NCBI GenBank assembly: GCA_030704615.1
Contig: CM060732.1
Span: 2,294,001-2,358,000, forward strand
Origin: Takakia lepidozioides
Taxonomy: Eukaryota; Plantae; Bryophyta
Length of the DNA: 64,000 bases
Direction of reading: 5' to 3'
The notes beneath the pieces are model-generated. The model ran no database searches. It saw only the letters and a list, made by a program, of their open reading frames with translations, and was not told where the DNA came from. Position numbers and translations under genes: made by a program. Below, piece after piece: positions 1 to 64,000 of the stretch; the stretch's first letter is position 1, and every line of letters begins with the position of its first letter.

Positions 1-2786
1 ATCAAGGACTACTCCAAAATTGCTGCACCATTGACACGACTCACATGGAAGGACAAACTTGTATGGGACGAGAAAGCTGACCAGACATTTGAAAGGCTGA
101 AGCATGCATTTATAACGGCCCCAATACTGGTACATGCAGACCCATCTAAACCATTATTTTTGGAAGCAGATGCATTGGACTTTGCACTTGACGCTATACT
201 CTCTCAATACGGTACTGATGGCCGACTTCACTCTGTTGGTTTTCGTTCTCGCAAATTTTTCGCTGCAGAGACTAATTATGAAATCCATGATAAAGAACTT
301 GTAGCGATCATCGATGTTTTTTAGGAGTGTCGTCATCTATTGGAGAGAGCTAAATATCAGGTCACTGTCTACACCGATCATAAAAACCTCGAACATTTTA
401 TGAGTGCTCGTGTTTTGAATCGACGTCAAACAAGATGAGATATGTTACTAGCAAGGTTTGATTTTGTGACATCTTCAAAGGAAACCCGATGTTCTTTCTC
501 GACGATCGTATCTTGCGCCGAAAAAAAGGGAGACAGCTTTCGACCAACAGAAATTCATTATCTTGAAACCAGCAAATCTCCAATTGAATATGTTATCTAT
601 GTCCACCTATGACGATGCAGAGATCATAAATAAGATTCAGGAAACACTGAAGAGCGACCAATTTGCTACGACACTACGAAGTCAACTAAATCGACCTCGA
701 GACAACCCACATGTTACAAACGACTTCGAATTCAAAGATGACTTACTTTCTTTCAAGGGACTTCTCTATGTACCTCCAGGACCTACACGACTGCGAATTT
801 TTCAAATATGTCATGATCTTCCGGCTGCAAGACATTTCGGCTTCAACAAAACAATGAAATTGATATCCAGGGACTATTGGTGGCCGCAAATGTAGAAACT
901 CGTGAAAGAATTTATAAAATTTTGCGACACGTGTGCTAAAGCGAAGGGACCACGATATCGATCTTACGGCCTTCTTCAACCATTACCCATTCCCAATGGT
1001 CCATGGTCGTCCGTGTCTATAGACTTTATTACGGACCTTCCAATTTCCAAGACCAACGATTCAATCCTTGTTATTGTAGATCGTTTTACAAAGATGACAC
1101 ATTTCATTCCATGTAATAAGACGGTTACCGGCGAGGAAATTGCAAGACTCTTCTTTAATACTATCTACCGCATTCATGGACTCCCGAAGGACGTCGTATC
1201 TGATCGAGGACCACAGTTCATATCAAATTTCTGGAGGGGATTATTTCACATATTGGATACTAAGATCAATCTCTCTACATCTAATCATCCCTAGACTGAT
1301 GGTCAAACCGAACGCATAAACCAGATTTTGGAGCAGTGTCTTCGCTGTACGATAAATTATCACCAAGATAATTGGACGGACTTTCTGTCATTGGTTGAGT
1401 TTGCCTACAACAACACTATACATTCTTCGACCAAGCAAACTCTATTTTTCTCATGGTTATCATCCTCGAGCAAACCCTTTCTACATGAAGACTGTTGGAA
1501 GCCCTGCTGCAGAAAACATTGCTACTCATCTTGCTACGATTCACAAGGAGCTTACATTCCACCTCGCAGAAGCTCAAAAACAATACAAGGAGTATGCAGA
1601 TCAACATCACCAACTCCAACCCCAGTTCAAGGTCGGAGATCGTGTGTGGCTTCTTCGACATGACATACAAACCTCGCGACCATCAATGAAGTTGGATTAT
1701 TAACGCCTGGGACCATTCAAAATTATTCGACAAATAAATCCGGTCAGTTTTCGGCTTGAACTCCCTACCACCTCCACCAATCGAAGTCAATCATGAAATC
1801 GAGTATGAAGTCGATGAAGTCCTAGACTCTCGTATCAAGTATAAACGTCTTGAGTATTTCGTACATTGGAAAGGCTACGACATCAGCGAACGAACGTGGG
1901 AACCTTCATCCAACCTTGTCAATGCATCTGACAAAGTCCAAGAGTTTCATCAATGATATCCAGCTAAGCCCCGATCTACACGTCAATAAGACGTCACAAC
2001 GATGATGTCAGCCAAGTTAGCTTCAAGTTGAAGACTCCACATTCAGTGTATCTGATACACACTAAGGAGGGAGGTTCTCCAACTCTAAGCAAGTCCAAGA
2101 TTTTACCGCTCCTCGAGGAACTCGGCGCTAGAGAAAGGGGTGATGTCATGGACATAGCTCAGAGGAACTTACCAGGAATAAATATCAGAAGTTACCAAGT
2201 TACCATGTTATCGAAAGTTACTGTGATCTACCATGATCTACCATGATCTACCATGATTTACCATTAGTTACCAAGTTACCGGGAGTTTACCAAATTACCG
2301 AGAGTAACTTGGGAAACTGCTTAAGGAAGCTTTCTTTGGAGGAAACTTCTCCATCAAGATATCTTCTTTGTTTAAGGAAACTTCTCCATCAAGATACCTC
2401 ATTTGTTTAAGGAACTTCTCCATCAAGAAACCTCCTTTGGGGAAGCCTCTTAGGAAACCTCATAGTAACCAGTATATATAGGAGGCGAGACTGGACACTC
2501 TTCAGTCTCGCCAACACAAGTTCAAGCTACTCTTGTTTCCAGTCCCAGTACTCCAATCCAGCTTTCAGTACTCTAGTCCAGTTTCCAGTATCTAGTACTC
2601 CAGTCCAGTTTCCAGCATTCCAGTATCCAAGTCAAGTATCTTGTACTCTTATCCATTGTTATAAAGATCATCTTGATTCATGTATACCCATCATGCATTC
2701 GGCCACGCCGACCTTGACTTATTGTCTAGTCTTGTACCTCTAATCTGATCTCTTGTTTGTGTTCAGTCATACTCTCGTCCTTGACA
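1..2786 (+). mobile_element. Ty3/gypsy chromovirus LTR retrotransposon, 3' half (RNase H, integrase, chromodomain, PPT, 3' LTR); decayed
   Basis: RNase H motifs (LEADA, NYEIHDKELVAI); integrase zinc-binding CHD..RHFG..CDTC and core (SIDFITDLP, VSDRGPQF); chromodomain EYEVDEVLDSR..YFVHWKGY..TWEP (about 1800-1950); several stops and frameshifts; PPT AGAGAAAGGGG at 2130-2140. Confidence 0.95.
2144..2786 (+). repeat. 3' LTR of the chromovirus element
   Basis: Starts TGTCATGGAC just after the PPT and ends GTCCTTGACA (terminal inverted repeat); TATATATA near 2473; short internal tandem repeats. Confidence 0.85.
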
Positions 2787-2790
2787 ACAG

Positions 2791-3230
2791 TGACTCTTGA
2801 CTCCCTGTGACGAGTCGCGGTGAGTTTTGGCCCACCCACCATGGCCCCAATGGACCGTGGTGAGCCTCAAAACTCCCCATGACTTCCACCACAACAAGGC
2901 CTCAGCCCTATGGTGAGTCTTATGCCACCCCCACTACAACTCCCTATGCAACGACCATCCCCACTTGGAGCCCCCTACCGCAACTCGGCTTGCAGGGCTC
3001 CCCCTAGTGAGCGTCTCCGCCCTCTTGAGTATCTTCGACACTCAAGGGTGCTTTAGCTCCCCATTCCTACTGCCGCCACTGCCCCCCACCACAGGGGCAG
3101 CCCCTCTTCTGTCCTGACCTCATGTCCTCAAGGCAAGAGGCCGCAACAGCCGCTGCCCCCACCACGGGCAGCCCCTCTTGTGTCCCGATCCCCTGCCCTC
3201 AAGGCGAAGGGCCGCGACAGACACCCCTAC
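2791..3230 (-). repeat. Fragment of the same repeat family as the interior of the hAT element at 5630-7165, inverted
   Basis: Reverse complement aligns by eye with about 5665-6037 (e.g. TTGGCCCACCCACCA..GGACCGTGGTGAG); abuts the LTR end, so it is probably the target of the chromovirus insertion. Confidence 0.75.
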
Positions 3231-3799
3231 CAACAATGAGTCGATGTCCTCATCGACTTGTTCCTATTTGTGGAAACTAATTTCGAAGTTGTGGTGTCCT
3301 ACAACAAGGAGTTTGTTTCCGTGCCATGGTGTCCCATGACAAAGAACCAAACTCTCACTTGACTCTTAGTCCCCACTAGCTAGTTCGGCCGACTTCCCCA
3401 AGTCACGGCTAAAGGTGAAGCTTCTCAAGCTCCACCCAGTGCACTCTTTTTGGCCTAATCCATGGCCAAATTGCATTACTGCAACAACTATTATTTGTGA
3501 CTGCTCATGATGTCGCTTTAGCACGTGAACTCCCAAAGAAGGCACAAGTTTATTTGTCCCTCAGATGGGAGTCATCCAATTTCGATACTGCACAAACACA
3601 CGACTTGTCCAATTTACCTCTCCCTATTTTTGTAAGCTAGCATGCATTCTAGATACTAGCCAACCATGCTATGCATCACCATTCCAAACAAAACATGAAA
3701 CACAACATTTGGAAACGGTTTCTCTTTAAAAACAAGATTTATACAACACAAGTCTTTGCAATCGGATTCCTGAGCTAGCTAAGGCGGACTAAATATGCA

Positions 3800-4500
3800 G
3801 TCCATCCCCCACCATCTAAGGCTGATCTCCCCATCAACGCTTCTTCCGCTTTTTAGGTCGTCATTCGAAAGCTGCCACGGCCTCGGGTGCGTTTCCCATT
3901 TTTGAGGCATGTACCCAAGTTGCCCCCACTTGATGGTAGCCTTTCCATTTCACGAGATATTCTGTTTCTCGGTTTTTGAACCTCATCGACTTAAGCACTG
4001 CCTCCACCTCGTACTCGGGTTCATTTTCATGATCCAATAGCACAGGTAGTGGACACAAAACTTGATGCTGAGTTGGACGCGCTTCATCTTTGAAGTACTG
4101 CTTCAAAAGCGAGACATGGAACATGGGGTATACTCTGCTTTCTGCCGGCAGCTCCAACTTGTAAACGTCCCCATTCATAACCCTCCGAATGCGAAAAGAT
4201 CCCGCATATGGAAGCACGAACTTCGGACTCACTTCCGGAGGTAGTCGAAAATGTTCAACCAGACCTCCATGCCTACTTCAAACTTGACCTCCCTCCGACT
4301 CGGATTTGTTTGCAATTCATAGCATTTTCTAGCTTTGGTGATGTTGTATTTTGCGAGCTCCAACAAACGCTTGCGTTCTTCCAACACCGCCATTGCTACT
4401 GGAACCTTCTCATCATCCTTTGCGGCCCCATCATTTGTCGCTTGGGCGGCCCAAGTCGTAGGCATTTTTTTCGTGATAGGTGTTCGCATCTCCATGTAAG
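3800..4500 (-). mobile_element. Ty3/gypsy chromovirus fragment (integrase C-terminus GPY/F region plus chromodomain)
   Basis: ORFs 4229-4495 and 3861-4232: RREVKFEVGMEVWL, YAGSFRI, VYPMFHVSLLK, EYEVEAVL..YLVKWKGY..ATW. Confidence 0.85.
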
Positions 4501-5629
4501 CACCTGGAGATTTCCATTATAGGGTTTGGTCCTTCGTTCAATTTGCAGAGCGAGGTTTTTCCCACATGGGTTTTCCATCCTTTGTGTATCGGATGCTTTA
4601 GATTTTTTCATAGTTTCTTTTAGTAACCGTTGGCCTTGTTTGAATTTTCAAACTTCAAGCTCGCGGGAGCTCGCTTCTCTGGCGGGGCCGGCTGGCTTCA
4701 CATATGTGGGGCCATGATTCCTTCCCTTCTTTTATTCCCCATTAAGGATGGACAAATACTAGGTAGAAAGGGATGACGTCGCGCTGGATGAACCTATTTT
4801 TGATTAAGCTATCTTGTTTTATTATAACAACTAGTTTATAGATCAAGTGGTTATCCTAATCAGCTGCTGATGTGTGAATCACATGGATTGTAATCTGGGC
4901 AGCCACTGTCATTCTTGATTAGCCTTTGGCACTTCTATTTAAACAAGGCCCTTGGGCCCTGAATAGCTGTGGATTTTGATCTCAACAGTATACAGCATGT
5001 GTTCTCAAGTGTGTGTGAATAAACGGAATGCACAGTGTGTTGGATGCTTGAAGTTGTTGAGTCCTTTAGCATAGATTCTGTGTTCTCAGCAAGTAGGCCC
5101 TACAGACTACATACCCCTATTTGAAGTTGTCCCAGTAGAGGAAATGGAATAAAACCCCAGCGGCGCCGGAATCTGGCTTCACATCCCTTTTCTTCCTAAA
5201 AGAAAAAGAAAAAAAGATATATGTTTCAGGAATCTTTGGTCACATGAATCGCATTTATCGCTGTAACTACATGAATCCATCATGCAAGATATCAATATAT
5301 ATGAAACGAGCAAGTAGAATGGTGTTGAAAGCGTTTGAAACCAACAAAAACTTTGAACACTGAAAAAGAAAAAGAAAACTATCAAAGGGTCTTATTAGTG
5401 AGTTGTCGCTCCCAGGTGTTTCCCTTTTCAAAATGAAAAAAATAAAATAAAATCATATGCAAAACACAAGTGGAGATGACTGGAACGTGGAGATTTTTCT
5501 TCATTCTTTCATGTTTGCTGCAACTGGTCACTTGTCAAGTTGTCATGCATAGGGAAAAGAAGAATCTAGGAAAAAAATTGTTTTTATTGCATGATCTGCT
5601 AGGTAAATGCGCAAAAATGGGGCTCTTAC

Positions 5630-7165
5630 CAGTGTTGGGCGGTTCTTGCCTTTTTTCAAGAACCTCCGTGTCGCGGACCTTTGCCTTGAGGGCAGGGGGT
5701 CGGGACGAAGAGGGGCTGCCCCTGTGGTGGGGGCGGTGGCAGCAATAGGTACGGGGGGGGGGGGGGGGGGGGGGCTGAAGCACCCTTGAGTGCCCAAGGC
5801 ACTCAAGGAGGCAGAGACACTCACTAGGTGGAGCCCCGCACAAGGGGTTGCGGTGGGTGTGGCTCCACAAGGGGTGGTGGTAGCTTAGTGGGACTTAGTG
5901 GGGGTGGCATAGGACTCACCATGGGGCGGAGACCTTGTGGTGGGAGTTGTGGGGAGTCTTGGGACTCACCACGGTCCAATGGGGCCGTGGTGGGTGGGCC
6001 AAGACTCACTCCGACTCATCACCGGGAATCGAGGGTCTTCGTGGTGGTTCGCCATAAAATGGCATGGTTGTTTGTGAAACCCCCGCGGACAGTCACAGAA
6101 GTAAATAACCATTGAACGTTCAATAACCCATTGGTGACCAAAAACTAGTGAGTAAGCGAGCGAGCCGGAAAGCGACCAAGGAGTGGGGAGCTATTCCGGA
6201 CTGCCATCTACCAAAGGGAATTTCCACTAGGCCCAAATTGGTGGAGGGTCTGTTGGGGGAAGAAAGGGGGACCGTTATGTCCCGGTGAGCAGCCGAAGCT
6301 CCGAGTTGGCCTGACGGCCAGGTTGGGAGTTAGGCGCGCGCATCAAAACGAGTAACTATGACTTGAAGGGGAACTTAGCGAAGTGAGGTGCGCGACACTC
6401 CGGTTCCGGTTCTAGGGTAGGGTTTAAATTACGGTTCTGGTTCCGGGGCGGTTATTTGGGATGAAAAAAAGGCGGTTCCGGTTCCGTTCCGGCTCTTGAA
6501 CATTAGGACGGTTTCGGTTCCGATTATTTGCTGGAAAAAGTTGCCGGTTCCGGTTAAGGGTCCAGTTATATTATTAAATTATTAAAGAGAATTAAAAACC
6601 AATTTTCCTCTGGAAAGTTAATGTCCTAATGGTCAAAGAAATGTTAGTATGTTTTCCTACAAAATAGACATTTGCTTGTGGCAATGGCTGGTGGGCCAGA
6701 GTCCCTGCCCGGTAAAAACTATGAACTACGGATAAAGATATAGTTTCTAGGGAATTTACAGAGCCTACTGCTCAACACGCAGCCCATCAAGGTGCCAATG
6801 GACAATGGACAGCTGAAGGCACATGTTCAAGGATTGAACCCATGACCACCTAGGCAAGGCACAAATACCCAACCAGCAGCAGCACGGCCGACTTGATGGG
6901 GCTGGCGGCTGGCTGGCGGGTCTACATTAGGGACAAACACATAACTGCACGAACAGGAACCTACCCGCCTCCTTGCTCCCGGTTCCGGTCAGTGGTGGTT
7001 CCTGACTCCACTAGTAACCGCCGGTTCCGGTTCCATCAAAGCCAAAATCTGGGACCGGTTCCGGTTCCGGGTCTCCCAACTGGTTCCGGTTCCGGTTAGG
7101 TTCTTAATAACCAGAACCTGACCCGCCGGTAAACCAGGGTCAGTCCGGTTAACCGCCCAACACTG
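5630..7165. mobile_element. Non-autonomous hAT-like DNA transposon
   Basis: 15-bp TIR CAGTGTTGGGCGGTT (5630) / AACCGCCCAACACTG (ends 7165); imperfect TSD CTCTTAC / CTCTCTAC; many GGTTCC/CCGGTT subterminal motifs; no transposase. Confidence 0.75.
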
Positions 7166-7226
7166 CTCTCTACTCGTTGCTATTCCTTGAATTGAGAAAT
7201 AGACCTAGGTAGCATGTGGAAATTAA

Positions 7227-10200
7227 CCCCTAATGGACGAGGCTGTTTTTGGTGGGCCCACTCCAAAACAGCACATACCCTCACGGATGAGGGTATATCT
7301 CCCAGCTAAGAAACATCCACAGGGATGAACCGTATGAAAAGGACGCTACCTACCTCATGCACCTGCTGTAAGACTTTCAGCCCATTTCACTGTGTCATTA
7401 GGAAGATTATAACAAAATGGTAAGCTCTAAATCTGTAGTGTATTCCAATTTTAGAGGGAAAAATTGGTTTGACCAGGCAGTTGGACCAAAAAAAAAAAAT
7501 TCCTTGCAAGACCCCAACCACATTCCAATTCTCAAGCACCTAAAGCAACTTGCCCCAAATTTGCAAAGCAGAATTCCAAAATCTGCATAGGGTTCCTTTG
7601 TATGGGAAAACAGGGGGGTCAAAAAGCACTATTTGCTTCAATTGACCTGTAATTCAGCCATAGGCATCAAAATTTTCATTGGAACCAGAATTCCAACGGT
7701 GGAATTGTTCCTCCTATGATTTCCTACTACCTCCAAGAAGAATTTCTGAATTCTAACCAAAATGCAGGCAGAGATTTCTAAGTAGGTGTATTTCTACTTG
7801 AATCCCAGCTCAGGCCATGTATTGCCTGAGCCGGTAGACAATTCCGGCTACAGAAAGGGGGCTACGTCACCGATAAACACAGAAAACTTGGGGGACCCCA
7901 AAATCGACACCCAAAAAAGGGCCCGGGAACGCCTGACGTTTCGGCGTTCCACCCGACAGGCAACTGAAAAACTAACAACTACCAACCGTCACGAATGTGG
8001 CCCATCTGTGTTCAAGCTCCCCGTGAGCTCATGCTTTTCCTTTGAATGTAGCGAACCCAAACCACACACCACCCCGAAGACATGATCCACGAACTGGGGG
8101 GGAGTTGAACCCCCCGATCTGCCCAGTGTGCAGACAGTCGCATGACTGCTCCCCACCCCCCCCACCCCCCCCCCCCCCCCCAAAAAAACTGTGAAACCAC
8201 CCAAACACAACGCACACACACCAACACTGAAGGACCCCCATCACCTCCACAGCCCCTTAAGCAGCAGCAGCAGCAGCCCCATCACCCAGCCCACAGCAAG
8301 CAACAGACCCCCATGACTCCCCCATTCCCAAAACTGCCCATCAACCAGCAGCAGCATGACCCCCACACCCCTCCACTGCCATTGAACCGTCACCACCAGC
8401 CCCCCATGACCCCCACTGCCCATCAACCAGCATGGACACACACAACCCCCCAACCTGAGAAGAACCCATACCCACCACAGATCAGAGATACCCACTATGC
8501 GATGCAAAGGTGCCTCAGAGGGCCCACAAATAATAGGCTGCATCCCTGCCTCTTCATTGGCATGTCCTCCATTCAAGCTTTCAGGTTTTGTGGAAGGTGT
8601 TGAGTTCCACTGCCCCATTTGGAGCCAATATTAACACAATACTCCAATTAGTTTCTTAGCCAGGTGGCATCCTTCAAGCTCAGGCATCGCATATTGAACT
8701 ATCTTGCTGGAAGCCCACATGATTTGCGTCCTGTCAAGAAGCCATGCATAAAATTTTCCATCAGAGCCTTACGTGCAAATGTTGTATATTTGAGAATCCA
8801 ACAACAAAGCTTAGTTGGGAGAGATGGTGCATTAAGGTTTGTAACATAATCGAGCCCCACGCATACACGCCATCCACAGCCTCCAGCATACTTGCATGCA
8901 GTCCCACACCCTAGTGAACCCCCACCCACACAAACATATGCACACACAAAGAAATAAGACAGTGCAACAAGCTAGAATTCAGTCACCTCAAGGCATGCCG
9001 GTGTGCCTCATTCCAACACCGCCCAAGGCACAAGTGGTTGCCATCGCAGCCAGGGCAGTAATGGTGAGTACGAACATGGCACATGACACACACTCGCCGC
9101 CGTGTGGGGCACTGATGCACAAACGTGCATTCTGAATCCCTCGTGGTGTCAATGTTGTCAGTGCAGCAACCCCCTGTCAAACCATATGCCACAGCCAGAT
9201 TGAATTGTAGATGGGTCATGGCCCGACGCCCCCTCATTCTCTCCATTGCAGAATGCAAGATATACACATTCACTAGCATGGTATCCATAAGAAAAAAAAA
9301 CAGATGATGCCACCACTTCTTTGTGCGCAGCTGCAAGTTGTACGCACCCCTAAGCTGGTCCTGCACATCCACCCCTCGCATGTACGTTTGGTATTGCACA
9401 TGTGCAGGTACGGATGGCACATGCACTCTCTGGTTTCCCACAAAACGGCGTACAGTCACAGGAGGGGAAGGGCTGCAAGCTGGCCTAGCTGCAGATGATA
9501 GTAACAATACATCCTTCTTATCCCACCACAACACAACAGCCACCTCCCTGGACTCATGCATCCTGTACCATGACTGCCCTTGCTTGGCAGTCTTGGATTT
9601 TTTCATTTTCAGCAAAGAGGGAGGGAGACCCTATCTGTTCACTTTTACCGTGCCAGTGGCCCAAGTGCCAAGTTTGGCCATGTCATATAGAAGCTGGACC
9701 CCTGTAAAGTAATTATCAGTCACAATGACATGCCCCAAACCATGCAGCCCGTCGGCCAGCCGGGTGACCACATCATAACCTTCTCCCTTCCTACTTTTCT
9801 GCCTCTCGCCATTTGGCCCTCCTGCATTCTTACCAACATACACTGAAAAGTCGTAGACATATGAAGTCTCCGAGTCAGCCAAGGCCCACACCTTGATGCA
9901 CCATTTGCATGGTTTCTTAGGCATATACATCCTAATTGGGGAGTACTTCCCCTTGTAACGAATCATCACCTCGTCAACAGTCACCATTTTGTTCAGATTC
10001 CAGAGACTTTTACACCTATCCACAATCTCCTCACACACCCACCTAACCTTTCCGAGCTTATCATAATTTCGACTCTTACGATCTACCACCAACGTGGCGT
10101 TGTCAACAAGATGCAAACAACGGAGTATGGCCTCATACCTATCTCGAGTCATCACTTTGCGGATGACAGGACAAGCGAAGAATGTCTCCGAGTGTTTCCA

Positions 10201-12202
10201 GTAAAATCGTGTTCGGGGCAACTTCTTCATGCCCATGAAGACACAGACTCCAATCCAAACCCTGAGCTCAGGAACAGTGAGCTCTTTCCACCGAGGCCCC
10301 CCACGAGTGCCCGTACCAAAAGGTTCAGCAGCATAACGATTGGACTCCCTACATATTCGCCCAAGCACTTGTCGCCTCCAAAACAAACCAAAAAACCAAA
10401 TCGGATGTGAGCTCTTCATCTCAGGCAGGCAGGGACCACGTTGAGGGCCAAAAAATGCAGCTCTATCACTCACAAAGTCAGAGCCTGCGTTGGTTTCCCA
10501 CGTCTTCGCCTTGAACATCTCCACAAAATCGGCCAAGATTTCCTCATCACACTCCATAACAACCACCTCGTTTTCCCAGTCTGCTTCGTCAGCAGAGTCG
10601 CCCATGTACCCATCGTCACCCTCAAAATCCTCGTCCATGTCGGATGAGGCCTCATCGTGGCCCAAAACAAGATTAGAAGACCCCTCACCAAAACGAACCA
10701 GTGCACGAGTGTTGGAATGCATGTCCCCCAAAGCAGCCCGACCGATGGCAAGCATGCTCCAAGCACCCAGAGGCCCACCAACACATCCCACAACACCCGA
10801 ATTCACCACTCCCTTATTTTTTTTCCTCACCACACCTTTGGGAGGTGCTGTCACACTTGCAGGAACCGACCTCTTTGCACGAGCCAACTCCTTCAGACGC
10901 CTGACTGTCGGCATCGGGTCAGACATCATCTCTCAAAACAGAATTCACAGCGTCACTGAACCCCTCCTTATCACCTTCCTCTCTTCTCTCTCTCCAACCA
11001 AGAACTAGAGCCACCTGACAGAAAGCGAAAATTGTGAGGACGAGGGTGGCGAGGCCAACGATTGGCGAACGACGGTGGAGGCAAACTACAGAGGAAGGCA
11101 GGAGACAGACACCCCAATATTGCCTTGCACTGCTCGGGAGTGCAGTGCTGCTCCTCAAGCGCCCACTCCCTTATAACCTTCGCGACAGCTGCAAGCTCGG
11201 GTGGGGGCGACGGTGGCTCAGGCACAGAAGCGTCATTCCTCTTTGGTGCCATACGAATCCGTGAGACCGACAGAAATCACATGAAATGAATGCAAGCCCT
11301 CACGATGAATCAATGCAGATGGCCCATCTTCCCCAAGCACAGGAAGGAATGATGTACCGCGGCGAATTTCGCAAACTCTCCAAAACCAGCTGCAAAATGA
11401 AACCCCAACACACCACGCTCCCCTACAACCATCCCCTACCACACAAAACACAGAGCCCAAATGCATAAAAGCATTTCACAAAACGACATGCAAGAAAAAA
11501 TGACAACTTGCATTACAATGAAAATTCGGCAGGGCACAAGAATCTAAACGCCAAACACTCAGCCCTAACAGCTGCGTAAATGCAATCACACCCCGAGCTC
11601 TAATGTCTAGAACACACAGCAGGAAACGGAATAGCTCCCGAAGCTTCGAGCCTGGGAGAGGTAAGTCGCCATGACCCGAAAATGAAGCCCAGAAATACAC
11701 CCCCTACGAAGCGAATGCGGGCGATCCACGGAAGATCAAGCAAAACATGCACACAAAAGCGCCAAGGAAATGCGAGAGGGGCCACGATTTGCAAGCTCCA
11801 GGAACCCAGACTCTGTGCGCGCGAAGAGAGAGCTCGTTCCACGCTGCCGCCACCCATCACTGGCCACAGGGTGGCATCCCATGTCCGCACGGGCAGACAT
11901 GCCAACCCTGCATGCACCTGATCGCTGGCATCGGGCCACCGATGCCCATTTTGCTTGCCACGTGGCTAGGTCAAAGCCTGTGGAGGACCAGAAACCATTG
12001 GATTTTGGGTGCTCATCATCACTTCAAAAAATCCTGACGACGCCGGATTTGTCCAATTAGGGTGCAATAAATTCTGTCCGGCGCAGAATCTCAAAGGCTA
12101 TAACTTTCGTTGAGGGCCATCTTCATCCAGATTCATCCAAGGGGCCCACTGACGGTCGAAATATCCAATCGACCCGAATCAGGTCCACTCGTCCATTAGG
12201 GG
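7227..12202 (-). mobile_element. piggyBac-superfamily DNA transposon, full length (about 5.0 kb)
   Basis: TTAA on both sides (7223-7226, 12203-12206); perfect 15-bp TIR CCCCTAATGGACGAG / CTCGTCCATTAGGGG; encloses a piggyBac transposase. Confidence 0.95.
8983..10929 (-). pseudogene. piggyBac (PGBD-type) DDD transposase with one in-frame stop at 9631-9633
   Basis: VTVDEVMIRYKGK, YMPKKPCKWCIKVW, IVTDNYFT, YMRGVDVQDQ, KKWW, and a C-terminal Cys-rich domain (CVMC..HYCPGC..HLC..CW..H); ORFs 9631-10929 and 8983-9615 are in the same frame across a TAG. Confidence 0.93.
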
Positions 12203-12717
12203 TTAAGAAAGGGGCGGTCTCTTGAGGAAAAAAAAAGACGCAGCTAATGTTATCTCTCCCCTTCGCGGTCTTCGTTTCTCAGAAGGAGCCTAAGGGTAGA
12301 GTATACAAGGCACGGCCTTTGATGGGACCCAGATTCATTTTCCTATTGCGCTTCTGTTCGGCCGTGATTGTTTGCTAAGGATCGCCAGGCTTGTGATGTA
12401 GACTCCGGCGCCCGGAGCTGCCTTTTAGAAGAGGACTAATTATTGTTCTGTTTGGTTCGACAATGCTCGCTATAGTTAGGTTAGGGTATGATTGTTTTCG
12501 AAATAGCTTCCGCAGTTAGGGACTGAGGTGTATCTTACCTGTCCATCTTGTCTATCTTTCTGTCAGTGTATATTGTATAGCGCAGGTTTCCTTGAAAATG
12601 TTCAGAGCCATGTAAATCAGATTAAAAGGAACTGAGAGTGCCAAGTCGTGATGCTGCCCTCGCTAATGCTTTTTTCTTAGTTTGAGAGTTTGGGAACCCC
12701 ATGTAATACAGGACGGG

Positions 12718-15700
12718 ATGGAGATATGTCTTTACGAGTGTGTTTGCTCTTCGCTGCGGGTGTATATGTATCGCAATGCCACGTTTTTGTGCGAGCGCCT
12801 CGTTGCCGAGTCTCCATCAGAGGTCAGGCGTCACCTCTTCTGCTCGTGTATGGGTGTTCTTGCCATCTTCGATTTTTTTTGGTTCATTTCAAATTAGTTC
12901 CAGGCATGAGGTAGTTGATTGAGGATTCTCTCGGCCTGACTGCCTTCTCTGCGAAATGACCTAAACCGCGTTGATTTATTCTCGCCTCCCTCACAAGCAT
13001 CAGGATTGTTGCATTCATGACGAATTCAAGGCAGGCCAAATTACTCGTTTTCTGTCTGCTCAAACGTAGCTTCCCAGTACATGTGTCTCCCTCGGAATTT
13101 CTTCTCTCCTCGCTCCCTCTGCGTGCTGATGAGGGAGCACGGAAGGAGTAAGGAGCACATGCCCTCCCCCAAGTTTGCCAGAATCTCCCAATATTCACAG
13201 ATAGCAGCAATGCTCTAGGTTTGTTTTGTATGACTTATACAGTGCTTGGGCACTCCCTGGCGGTTTATGTGTTGAGTGTAAATGTGTCTTGAGGGTTGGG
13301 AGGAAAGTTTGCCTATAGGCTTTGTGATGTGGTTAGAATGCCTTGCCCTTTTTATAGCAGCCTGATGTTCATAGATGTTTTGAGAGAGAGACACACCCCT
13401 GTCCAATGTCTTACAATCATGATGAAAGTGAGAGGTTTCTCCACTGGTGGCAAGCAGTTGTCGTGTTTGAAATTTTGACCAATGAGCTTCATCCAACATG
13501 TTTTGGAAAGAAAGTTACAGTGCAGGCAGTAAGATGCCTAACCATACTGCTGGCATTTGGAAACTGCACTTTACGAAGAAATTTTGTTCAAATTCGGATC
13601 CCAACCATTCCTAGGAGTTTACAATTGTAAGGATCAGTAAGAGTTTGTATCTGTGTTGGGGAGAGGAAGGAGAGATGACTGTCTGGATTGAATTGTGGTC
13701 TCTTACATGGATGAATTTCAGAATAATTTGCACCTTCTTGCAACCTGCTACATGAGGAGCAACCAAGCCCACAGAGCCTACCATGTGTTGAAAGGTATGT
13801 TATAAATTATAGATGTTCTTCTCAGGCGTAGGTGTTGTAAACTTCCATACACTTCATCCTCAGTTTTACTTGTCCTGAACCTATTTCGGAATGCTGTATT
13901 CAAGCCATTCAATATCTACTGGGTTGAGTTCTTGTGAGAGTATGTGGGTTTGTGGGCAAACGTTTTGGGTCAACTCTTCATCTATAATGCCCACTTTTGA
14001 ATCTTTGTTCCACAAGCTTCAAGGCTCATAGTACAAATTATCTGTCTTGTCCATTTCCTCCTTGGTTATATCAAGATTTCAAAATCTTCGGACTAGTTAC
14101 TAGTACTATAGTTATGATCAATAACTTCTCCTTACAGCTTTGCAGTAGTTGTGTGGCTTGGAAAGAAATTATTCTGCATCTCTCTGGGTTTCTCTTCTTG
14201 ACTCAATCACTACCTTTGAACATTAAATAGATGCAGAGAGGAAAAGGAGATTGTAATTTCTGGATGTGCGGGCAGCCTGAAGACAACATCCAGTTTTCTG
14301 ATACATTGTCCGGATTATTCACACCAGAGAGTGACCCTCTTCACATCAATAACATTGTTCTGGCACCTCTGTGCACCAATCTGGAGGCTGAGCCTAAAAC
14401 CCTGAGCTTCTGTGCGGTGGAATATTCTTGGCCGAAAAAAATCCCGAACCTCTGCCGAGCCTCTCCTGAACCACACCCTGGCAAGATTGTTGGGGTCTAA
14501 TCGCACAGACAGCAGGTTGATGCTTGTGTGAATGGCTTTCTAGAGGATATCTGGAAAGCTTGAACTAATTGTCTTTTATCTTGGTGAGCCCCACAACAAC
14601 ATGAGTGAGCCCGTCACAAAGGTAGTGTCTGTTCCCTTTTGTTCCGTCCAAACTGGGCGCGGGGCTGCGGCAAACGTCGTCTTATGAGTACATTTTTTCT
14701 CTCTCTCGTCTCTTTGTAAATGAGACATTGCTGGCTATGTATGTGTGCAGGGTCAAAATCATCTCAATGTCGCTATCTACTTGCACTTGCATGCTTTGAG
14801 ATGGAAAATATGGCAGAGTCGGAAGCTGCATTATTAAGCTCTATTGAGCCTGGAGCTGAGGTTGGCTACTTGTAGATGTGACTATGTGAATATTTCTGCC
14901 TCGGAGATTAGTCTGTCTGTTTCATCTCTCGTCTCCTGCTGATCAAATTTGACAGTCTCAGAAAACAACAAATTCTCTTAAAAGATGACATGTTTATTGA
15001 AAGTGATGAATGACTTTTGAAGCTCTGTTAAGTTGCAAATTTGCTGTGCGCTTTCTCATTGCTAAATGTCGGGCAGTTATGATGTTTTTTGTGACTAGTG
15101 GTCGATGGGTACAGGTACTGAATGGAGCTGCAAGCTACTATATGCTGGGTGTCATTTGTAGGTTAGCTCTTCTGCTCTTCCTCACTTTCGTTACGCTGTT
15201 CTCTCTTTATCTTATCCCTCAGTCTGCTGAACCCTCCATCTTCTCACTCCTGGATGTGTGAGCAAGAGAATGTTGTTAGGTGTAGGATATCCACCTCACT
15301 ACATTTTACCCCGCGCATTTGGTGGGTGAGATATGGATGTACTCACTTCTGGGCACAGACTTGACAGTCCTTATTGTCATGCCAACTGGCAACATTGTCT
15401 GATTAAATTCATTGTACATGTGTTGGAGGATGTTGCAATGATAGACTAATGGGCACTGAACTCCATGCCTTTCCAACTATCCTTATCTTGAATTTGCCCT
15501 CCATACTAGGGCCCATACTCTTGAGGTTGGTCAAAGGAGAGCATTTTCAGTGCCAAGTCAATACCCCAGTAGTGAAAAATTTGGACAGTGCTACCATCTT
15601 TCCTGTGCCCACTTCAACAACCTTGGGATGTGTCTCCCGCTGGAATCTTGGGGAATCACTTCTAAGAACTCCTGCTTTCTGTCAACTTTCCATTATTGTC

Positions 15701-18700
15701 GAAGGTACGACAACTTTCTTGTTCACAGTGCCTTGGAGTCTTCATACTTCTGAGGCTGGCTACTATCTCCTCTAGACTTTTCTGGATTGTCCCTGAGGTT
15801 GAAAATCATCTCTTAGTACTTTGCCATGGACAGTAGCTAATTTATAAAATACAGGGGCGGGTGCCTCGTGCAGTAAGATGGGAGTGGCTATGCTTTTTTT
15901 AAGGACCAGTCAAGTCAGGGTGTGGGTGTAGCCCTGAAGTGTTGAAGAAGTTGTATTTCTGGGCATTCTGGAAGTCAGAGTTCCTCACTGTTCTATAAAA
16001 TATGCATCACTCACCACCCTTCACCTTTAATCTTGTTAGCTGAAAGCCTAACCAAAATGTTGTAGGTTTCTGTTGATGTCCTGACAGGAGATATAAGTGG
16101 ATTGCAACACTATGTAGTGCTGTCCTAGGCATATTTCCAATAGTTTTCTTTTGTCTGAATCAGTCTATTAACGTCAGTCCCCACCCAACGGTGATCAGAG
16201 GTGCCTGTGTCAGTTTCAGAATGGACACACATTGGTTACTGTTCTTCATCCATTATAATTTAGTCCACCGTCTTTATCCTGCAGACCCATTCGTCCATTG
16301 TGTTGTATTTAGCATGTCTCTATGCTCGGATGTACTTTAGAACATGAGATTTGTTTGAAGTCTGCATAAATTGCTCCTTGGCACTAGACTGAAATCTAAA
16401 CTCAGGGCGGGATTACCTTTGAACAAAAAGCAGATGCAGAGAGGAAAAGGAGATTGTAATTGCCTGATGTGAGGGCAACCTGAAAACAATATCCATTTTC
16501 TGGTATATTGTCCGGCGTATTCTCACCAGAGAGTGGACCCCTCTTCAGGAGTATCAAGAACACGGTTCCTCTCTGTTCACCAACTTCCAAATCTCGAGGA
16601 TGAGCCTAAAGCCCTGGCCCTGTTGGGTTCTAACTTTTGGGCTGCTTTCACACAGCTTGTGTGAAGGGTTTTCTAGGGGATATCTAGAAAGCCCAAGCTA
16701 ATTGTTTATATCAAGGTAGGTCACACTACTGGAGTGAGCCCCTCACTAAGGTAGTGCCTATTCCCTATGTTTCCGTCCAAACTCTCTCCACAAGGCTAAC
16801 AATGTCTCAGGAGTACATTGTCTCCTCTCTCTGTGAGAGAGTACGTCTTATGAGTACATTCTCTCTCTCTGTAGTTTTTAAGTGTCGTGTTTCTGATTTG
16901 AATGCTAAAACTATGTCTTGGCCAAATTCTTCTGTGTTGACACAGAACTCGGTATGTCTGCACCCTCTGTTGTGATGAAGTCAGTGGGTAGTTTTAACAG
17001 CTGGTCACTGTTATACGGGATTTAGTTGGTTTTCTCATCCTCTTGGCTTGACTCTCTAGTGACGAGAGGAAAGGGAGAGTGCAATTGCCCGTTGTGTGGG
17101 CAACCTGAAGACAATATTCATTTCCTGATTCACTGTCCGGGGTTATCTCACCAGAGAGACGCTCTCCTCAAATCTATCAAGGGAATTGTGCCTGTACCTC
17201 TGTTTACCAACTTTGAAAGTCTCGAGGCTGAGCCAAAAGCCCAGGCCCTTCTGGGGCCTGGTTATTGGGCAAACCACACACAGCAGATTGATGCTTGTGT
17301 GAAGGGATTTCTAGAGGATATCTGCAAAACCCGGATCTTCCCGGAACTTGTTTCGAGTCTGACATGGGAGAGGCCATCATGGATGACCTCAAGGGTTTAC
17401 CCACCCTCGGCACTAGACTGAAATTTAAACTCAGGGTGGGAAGCCTACCTTTGAACAGCAAACAGATGCAGGGAGGAAAGAGGGATCGCAATTGCCCGTT
17501 GTGTGGGCAACCTGAAGACAATATTCATTTTTTGATTCATTGTCCTATGAGATCCGTGATCTGTTTGAGGGGAACTCTCACAGGTTTCGTGGAACTCAGA
17601 GCCTCAGTCCCTTGGTCTCTTGCCCTTGGTAGCAAGTCCAGCAACAAAAGAAGGTGAAGTGGCCTCACCTGAATCGAACACAGTCAACCAACAAACCAAC
17701 AGGTTCTTGATCCTTGTGGAACCCCAGCTTAAACCCCTTCACACTTGTTATCAATGTCATTCCCTTCCACAGGTCAGGAGAAGAGAGTTTATGGAGGTCC
17801 TATTTTAGCCATAGCACTAGGCACCGATGTTGAGCTGTACTCCAGGGGGTGGTGTTCACCCGACTGTAAGCATCCATCTCCAAAGAGAGTGCCGTGTATC
17901 AAGGAAGTAGGCAGTTTAGCTTAGCACTCTGTGTAGTAAAGCTACACTATCCTAGGAGCTTAGAAGCAAGGCCCTCAAGCAATAGGTCCCATGTAGGGGT
18001 CCTTAGCTTGTAGATAGTGCACAGGTTCAGAGTATAGCTGGTCAAGTCCATGTTCCTCTTCATACCTTCCTCTCCCTTTGTGTATCCATATCATACAGCC
18101 TTCAACTTTTGTATGTTCGTCTCCCAAATGAGAAGAATGGCCATGGCATCTAAAGATATGGGAAGGTTGTATTGAGTTATCCACTTAGGGCAGACTCCAA
18201 TGAGTCTCTCCATTTACCTATTCCATTCTGGACACATTTCTCAACACATAAACGGGATTACGTAATTCCTGCTTCCAAGATATAGAGGTGATTAACTTAG
18301 GATACCTGATATTACTTATACGTTGCAGCTGACCCCACTATCTGACCTTGAATCATCTCGTTGGGAGCTTAAGGGAGGGATGCCAACCTCACCCTGAACA
18401 GCCACATTAGCTGTCTTGGAGCATGCTGAGATGCACTCCTTGAGCAGCCCCACTTGTATGGATTCTAGAGGCTTAGCCTGGTTGGAGTTATCAACCCACA
18501 CTGCAGATGCGTACTCCAAGGCAGGCCTATGGCAAAGCATGGTTTTTTACTTCAGAGTTGATCCCTCTGCAGTGGAAGAATTTAGTGAGACCCAACGCTT
18601 TGCGCTTGCCAGATTGAACAACTTTCTGAATATGTGCATCCCAATTACAGTTGGAGGAAAACTCAACGCCAAGGTATGTGTAGGAAGGGAGGACAGGAAT

Positions 18701-21700
18701 TACTTGGCCTCCCCACTGCCACTTGAGATCGGCTCCTCCCTCCCCTCGGTCGTTGAATGCTACCACTGCACATTTGCTGACATTAGCCTCTAGCCCCCAA
18801 AGATCAAAGTATCTCTTCGCGCAATCAATCAACTCCTGGAGATTGGCTGGAGTCTCCCCCTATGCCTGCGAAGTCATCCGCCAACATACGGGCTGGTATG
18901 GTGGTATCACCCACCCTTAACCCAAATCTCTCACTTTCCACATCCTCGAGGAGTTGATTGATGAAAACATTGAAGAGCAGAGGGGAGAGAGTACATCCTT
19001 GAGCTACACCTTGGTCTATGTCAAAGAAGTTGGACTTCTGTCCGTTAACAGTGACACAGCTTTTGGTGTGAGCATACAAGTTGTGGACAACTCTCCACAT
19101 CTTTCCCTTGATCCCACAAGACCAGAGGCGGAACCATAGGCCATCTCTCCACACTGTGTCATAACCTTTTTGACATCCAGGAAAAAAACATAAGTGGGTT
19201 TCCCTTCTTTTTTCCTTCCCTGGATAATCTGGCTTAGAGTGAAGATATGATCCACACAGCCCCTGTTTCTCTGACAGCCAGCTTGGCCGACATGGAAACA
19301 ACCACCTCAAAACGAGTACTTATAACTCTGCAAATTGTCTTGACAACTGCATTGAGAAGCGTGATGCCTCGATAGTTCCCCTGCTCTTCTCTGTCACTTC
19401 TTGTGTAGATTGACAAATGACCCCCTGTCGCCGGCGAAATGGGATCATTTCAGTCCTCCAGATAAGAGTAAAGAGAAGTACAAGGGCCTCTATCATGGGG
19501 TCGCCACCTTGCCTGATAAGCTCGTTGACTATGCCATCAGGTCCACCAGCTTTATATCCGTTTAAATTCTCAATTGCTTGCACAAAGTTGTAACCCTTTG
19601 ACATACACTCCAGGTCATCAGGGCTGTCTTAAGATTTTTCCAACTGTGTCCTTCCATTCTTCAGAAGACCCCTCACTGTTTGACCTAGAATTTCTGCCAG
19701 GATACTGTAGTGAGTTTCAAAGGTTTTGACAATGTCAACTTGCTGACAATTTTCGGCGTGTACAGACGTGGAAGGGCCAAGCAGCATCTCCTGTCATTAC
19801 CACCATGGTCATTTAAGTTTATTTCACTGTATAACTTTCACTGTATATCTTTGCGGATCTGGTAGTACCTAGCCCACAATTCTTTGTTGACTTTCGAATC
19901 TCAGCACTCTTTATAGAGGACTTGTCTCTCAGCTATCTTGAGTTTGATCTCATTGGTCCACCAATTAACAGCTCGACCGCAGACAATCAGTCTCCTCCCA
20001 AAGCCTCGGGAGTGGCGCATAGAAAAATTCCAAAATGAAGAGGTCACGGCTGAGTATGTCCAGGCCTTGCATCACACATCTCTTGGTGTTGGGGAAACAC
20101 CTTTTGGTCTCAGTCTAAACCAGGAAGTGGTCAGATTTACCAATAGCAGTTCTGTCGATCAACACATCGGCACTCTGGGGAAACAAGTTCTTGTCCACTA
20201 TGATATAATCCACAATGGATCGGTCCCCAGTTTGGGCTTTCTCACGAGTCCACTGCATAAGTCTCCTTTTAACCTATTATTCAAGGTCAAAAGCTAAAGT
20301 TCTTCCAGACAGTTTATTAACCGTCTTCCATTAGAATTCAGCTCGTCCTCACCAAAAGGCCCAATGGTCTCATCCTGAAGAAGTCCTTTACCCACCCAGG
20401 CATTGAAGTCTCCCAATAAGACCACCTGACCTTGGGCAAGGAACTTAGCACAGTCCAGCTGTACCTCTTTGAAGGCTTTGCTGCGTCAGCACTAAGAGTG
20501 ACCTCTGTGGGGATGTAAACACAATCCACAAAGATGTCCTTCCTACTCGCGCCGCCCATCAATTTCAGTTTCAGCCAGATACTGTGCTCATACTGCAACC
20601 CTTGTTGATAATTTCACAATTGTCACACAAGAAATCTGGGACAAAGAAGCCAACACCTTTTTGACCACGCTTAGCGGAGGCCGCCTTAAGTGCACACATC
20701 TTACCAAACCACTTATAGCCATTGACATCTCCAACCAGTTTGTCCAAAGTTTCCCATGTCTCTGCCCTGCACAGATACGAATACCATTTGCCTGAAGAAC
20801 TTGTCCCACTCCAAATTGTTTCCTTTGGTTAGTCAGCCCTGAGAAAAAGTGCCCAGCTGCAAGCCAGCCCTTTGCATACGGATTGTTTGCCGTCTAGGTG
20901 GTCTATGATTGCTCCTGGACGGCCAACCGATCTGCAAAGGGGGTACGATTACCCCGTGTGTAGATTTTGCTCGTCTTGTGTAAACTTTAAGGATTGGCAA
21001 ACAATTCAGAGTACCATATCCTTCACTCATACGACGCTCAGACTCAGCACACATAGGGCCAGCTAGTCTGTCTGGCGGCTTGGTATCAACCTCATCCAGG
21101 GCAGCAAACCGATTAGAAACTTTCAAGTTGAAGTCCCCACCCTTGGTTTTCTTCCTAGAGTGCATCATTGAATCACCAATGTCTACGACCGCTCTCCAGC
21201 CTGTCAAGGGACAAACTTTTTTGAAATTGATTTGATGTGAGACTCTATTTTCAGCATTTTTAGACATTGAAACCTTCAAAGTACCTCTGTTATTAAGTCT
21301 CGAGATGGTGCCCATAGCCACATAATCCAAGCCTAAGCTGGAGCAGGTAGTTGTAAAGGACACATCATCCATCCTGGGATTCACCCCAAAAACTAGACCC
21401 CGACCCTTGAGAAAATCGCGGTGCCTTGTTTGCTGTTGAAGTGTCCGCGCCAAATCCGGTGTCTAAGTAGTAACCTAGATTGTGGAGTGTTGTTATCATC
21501 TTGGCATCATGGTTAAATTGATGGATTTCGCAGGCTATAAGTTTAGGCACAAGGACCAACCCTAGCCCAAGTGCCGAGCATGCTAGACAGCCCTCTACTG
21601 CCCATTTTGGGCGGAGGGGCTGCCCCCAAGCGGTAAGGGTCCGCTTGTTACCATTCAGAGATCACCACTGCTAAGGAGCTGCAGGGAATGGTCCACGTAG

Positions 21701-24700
21701 ACATATTCTAAAGAGGGAGAGGCCCCAAACTCTCCAAGTAAATCCAAAGCACTACCTTACCCGAAGCAGAGTGCTTCAGGTCAAAACGAACCAAGACACA
21801 ATGTCACCAGGCCAGCATTTAGTGACAGAGACCTTCATCTACTCCCATATCGAGTCCACCCAATTGCAATAGGCTTCCTAGAGGGCAGGGAGAGAGAGAG
21901 ATGTACTCATAAGACGTTGTTTGCCGTAGCCTTGTGGCCATTGACCCCGCGCCCAGTTTGATCGGAAACAAAAAGGACAACCTACCTCTGTCAGGGGCTG
22001 ACGTTGGTAGTAAGACTTACCTTCATATATAGAATTAATCCGGGTTTTCCAGATATCCTCTAGAAACCCCTTCACACAAGCATCAATCTGCTGTGTGTGA
22101 TTTGCCCAAAGACTAGGCCTCAGGAGGGCCTGGGCTTTTGGCTCAGCCTCGAGACTTTCAAAGTTGGTAAACAGAGGTACAGGCACAATTCCCTTGATAG
22201 ATTTGAAGAGAGCGTCTCTTTGGTGAGAGAACCCCGGACGGTGTATCATAAAATGAATACTGTCTTCAGGTTGCCCACACAACGGGCAATTGCACTCTCC
22301 CTTTCCTCTCTGCTTCTGTTTGCTGTTCAAAGGTAGGCTTCCTGCCCTGAGTTTAAATTTCAGTCTAGTGCCGAGAGTGGGTAGACCCTTGAGGTCATCC
22401 AAGATGTCCTCCCCCATGTCACTGACTGGAAACAAGTTCAGGGAAGTTTTCTGCCTAACTTCGTTTTCATCAGACAATCTCATGGCAACAGACATGGCTT
22501 TGGACACTACAGTCTCTTAGTCAGATTTATCCAGCAGGGTCAAGACTTGCGGTTCCAGGTCCAGGTCCTTGATAATCTCTTCTACTCTCTTCTGCCAGGA
22601 CTTAGCCTGTTTGACAGGGCGGTCCTGTTTCCAAGATATAGAGTCGATTAACTTAGGATATCTGGTGTTGGACATATGTTGCAGCTGACCCCACCATCTG
22701 ACCTTGAATTCATCTCGTCGGGAGCTTAAGGACGGAATGCCAAACCCACCCCGAACAGCCACATTGGCTGTTTTGGAGCATGCTGACATACATTCCTTAA
22801 GCACCCCCACTTGAATGGATTCTAGAGACTGACGGCTTGGGGACAATTACCCCGTGTATAGAATTTGCTCGTCTTGTGTAAACCTTGAGGATTGGTAAAC
22901 CATTCAGAGTACCAAATCCTTCACATACAGGACGTTCAGGTTCCGTACACTTAGGGGCAGCTTGTCCGTCTGGCTGTTTGGATTCAACCTCATCCAGAGC
23001 ATCAAACCGATTAGAAACTCTCAAGTTGAAGTCCCTGCCCTTGGTTGTCTTCCTAGAGCACCATTGAATCACCAATGTCTAAGATCTTTGAGATTGAATT
23101 GATGTGGGACTCTATTAGAAGCACTTTTGGGCATTGCAACCTTCAATGTACCCCTGTTATCAAGTCTCGAGATGGAACCATTAGCCATGAAATCCAAGCC
23201 TAAGCTAGAGCATGTAGTTTTGAAGGACACATCGTCCATCCTGGGATTCACCCCAAAAACTACACATGAAGCCCTAGATTTGGCATAAGTAACCAATTCC
23301 CAGGAATCACCCTGAGGAGTGTTGATGTTGATAGGAGCTAAGATTTTGATTGTTGTCGCAGGCCATAAGTTTAAGCACAGGAACCAACCCGAGCCCAAGT
23401 GCCGAGTATGCTAGACAGAGCATACGACTGCCCAATTTGGGCGGAGGGGCTGCCCCCAAGCGGTAGGGGTCCGCTTGTTACCATTCAGAGATCACACTCC
23501 AGGGAGTTGCAGGGAATGGCCCGTGTAGGCATATTCTAAAGAGGGAAAGGCCCCAAGCTTTCCAACTACATACAAAGCACTACCTTACCTGGAGCAAAGC
23601 ACTTCAGGTCGAAACAAACAAAGACACGAGGTCACAAGGCCGGCATTTAGTCACAGAGACATTAATGTACTCCCGTATGAAGTCCATCCAATGGCAAGGC
23701 TTCCTAGAGGACAGGGAGAAAGGGAGAGAGAGAGAAAATGTACTCGTAAGATATTGTTTGCCAAATCTTGTATGATTTTGCGCTAGAAGGAGGGCTTGGA
23801 CCGAGAGAGAACGAGAGAGAGAGCGGGGGGGGGCGGGGAGTGTTTAACAGAAACTGGCTGGTGGTTCATTGTGACTTTCATTTTGTCTCTGCTTTTCATT
23901 CTGGGAGATTTCTGGATTAGCTGAATTTTGGTCTCTTCTGCAGACTTACTGACCGGCGGCAGGCAGCAATTGGACATTATACACAGGCACTATCACTGGA
24001 TCCCTTTTTCTGGTCTGCTTATGAAGATTTATGCTTGCTGGGTAGGTACACACTATGGATGCTTCCCTTAACCTTGGTTCTCACTTGTCTATTTTGTCTA
24101 GCATTATGCTTTTTGTGGTACATCTGCAGAGAGAGTGTAGTTGAAGTGTCTTATTGCCTGCAAAGATAGGAGATGCTGCCAGGATGAATGGTTTTGTTGT
24201 GAATGGTAAGATTACTAACTTATTTTCTTCAATGAATGCGGTCCTAATAGTGTTGGAGGAAGGCTTTCCATGACTTATATTACGCTTTCAGAGAATATCT
24301 TGATAGGGAGTCTCACTTGAAACTATAACATCAGGTACTGAGCAAGATATTAGGTTAGGGCATAAGTTCTCCTTGCACTGGTCATGGGATTGTACCTACA
24401 GCCAAGCCAGTTATGAAGCGGTGATCACTGGGTAAATCAGTTACATAGTGTATGGGTACTTGGGGATTTGGAATCCTTGGGGGAAGGATTAGGCCCCGCG
24501 CTGCATTGGTTACATCTGTTAGAAGATGCGCATCTCCAAACTGGAGGCAGTAGTCCTCGGGTGAAAACACGCCATTACTCACATTGTCCTTCTTATTTTG
24601 TGGTTAGAATTGTAAATAGGTAGGTTTCTGACTCTCTTCTGCTTGATGGAGAAGGAGGCAGGACTTACATCTAACAGGAAGGAGAATAATAGTTAAGACA

Positions 24701-27700
24701 TTACTCCATGGTGAACCTGTTTGGTGCACAGGCTCATGTGGGGGCATATTCGGGGTTGGATCTCTGTTGGAATGTACTGGACAGGGGCTGAAGAGGATGC
24801 AGCTGCTCTATATGGAGAAATGGCAGTGTCGCACCTCCAGCAGCAGCAACAGCTACAGCTTGATGTGCGTTCTCAATCGTCAGTCCCACCAGCTTTCATT
24901 GTGGATGATTTTGATTCAGCATTTGGACTCCAGTTTCTTCGCTCACCTTTCTCTGGCAATGGGAGCCCTAAGCACTCAAGGCTGCCATTGGGAGGCTCTT
25001 TGATTGATGCTGGCGTTGCTGGGTGTGGGTCCTCATCTTCTGGCTTTTCGACTCCTTCGTACAGTACGCCTTCTCCCAGTGCATCTGAGGTGCAATCTTG
25101 AGCGTTGTAAAATTACCTTTGCTGATTTTTGCTGTGGGTGGATGTGTGAAGAGCATACGAACAGCTAAATCGAACAAGGGGTATACTTATCTGTTGTCGA
25201 TGGACTCTTGGACTGTTCATTCCAAATGGTCATGACATACTCATGGAACTGTTTGTGGGCTTTGAAACCCACTGGGGTCTGAGACCTAGCCTGACATGGG
25301 GCTCGTGCACAATTGACAATAGTCACGTTACAGCTAATGGAGTGTTGGTAAAGGGCTGGTATTATATATCTTACCAGAGATAAGTATGCTGATATCAGCA
25401 CTGCTAACATAGCGGTCTACTGATGTGTTGGTTGAGTGATGCCAAGGTTATGCTCAATTTTTAGGTTAGGTACTGTTAGGTACCCTTAGGTTCTGTTTCA
25501 GCTTTTCCTTGTAGAATAGATACTAGAATACGTAGACATGCCAGGGGGACACAGACCAAACTACAGATTAATGCACCTTTCAATAAAAAGAATTCAGAAT
25601 TGTACCAACACCTTTTTTCCATTGTCTCAGTGAGATAGGTTTCGATTTGTTCTTACAGGTGCCAACCGGAGGTCCTCAAGCCCCAGGCCGTAACGTGCAG
25701 GGGCTGCCAGGTAACAGCCCATTTGGAATTGGGAGTTCTATGGGGCACTCCTCAGTAGCAACTGGAGACAATCTCCCAAAGGCGAATGTTGGTGCTTCTG
25801 GTCATCCACAACAACGCCGCAAATTGGTCGATCCTGACGGCAAGTTTCGAAAGGTTCTGAAGATTTCTCCCATCTTCCAGCTACATCTAACATGAAATGG
25901 GCTTAATCCAACAGCACACATCTTCTGGGTGGTGGTTGAAAACATGCAGATCATATTATAGATTGAATGCAAACGTAACATTAGACTAGCGCACTTCTAG
26001 TGTATGGGAGGGATATTCATGCTGCGCTTGCAAAGCACTTATCACAGCTCCACGGAATAGACAATGGAATCTCCCACGGATCTCATAGTATAGAGGGCAA
26101 TAGAAGAAGAAGCGTTCTTCAGTTTCAATTTCCTGGTTGCGCCCTGTGCAAGCTGGACAGAGGCAGAAAGAAGAAAGAAATAGACTTTATAACATGCACA
26201 AGAAGATTGAAACTTATTATCCTCCACCAGGGTTAGAAAACTGTGGATGACGTAAATATTTCAAGCTTGGTTGCTTTTTTTTGCTGTGTCATGAATTGCT
26301 TTTTGAGGTCTTGCAGGTGCCTAGAGGCTTCCGTCACGTGTACCATGTCCAAACTCAAACAGTTTAATTATGATGACATTACAAAAGTACAGTAAGATTT
26401 ACCACGGGATGTCTTCTATTGATATCCTATGTCAACAGAGCTATGCATGATTGGTGCTAATAAAAGTATGCTAATGTATGAGTGTGACTCTGTTGAGTCC
26501 TTCAAGGGTTGCATGTATTGTGGCATATGTTGATGGATTAAATTGTTGCTGGGGCATGGCTGCAGAGTATACGATCCCTTTCTACACGTGCTGCATATAC
26601 TCAGGTTGGTTTTGCTTGGTTTTTCTGTCTTGTTGTGTGTGAAGAATACTCCTGTGGTTTCCATGTTTGCAATGCACGCAGTACCTATCTCACTGTCTGT
26701 GTGTGTCTATTCTGCTATGGGTGGCATAGTTTGAGCTGTCAATTGCCACTTTCGCACTCTGTGGATATAGCTCTTGCAACTGGGATGTTGTTTCGATGGA
26801 TCTACTTTCCGTACACTGTAGCTGTTTTGAGGGCTTCAGCTTTTCATATCTTCCCTGGGTAAATCCCTGGGTGCCGTAACAGAGGGAATAACTGTTACAC
26901 CGTGTGTGGGAATAGATACCTGGAAGGCTTTTTGAGCAGCCTAGACGAAGCACAAGACTCAACACAGGCGGAGATGCAAATAATGCATCACAGCAGCTTT
27001 GCTCGGCAACTGGCAGCACATCAGTAGCTCAATCTGCTAGTGGGACTGTAAGCAGTCTTCTCCCAGGTACAATTGTTGGGAGTCCAGGATCAGGCGGAAG
27101 GGGTGGAACTGCTAACCCCTTACGTATGAGCAATTCAAAGAAGGGTTCAGGAGGCACCATGGATGGCAGCTTTGATGAGGGTGAGTGAAATTGATGCATT
27201 CACCTGTTTCTACTCTTGGTTGTGTTGCTCACAATCCAAGTTCTGGGAATGTAAGTGAAAAACCATGATCTGAGGTTGCACATGCCAACAGGTTTATCAA
27301 AGTTTTCCAACAAACATGAAGAGATTTTGGGTGTCCAAGGTATTTTAAGGATCTGAAAGACTCATGTGCTAGATTCTGTGAACTTGAATCTTAATGCTGT
27401 GGATTTGCCAACCGGTTTATCAAAGTTTTTCAACGAACATGAAGAGTTTTTGGGTGTCCAAGGTCTTCCTCCTCAGTGTTGTGATCACCCTCTCCTGGTC
27501 TGTCTGCACTTGGTCGCTTCTTTGCCATGTCTTTGGCCAGGAAATTGTGTGATGAAAATGAAGTTAGGCAGAAAACTTCCCTGAACTTGTTCCCAGTCTG
27601 TGACATGGGAGAGGCTATCATGGATGACAGGTTTACCCACCCTTGGCACTAGACTGAAATTTTAAACTCAGGGTGGGAAGCCTACCTTTCAACAGCAAAC

Positions 27701-30700
27701 AGATGCAGAGAGGAAAGAGGGATTGCAATTGCCCGTTGTGTGGGCAACCTGAAGACAATATTCATTTTCTGATTCATTGTCCTGGCTACTCTCATGAGAG
27801 AGACGTCCTCTTCAAATCCATCAAGGGAATTGTGCCTGAACCTCTGTGTACCAACTTTGAAAGTCTCGAGGCTGAGCCAAAAGCCCAGGCCCTTTTGGGG
27901 CCTAGTTATTGGGCAAACCACACACAGCAGATTGATGCTTGTGTGAAGGGATTCCTAGAGGATATCTGGAAAACTCGGATTAATTGTCTGTTCCACAAGG
28001 CTACGGCAAACAACGTCTTATGAGTACATTCTTTGCCCTGCTCGCCAAGGGTTCCTTATTTGCGAAGTTTGATCAAGGTTCTTTGTTTGTAAACTCATCT
28101 GGGGAGTTCCCCTGTTCCTTACCCTTAAAAGAGTAAAGTTGGATGTAAAACCTTGGCTCGTCCTCAAAAAGAAAAAATGGAAGTAACTTTTTGATGTCTG
28201 TATGAGGGGGCATGAGGGATGAGGGTTTTGATCTGACAAGAGTTTTAATGTCTAGTTACAGGTTCCTTCGCCAAAGTGACAACAAGCGATGTCCAACAAG
28301 TCACATCTGTACAAGAGAGAGAAGTTAATGAAGTAGAACACTGGAAGCCCGAAGGGCCAATAGGAACGGGGTGAAAGATGGCGGAAGATCAAAGAGGTTT
28401 TTAGTGACAAAAGAAGAAACTTGTAATAAACTTGTGGTGCTTTCAGGGAGAAGATTGGTGGATGGCTTCGAACTGTGCGGAGGTGAAGAGGGGCCAAGCA
28501 GCAGTAGGAGAGGGGCGTTTGATGATGATCCTCAATGCACCTCAGGCATGCTAATAGGGGCAGCATCTCGCGGTTCGCGGTTTGCAGAGGGCCCCATGGA
28601 GCTTTTTTCGTTGCTGCGAATTCTTGGAGAGGGTTTTCGGCACCTATGCATGTTCCGATGCCAGGTATAATTTTTATGTGTTGGATTGATTGGCATGGTG
28701 GCAACTGCTGGAATCAAGGAATATAATGTACTCATAAGACGTTTGCCGTAGCCTTGTGGCCATTGACCCCGCGCCCTGTTTGAGCGGAACACAAAGGGAC
28801 AGAAACTACCTTTGTCAGGGGCTGATGCCGGTAGTTTGACTGACCTTGGAACAGACAATTGATCTGAGTTTTCCAGATATCCTCTGGAAATCCCTTTACA
28901 CAAGTATCAGTCTGCTGTTGTGATTTGCCCAATAAGTAGCGCCGAAAGGGCCTTGGCAGAAAGAGGTACAGGAACAAATCCCTTGATGGATTTGAAGAGG
29001 GCGTCTCTCTGGTGAGAAGGACAATGAATTAGAAAATGATTATTGTCTTCAGGTTGCCCCCACAACAGGCATTTGCAATCCCCCTTTCCTCTCTGCATCT
29101 GTTTGCTGTTCAAAGGTAGGCTTCCCACCCTGAGTTTAAATTTCAGTCTAGTGCCGAGAGTGGGTAAACCCTTGAGGTCATCCATGATGGCCTCCCCCAT
29201 GTCACAGACTGGAAACAAGTTCAAGGGAGTTTTCTGCCTAACTTCATTTTCATCAGACTATTTCCTGGCAACAGACATGGCTTTGGACACTACAGCCTCT
29301 AAGTCAGATTTATCCAGCAGGGTCAAGACTTGCAGGCTCAGATTCAGATCCTTGAAAATCTCTTCTACCCTCTTCGGCCAGGACTTGTTTGACAGGGCGA
29401 TCCTGCTTCCAAGATATAGAGTGGATTAACTTAGGATATCTGATATTAGTCATACGTTGCAGCTGACCCCATTTTCAAGGAATAGAATAAGAGTCAATTA
29501 GAGAAATCTACGTACTTCGTAGCTGGCAGAGGTGCTTTTGGTTCTATATTTTGAAGTATCTATCCCCCTATGTGCACATGAAACAAGAAAGGAAAATATA
29601 ATTTAGAAAACATGAATGCACTGGTTATGGCAATGTGACAGGAAGCTATGCAGGCCTTCACAAAGCTCTCACAGCAACAGTATGCAACTGCTTGGGTGCT
29701 TTGTCAGGTTCTATTGCTTCCTTTCTCCCTCTCAGGTTTGGTATTTGAAGTGGTATTTATTCTACATTGTTCCCTGGGCACACAGGGTCCCCTGGACTCG
29801 GAGACTGGACTTAGAGAGGTTCTTCGTTTTTAACGTTTCCTATATTCTAGCTTGTAGCTTTTAGGATGCTTTTGTCAAGATCCTTTCAAGTTCTGGTCTT
29901 TCAGGGTTGTTATTTTCATTTCAACTAGGTAGGCTTCGGTAGTCTGTTAGAGGTGAGATCTTCAGGTTCTCAAGAGGTTATCAATTGATGTATGCAGGTT
30001 GGGAGGGCATACTTTGAAATGGTGGACTACCCAGAGGCAGAACGTGCCTACAGTTGGGCCCGCCGAGTTTCACCTCACCATCTGGAAGGAACCGATATGT
30101 ATTCTACTGCCCTCTATGTATGTATTTTGGGTCTCAAGTGGGCCAGGCTGAATCAGATAGGCTCTGTTCCCAAAGTTGAGATTAGTTAAGCGGAAGGGAA
30201 TCACTACTGTATGCCTGACCTCTTGTATTAATCAATAGATGTGAGGGTTTTTCTTACGAAGAAACTTCATGTGTACGTCCTCGAACTGTCCATTTCTGTA
30301 CCTTTAGACACTTCACTATGGTTGTTTATTGTCTCAATCTACAAAATCTGGAGAAAGATTTGCTAGACATGGGTAGTACTTCAAACTGCATTGAGAAGAA
30401 GCTAGCTCCTGCTAGTGGACAGTGCCGGTTCACGAAAATCACACATGCTGTGGGTCTTTTGATGGGGACCCTATTGTTGTAGTGGATGGTCTTAGACCGC
30501 ATGGGATCGATTCTTGGACCAAGATATCTTGAATAGTGGCCGGGGTGTGGATTTCCAATGGTGGGGGAGCTCATCCCATAATGCAGATTTGGCATCTTTG
30601 GCTTTTAAGCAGCCGGATAAGTTGTTGGTCCTATTTGGGAATCAGGCAATAGATCGAACATTGAAATCTTGAGATGATCCGAATCTGCAAATCTCCTCTC

Positions 30701-33593
30701 AAAACGTTTTTCTCTTGCTGATAGAGAGTGTCTCATTCTTGTTTGGTCTTGACGTTATTATTGCTAGCTTCTCTGTTCGCCAATTTTTTTCATTTGCATT
30801 TGAACTCTTTGTAAGGACTTTGTGGTAAATGAGCCATGGCAGCATATGAAGAAGGACGTGGAGCTGAGCTACCTAGCACAGGAAGCAGTTGCTATGGACC
30901 GACTTTCTCCTCAGGCCTGGTATCTTTTACATGACCTTGTGTCTAAACTTCCATAGTTGTCAGAGGCCTGCATTCTCCATTGTTAAATATCTCTGTGCTC
31001 TTTGGCATCATTTGCAGCTGGAGCTCTTAAATATATCCCCTAGCCTACAACCAGATGAGCATTTTAGAAGTCTGGACAACTTATGTCCTGGTGTAGGATG
31101 TAGAGGTCTGGTACTGTGTGGTTCTAAAGACTTCAGTTTGCACAGAATGGTTAAGTAGTGATGTGGGTAGTCTAGACTCTGTCTTAACCTGATCTGGCCT
31201 GGTTGTTGGTCCTGATTAGCAGCAATATTGTCAATGCAGGTGTGTGATGGGCAACTGTTTCAGTTTGCAAAAGGATCACGAAACAGCCCTAAAGTTTTTC
31301 CAGCGTGCCCTACAGCTTGACTCCCATTTCACATATGCGCATACTCTGTGTGGCCATGAGTAGGCTCTCTGTGCTCTTTTGAATACTTTTGGATTGAGGC
31401 AAAACAACTTTCCAGTTTCAGTTGTAAATCAAGCATCCAAATACATGATACAATTTAGCAGTGGTAACCATACGGTTGTAAGCTGGCAACTTACTGCGGT
31501 TTGAGTGCTGTCATAGATATAGCTATGTATTTCAAGAAGCAGCCCCTGTATGGCTATCCTTCTGCTGTTGAATCGGTATGTGTCACCTGTGTGATCGATG
31601 GAACATTGCACTTCTACAATGAAGCCCATGAAGCTATTTGGTACAGATATGTTGCTATGGAGGACTTTGAGGAGGGTCTGACTTGCTACCGCAATGCCAT
31701 TCGAATGGATGCCCGCCATTACAATGCCTGGTAAGTCTGGTTGGTGCATCGTCGATCCAAAACTCTTGACTGCTTGGTAAGACAATGTGGTACTGGAAAA
31801 TGTGTGCTTGGTTGTGACCTAGTCGCCTGGGTTTTATATGGAACTCGCAGGTATGGTTTGGGAACTATCTATTTCCGACAGGAGAAGTATGAGCTGGCCG
31901 AGTATCACTTTCGCCGATCCCTCCATATCAATACACGGTCTTCAGTGCTGCATTGCTATCTGGGTATGGCTTTGCATGCCCTTCAGGTTGGCTTCTCTCC
32001 CATGCCCCTCCCCACCCTCTTGAAGAGCTCACATGTAAAAGGTTGTTAACTTGGGGAGGAGGAAATGGACTTTTCTGGTGCAGGCGATTGACTGGGAGTA
32101 AAAAGATCAATGTGTCTCCTGCTGCTTAGACCATCCCTAGAGTACGGGTGCACTGCGTAGGGGGGCATTTGCAATCGTTTTTTAAATAGCTTTCTAGGCA
32201 CAACCAGGGATCGTAGCGTTACATCAGGCCTTTCCAGAACAGTATTGTTGGTTAAGATCAGATGCTCAAGTCACTTTGAAGTGCAAATGGACCAGAATAT
32301 TTATCCAAGAAATGGTCACCCTCTCAAGAAATGGTCCTATTTTGGAGTGTGTTCAGAAGTGCACCAGCTGAAGCCCCATGCAAATGTACTCTTAAGATTT
32401 TTGACACCCTTGTACAGAGTTGGACTCTAAACTACCTGAACCATACTTAGCAGTAGGCTGAAGTACAAATCATGAGCAGGTTACGAACCACACAGTAAGT
32501 CAACCTTGTTGGGTAAAAGGGAACCTATCTGTTTGATGGTGCATGATGCCAAGGACCAGACTTGCTGCATTGTATTGGGTACTTGTGCCCACATTAGAAC
32601 TATTCTGGACCCAAAACCAAGCCCAGGATCTATGGCCAGAAAGGGGGATGACTGCGCCTCTCTCCATTGTATGTAGATCTGTATTACAACAAGCTGGGGA
32701 GAAGGGAAACAGTCTTATGAACAGACAGCTGATAAGGTGTGTTTGGATGTAAAAGCGTAAAGCTAAGTTGTTTCTGGAACTCGTGTAGAAAAATGGGGAG
32801 GCACTGGCATTGCTGGAGCAAGCGATTGTTGCAGACCCCAAAAACCCTCTCCCGAAATACCAAAAAGCAAGTGTATTGATGAGTGAGGAGAAATACCATG
32901 ATGCCTTGGCGGAGCTTGAACAGCTGAAGGAAGTGGCACCAAGAGAGAGTAGTGTCTATTTTTTGATGGGAAAGATCTACAAACGACTCGACTTGCTAGA
33001 GCGTGCGATTTACCACTTTTGCATTGCGCTAGATCTGAAGCCATCTACCACAGACGTCAACCTCATTAAGGTTGTGCTTTGCCATCCTATTTACTGGTTC
33101 TCTGTGACTCTCTCACTCTCTCTCCATCTTGCAAGAACATCTTTGCTAGAAGTTCTGGCAGTTTCAAGTTGACCACCTTGGAGTGCAGTTAAATCACCAT
33201 TTGGGCACCCAGGGTGTACAGCGACCCCCCGGGTGCAAGGCATTTGCAGCTTTTTGAATTTCCTCTTATTATTATTATTATTATTATTATAGTAGCCTGT
33301 GTATGTGCTTAAGCAATGAAATGTGCACCTGCACATCCTGTAATTAATCCAGGACAAGGTGTACTTGACCACAAAGTCTCCATAGTGCCTGAACCCTCAA
33401 CTTAACCGGGGAAGTGAGATGTCGAGTATGTATGATGTTGGAGAACTGAATCCTTCTCTCCAGATGTAAGTAGGTGTGGGTTAACAGATGGAAACTCATG
33501 AGACCGGAGCGTAACATGTTCTTTGTTTTGACATTGCAGACAGCAATAGAGAAGCTGCCGGTTGCAGATGATCTGGAGGAAGAGAATTTGTAA
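12718..33593 (+). CDS. CDC27: Cell division cycle protein 27 / anaphase-promoting complex subunit 3 (TPR protein), spliced, about 784 aa
   Basis: GT-AG exons read by hand: 12718-12822, 13722-13794, 14751-14860, 15115-15161, 23944-24041, 24785-25089, 25659-25853, 26916-27180, 28447-28664, 29642-29707, 29998-30117, 30843-30919, 31240-31359, 31647-31730, 31851-31986, 32789-33070, 33540-33593 (total 2355 nt, phases consistent). Peptides MEICLYECVCSSLRVYMYRNATFLCERL, GNCFSLQKDHETALKFFQRA, YAHTLCGHE, RHYNAWYGLG, APRESSVYFLMGKIYKRL match plant CDC27. Confidence 0.95.
14210..14710 (+). mobile_element. 5'-truncated LINE 3' fragment in CDC27 intron 2
   Basis: QRGKGDCN..CGQPEDNI motif and family 3' end CTTATGAGTACAT followed by a TC-rich tail. 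Confidence 0.8.
16400..17550 (+). mobile_element. Cluster of LINE 3' fragments (about 16400-16870 and 17060-17550) in CDC27 intron 4
   Basis: CPLCGQPEDNIHFLIHC zinc motif; TATGAGTACATTCTCTCTCTCTG tail near 16850-16870. Confidence 0.8.
18260..21890 (-). mobile_element. Decayed LINE (5' UTR, ORF1-like, apurinic endonuclease, reverse transcriptase) in CDC27 intron 4
   Basis: APE-like motifs (SIWLKL, GDFNA, VDYI); RT motifs GPDGIVNELI, YRGITLLN, YDTVWRDGL, QGVAQGCTLSPLLFNVFI, LADD; frameshifted; clade probably RTE/RTEX-like but not established. Confidence 0.9.
21891..23765 (-). mobile_element. Internally deleted LINE copy (5' UTR and ORF1 joined to post-RT 3' end), head-to-tail with the previous copy, plus a 3' stub
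   Basis: About 22840-23710 parallels about 20940-21880; junction near 22835 to SLESIQVG..RWWGQLQ..CPLCGQPED; 3' end at 21901 followed by (TC)n. Confidence 0.85.
27290..28035 (+). mobile_element. LINE 3' fragment in CDC27 intron 8
   Basis: ORF 27673-28023 is near-identical to the other copies; ends GTCTTATGAGTACAT. Confidence 0.85.
28726..29470 (-). mobile_element. LINE 3' fragment in CDC27 intron 9
   Basis: MDDLKGLPTLGTRLKFKLRVGSLPLN motif; family 3' end near 28726-28745. Confidence 0.85.
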
Positions 33594-34759
33594 ACTGGCA
33601 AGTCTCTCATGGCCCTTCGTGTGAGTGTGGTGTACACCCTCTCCTTGATCATTATCTCAGTTCAAAAAGCCTGACTTGTGCTGTAAGATCTGAACCCTGA
33701 AGTGTAGGCAGTGCTCTCTGTAGTTTGTGATGTTACTTTGGTTGGAAAATTACCAATAATTGTGCTGCCTCTTGTTGCTCACAAATATCATCAGATGGTA
33801 ACTAAAGGTTTTTTCCTGAAAGGTTGGCTAATATATTTGCATCTCTTTTTCTTCTGACTTCTCATGTGTTGTAAATCAGTGTATATGGTATGGAGCATAT
33901 GAAAACTTCTCTATGTTCATGAACAATCCTTCACATCAGCCTTCCAGTCATCACTCAATTGGTCAGGCCCCTAGTTTCCCCATGTTTGTCCGTTCAAATC
34001 AGCACATCCATTACGTTCTTCAGTTTCCAACAGGGATAACATGCTGTCGAAATTCATTGATCCATGCACTCTTGCCTGGTTTCTAATCTTCGTAGAGTGG
34101 AATATCCCCCCTGAATTGTTAGTTTAGAAGACCTATTTCTGAGCTGCTCTGCAGTAGTTTAAGTTATCTCCAGATGTTTGGTGACACCAGCTGCGACTTG
34201 GCACACAGTAGGTGTATCATACTCAATATAGGCTCCACTGCATTCCTACCATCTGCACTATTGGAGTGAGAAGTTAGTAATTTTGACACAGCTGGGTGCT
34301 TCATTTTGCTCCACAGAGTGCTTCAAAAAGTAAGTGGAACACAATCTAATATGGAGAAAAATAATACTATACCTCAATGGCTAGTGGCTACTCCCCTGCT
34401 CTTGCCCATCCTTGATTAATGAGCCCAATGGACATCTGAGAGCGCATAATCCCTATGGAAAGGACATGGTTAGCCATTTGAAGAAAGTCCAATGTCAATC
34501 CAAAGAGCAGCAAAGAACTCACATACCATCTAGGCCCGGGGCCTTACCAGAATTGAGACTACTGATCCCTTGGCCTGACTCATCTAAAGTGAAGTGAGCA
34601 TTCAGCACGCAATATCTCCCACAGAAAGTGAACGGGGGATGGAAGCAAGAGTGAGATTGGCACTCCCTTACCTCCCCAGCAACAAAGTTGATATCCATGT
34701 AAATCTACAAATTGCTATAGGTTGAAAACCGAAACTCAGTTGGCTGCTCTAACTAAGGT

Positions 34760-34948
34760 GGTGTGATCTGGATCCAATGAGTTTCCTCAATAGCGAAATC
34801 TTCCAAAACCCGACCTGCTAAGGTTTCTAAAATATACAAAACCCAACAATGCTGGTGTGATCTGGATCCAACGAGTTTCCTCAATGCGAAATCTTCCAAA
34901 ACCCGACCTGCTAAGGTTTCTAAAATATACAAAACCCAACAACGCTGG
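34760..34948. repeat. Tandem duplication of an approximately 93-bp unit
   Basis: GGTGTGATCTGGATCCAA...AAACCCAACAA occurs twice in tandem. Confidence 0.8.
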
Positions 34949-36279
34949 TATGTACTGTTCTGGCATGAACTGTTCTGGCATGAATTTGCATCCAAAAGAT
35001 GTAAGTTAGGTCATGACATCAGCCATATCACACCAATACCCTCAAACAGGAGGTCTTCTTTGTGGTTCGCGCAAATGGGTATACTTTTTAACTTGGATTG
35101 ATCAATTAGGATATTGCTACATGCAATGAAGAAGGACAAATTGTGCATAATGTTGCTTGTACAATTGAGTTTTCCACTAATGCTATTGCAAATCAGAACG
35201 ACTACTTTATATCCATACGTAATGATGTTTCTAGTCTGTGATACTACTCTTTGAAGTTCAGGGGGTTTGCTTTAGTAGGTTCCTGCGTTGATGAGTATAT
35301 AATAACATCTGGTTTCGTGGGTTTTGAGGAGGAGTTAACGAAGGTGCCAAATTGCATGTTTGTGGCTAGTAATGTGGCCATAATGGGTGCTTGCAATCAT
35401 CCTAATCCTCATAGCTGGGGTCTGAGGGTGCAAACGCAGGCATAGCCTCAACCCCCTGTACTCCAATTTCAATATACCTCTAAAAAAATATTCCCAAGTG
35501 CTTTGAAGACATTCACCTCACTTCTGTTCGTCCCTCACATCAATCATCACCAATAAACACAAAATCGAGCAAACCACTTGAGCAAGTCTAGGTCATCCCT
35601 CCTTATAGAACCCACCCACGATAGGGCCATTAGGTGAAGTGGCTCTTTGTTACGCCGGCTAGTAAAGAGGGACAGACGACTCCGGCTAGGCTAATGTGTA
35701 GTAGTGCACACATAGCAAGCAACATGATTGACCTTTTCTGAAACATCATGAAACTTCCAACAAAAAGTCTCAAGGCATTTTCATAACACCACACATATTT
35801 GATCTCTGTATAGTTCAAGGTTATTTCCATCTGCCATGCATCAATTTGTGGTAGCTACTATCCATTAAATTATGATGGTAACATATACAACAGAATCTTA
35901 TAGGCATCAGTTGGAGTCAAATTTTACCTATACCAAAGATGAAGGAACAACGATCATATTCCACTGGTTTGTGTTTATCCTCCACCTAATGGTCATGTTT
36001 TTTGTATTAGGTAAAGTCCTGCAACGAGGGCTTTACGCGATTCAAGATTCCGGGGCTGTGAAGACCCATTCTCTCCTAGCCTAGAAGTTTCCTAATTCAT
36101 CCATGCGGCGATACTCATTCATCCGTATAAAATTTTCGCCTAAGAGTACCGTTAAACCGTTGCACTCATGGTTAGTTTAGGGGTTAATTCGCTAGATGGC
36201 AGCATCCAGGCCCTACATTTGATCTAAGGCTGCAAAAAGGCGCCGTGGGCTCAGTCTGTTGCGTCTCGCCACGCGGCAG

Positions 36280-36524
36280 GCAAGCAGGCAGCTAGGGTTT
36301 TGTATAAAGACGGCGGCAAATACAGGTCAAGCAGCCTGTGTACACTGGTGTGAGTAGTTACTGTACATGTGAAGCTTTTGAACAGGCAGTGGATGAGAGC
36401 TTTTGGTGTCAGATTCTTGGGTTGTTCCTCTTCTCGCGCGTCGCTCATCTCTTCTTGCTTGCCCCTTTGTTGTGAAAAGTTGGTTCTTGAGAGGAAAAAT
36501 GAGCATATACTTCACGCTCGCTTT
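36280..36524 (+). repeat. 5' LTR (aligned portion; exact termini uncertain)
   Basis: Aligns with 61308-61544 (CTAGGGTTTTGTATAAAGACGGCGG...GAGCATATACTTCACGCTC). Confidence 0.75.
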
Positions 36525-37534
36525 GTGGTGGAGAGAAGCCGGGTAGCGTATAGACATTTGGCAGCTGCTGCCCGCTCTGACAGGCTCAGTTAGGTCTTTT
36601 GCGGGATCTGCACTAATCTATGCTACATAGTGCTTCGCTAATCAGTCTTACCAATGGCGGCTAGTCACTTTGCCACATTTTCTCCTACTGCCGCGATCTT
36701 GCTTTCTTACTCTGCGCGTTGTGCTGTGTTTGCAGGAGATGGTTGCAGTACGTGACTTTGCTTGTGTAGCTCGCAGAGAGGGAGAGAGTCTCTTTTTGCA
36801 TATTAGTTTAGTACTTACGATTGAGGCTAATCCTGCTGTTGAGACTAACCCCGCTGCTGCAATCCCTTCTGCTGATAATCTTGTTGATACTAACCCTACT
36901 GATAGCGCGCTGCCTGGCATTGTTGCCTTGCCAGCGTCGCCGCTGCCTGAGCCCAACGCTGATAATCCAGATCTTGTTGTTCCTTGAAGCTCTCCTAGTG
37001 CTAGTGATTATGCTAACTTGGTCGAAGCGGAGGCTTGGTCGCTAAGTCCCGAGAGGTCCAACAGTTCATTAGATAGTTGTGACCTGGGATATTACAATTT
37101 TGACAATTTCGTGGATCCTGGGCCTAAGTACTTTGAGGATAGACAACGAGTAGCAGAGCTAGAGATCAGGGAGATTGAGTTGTCGCAAGAAGTTGATGAC
37201 TTGCTTTGTGAAGTTAGTGATAAAGATCATCTCTGGTTGGGGAGAATAGAGAAAGCTGTCGAGGAGGACCTTGCTGCACTAACTAGCCATCACGAGTCTT
37301 TGTTTCACGCCCTCGTTTGAGTCTAGTGATGTGATTTCTAGAGCTAGGCAGCTTGCTCAGAAAGAGTTGGATCTATGCAACGCCGAGCTTGGCTTTTACG
37401 ACTTGCCGGCGAGGGTGATCAAGTCACGCTTTCTGCATCACCGACAGTTGACGTGGTTGGAGCTTGGCTTGTACCTGCCTCTCTCTGGCGTTCAAAGCTC
37501 AGAACTTCACCATGGCCCTGGCGGGTAGTTGCAG

Positions 37535-38242
37535 GGTAAGGTGGACCAACGGCAGATGTTGCATTCTATAAAAGTCCATGACCAAATTTAAAGTTGACGA
37601 TATTTCCCCAAATAATTCAAATGATGATAGACAATGGTATATTTAACATTTTTAGTAAAGGGTCTTACCCCAAACATCAAAGATAATTTTTACTATAAAT
37701 TTTAGTCTTTAATTTGAATAAGAATTGATATATCAAAAATTAGAATTTACATCGATTTGTCTATATACAACCAAGCCATTGTAGATTATATTTTTGTATC
37801 CTTTGCAGTAAAATATGACACCTCAAAAGCCCAAAACACAAGATGTATTAAACCATCTATATATAACACTCGTATTAGTCCATAGGTAGTAAATGACAGC
37901 TGATATTGTCATTTTAAATTGAAATCTGGAGTGTTATCTAAATTGGCTCCCTTAGCTCAAAAGTTCAAGGCAATACACCATAGGCACAATGGCTAATTTT
38001 GAGCCCGTGTGTTTTCATTTGCAGCGGTGACAGTCCACAGTTGTCGTGTTCAAAAGTCCATACCTCTTGGACATTTTATTTGATTGACAATTTGACGGTT
38101 GATATAGGTAGATATTGAAGTTAGGAATTCAGCATAGAAAATGTTTCTCAACATTATTGACTATATTCAAAGCAATTCATAATATCATGCACAACAGTCA
38201 CTGAAAACTGTGTTGGTGACGTCAATTTTGGTCCACCTTACC
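37535..38242. mobile_element. AT-rich MITE, possibly PIF/Harbinger-like
   Basis: 15-bp TIR GGTAAGGTGGACCAA / TTGGTCCACCTTACC; 3-bp flanks CAG / TAG; abrupt AT-rich interior within a GC-balanced region. Confidence 0.7.
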
Positions 38243-39692
38243 TAGCATCTACCCTGGCCCGGTGAGGCAGAACTGGCTGTCGTTGATGTTGCAAGGCACG
38301 GGGGCATTGGTATTGCGGACTTTACGATTTCATCTCCGGCCTTGTGCGTTGGCACCCACATACTCTCATTTGCTTGACGGCTTGAGCGGTGGAGCCCTGA
38401 TAGTGCAGGCGTCTGACTTGGTGATTTTGGGTCATGTGGGTGCTACGTTTGCAGCTCAACGGGTGGTTCATCCGTGTGCCTTTGAAAGTTTGAGTGATTA
38501 CCCTGTTTTGGCTGTGCTCTCACGAACGTGGAGGGAAGGTGACACCACCAGTGTGTGCTTTTGGGTCAAGAATGCCGAAGGTTGGGAGTGGTTGGTCTTG
38601 GGGATCTATGAACTATATTCGCACGAAGTGCTGAAAATCGTGTGCTACTCTACTTGGGTTCCAGGGACAAACTCGCCGCGCGCTCGACCTTCACTCCACA
38701 TCCCTGCTGCTTGAAGGTTAATTTTCCCAAGTTTGTTTTCATTTCTTGCATGCTAGGTAAATCCCAAACTGCTTGGTTGCGATCTGGTAGACAAAGACTC
38801 ATGGATAGTTCAAGGGAGCCGCTTGGTGAAAGTGTAGTCACCTGGGCCGGCATACCGCTCATAGTAGCCCGAATATCCGAGACTGGCCTGGCTACTCCCT
38901 ATATATGACCAGGACGGGAGGGAGTGTTGACCATACCAGGCACATTGACAAAATCCTAACCTTGTGATTGTACCGTGGGCTCACTACGTCCAGCCGCCAC
39001 GGCCACATCAGTCTGAACATAAACAGGAAAACTCGCTCGGTTGGCTACCCCAGACCCCTCGGGCAAAACAACAGAGCCTTATCTCTCAACCTCGCAATAA
39101 CACCATCATGCGACGGCTCTAGATCTCCCTCCAAAGCACCAGTGTTCAAAAAAACATCATTGGTCAAGACATTACATGCCTGCAGGTTGTCTGGGCTCTA
39201 ATGTAATGCATGTTCTTGTTGTGGGTCTCCCTAATCCCATTCGCGGGGGAGGGACTTCGTTGCCTGTGAATTCGGGTCTGCATGTAGGTAATACTTCTTT
39301 GTTAAATGTTCCTGGTCCTGTTGTAGGTGGAGGGGCTATGGTGCAGATGCCCTCCAGCTCATTCGTTAATCAGGCCCCTAATGCTAGCAACCATGTGGGG
39401 GCTCTCCAAGTCCAACAAACGGGGATGCCACCACAAGTTGTAGCCAGCCAGTCTGTAGGCATGCATGTTGGTAGTATTGGTAGTGTTCATGTTCATAACA
39501 TAGGGTCTGGATTAGTTCAGCCAGTGGGTTGGCACGCATTCCTCCCATGAGTGGAGTGCCACAACCCCACCTACAATCAGTCCGTCCTGTTGCTCAGCAA
39601 AGTGTGATGTCACATGCCCTCCCTATAGGCATGGTGGCATCGCATGCAAGTCTGCCACCTTCTACTGTTGTCTAGGGCCAGCCAGCCATGTT

Positions 39693-41951
39693 TTGGGTCA
39701 AAATGTTGCACCTGCCGCCAACAACATATATGCTGCTAATAGTGCCACTACTCACCCTCATAATGCGATACCATGTTGTCATGCTCATGGTTTGAACACT
39801 CTGAACAGTATGCATGGTCAACCCCTTTGTCATATGATCCCTCAGTTGACCACACAGCCTTATCCAAAATATGCTATGGGCAAGGATTTTGAGGAATATC
39901 TTCAAATGTTTGAAGTGATTGCTGATATGAATGGTGTGCCTGAGAATTTCAAGATAGCTATCTTTCGGATGAGCATGAAGGGGCTAGCTCGTGATTTGCT
40001 GCATGCAGCATGACCTCAATCTCAATTGGACATCTCTGGTGGAATGGGCTAAAACCTTGTTCAAACCTCCTGAGCGACCTTTGGGCTACCTTACCAAATT
40101 GGGCGCTGGGACTTACCAGCTAGGGGAGTCCTTGTGGAAGTATTACATGAACCTTAAATTTGCTACTACAGAGAATATCATTGATCCAGTAGAAAAGGAC
40201 CGCATGGTTAAGGTATACTTCCTCCTTGGAGTACTGCCCCCTGCTATTCAGAATTGGGCCCAATATCATAAGTTTGTCAATGATAAGACCATGCTAGCAA
40301 AGGTCAATCTTAAGATGGCAAACTTGGCTAACAGCAAAGAGTAAGAAAGCTGCCAGCAATTCATCCCCTCCTTTAAACTAGGGCGACCTCTTGGGAAGGG
40401 GGCAAGAGGTCCACCATCTACCAACCCTACCTCTCTTGTTCCAATGCAAGCTGTTTTGTACACTAACTTCAAGGCTTTGCATTGTCCGTTCAGTAGGCAG
40501 TCTGCAGGGCAGCAGATCAGCCCACTCATGGCCCAATGCCACATCCATGAGTTGAGCTTTCCCTGCATAGTAGACACGAGGTGTACTATATCTGCTATAC
40601 CTTTGAATGTTGTGCGGGTTCTTGGTCTTAAATTATGCCCTACCTCTGGTATTGAAGTATTGATTGCAGATAGATCTAGGTATGAGCCTCTGGATCTGGT
40701 TACTGTGCCAATCAGAATTCACAAGAAAGAGGTTGTGGTTACCTGCATAGTTACCATTGGAGATCAATTTCTACTAGATCTTGACTGGATGACTGGAGCT
40801 AGTGCCACCATCAGTCTGGCAGACTACTCCTTTCACTTTAACAATGGTGAGGGCCATGAAGTAGTTGTACCCTTAAAGACAGTGAAACTCAAGGCTGGGT
40901 CAGCCACTACCAATCTCTCCAGAGTGCAGGCCCTGGTAAAAGAGGTACAACAAAACTCTCACTCCAACCTCAATTGGAATGACTTTTACAAATTTCAGCC
41001 TGACCTTCAGCTTTTGTATCAATGGCATGTTCCTAGTACTGGTGGCAGGACAGGGGTGCCCATAGCAGTTCCCAGAAATTCTACGCTGATTCGTGCACCT
41101 GTCAACCCATTCCAAAGAGTGGTTAAATCTGGCATTGCCTTCCTGATAATAGATAGAGGTTATAGGCAGGAGGTTAAGATTTTAATTGCTAATCCTGAGC
41201 GTTTTTCCTGTGACTATTAAGAAAGGGCAGGTCTTGGCTCGCATTACTATCTTACCCCTTGCTGAAATACAAGAAGTACAAACCAGCTTTGGGCTGGAGG
41301 CCATTGGCATTCAACATGGCCCCATAGATGTTGTTGCTGCAATTGTGCCCAATTGTCATGGTTGGTAAGAAAGATGGCACTACCCGCTTTTGTATTAACT
41401 TCAGGAATCTGAATGACATCACCAAGAATGATGCCTACCCTCTACCCAGGATCAATGAGACCTTGGATCAGTTGCACGGTGCCATTATTTTCTCCTCTCT
41501 TGATCTTGCATTTGGTTTTTGGCAAGTCCCTCTCACTGATGCAACAAAAAAAAAAAACTTCATTTGTGTGTCGCATGGGCAAATACCAGTATGAGACAAT
41601 ACCTTTTGGTCTGTGCAATGCCACATCTACATTCCAACGCCTCATGGACATTGTCTTGGGTAATCTTCGCTGGGAGTGTGCCTTAATTTACGTGGATGAT
41701 ATTAATGTATACTCAGCCAGTTTTTGTGCTCACTTGACTGATTTGCATCGTGTATTCAGCAAATTGCGCACTGCAGGCCTCAAGGTGAAACCAAAAAAAT
41801 GTGAGCTGTTTATGCCTGAGCTACACTTTCTCGGTCATGTCCTATCCAAGGATGGTTTGCTTCCTGATCCTGCTAAGCTTGAATATGTTTGGGGCTTTCC
41901 TATTCTCAGGGATAAACATTACATCAAATCCTTCCTTGGTCTGGCTTCTTA
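39693..41951 (+). pseudogene. gag, aspartic protease, dUTPase-like and RT (N-terminal part) of the large gypsy element
   Basis: DFEEYLQMFEVIADMNG (gag); CIVDTRCTISAI (PR); IIDRGYRQEVKILIAN..IKKGQVLARI (dUTPase-like); KKDGTTRFCINFRNLN, DAYPLPRI, IPFGLCNA, YVDD (RT). Confidence 0.88.
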
Positions 41952-44900
41952 CACTACAAGAGATGAGCGTTTTTAGGACTACGGCTTTGGCGGAGTCATA
42001 AAAACTGCACTAGGTAGATGACTACAGAGCGCTGAAATGCATTGCAGTCATAGTTTTATGACTTTGTAGTAATGGATATCACTACATGACTCCGGAAAGT
42101 TAGGGAGCATTGGTCAAACATTGTTGACCATGATGACAAGGATGGTTTATATGACTAATGTGATATGTTTGACTACACGTGGACGACGTTTCATGGAATC
42201 TTATGACTCCATGACTGAAGATGGTTTCACAGCTCTATTTATACGACTACATCACTACACGTGTCATTTTGAAGGCACATATAATGAAAATAAGGTTGCC
42301 CATTAGGTTTTAAAAAGTTAAAAAATTGCTAATAAGGTTGCCCATTAGGGTAATCGTGAACAGGGCTGGGACTTGGCGTTTTTTTGTCTTCTGCGCCACA
42401 CCACATAGCCGAGGGATGGAACGCGATGATAGCAGGATATGCAGGGGCGTGGGATGGAGGCATTGAGCAAATGATGCACGAAGGAGAAGAGGAGGAGGAG
42501 ACGAGACGAGGAGAAGCGGGCTCGCCATTCTTGGGAGAGTCAGCTTGGTCTTAGCATGCGTGTTTCAATCTCTGATTACTCAGCTACGCCGTAGTGGTTC
42601 GATCTCACAGACCAATCCGACATTACCTAACTACAGACACAAGCAGCACACACAAGAGGTCCTTTTAGGTTGATGGTCGGTCAAATCCTCCATGGGTCAA
42701 GACAGGTCAAGGACAATGTGGTAGGGTACCTTCTTCTTCAACCTATTTCAGCCTGTGTTGCCCTCTCATCAGACTCGGCCGCAAGATGCATATTGAATTC
42801 TGTAAGTTAGGTCGTTGGGTAGATCTGTGGTGGTTTGGAGTGACTTTGGCAAGTTACTGCCATTGTGGCAGCATGGAAGTATCCAAAAACATATAATAGA
42901 GGTGAGGAGAAGCTTTGGGGTGAACACTTTCTGACCCCAGTCAATGGTGGGACAATGGAGACAAAAAGGCGAATGCCTGTTGGACTACAGAGAGAAGCAG
43001 ATGCATTTCAGATTGTGATAAGTAGGGTTGGGGTGTTTTGGGGAAGAACTCCACACCAGCATGGTTGGGGTGTTTGCTGGTAGAATTCTAGTCTGTCAGA
43101 GGCATGGATAGCTGAAGGAGCAGGGATAGAGTGTGGGTCCAGATTCATCCAAGAGGGCTGGATTTCAAGCTCCACATTACCTATGATTCCCTGTGGAAGG
43201 ATAGCTACAAGAAACCTACATGGGTAGATGGTCAACTGGAAGCGGCAGCAGTAGCGGCACAATTGATAAGGTCAGGCACTTCTACTGAAGGCACCTCCTT
43301 CAGCACATTTCACCCTGTTTTTCCCTCTTATCCGTTTCTTGCGAGCTGTCTTCTCTTATCTGTTTGTCTGCCCAGTCTTCAGTGAATGCGTCAAGGCTTT
43401 GTGTTTTGGCTTCTTCCTCGCTTTTGTCACCTCTCCCATGAATTTCTCTGGTTGGCGCTCAAACCCTGCTGAGCTGTAGATGTTGTCCATGCCAATGCAT
43501 TCTTCTTCACCAAATCCATGTTTTTGCCCTAAATCCTTGATGTCTTGGCTGGATTTCTGCAGAATAGGCATCCCATCCCCTATTTTGGCCTTCTTTGCAC
43601 TTCCCCGTGTCAACATGTTGATGTGGGGTGTTGTTGTAGTCTTATTGGAGTGTGATCACTTATATGGTATATCTCGTCCAACTCATCCAGTGCCTCCAGC
43701 TCATTATGAGTGAACTGACATGATACTTGTGCTGTTGGCTGCATCATGTACTCCGTGCTTGGCAATGGGTAAGCTTCTCCTCCTTCCACGTACTCATTGA
43801 TCACTGCAAAAGGTACTCCATACATCTTCCCTTGAGGTCCTGCCCCTTTTTTTGCTTCTGTGATTGTTTCAGCTTTGCTGAAAATTTGCTAAGACCCATG
43901 TTGGGTTAGTGTGTGATGACTGTGTCTCATGTTATTACAGATTTTGCACAGTGTTCTTTGTTTGGGCCTTCTGATGCCTTGTCTGATGGACTCAGGTTTG
44001 TCAAAATCAACTTGTATCCATCTGCTTCCATGTTGTTGCTGTCAGCAACTTGTTCTTCTGCCAGCTGAACCCCGACAGGGCCTGGGTCTTCCCTTCTGCC
44101 CGCATCAGAGCATTTCGCAATGTCTGTAGTTGCTTCATCCTTCCTCAACTCCGCCCTCTCTTTGGCAGGTTGCGCACCTTCACCACCTTTGTTGTTTTTT
44201 GATTTGCACATGGTATCTGCTGCTTGCGTATCCTCATTATAGTATTGAATATGTCCTGTAGGCATTGGCCTTACAAAGCCATTGTGCTCACTCTGGGTTT
44301 GGGTCATAGAACTTGGTCTGACCACTGTCTATTGATGCATCAGAGACACACCCATGCTGTTGCTTCCATTCCATCCCTCTGGGTTCTCTTTCCAATCACA
44401 GATCGGCCCTAAATTTCCATGTTGAATTCTGCAAGTTAGCTTGTCGAGTGAATCTAGTTTGCAGCGAGTTTGACATGATACTGCCAATGTGACAACAGGA
44501 AAGTATGTAACAGAGATGAGGAGAAGCTGTGGAATGGATACTTTTGTGACCCCAGTTTAACGATGAGACAATTGAGGTAAAAAGGTGAATGTCTGTTAGA
44601 TTACAGAGAGTAACGACGCAATTCAACATAGGAACTAGGGTCATAAGCTGAGTTGGGTGTCTAGGCTGTTATTGTCAGCTGCTAGCAGCAAGGCAAAGAT
44701 GAATGTATGATTTGTGCAGACGCATGGATAGTTGAAGAAGCAGGGATAGAGAGTGGGTACAGATTCTTCCAAGAGGGCCAGATTTCAAGCCCAAAATTAC
44801 CTATGATTCCCTGTGGATCAATAGCCACAAGAAACCTGCATGGGTAGATGGTCAACTAAAGGCAGCAGCTGCAGCGGCACAGTTGATAAAACCAGGCACC

Positions 44901-44969
44901 TCAACCGTGACCACAGCTTCTGGAAGTAAATCAAGAGAGGGAGTCCACAATGTCTCTTCTGGCACTTAT

Positions 44970-46270
44970 GGGCATGTGAAGATGCTTTGTGAGGCAGGCA
45001 GACTGACAGAGGCTCTACAGACTTTAAACCAAGGAGGCATTTCAGCAGATTCAAATACGTATGTCTGTCTCTTGCATAAGTGCATCAAGGTGAAAGGCCT
45101 AGAAGCTGAAAATCAGGTGCAAACTCACATTATCCAAAGTGGATTCATGCTAAATGTTTTTCTCCTCAACACCCTTGTCAACATGTATGTTAAGTGCGGG
45201 AGCATCATGGATACTCACCAAGTGTTCAACAGAATGCCTCAATGATCTTTGATCACGTGGAATATAATGTTGGGAGGATTTACCAAGCATGGATGTGGTA
45301 GGAATGCTTTGGAGACCTATGAGCAAATGATGGGGGAAGGGGTGAAGCCCGATCACATCACGTTTGTGTGCGTTTGCAGTGCATGTGCAAGCCTGGCAGC
45401 CCAAGAGGTGCATGGTGACATCGTCAGAGCTGGAATCGTACCAGATGTGATCCTGAACACTGCCCTGGTGGACATGTATGCCAAATGTGGGAGCATCAAG
45501 GATGCAAAGGGAGTGTTCAACAATATGGCTGAACGAAATGTGGTGTCGTGGAGTGTGATGCTCGCAGGGTATACACAGCAGGGGCGCGAGATGGAGGCTT
45601 TGGAGACGTATGAGCAAATGATGTGTGAAGGGATGAAGCCCGACCACATCACGTTTGTGTGCGTTTGCAGTGCGTGTGCAAGCCTGGCAGCCCTAGAAAA
45701 GGGCAAAGAGGTGCATGGTGACATCTCAGAGCTGGAATCGTACCAGATGTGATCCTGAACACTGCCCTGGTGGATATGTATGCCAAATGTGGGAGCATCG
45801 AGGATGCAAAGGGAGTGTTCAACAATATGGCTGAACGAAATGTGGTGTCGTGGAGTGTAATGCTTGCAGGGTATACACAGCAGGGGCGCGAGATGGAGGC
45901 TTTGGAGACGTATGAGCAAATGATGTGTGAAGGGATGAAGCCCGACCACATCACGTTTGTGTGCATTTGCAGTGCGTGTGCAAGCCTGGCAGCCCTAGAA
46001 AAGGGCAAAGAGGTGCATGGTGACATCGTCAGAGCTGGAATCGTACCAGATGTGATCCTGAACACTGCCCTGGTGGACATGTATGCCAAATGTGGAAGCA
46101 TCGAGGATGCAAAGGGAGTGTTCAACAATATGGCTGAACGAAATGTGGTGTCGTGGAGTGCAATGCTCGCAGGGTATACACAGCAGGGGCGCGAGATGGA
46201 GGTTTTGGAGACGTATGAGCAAATGATGTGTGAAGGGATGAAGCTCGACCACATCACGTTTGTGTGCATG
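44970..46270 (+). pseudogene. PLS-class pentatricopeptide repeat (PPR) fragment, tandem units of about 303 bp
   Basis: LNTALVDMYAKCGSIEDAKGVFNNMAERNVVSWSVMLAGY..GMKPDHITFVC..SACASLAALEKGKEVHG; stop at 45243-45245 and frameshift near 45725. Confidence 0.93.
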
Positions 46271-46976
46271 TGTCGTGCGCATACATATCGCTACACAACT
46301 ACATCGCTGTCCAAAACCACACAACACATGTGCACACCACACACTAGTATACCACTAGTCCACCACTAGTCCAACCACTAGTCCAACCACTAGGCTACAA
46401 CTAGTCAGTCACTAGGCTGCCACTATGCTGCCCACTATGGCAGTCACTAGTCCACACAATGATAAAGAAGAAGAATACAAGCACAAGCTCATGCGAGCTC
46501 ACAAAGCTGAAGCATAAACTCATGCATATATAACCTCATCACTCAAATACAAGTCAAGCCAAGTGCACCCCACGCCATGGGGAATCCACACTACGGCGCC
46601 ATAGCTAGGCGCGGTGAGGCTCAACTCGAGAAAGATGAGCCTTCCGCGCTTGCCGTGAAGATAACCACTCCAGGGCCTAAATCTGCCTTGACCCCTGGAT
46701 TGACACTTGGGCCAATCCCAAATGTCAATATGTAAAAGCTAGCTATTTCCTAGCTAGTTTCACACTAGTGGTAAAATAACTTGACAGCTGTCGTGCGCAT
46801 ACATATCGCTACACAACTACATCGCTGTCCAAAACCACACAACACATGTGCACACCACACACTAGTATACCACTAGTCCACCACTAGTCCAGCCACTAGT
46901 CCAACCACTAGGCTACAACTAGTCAGTCACTAGGCTGCCACTATGCTGCCCACTATGGCAGTCACTAGTCCACACA
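46271..46976 (-). repeat. 3' terminal repeat block of the DNMT3 element (on the minus strand: A-gc-B-A)
   Basis: The two 188-bp A copies differ by about 1 nt; the 327-bp B matches 56290-56616 with about 5 mismatches. Confidence 0.92.
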
Positions 46977-47236
46977 ATCGCCCCCCTAGCTGGTGCTTAG
47001 GTCCCTCTAAGTCCAGGTAGCCACAAGATGTGATAGTGACCATAGCCTCACTAAGTCCTCCACCACTATCCCTACTACACTCAAACTCGATAGATCAAGA
47101 GGCCGGGTGCAAGAGTTGCCCCATCGTTAGTCGCCGTCTTGCAACCTGTGAACTTGAGCTTGGGATCTCATGTATTGACTCCTATGAGCTTGGCCTCCCA
47201 TGTCTTGTTAGCTGCCTCCAGTCATGTCCACTGCCA

Positions 47237-48606
47237 CTATCCCAAGCAGTGTGGACACAACCAATCTCCGTCAGGAATCTTCTCAAGAGGTGGTGTCAAG
47301 CATCCCATATGCCAACCCCTTGAGCATCGATCACACACCAGCATGGTGGCTGCCCCTTTGGCAGATCCACAGAGCATGCACCTCAAACCTGCAGGTACCA
47401 CTGCCAAGTTTGGGTCAACTCTGCCATCGACATTGGGAAGGTGACATGGCGCACAATTACGCACATGGTCCTTCCAAGTCATGCCATCCCGACCCTCTAA
47501 GATCAGGACCCCTGAGGGCAACACCTCTCGAACCCTCAGAATAACACGCCCTGCAGTAACATCCAGAGTCGTAGGAGCAGTCTGCTGCAAATAAACATAG
47601 TCACCAGGGCTAAACCTCCGAACCCCAGGACGATATCCTCCACCACGTATAGTGGCATACCTCAACGTATCACGGTGCTGTGCAATGGCAAGGTTCTCAA
47701 AAGCCATGGGCATGACTTTCTTGAACAACTCTGCACGCTGATCACATGCACGTACCCACACGTCCGGATCGTCAAGGTTAAGGACTTGAGCAGTGTCCCT
47801 ACGAATGGTTGCAGGCAAATCCGGCTCTCGGCCAAAGAGAAGGAAATATGGTGAGAAGGAGGCAAGTGATGCTTGTTTGCTGAACCTGTAGCCCATGGCT
47901 AACCAAGGAACCTGAAGATCCCAATCTCCTAGGTGTCCCTTCTGCAAGCCATACTTGCGCAAACCCCTCTTCACCGTCTGAACAACTCTCTCTGCCAAGC
48001 CATCGGCCTCAGGATGATCCCGAGAAGTGGTGCGGTGGTCTATCAAGGCTTTATCACACAAAGCCTGAAACTCCCCAAGAACTCTCTCACTTGGTCCGTG
48101 AGTACCTCAGCTGGAGCACCAAATCGGCTAAGCACACGATCCAAGAATGCATACGCAGCCCCCTCACTAGCCTTGTCAGGCAATGGAACCAACTCAATCC
48201 ACTTGGAGAAGTGCTCCACCATCACCAATACATATATGTGGTGGCGCATAGTCAGTGGCAACGGTCCTGCGAAGTCAAGACTCCACCTGTAGCCCAATCC
48301 CATGATTGGTAAAGGATGCAACTGTGGTGTAGGGGCGTTGAATAAAGCACGCACCCTGTCACACACCATGCACCTAGCCACGAACTGTTGCACCTCTGTA
48401 TGCATACCACGCCACCAATACTGCCCCTGCAGTAAAGTGTGAGTGCGTCGCACTCCAAAATGCCCCAACTCCTCATGGGCATGCCGCACTAACCGTGCAC
48501 GCTGTGTGGGGTGAGGCACAATCCTCACCCGACCATCCTCCCATGCGGAGGTAGTCCAACACAGCCGAATCCTCATGTATATCTCTGGCACCACCTGGCT
48601 CATCAC
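47237..48606 (-). pseudogene. Retroviral-type integrase (HHCC and DDE core) with C-terminal PHD finger
   Basis: HEELGH..CMVC; WSLDFAGPLP, VLTDQ, HPEADGLAERVVQTVK; PHD CMLC..CDRC..H..C..WLCPHC at about 47240-47380; one frameshift near 48050-48090. Confidence 0.92.
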
Positions 48607-49309
48607 TAGCCTCAGGGTCCTCAGACACTCCGTCTACAGTCATCCCTGTTGTAGGTCCAACCTGACCTCCCGATGCCAAGATACACAAAAATGCAGATGC
48701 GTGCCATCCCGACACCATCTCCTTGTCCGTCTCACCATGCCACCGAGCTCCAATGTCATCCTGCTGGCTCGTGCATGGATTGCGACTCAATCCATCCGCA
48801 TCCCGATTGACCAAACCCGGTCGATGCACAACCTGAACATGTCTCTCATGCTCCTCCACCGTAGCACGAGAGACAAAGCAATTCATGTAAGCCTCAGGAA
48901 CCGCCGTATACGTCGTCTCTCTCCTCTAGTGACAATAGGTCCAATGTCAGGCTCCCAATTGCCCTTTGTAACTGCAACCTTAAGTCCAGTAGACTTAGAG
49001 GTAGAGGGCGCGTCCCGTGGTTGCTATGCCGAAACCTCTTGAGTAGTACTCCCTGCCTGCTCAGTCAATGACAAGGTCTCATCCTTGAGGACCTCCTCAA
49101 CCTGAGAAGAATCCCCAACCTCATCCATCACAGCCGCCTTGGCTGCCAACTCCCTCTGAACCTCGAGCACCTCCCACGTGTGCCATGAATGCATGCACCC
49201 CGTGGTCCTCACATGCTCGCCCCCACTCACTGCCTGTACCGTCTCGGTAGGCAAAGAGACCATCAAGGGAAGTGTACTCCGCACTCTGTGTTGCTCAGCC
49301 AGAGCCAAG

Positions 49310-50260
49310 CTGATAATCCAGGTCAAGCAATTGAGATCCATTGCTTGCCCCAACACTTGACGACGTGATGCCTCAGAAAGAGACGACACCGCCGTGGTAC
49401 CAGTGGTAAAACCCTTTGCCCGCTCACGCTCGTCAGCATTAGGCTCCACTAACTGCTGCAACTGAGCATCCCACAGGAGGCCAGGTCCACTATCCCGGAA
49501 AACATGCGATCCTGGGAAGCTGAGCAGTGTAGGTAATGCTGCTCGTGGTTGACCCACCTTGTTGACCACTGCTAAAGGCGAACGGTCATCGTGTCTCACA
49601 CGCTGAGACTGCCTCCCTGTGTCCAAAATGTTATCCGCTGTGAGATGTGCTGGCCGCTGCACCCCATCAAATGCACGCTTGAGCAGTGCGGGTGGCATCA
49701 AGTTAGTCCACCATAGCCGGGACAATGAGCCCGTGACCCCACTGTAGCTGCATCTAGCAACACTGTTGACCCAAGCCACGACCGGACTTGATGCACACTG
49801 GCCATCACCCTGGCCCGAGAATCGCCCATCAGTGGCACATTCTCCAAGATGTATGCTGGAGATACAGCTTGATGAAGCTGCAAGTGGCGCAAAACCCGCA
49901 CCAAAACAGACCCGACCTCGAGTCTCGCAATCCATTGCCATGCCCGGCTGATGAATGCCCTTGGCAAGGCCAACCTGCCACTACCAGATCAATGGAGCCA
50001 ACCCGCTCCAAATCCTGCGCCCCCAGCAACGAAATGTCTGCTGGCAAGGCCTGCTGATATCCACAAATTGCAGACACCGACAACAACTCAGGGTACCGCT
50101 GCACCAACTGAGCAACATGGCGAAGTGAAACGCGTCGTGCAGTCTCATCCCTCTCCACATACAAGTAACACCGAACTCGTACACCTGCTTGTAACACAGC
50201 AGCCAATCCGGTGCTGATCCCGCCAAACAAGTCCAGAAGACAAATGCCTTCATCCGGATA
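49310..50260 (-). pseudogene. DNMT3-like C5 cytosine methyltransferase domain (frameshifted)
   Basis: Motif I LLDLFGGISTG; motif IV IDLVVAGWPCQGHS; motif VI YILENV; motif VIII region DAATVGSRAH..RLWWTNL; motifs IX-X ERERAKGF..SRRQVLGQAM. Confidence 0.9.
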
Positions 50261-50679
50261 CTGCCACACAATAGGTGTGGTGTCCAATGGAGACAATTGA
50301 GGTGGTCCTGGTGCAATCCCCACACTCTCCTCCTCTCCTGACGGTACAAAAGCCTCCACCCAGGCTTGTTGCACCCGTCTATCAGCATCCCGCTGCAAAT
50401 CCTTGCTCGTGCCCCACAATGGAGTCTGAGCAACCATGGTAGACAACTCCGCCATACCATACATGTCATCCTGCTCTCCCGGAGGTGGTACATCCTCTGA
50501 ATGAGTATTGCCCTCAAGCAACTCTCTAGACCAACTCACTGCCACTGTGAATGCTGCTAGTGTCGGCATCTTGCCTCGCTGGGCAACCGCAACTCCTCCT
50601 ATGAACGTCACAGGGAGCTGCACACGCCGGCCCTCCCCTGACTGCCATGCAGGCCTATAGGAAGCTGACTCCTCCCAAA

Positions 50680-50990
50680 AATCCAGGGTGAAGCCCATGG
50701 GGTACAACACTGCCCCACCAACCAGGACATCGTATGAGACCGCGTCTGTCACAATGGCCTTGGCTCGCATCACTGAGCCATTTGTAGGGTGATCCGGCCG
50801 TAGTCTGATAGCCAACTCACGCCGTGTCATGCCCTGAGCTTGCTCCGATCCTCCCAGAGACGTATGTATCTGGAAAGGACAGGGCTCCATATCGGCCTCC
50901 GTGAGGCCCAAGCCTGCAATATCAGCTCTGCCCAGCATTAGTGGCTGAGCTCCCGAGTCCAACAAGACCCGCAGTGGCCGGTACCTCTTG
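50680..50990 (-). pseudogene. Retropepsin-like aspartic protease, in frame with the MTase N-terminal half
   Basis: RVLLDSGAQPLM and YDVLVG in ORF 49829-51334. Confidence 0.85.
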
Positions 50991-51542
50991 CCTGCCGGTC
51001 CACTCAAACAGAAAATGCCATCCTGGTTGTCTAACATGACAACTCCAGGTGTCACCATGGCGCGCTCAATGGCTGGCCTAACGGACAGCTCCATCAACCT
51101 GGCAGCTGCAGCTTGCCATGGCGCCGCCGTGGCAGTCTTGACCCTCAAATCCGAGGATCCCTCCGACACTACACCTCCCACTATCTCCGCAGAAGATGAA
51201 GTAACCTCCCCACTCTCACAGAGTGTAGCTGCCAGCCTGAACACCTCAGCTGGTCTTACCCCCGGCGTCGCAATCATGGTAGCCGAGAACAATGGAGCCT
51301 GGCAGCACACTAGCTGCCGTAGCCTTGACAACACTAGGTAGTGGTGCTACCCGTGTAGTTCTCCCCAATGGCATAGTAACCTCCGCCTCGGTAACAGTCG
51401 GGCGAGAACTAGGTGCCATGGATGGCGTCGACACTGTCTCCGCCAATGTGAATGACTGAGGAAGCCTAGCCTGACGGCTTGCCTCCCCACGCTGTGGATC
51501 CAACTCCACCTCTGCATCTCGTGGCTTAGGAACTCGTGCTGC

Positions 51543-53036
51543 TCATCGAGTCACGGCTGCAGCAGACTCCACCTGCACTAGTGGTAGTGCTGCTCCACAC
51601 ATGAATCCCATGCCTCCCATATCTCCTCCCTTAGGAGCAGGAGGTGGACCATCCGGCCTTAGAGCCGGTACCACCTGGGCTGTAGCCATGGCAGCGAGCC
51701 TCTGCTCTAGCTGCTGAAGCCGGTTGGCCATGCCTTGGTCAACACCCTGACCTCCGCATCCTTGGCCATGTTGAGCTTGCCCTTGGCGTGCACCTTGTGG
51801 CTGGCCACCTCGTCCTCTCTGGGTTGCTCCACCTCGCCCCCGGCCACCATTGTTCCCTTGGAACTGGCCTGGGCGCAACTCAGGATGCAAACCATAACAC
51901 TGGGCCTCTCCATGCCCGTGCTTGCCACAATGCCTACACTGCAACTGTGCAGGCTGTGCATGTGTCCATCCTTTGCCTCCCTCTGGACAATCCTTCTTGA
52001 CATGGGGTCCTCCACATGTCCAGCACACCACCTCCGTCCGTTGTTGGCCAGCAAATGAAGGGAGAGACCCCTGCATCTGAGGTCCTCTCTGCCCTTCCCT
52101 GAGCTTCACTGAGCCCCTTGTTTGCCTTGAGCACGTTGAGGTAGTGGTTGGCTAGGAGCACCACTACCCCGTGGTGTCTCCTTAGCAAATCCCACCATGA
52201 CCACTCGTTCCTCCGCCATGTTGAGCTCTATCCGCTCTGCCAGCAAAAACACATTTGCTAAGGTGGGTTGGGCCGCTTGTAGGAGAGTTGCATCCCGCAC
52301 CCTTCTCCTCAGCTCCTTGTCCAATATCCATACCAGAATTGGACTGCCTGAGCTTCCGTAACCCCTGGGTTACATTTATCAAGCGCCTCATGCGAGTGAA
52401 AGCCTCCCTCAAGCTCTCGGTCGGCTTCCGTTGGAACTCTTGCAAGCTCCGCAACTTCTCTGTCCTCACCCCTTCGTAGTTCCCTCTCAACTCTTCGAAG
52501 AACTCCACAACAGGATTGAAGGCAGGCACGGGTACTAGTGCTGGTGCGGTAGTGGTTGGGTGGACGTCGTAGCTACTGTACCACCAGTCCCACTAGTCCC
52601 TCTGCTACTACTGAAGTTGCCGGTGCAGCGGCAGGTGTAGCCACTGCCCTCGTGGCTCTAGTGCCCCTAGTGATGGAGACATAGTCGGGTGACTAGTACA
52701 TCCTCCACTCCTCAATCTCAACCCCATGCCCCGCCCTGAACTCATGGTAATCATCCATAGGCGACCCCTCAAGGTGCTGAAACAGCCCTTTCCATGCCAT
52801 GAACGGCGTAAATAGTTGTGGATTGCGCATTTGCTGCAAATCACACCAACTATCAAACTCTTGGATAAAATCATCCAACTCGATGGTGCCCACCACCCCA
52901 GAGTACCTTCGTGGCCCCTGGTAGCTCCATACATCTCCTCCATTGTGTCCCACAACAATGGCAAAGAAACAACTTGCACCGCCGGTATGAGTCCTCCTGA
53001 TTCACAATCCGAATCAGAACCTTCCGTGGAAGACAC
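51543..53036 (-). pseudogene. gag with two zinc knuckles
   Basis: LDDFIQEFDSWCD, LQEFQRKPTESLREAFTRM, CWTCGGPHVKKDC, CRHCGKHGHGEAQC; frameshifted. Confidence 0.88.
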
Positions 53037-53869
53037 AGGGTGAAGGTGGCCTTAAACCGCACACCTCGTCTCGTGTAACCCACTAGTATCGCTAGTGCTC
53101 GAACCGGCACTGTCCCCAGCAACTAGGGGCACCTCCGTATTGACACTCACACCGGTAATGAACATGTCCCTAACCCCCTCTCCACAAGGTAACGGGTAGG
53201 GGTAGAGAACCTGTTGCGGCTTATGGTTTGGAATACTAAGTTCCTAACATAGCCTACACCTGTACCTGCATCCACCGCAAGCACTCCTATGGTTGGCTGG
53301 TCATCACCTCCAACCTCACCACAGAGAGAAACAATGATGGTCTGGCTGGTCATCACCCCAGCCTCACCATCGACAGCATATCTAGGACTGGCCGGTGATC
53401 AAATCCGGACCAATCACCTATAAAAACAAGCGCCCAAACAAAACTAGCATGGCGCACAGTCAACCATGCAGGTATGGAGGGCGATACAAACACAAGAAAT
53501 TGAACGACAACTCCCCCCCACCAAAAACAACTCCACGGTGTTGCCCCTGCAAGGACACCCCAGCCCAAACCCAGACTGACTCTTGCCTTTAGACCTACGG
53601 AAAGGTCTTGGCCTAATCGAGAGGGTGGAAACTACGAGGAAGAGAAGCTAAAGCAATGCCTAACCCCAGCATGCCTCATCCCAACACTCTTCCTCTCCTC
53701 TCTTCCTCACTTGCATGACCATGGGAGTATCATGAAGATACTCCTCATACCGCCCTCCACGAGCTTCAAAATTCGGCCTTCCAGACAACATGCCAGTCCT
53801 TAGGCAGTCCACAGTGCCTCCACGAGTAAGCACAGGCCGTCCACAGGTCAACACGGGCCACCAACAGAC

Positions 53870-54850
53870 CAGAAAGGCCCACACAGCTCACTGGGCACAA
53901 AGCCTGTCACAACCCTCAAAGCCCGTTCACAGGCTTGCCACAGCCTGTCACAGCCCGTCACAGACCCACACAGACTGTCACAACCCGACAGCCCGTCACA
54001 GGCCCCATAGGGGGCACGCGGGACAGCGTCACAGCCCTCACAGCCCGTCCCAGCTCGCCACAGCCCCTCACAGCCCAAAAGGCCTCAGGCAAGGCCTGCA
54101 CAGCCCCTCACAGCTCGTCAAAGCCCCAAGGCCATGGGCACAGCCTGTCACTGTCACAAGCCCCCTCACAGCCCCAAGGCCACGGGCACAGCCTGTCACA
54201 GCCCCTCACAGCCAGTCACAGCCCACATGGCCACTGGGCACAGCCTGTCACAGCCCGCACAGCCCGTCACAGCCCCACAGGGCATGGGCACAGCCTGTCA
54301 CAGCCCCTCACAGCCACAAAAGGCCACGGGCACAGCTGTCACAGCCCCGTCACAGCCCGTCACAGCCCCACAGGCCACTGGGCACAGCCTGTCACAGCCC
54401 CTCCACAGGCCCAAGGCCACGGGCACAGCCGGTCACAGGGACCCTCACAGCCCCCGTTGGTCACAGCAACACAGGCTCAGGCAAGGCATTTGAAACAGCC
54501 CTGCACAAGCCCATCACAGCCCCCAAAGGCCCTCCTGCCGGCCTGTCACCGCCTCACAGCCCGTCACAGCCCTCAAAGCCTCAGGCACGGCAGATACACA
54601 CCCCTCACAGCCATCACAGCCCAAAGGCCTCAGGCACGGCCGTCTCCAGACCCTAAGACCGGTCACAGCCCCACAGGCCACTGGGCACAGCCTGTCACAG
54701 CACCGCACACACCATCAAGCCCCAAAGGCCACTGGGCACGGCTTCTTGTCACAGCACCGCACAGCCCGTCACAGCCCCAAAGGCCTCAGGCACGGCCTGT
54801 CACAGCCCCTCACAGCCCCTCACAGCCCAAAGGCCTCGTCACAGCCCCAT
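53870..54850. repeat. Degenerate minisatellite (GTCACAGCC / CACAGCCC motifs) in the leader of the DNMT3 element
   Basis: Dozens of CACAGCC-containing units over about 1 kb. Confidence 0.9.
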
Positions 54851-56289
54851 CCATGGCCGCTCTAGCAGTTTAGCCATTTCTCCAAGGGGTTTAGCCACGC
54901 CAAGCTAGGGTTTGTGTCTCTTGGACTCTAGGCTTCTTTCCACGAGCTATGGCGGCTGTGAGGAAATCAACAAGGTATTCTTGCTCTTTCGGCTCCCACA
55001 CACCACCATAGTAGCCCTAAGCCATGAGGTGGTTGCCACAAACCAAGCCTTCTTTCTCACTTAGCCTCCCCAAACACGCCACTAAACTCAATGGCAAACA
55101 ACCAAGCCCTGCTGGTTTCCAGCCCTTGTGAGCACTCATTCAAGCACTCTCCTGGGCCATAACATCTGTCTTAGAGCCTATTCCAGCCCCTACACCTGCT
55201 GCTTCAAGAGTTGCGCTCCCTTCAAGCTTGAAGTTGAAACCCCAACTCACATAGGCCCTACAAGTGCTTTTCTTTCACTCCAAGTGGAAACCAGCCCTAG
55301 ACCTTCCGTTCTAGCTCTCTAAAGCTTGAAAACAAGAGCCTCAATGGGCTGAAGGCATGCTCCACACATGCCCCACTCTCACCATAAGAGAATCAGCTCC
55401 TTTACTTCATTTCTTGCACCCACAAACCTGAAAGTGCAAGCCTTCATCAGGATGATAGCATGCTCCACACATGCATTGCCCTCGCATAAGGGAAGTCAGC
55501 CCTTCCCACTTCCTTGCTTGCCCTCCAAGCTTGAAGATGGAAGCTTCAATGAGCTGAATACATGCTCCACACATGCAACCTCTTCACACAAGAGATATCA
55601 GCCCCCTATCTTGGCCTTGGCTCCTTGATGCTCTCTAAGACAAGACTAAGCACTCCACAGCCTTTGCCAAGCTCCTGAAACCCTAAGGCTTACATTTCCA
55701 GCCACAAGACACTTCTCTTGTGGTGCAAGAGCTCTTCTTCCAAGCTCTGAAACCCTAGGTGCACATTCCATGCCCTTGCCGCACCTCTTAGCTCCTGTTC
55801 CAGCCCTGCTCTTGCCATGACAAGAGCCCTCTCAATGCTGAAGCTCGAGATTGAAACCCAATCTCACCATACTCCACAAAGTGCACTGATTTGCCCCAAG
55901 CCAAATCAGCCCTTTCGCTTGGTCTTGCAATCCTTCACACAATGAAAGCTCGCATTCCCAAGTCTAGTTCTCAGCTTTGCCACCAAAGCCACTATAACCT
56001 GCTCTTGACTGGTCCTCTTCCCAATCGTGCTTGCTCATGCATGTACACAATCTGAAACCATCAAGGTGCTCTGGAATTACCTGCAGCATGGTGCTTTCAT
56101 CTCTGAAGCTAAAGATCGAATGCCAAGGTCTACCACCTCGTAACCCACATCGCCTCCGCTTCTAACAACCAAAAGCTCCACGGTGCTCCTTGCATAACAA
56201 CTTGGTTTCTCTCATTCTCAAGCAAAAACCACAAGTGCTACAACTAACTCGTATTTGGCACTCACAGATACGAGCTCATCTTTCTCGAG

Positions 56290-56616
56290 TAATAAAGAAG
56301 AAGAATACAAGCACAAGCTCATGCGAGCTCACAAATCTGAAACATAAACTCATGCATATATAACCTTATCACTCAAATACAAGTCAAGCCAAGTGCACCC
56401 CACGCCATGGGGAATCCACACTACGGCGCCATAGCTAGGCGCGGTGAGGCTCAACTCGAGAAAGATGAGCCTTCCGCGCTTGCCGTGAAGATAACCACTC
56501 CAGGGCCTAAATCTGCCTTGACCCCTGGATTGACACTTGGGCCAATCCCAAATGTCAATATGTAAAAGCTAGCTATTTCTTAGCTAGTTTCACACTAGTG
56601 GTAAAATAACTTGACA
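56290..56616 (-). repeat. 5' terminal repeat (B) of the DNMT3 element
   Basis: Matches 46460-46786; begins TGTCAAG on the minus strand. Confidence 0.92.
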
Positions 56617-57600
56617 CGTGTGCAAGCCTGGCAGCCCTGGAAAAGGGCAAAGAGGTGCATGGCGACATCGTCAGAGCTGGAATCATACCAGATGTGATCC
56701 TGAACACTGCCCTGGTGGACTTGTATGCCAAATGTGGGAGCATCAAGGATGCAAAGAGAGTGATCAACAATATGGTTGAACGAAATGTGGTGTCGTGGAG
56801 TGCGATGCTCGCAGTGAATGCACAACAGGGGCGCGGGATGGAGGCTTTGGAGACGTATGAGCAAATAATGTGCGAAGGGGTGAAGCCCGACCACATCACG
56901 TTTGTGTGCACTCGCAATGCTTGTGCAAGCTTGGCAGCCCTGGAAAAGGGCAAAGAGGTGAATGGTGACATCATCAAAGCTGGAATTGTACCAAATGTCA
57001 TTCTGAACACAGCCATGGCAGCTCTGGAAAAGGGCTTGCAAAGAGGTCCATGGCGACATCATCAGGGCTGGAATTGTACCAAATGTCATTTTGAACAATA
57101 CCCTGGTGGACATGTATGCAAAATGTGGGTGCAGGAGCAAACATGTATGTTAAGTGCATGAGCATCATGCATGCATGCTCATGAAGTTTTCAACAGAATG
57201 TCTCAATGATCTTTGATCATGTGGAATAAATGTTGGCAGGATTTACCAAGCATGGGTGTGGTAGGAATGCTTTGGAGACCTATGAGCAAATGCTACGCGA
57301 AGGGGTGAAGCCCAACCACATCACGTTTGTTTGTGTGTTGCAATGCGTGTGCAAGCCTAGGACCTCTAGAAAAGGGGAAAGATAGAGGTCCATGGTGACA
57401 TCATCAAAGCTGGAATTGTACCAGATGTCATTCTGAACAGTGCCCTGGTGGACATGTATGCGAAATGTGGGTACATTAAGGATGCGAAGGGAGTTTTCAA
57501 CATTATGGCTGAACGAGATGTGGTGTCATGGAACGCGATGCTTGCAGGGTATGCAGAGCAGGGACATGGTATGGAGACCTATGATCAAATGATGGGGGAA
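56617..57600 (+). pseudogene. Continuation of the PLS-PPR fragment after the retroelement insertion
   Basis: Resumes CASLAALEKGKEVHGDIVRAG..MYAKCG; more decayed units. Confidence 0.9.
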
Positions 57601-59205
57601 GGGGGCACCTTCTTCAATAGCTCACAGCGGCTACAAGTGGGTAGATGGTCAACTGGAAACAGCAGCGACAGCAGCACAATTCATAAAACAAGGCGCTGCT
57701 AATGAAGGTACCTTCTTCAACATATTTCATCTTGTTTTCCCCTGCTATCAGAGTCGTCCCTAAATTTTTAATGTTGAATTCTGCAAGTTAGCTCGTTGGT
57801 GGATCTATGGTAGTTTTGGAGTGATTTTGACATGTTACTGCCAATGTGATTGACAGGAAAGTATTGAAAAATAGATAACAGAGACTCGAGGAGAAGCTCT
57901 AGGATGAATACGTTCCTGACCTCAGTCAATGGTGGAACAATCGAGGCAAAAGGTGAATGCCTGTTGGAAGCAGACGCAAGTCAACATAAGAACTAGTGTG
58001 ATAAGTAGGGTTGGGGTGTTTGCTCAAGCAATTCTAGGCTGTCATTGTCAGCTGCTAGCAGCAAGGCGAGGATGTATGCATGATTTGTGCAGGGGCATGG
58101 ATAGCTGAAGGAGCAGGGATAGATGTGTGGGTCCAGATTCATCCAAGAGGGCCGGATTTCAAGCTCCATATTACCTATGATTCCCTGTGGAAGGATAGGT
58201 ACAAGAAACCTGCATGGGTAGATGGTCAATTGGAAGCCGCAGCAGCAGCGGCACAATTGATCAAATCAGGCACTGTTAATCAAGGCACCTTCTTCAACAC
58301 ATTCACCCTGTTTTTCCCTCTTATCAAATCGGCCGTAAGTATTGCACTGTTTAATAGGGTCCTTGATTCTAGTAGCACCAGAACAAACTAATATTACAAC
58401 AATTCAGCCCATGTGTGGGCTTGCTTATTTTTTGTTTACTGGACCTTTCAGGCATGGATTTTTGGACCTTGTGGCCTTTGGGGTGTCCATTGGGACATTG
58501 GTCTCATTTGGATTTTTGTAATATAATTTACAGGGCGTGTATTTCCCTGTACTTGTCTTTTTTGAATGTCCTTGTGGTTGCTAGTATGCAAGAGGGGTCC
58601 ATTCCGTTTTTATATCATAATTTCACCATATAATGAAGAATTTAAATCATTTAATCTATTTTTATTTTATATAACATTATTAAATTAAACAATAATACCA
58701 TTGAATAAAAATTCCAAGCTGCTATCCCCTGTTTTCAAAAATAAAAATATAAATTTAAGAATTTAAAATTACAAATATAACTATTAAATTATTTTCAGAG
58801 ACATTCTTGATGACACGTGGCATAAACCCTGCCATATATGCTAGTCATATATTATGTCTAAGTGCCACATGTCACATCTGAAGTGCAACAGGCGTCGTGA
58901 CGTGTCGCTTGCGCAGTGGTGCACGTGTTCCTCTAAAGCCTCTCCATGTAGGCAACACTCATCAGACAATGTAGTCATATAATTAGTCATATGTAAGTCA
59001 TAGAGTTGTAACTACATCACTCTCTTATGCATGACTCCAGGTGCCACGCACGCGGTCACGGCTATGACTTGCAAAATGCAGTCCTAAAGACTAGTCGCTA
59101 TGACAAGGTTTTTTTCACTATAGAGTGATGTAGCCATGAACGCATATAGGACTGAAAAAATAGTCATATGTGCAGTCATAAAAACGCTCATCTGTTGTAG
59201 TGTTA

Positions 59206-61260
59206 TTATATGCGTTTCATCAAAAACTTTGCAAAACTTGCTCACCCTCTAACCAAGGTCTTGTGCAAAGATGCCCGGTTTGAATGGACCTTCTCCCAGC
59301 AAGCTACATTTGAATCCGATGTTGCTATTTCTGCAATCTTGTGTCAAGTTGTAGAAGACAAAGAGCATGTGATAGCCTATGCCTCCCGCCGTCTCGATCG
59401 TCATGAGCGGAATTATTCCATATCTGATAAAGAGGGTCTGGCCCTGGTCTTTGGTGTGAAACATTTCAGGCAGTATTTATATGGTAGCCGGTTTGTGGTA
59501 CAGACTGATCACCTTCCACTAAAAGCTCTTGTTAAGCCAAGGGAGCTTCATGGCAGACTTGTTAGATGGGCTATGTACGTGCAGGAGTTCAACATGGATA
59601 TAGTCTACAAGAAGGGCAATGAAAATACAAATGCTGATGCACTTACTCGTGTTGATCATCCTGTTAGCAGGCCTATGCTCACCTTGGTTGACCTTGCTGC
59701 TGCTGATGCAGCCCATCTTTTTTATCCAGCTCCTCTTCTCAACCTCCTTTGTGCAGATCAGCACCCCTTGGCCTTGGATTCTCATGGCATTTTTGGCTAC
59801 TTGGGGCTGGTCTAGCCTTCTTGATGATCCTGGTTGATTTGTTCATGTGTTAGTGTGTATGGTGGATCTATCGCTTTAGAGAGAATTTGGATAGTTTTGT
59901 CATGTTCCAGCTCTTTTCTTTCCTAGGCTCCCAAGTTTGTTGTAACTCAGCTGCTGCACTCCGGTGTGGCTATTGGCTTGAGCTTCAAGGCCTGATTTGG
60001 CTGTCCACGAGTAGTAACAAATCAGGTGAAGGTATATCCCTGGCTGGAGATATTAGGTGTAGGCACTCTAGACCACCTTCTCTAAAGCCCATTGTCTATC
60101 TCTTATGTGCAGTGCAGTCATGGATGATCAGTTACATGTTGCGCTACTCCAGCGATGCCAATCAGGGCATTCGTCAGCTGGCTTTTCCGAGTCCTTGCGT
60201 AAACAAATTCTCTATCATGTGTCTACTCACCGTTTTATGGGTGCTAAGCTGTTCAAGGAACTCGCTCGAGGGGAGTGTCATGCTATTTGGAGGTGCCACC
60301 ACGGAGCCAGCTGAATGTTTTATTGGAGTGTTTCCATTGTTCCATGTATGCAGGTCACCTTGGCAAGAAAACCGTGGCCCGCATCCAAGAGGTTTACTAT
60401 TGGCTGGGGATTCACCGGGATGTCACGAAGTTCATCTCTAAGTGTGAAGGTTGTCGTGCTAACATTGCTCTCCCTAGGGCCCGGATTTTGTATGAGCTGC
60501 AGCCTTTGCCTGTTACACATGCTTTTGCTCGTGTTGGCGAGGTGTTGGCATTGACTTGGTAGGACCCCTCACACTGATCATATCAAAGGGTCGAAGCTAC
60601 CTTTGTGTTGCTACCGACTACTTGACTAAGTGGGTAGAAGTCCGGCCTTGGCGTACCAAGGGTAGTGATTCTGTAGCTCAGTTCTTCTTCAATGAGATCC
60701 TTATGTGATATGGGTGTCATTGGGAGATACTAACAGATCAGGGCAAAGAGTTTGTAACCATCTCCTCACGCTGGTATGCTTCAATTTTGGTGTCAAGCAT
60801 TCCACCACAGCCCCATACCATCCCGAGACCAATGGCCTTACGGAACGCTTCAACCAAACTTTTTGCCGAATGTTGGAGAAGAATGGCGCACTTACCAGGG
60901 AGTGGGATACCTTTCTTCCCCCTATTATCTTTGCTTATCGCACCACCGTGTATGCTAGCACTAAGAAGACTCCTTTTGAGTTGTTGTATGGTCGCAAATG
61001 TGTTTCTCCTTTGCATTCTACCCCTCTCATCTCTACTGTTGTTGATCCGGTTGATCTTGATACCTTTGTTGAGGATCTTCATGCTTGGCATGCGGTATCT
61101 ATCCACGATGCCAAGATGAACATTGGTAAGGCTCAGCTAACCCAGGCCCGCAATTTTAACAAGCGTGTCAAGTATTCTAACTTGTTTCAGGTCGAACAAA
61201 CCGTGTGCATTCGGCTTCAGCATGGTAAGCATGCATGCAAATCTAAATTCAAGATCGACG
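59206..61260 (+). pseudogene. RNase H and integrase of the large gypsy element
   Basis: VIAYASRRL..RNYSISDKEGLALVFGVKHFRQYLYG..TDH..NTNADALTR; H..GH..CEGC; TDYLTKWVE; YHPETNGLTERFNQT. Confidence 0.9.
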
Positions 61261-61307
61261 GTCCATACTTGCTCTTCACCCAACAGTGCAGGATGATGTT
61301 ATCAAAT

Positions 61308-61544
61308 CAAGCAGACAACTAGGGTTTTGTATAAAGACGGCGGCCTGACACAAGTCAGGCAACCTATGTACACTGGTGTTACTGTACATGTGAAGCTTTT
61401 GAGCAGGCAGTGGATGAGAGCTTTTGGTGTCAGATTCCTGGGTTGTTCCTCCTCTCGCGCGTCGCTCGTCTCTTCTTGCTTGCCCCTTTGTTGTGAAAAG
61501 TTGGTTCTTGAGAAGAAATGAGCATATACTTCACGCTCACTTTG
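61308..61544 (+). repeat. 3' LTR of the large gypsy element (aligned portion)
   Basis: Aligns with 36280-36524. Confidence 0.75.
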
Positions 61545-61917
61545 AGGCTTCACAAGGTGGTAGCCCGAGGGCGTGGGAATCTTGATTCGCGCAAAGCCCA
61601 AGTTACAGGACTTTAACTCACGTAAAAATTGCATGTGAAAAGAAAACTACCTGCCTATCTGAGATTACGGGCCCAGCCCATGGGCTCCATGGCATAACAG
61701 GACAAGCGGGGTTTTATGCTATTTAAAGCCCACCAAAACTACACTAGCTATGTTTTTACGTTTTCCAACTCTATGAATTTTTGTTCTTGAGTACATTTAC
61801 TAAGGCTGTGTTACCTTTACACACAGCCGTTGCCCGTTTCTGAGGGTCTCCTCATCAGTTGTTGCAATCATTCTAGTGGATTTGTTGGCCAAAAATCTTG
61901 GATCGAGCCGTTTGCAC

Positions 61918-62706
61918 CAGTGTTGGCCGGGTATGGCATCTTGACATGCATATCCGGCGGTTATTTGCCGGTTATGCACATGTGCATAACCGAAAAGTGC
62001 AGCCCCCGCAGGAACCGGCTATGGAAGGGAACCGGAAAAAAAATCGAGCTTCCTAACCGGCTAGAGAACCGGCATGGTGATTGTAAGGGTGCTATACCCG
62101 GAGCAAGATCCGGAGCAAATGTGGATGGCGTAGAGGCGGTTCTAGATAATACAAGTGTAAGGGTTAGTGATGGTAGTTAAGAAATTACAGATGTTGGGGA
62201 GATTAGGTGCACAACATTAATGAGAATGTCCAAGTAGGAAATTAATTAGTTGGGCATTTGGCATTTGGCTAAGACAATAGTTGTAAGTTGTAAGCTTAGT
62301 GTATTAGAGGGGCAGAGCCCTCAGCCTGAAGGCAGAGAGATAGATGACAAGGTTGAACGTTTGAACTTTGAACCCGAGACCCACAAGCCAATACTCGAGT
62401 GGCTTATCACCAGAGCCCTTTTGTGTATAGTTTTACACACCTACACAAAAATGCTAGAAAAAGTCAAAATAAATAAAAGTGGATGAATCCCATAACCGGT
62501 ACCATGGAACCGGCACTTTTTTAAGATGGCACAACCGGTAGATTGAGAACCGGACAACAAAAAATCCATGTGTTTATTGAGAACCTGTAACCGAGATGTT
62601 TTTCAAACCTATTGGTATACCCTGCCCCGGCCATCCATTTTTTTCAAAGAGTACGCCATAACCGGGACCGGGAGAGGGCTCAAAACATGGTACCCGGCCA
62701 ACACTG
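61918..62706. mobile_element. hAT-type MITE
   Basis: Perfect 16-bp TIR CAGTGTTGGCCGGGTA / TACCCGGCCAACACTG; perfect 8-bp TSD GTTTGCAC; AACCGG subterminal motifs. Confidence 0.92.
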
Positions 62707-64000
62707 GTTTGCACGTTCAGATCTAGGTGTAGTTGGAGTTACACCAATTGGTTCGGCAATTTTATGTGCTTCCATGTCTTCTACCTCAAACAACTGATCC
62801 ATTAGATTTGGAAAATGATGTCTATAGGTTCTTGGCTGATCGCTTCCAATATGTGTAGAAGATGTAGTGCCAACATGGATACTTGAATTCATCATAGTCA
62901 CAATTATGGTAGTTGTAGGGGTGGTCATTCACTCATGAGGTCTCACATGTGAGGTGGATTGAATGTAGGATGATTGCCTTGAAATTCTGCGATGAGATCA
63001 TAGAACTCTTTCTTGAATCCTGAGGTGTCATCTTTCAATAGCCAGATGATCTAGTGGACTATTGGTTGCCTTTTATTTTCTTGAAAATTTCCCAAAAGGT
63101 TTGCCCTTTCTCTTTAAAATTTTCTGCAGTTCTTAGTGGAGAGCAACATGACCATCATTGAACAAATGGTCCACTTTTCCTCCTCTTTTCATCAGCAAGA
63201 TCAATACAATCTTTGCATTGGATATACTCCATCTGCCTTGATGAGACATGCTGCAAAGCTTGCATAAGATATATCGGTCTCTACTCGACTGGGGATGTTC
63301 AAAATGTTGAGATGAAATCTGCAAAATTAAACAAAGAAGCACTCAAATGCCACCAATCTACTCGCACTCTTGACAAAGGTAAAATTTAAAATATTTACTG
63401 TACTGACAGATATTTGTGTTTATCCTGTAGTGCATCATGGTAAATAGATTGGTGTTTTTCTAAAGACACCTGACTAGCAGATATTATGAACCCCCATATT
63501 ACAAAGAACAGATACTTCATGGGGGTTACAGATATCTTGGCATCTAGCTGCAAGGTATTTGGAGGTATTGTGAATGGCATTTAATTTGACCTACAACTAT
63601 ATGAGATATAGCTGCTCGTGTGAATGAAGCCTGAGTAGATATAAATTTAGTGAATTGAATAAATTTTAACTCAAAAGGAGAACACTCAAACTTAATTTGA
63701 CTTGAGTTAGTTCCTAATATGAAAAGGTTCCCTGTCATGGAGCTGCCTGCAGTCATGTCTTTCAACAAGCTGCCACGTCAGTACTAGATTGAACTTAACT
63801 TCATAAGCGAAATGACTTGGACAACTTACCTTTGAAGGAAAAGAACACTCCTATCATACAAAATTTTAGACCCATGTACACTTAACATAATGATGCAGAA
63901 TTCTCAAGTGAAAAAAATTCTCTTGAAACTTCCCCTATTTTTGGCTGTGGTCAAATTGCATTCGCAACCAGGGCTCATCAAATTCTAGGTAGAAAGCTTA

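Follow-up and report, generated by a model that had tools for sequence, protein, structure and literature searches.

A Ty3/gypsy retroelement family with a DNMT3-like methyltransferase domain before a putatively leaky stop, from a locus in the moss Takakia lepidozioides

The closest described system to the element reported here is KnitGypsy-Dnmt3 of the alga Klebsormidium nitens, in which a Dnmt3 is part of a Gypsy polyprotein and the repeats are DIRS-like (de Mendoza et al. 2018, PMC5890265; this and the other papers below are cited from the parts of their text available to us). In those parts the acquisition is treated as specific to the K. nitens lineage, and the enzyme gave no methylation in yeast, a result its authors regard as inconclusive. 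SymbioDIRS-Dnmt3, which has an independent origin according to the same paper, likewise has a Dnmt3 in its polyprotein and repeats in the order A-coding-B-A-B, but its host is a dinoflagellate and it carries a tyrosine recombinase instead of a DDE integrase; this Symbiodinium retrotransposon enzyme methylated CG de novo in yeast, and methylation of cDNA was the authors' hypothesis. The first-pass annotation of our sequence had taken the retrotransposon-borne methyltransferases of dinoflagellates to be of DNMT5 type, which the paper contradicts: it describes a Dnmt3 in SymbioDIRS, an orphan DNMT in SymbioLINE, and Dnmt5 genes that are exon-rich host genes (PMC5890265). Gypsy-like elements that combine a methyltransferase with a chromatin reader, the EpiLTRs and DAM-LTRs, are distinct from the streptophyte Gypsy-DNMT3 elements and differ in their enzymes (an adenine methyltransferase; a DNMT4-sister enzyme with a chromodomain) (bioRxiv 10.64898/2026.05.21.726589). 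Later papers, in the text available, refer to 'streptophytes' only (PMC12344493; bioRxiv 10.64898/2026.05.21.726589). Within the literature searched, the name 'KnitGypsy' is confined to one paper and no land-plant report of a Gypsy-DNMT3 was found, although figures or supplements may include one.

The window analysed here is a 64,000-nucleotide stretch of T. lepidozioides (contig CM060732.1, positions 2,294,001 to 2,358,000). It contains an element of 10,346 bp on the minus strand (56616-46271), inserted inside a PPR gene whose Pfam matches lie on either flank. Read along the minus strand, the parts are repeat A1, a long leader that contains an array of short repeats, a broken gag, protease, methyltransferase and a stop, then an RNase H remnant, an integrase with one frameshift, a PHD finger, a purine tract, repeat B1, two bases, repeat A2 and repeat B2:

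56617..56620, minus: left target-site duplication, CACG on the minus strand, in the PPR gene
56290..56616, minus: repeat A1, the left element end, starting TGTC; putative promoter/R/U5 half of the LTR
56455..56470, minus: 16 nt that can pair with the primer-binding site, the predicted 5' self-primer; RNA start predicted near 56470
56274..56289, minus: primer-binding-site-like sequence directly 3' of A1, without a tRNA-type start; 16-bp perfect pairing
53830..54870, minus: array of degenerate short repeats within the long 5' leader (repeat families D5, D8, D9, D16)
51261..52926, minus: gag in several broken frames; weak Retrotrans_gag and zinc-knuckle matches
50651..51046, minus: aspartic protease (LLDSGAQ); weak Pfam match
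49901..50251, minus: DNMT3-like methyltransferase, motifs I-V, in the protease frame; PF00145, E 8.8e-7
49725..49904, minus: middle piece of the methyltransferase, motif VI (ENV) through the first part of motif VIII, past frameshift 1; from alignment
49294..49722, minus: C-terminal piece of the methyltransferase, rest of motif VIII, target-recognition region and motifs IX-X, past frameshift 2
49018..49026, minus: stop in the read-through-type context TAG CAA CCA (stop codon 49026-49024), closing the Gag-protease-methyltransferase frame
48837..48892, minus: internal deletion site, with RT and most of RNase H gone; one contig is about 1.3 kb longer here
47672..48525, minus: DDE integrase (H2C2 finger, rve core; Pfam), one frameshift near 48070
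47237..47380, minus: C-terminal PHD finger of the integrase, with the stop codon; PF00628, E 3.2e-11
46978..46991, minus: polypurine-tract-like run, nearly the same in relatives
46789..46977, minus: repeat B1, ending GACA; putative U3 start
46783..46792, minus: palindromic B1/A2 junction GACA-GC-TGTC, an internal copy of both element ends
46460..46786, minus: repeat A2, ending CA, joined bluntly to B2
46271..46459, minus: repeat B2, the right element end, ending GACA
46267..46270, minus: right target-site duplication, CATG on the minus strand; three of four bases equal the left

This copy is dead. It is interrupted by frameshifts and has lost about 1.3 kb of RT and RNase H, and the methyltransferase cannot be made from it; a domain search of the copy returned no RT or RNase H match. 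Other copies in the host differ from it at the deletion and frameshift sites, since one contig of run X12, possibly an RNA run, matches 48892-49380 and 48544-48837 but has some 1.3 kb more between the two, as much as RT and RNase H together occupy in relatives, and both methyltransferase frameshifts coincide with loose contig ends. Sequencing run X1, which may be the source sample, contributes about 80,000 short contig records that align to the element, which points to a family that is highly repeated in the host, with the proviso that contig depths are not copy numbers. The 64-kb window contains no tRNA gene, and no relative of the element was found among viral contigs.

The protease motif LLDSGAQ and the methyltransferase motifs I (LDLFGGI) and IV (GWPCQ) share one stop-to-stop frame, ORF 49829-51346 (minus), in agreement with the first-pass annotation, and the methyltransferase part of this ORF matches PF00145 past the Pfam cut-off, the protease part only PF13650, below it (E 0.012). 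The remaining motifs were expected across two frameshifts in an unpermuted order from I to X, and this too is what we see, in three collinear pieces: ORF 49698-49988 holds ENV and the beginning of motif VIII, and ORF 49024-49980 holds RLWWTNL, ERERAKGF and RRQVLG (both minus). Neither later piece matches a Pfam family on its own, and the continuity of the domain is seen in the alignments: a Marchantia relative aligns collinearly by tblastn to all three pieces in three frames (54-73% identity) with no intron gap, as do six uninterrupted domains from related loci.

The class of the enzyme was judged from a profile built on these six domains and searched against PDB chains. DNMT3A, DNMT3B and DNMT3C chains scored 56-71 bits (DNMT3A 71), compared with 29-36 for DRM-type chains, 30 for HhaI and 22-27 for DNMT2, and no DNMT1 or CMT chain appeared at E<=1 among the profile matches listed; DNMT3A aligns to the profile over motifs I, IV-VIII and IX-X in order. 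A Foldseek search with a structural model of one relative (P0001, mean pLDDT 50) gave DNMT3 complexes in every row listed to rank 50. By these profile and fold rankings the domain has DNMT3 as its nearest class, ahead of DRM, DNMT1/MET1/CMT, DNMT2 and bacterial enzymes, as had been proposed from its motifs with respect to DRM, CMT and MET1, and the class call is a matter of ranking against PDB chains and folds, the tree described below having a single host enzyme, a fish DNMT3. The pieces taken singly say little: the C-terminal one returned chance matches only against the PDB (phmmer), and the best match of the N-terminal one was a DRM-type chain whose E of 0.002 is insufficient for a class call. 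A DRM identity was rejected on the unpermuted motif order and the lower DRM scores. Host plant DNMT3s carry a C-terminal DUF3444, and PpDNMT3a/b have an unpermuted catalytic domain of DNMT3 type (PMC6453930); the element domain is of the same catalytic type but has no DUF3444 match (Pfam) and lies in a retrotransposon frame. The only listed match with the architecture of a host DNMT was a fish protein with PWWP and ADD-type domains. Across related loci the catalytic cysteine is kept in 65/67 and the motif VI glutamate in 53/64 (these include decayed loci), and the two motif VIII arginines in 38/64 and 42/64.

The combination seen in this element recurs elsewhere. A protein search with the protease-methyltransferase region returned 25 long proteins, among them 15 from Marchantia polymorpha, where the relatives are annotated as hypothetical proteins, one from Sphagnum fallax and one from Closterium; in several of the 25, PF00145 lies beside RT, RNase H or integrase. 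In a metagenome scan, from which the best 80 of 337 confirmed loci were used, the protease was upstream of the methyltransferase in 60/62 loci with enough flank and RT downstream in 35/39 (not deduplicated). At E<=1e-30 the domain profile matches 420 clusters (50% identity); in 53 of the best 150 the domain stands alone, and the rest have either the order protease-methyltransferase-RT or the order RT-RNase H-methyltransferase-integrase-PHD, the latter complete in 30 of the best 150 representatives. Named relatives, drawn from 30 looked-up proteins and later searches, come from Marchantia, Calypogeia, Sphagnum (fallax and compactum), Closterium, Mesostigma (protease-methyltransferase), Scenedesmus (RT-RNase H-methyltransferase-integrase-PHD) and Haematococcus; no protein named as Klebsormidium was among the matches listed. 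The first-pass annotation had proposed a land-plant lineage of such elements, and land plants do carry them, but so do streptophyte algae and chlorophytes, and the lineage is not land-plant-specific. In a quick-search tree of 43 methyltransferase rows, the window domain groups, at SH-aLRT 98, with sequences of Marchantia, Sphagnum fallax and Calypogeia (74% identity to the last) and with a set of moss-family loci, and a second bryophyte clade holds Calypogeia, S. compactum and locus L077; the placement is in keeping with a non-seed land plant as host. Co-evolution of methyltransferase and integrase is claimed for no more than the deep split between the window, locus L050 and L077, the only point on which the two poorly resolved moss-family trees agree; the correlation of their distances is 0.64 over 28 loci, duplicates included.

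The Takakia element thus has the tested marks of a Gypsy-DNMT3 element (a DDE integrase after RT-RNase H, with RT present in relatives; a Dnmt3-like domain; the repeat layout; and purifying selection) and is likened to KnitGypsy-Dnmt3 by description. What the two share, as far as the available description goes, is the Gypsy domain set, an intronless and unpermuted Dnmt3-like domain, the A-coding-B-A-B layout with a DDE integrase, and purifying selection. They differ in host, and that description mentions no PHD finger, leaky stop, self-primer, target duplication or internal integration site; relative to it, the wider range, the putatively leaky stop, the PHD finger, the predicted self-primer and the proposed inner integration site are additions.

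With RT supplied from relatives, the domain order of the family is gag-protease-methyltransferase-stop-RT-RNase H-integrase-PHD. The wider consensus for stop-codon read-through is CAR YYA. Among 37 loci with both a methyltransferase end and an RT start, nine with a frameshifted linker were set aside, and in 26 of the remaining 28 in-frame loci TAG or TAA followed by CAA or CAG occurs at one place in the linker (TAG CAA CCA in the window, TAG CAG TTA in L050 and L055, and CAA CCC after the stop in most moss copies). In L050 this one stop alone separates a 1369-codon Gag-protease-methyltransferase frame from a 1047-codon RT-RNase H-integrase-PHD frame in the same register. In plant viruses the leaky UAG is followed by CAA UYA, and read-through in planta amounts to 11-32% (PMC2754532); the CAA CCC of most moss-family stops departs from this. 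The enzyme had been placed inside pol, and this placement does not hold: it closes the Gag-protease frame before the conserved, putatively leaky stop and is not in the RT-integrase part. Judging from this layout, the methyltransferase would be made with every Gag, and RT and integrase only by read-through.

The repeats are laid out A-internal-B-A-B, as in relatives with common end motifs (A starts TGTCA, B ends CACGACA, and the inner junction is GACA, two bases, TGTCA), and in the window A1 and A2 differ at 4 of 325 aligned bases and B1 and B2 at 1 of 190. Among 12 distinct insertions with both ends, the 4-bp target duplication is identical in nine and one transition off in three; the window, with CACG/CATG, shows this kind of difference. 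Repeat B stands upstream of the left end in 0/21 distinct left ends, and neither two full LTRs at the ends of an inserted copy (B before A) nor the mirror form A-B-A-internal-B was found among them; right ends have B alone in 12 distinct insertions and B then A in six. Because B directly follows the conserved purine tract and A precedes the primer site, we infer that the true LTR is B, two nucleotides and A. Two nested elements with A and B as their respective LTRs were rejected on the same layout and end motifs in relatives, and a DIRS/Ngaro identity on the rve DDE integrase and the 4-bp target duplication.

The priming signals appear to be of the Tf1 type. Tf1/Sushi and Tcn1 are self-priming Ty3/gypsy elements without a tRNA primer site, in which the stretch following the LTR is complementary to the 5' part of the RNA of the element itself (PMC6317226). 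Here the sequence immediately 3' of A1 is complementary to a central part of A over 16 bp (at most 7 in controls; fold z -6.6), and self-pairing of at least 9 bp is present in 18/26 A1 copies, with sequences that differ between the window, the moss family and L077. In contrast to Tf1/Sushi and Tcn1, which are chromoviruses with ordinary LTRs, the Takakia element has a PHD finger, split repeats and a methyltransferase, and a chromovirus identity was rejected on the PHD finger after the integrase and the lack of a chromodomain match. The integrase, too, seems to act unusually: both termini of inserted copies correspond to the inner junction, and the joint between A2 and B2 is blunt as the junction of a 2-LTR circle would be, so that, by analogy, the integrase may use the inner palindrome GACA-nn-TGTC. 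The foamy-virus DDE integrase is reported to cut a palindrome of abutting ends on a 2-LTR circle (PMC1180852); there the palindrome is the LTR-LTR junction, whereas in the Takakia element the proposed site lies inside the putative LTR and the blunt A/B junction is intact. In L050 the spacer of the inner junction is non-palindromic.

Selection on the domain is clear between lineages and weaker in recent copies. Between L050 and L055 (dS 0.2-0.3) dN/dS is 0.12 for the methyltransferase (dS 0.26), 0.13 for the protease and 0.07 for RT, and between the window and moss-family loci the methyltransferase has pN of about 0.20 and pS of about 0.74, ratios that are rough because dS is saturated. Among recent moss-family copies (22 decayed loci) dN/dS is 0.66 for the methyltransferase, 0.39 for RT, 0.45 for integrase and 0.59 for protease, the domains other than the methyltransferase spanning 0.35-0.59; these ratios mix neutral decay with possibly weaker constraint on the domain. 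Purifying selection is found in L050/L055 and between lineages, and none of the three results that the first-pass annotation had set as refutations (a single capture, no purifying selection on the domain, no PF00145 match) came about. The element shows no special loss of CG: its observed/expected ratio is 0.52, the window as a whole has 0.46, and three gypsy remnants nearby have 0.23, 0.44 and 1.06. Lower constraint on the methyltransferase than on RT in recent moss copies, the lack of a CG footprint and the Klebsormidium result in yeast count against methylation of the element's cDNA as the function of the enzyme.

That function is nevertheless the one we favour, at about even chances of being right: a Ty3/gypsy family with a DNMT3-like enzyme at the Gag level, cut free in the particle, that methylates its own new cDNA before integration, along the lines proposed for SymbioDIRS-Dnmt3. 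The methyltransferase would be translated with Gag as the last part of the Gag-protease frame, and the protease would release it inside the particle (no protease cleavage site was identified). Reverse transcription would be self-primed, as in Tf1, and RT, RNase H, integrase and PHD finger would be produced through read-through of the stop. The integrase would attack the internal GACA-nn-TGTC of the LTR and not the tips of the cDNA, and a 2-LTR circle opened at one such site would give A-internal-B-A-B; put this simply, circle opening is incomplete, because the A-B-A-internal-B form that it also predicts is seen in 0/21 left ends. The form A-internal-B may come from recombination between B1 and B2 or from collapse in short-read assembly. 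Copies methylated in advance would enter a methylated genome resembling host DNA or already muted.

Alternatively, the enzyme could act at or after integration, which we consider unlikely; it would travel with the integration complex and methylate the target region, and the PHD finger would recognise H3 that is unmethylated at K4. The PHD finger is kept in both domain orders, and its best PDB matches are the fingers of CHD4, KDM5 (PHD1), PHF12, ATXR5, PHF21A, AIRE and UHRF1. Several of these read unmodified H3 tails, and animal DNMT3 is paired with an ADD domain, to which the pairing of methyltransferase and PHD finger can be likened. The methyltransferase directly adjoins the integrase in the RT-RNase H-methyltransferase-integrase-PHD order of the 30 representatives above, but in the lineage of the window it lies in the Gag frame, apart from the integrase.

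Less likely again, the enzyme could bind or methylate the GACA-nn-TGTC junction and so shield one LTR junction from the integrase, leaving A-internal-B-A-B. The junction has CG nearby and CAG/CTG on both strands, A-internal-B-A-B is the only form with terminal redundancy, and a methyltransferase accompanies split repeats in the window, the moss family, L077 and KnitGypsy-Dnmt3; left ends that always start at A, with right ends of B or B-A, would also fit. This argument is inferential throughout, however, and the A-internal-B copies have the other possible origins given above, the L050 spacer is non-palindromic, and the split layout does not need junction protection, because Symbiodinium DIRS elements show A-B-A-B with a tyrosine recombinase.

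We think it improbable, more so than the two preceding alternatives, that the domain is an old passenger under relaxed selection or has a non-catalytic (structural or DNA-binding) role. Its dN/dS is the highest of five domains among recent moss-family copies, the algal relative was inactive in yeast and there is no CG footprint, but the L050/L055 value equals that of the protease, and the domain persists in the 420 clusters (E<=1e-30) and at two polyprotein positions, its catalytic motifs having been checked in the loci only. A copy so heavily broken although its terminal repeats differ by about 1% might suggest an assembly chimera, or a dead element that once captured part of a host DNMT3 gene, but the probability of either is negligible: the same domain order recurs in dozens of loci and in named genomes, the domain is covered by contigs from independent runs, one of which links it to RNase H and integrase, and it has neither an intron gap nor, unlike plant host DNMT3s, a DUF3444 match.

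Why a transposon should carry its host's silencing enzyme has been a question since 2018, and for Gypsy elements the known example came from a single alga, with an enzyme that showed no activity in yeast. The question becomes testable in Marchantia, where relatives of the element exist alongside genetics, methylation mutants and methylomes, and the putatively leaky stop makes a prediction, that particles contain the methyltransferase in abundance. Because of the split ends, element finders requiring two terminal LTRs would miss these elements, and methyltransferase pieces of missed elements can be counted wrongly as host DNMT genes. The end structure also points to an integration route that is unexplained in the literature examined, so far as its available text goes. 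A broader and rather doubtful possibility is that these elements form an ancient lineage throughout green plants, from chlorophytes to bryophytes, with hundreds of protein clusters and two positions for the enzyme, a working Gag-level DNMT3 in the particle, tRNA-free priming, integration through an internal palindrome and a methyltransferase that chooses which junction survives. If true, this would be a restriction-modification-like logic in a eukaryotic retroelement, and possibly a further contributor to de novo methylation in plants without seeds.

The methyltransferase-bearing Ty3/gypsy element lies within a PPR gene that is itself interrupted by stops and frameshifts and that we take to be of the P-L-S class. 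Two of the three copies of a 194-bp repeat sit directly upstream of the PPR pieces, and the copies may mark duplicated gene starts. These pieces, and the other transposons of the window, lie as follows:

1-1450 (+), 3861-4277 (-), 39500-42000 (+) and 59200-61100 (+): remnants of other Ty3/gypsy elements
8983-10932 (-): piggyBac-like DDE transposase in two pieces (PF13843, E 3e-54)
14186-29318 (both orientations): LINE-like 3' fragments of one family
18825-19319: reverse transcriptase piece within that LINE-like family
43131-43324, 44751-44944 and 58125-58318: the 194-bp repeat
45133-46270 and 56617-57703 (+): tandem PPR gene flanking the element, repeat unit about 300 bp

One of the other Ty3/gypsy remnants includes a chromodomain (PF00385), and a tblastn search of these remnants for the methyltransferase gave no match. 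The inverted repeats left of the piggyBac-like transposase lie farther off, with no link to it.

Four related metagenome loci (L026, L027, L042, and L077) have TA in place of TG at the inner junction, between B1 and A2, while the outer left end is still TG; this pattern would fit host methylation of the CAG/CTG site at the inner junction.

The protein P0272, labelled as coming from a Candidatus Obscuribacterales genome bin, is encoded on a 2.4-kb contig, is 94% identical to the L050 methyltransferase domain, and is likely eukaryotic DNA in the wrong bin. P0224 (1198 residues), annotated with RNase HI (PF00075) and without Gypsy RNase H, may represent a DIRS-like element bearing a related methyltransferase. 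P0025, P0087, and 60-odd cluster representatives form a sister group, with Scenedesmus its only named host, in which the same methyltransferase lies between RNase H and integrase, and the domain has thus relocated within the polyprotein at least once.
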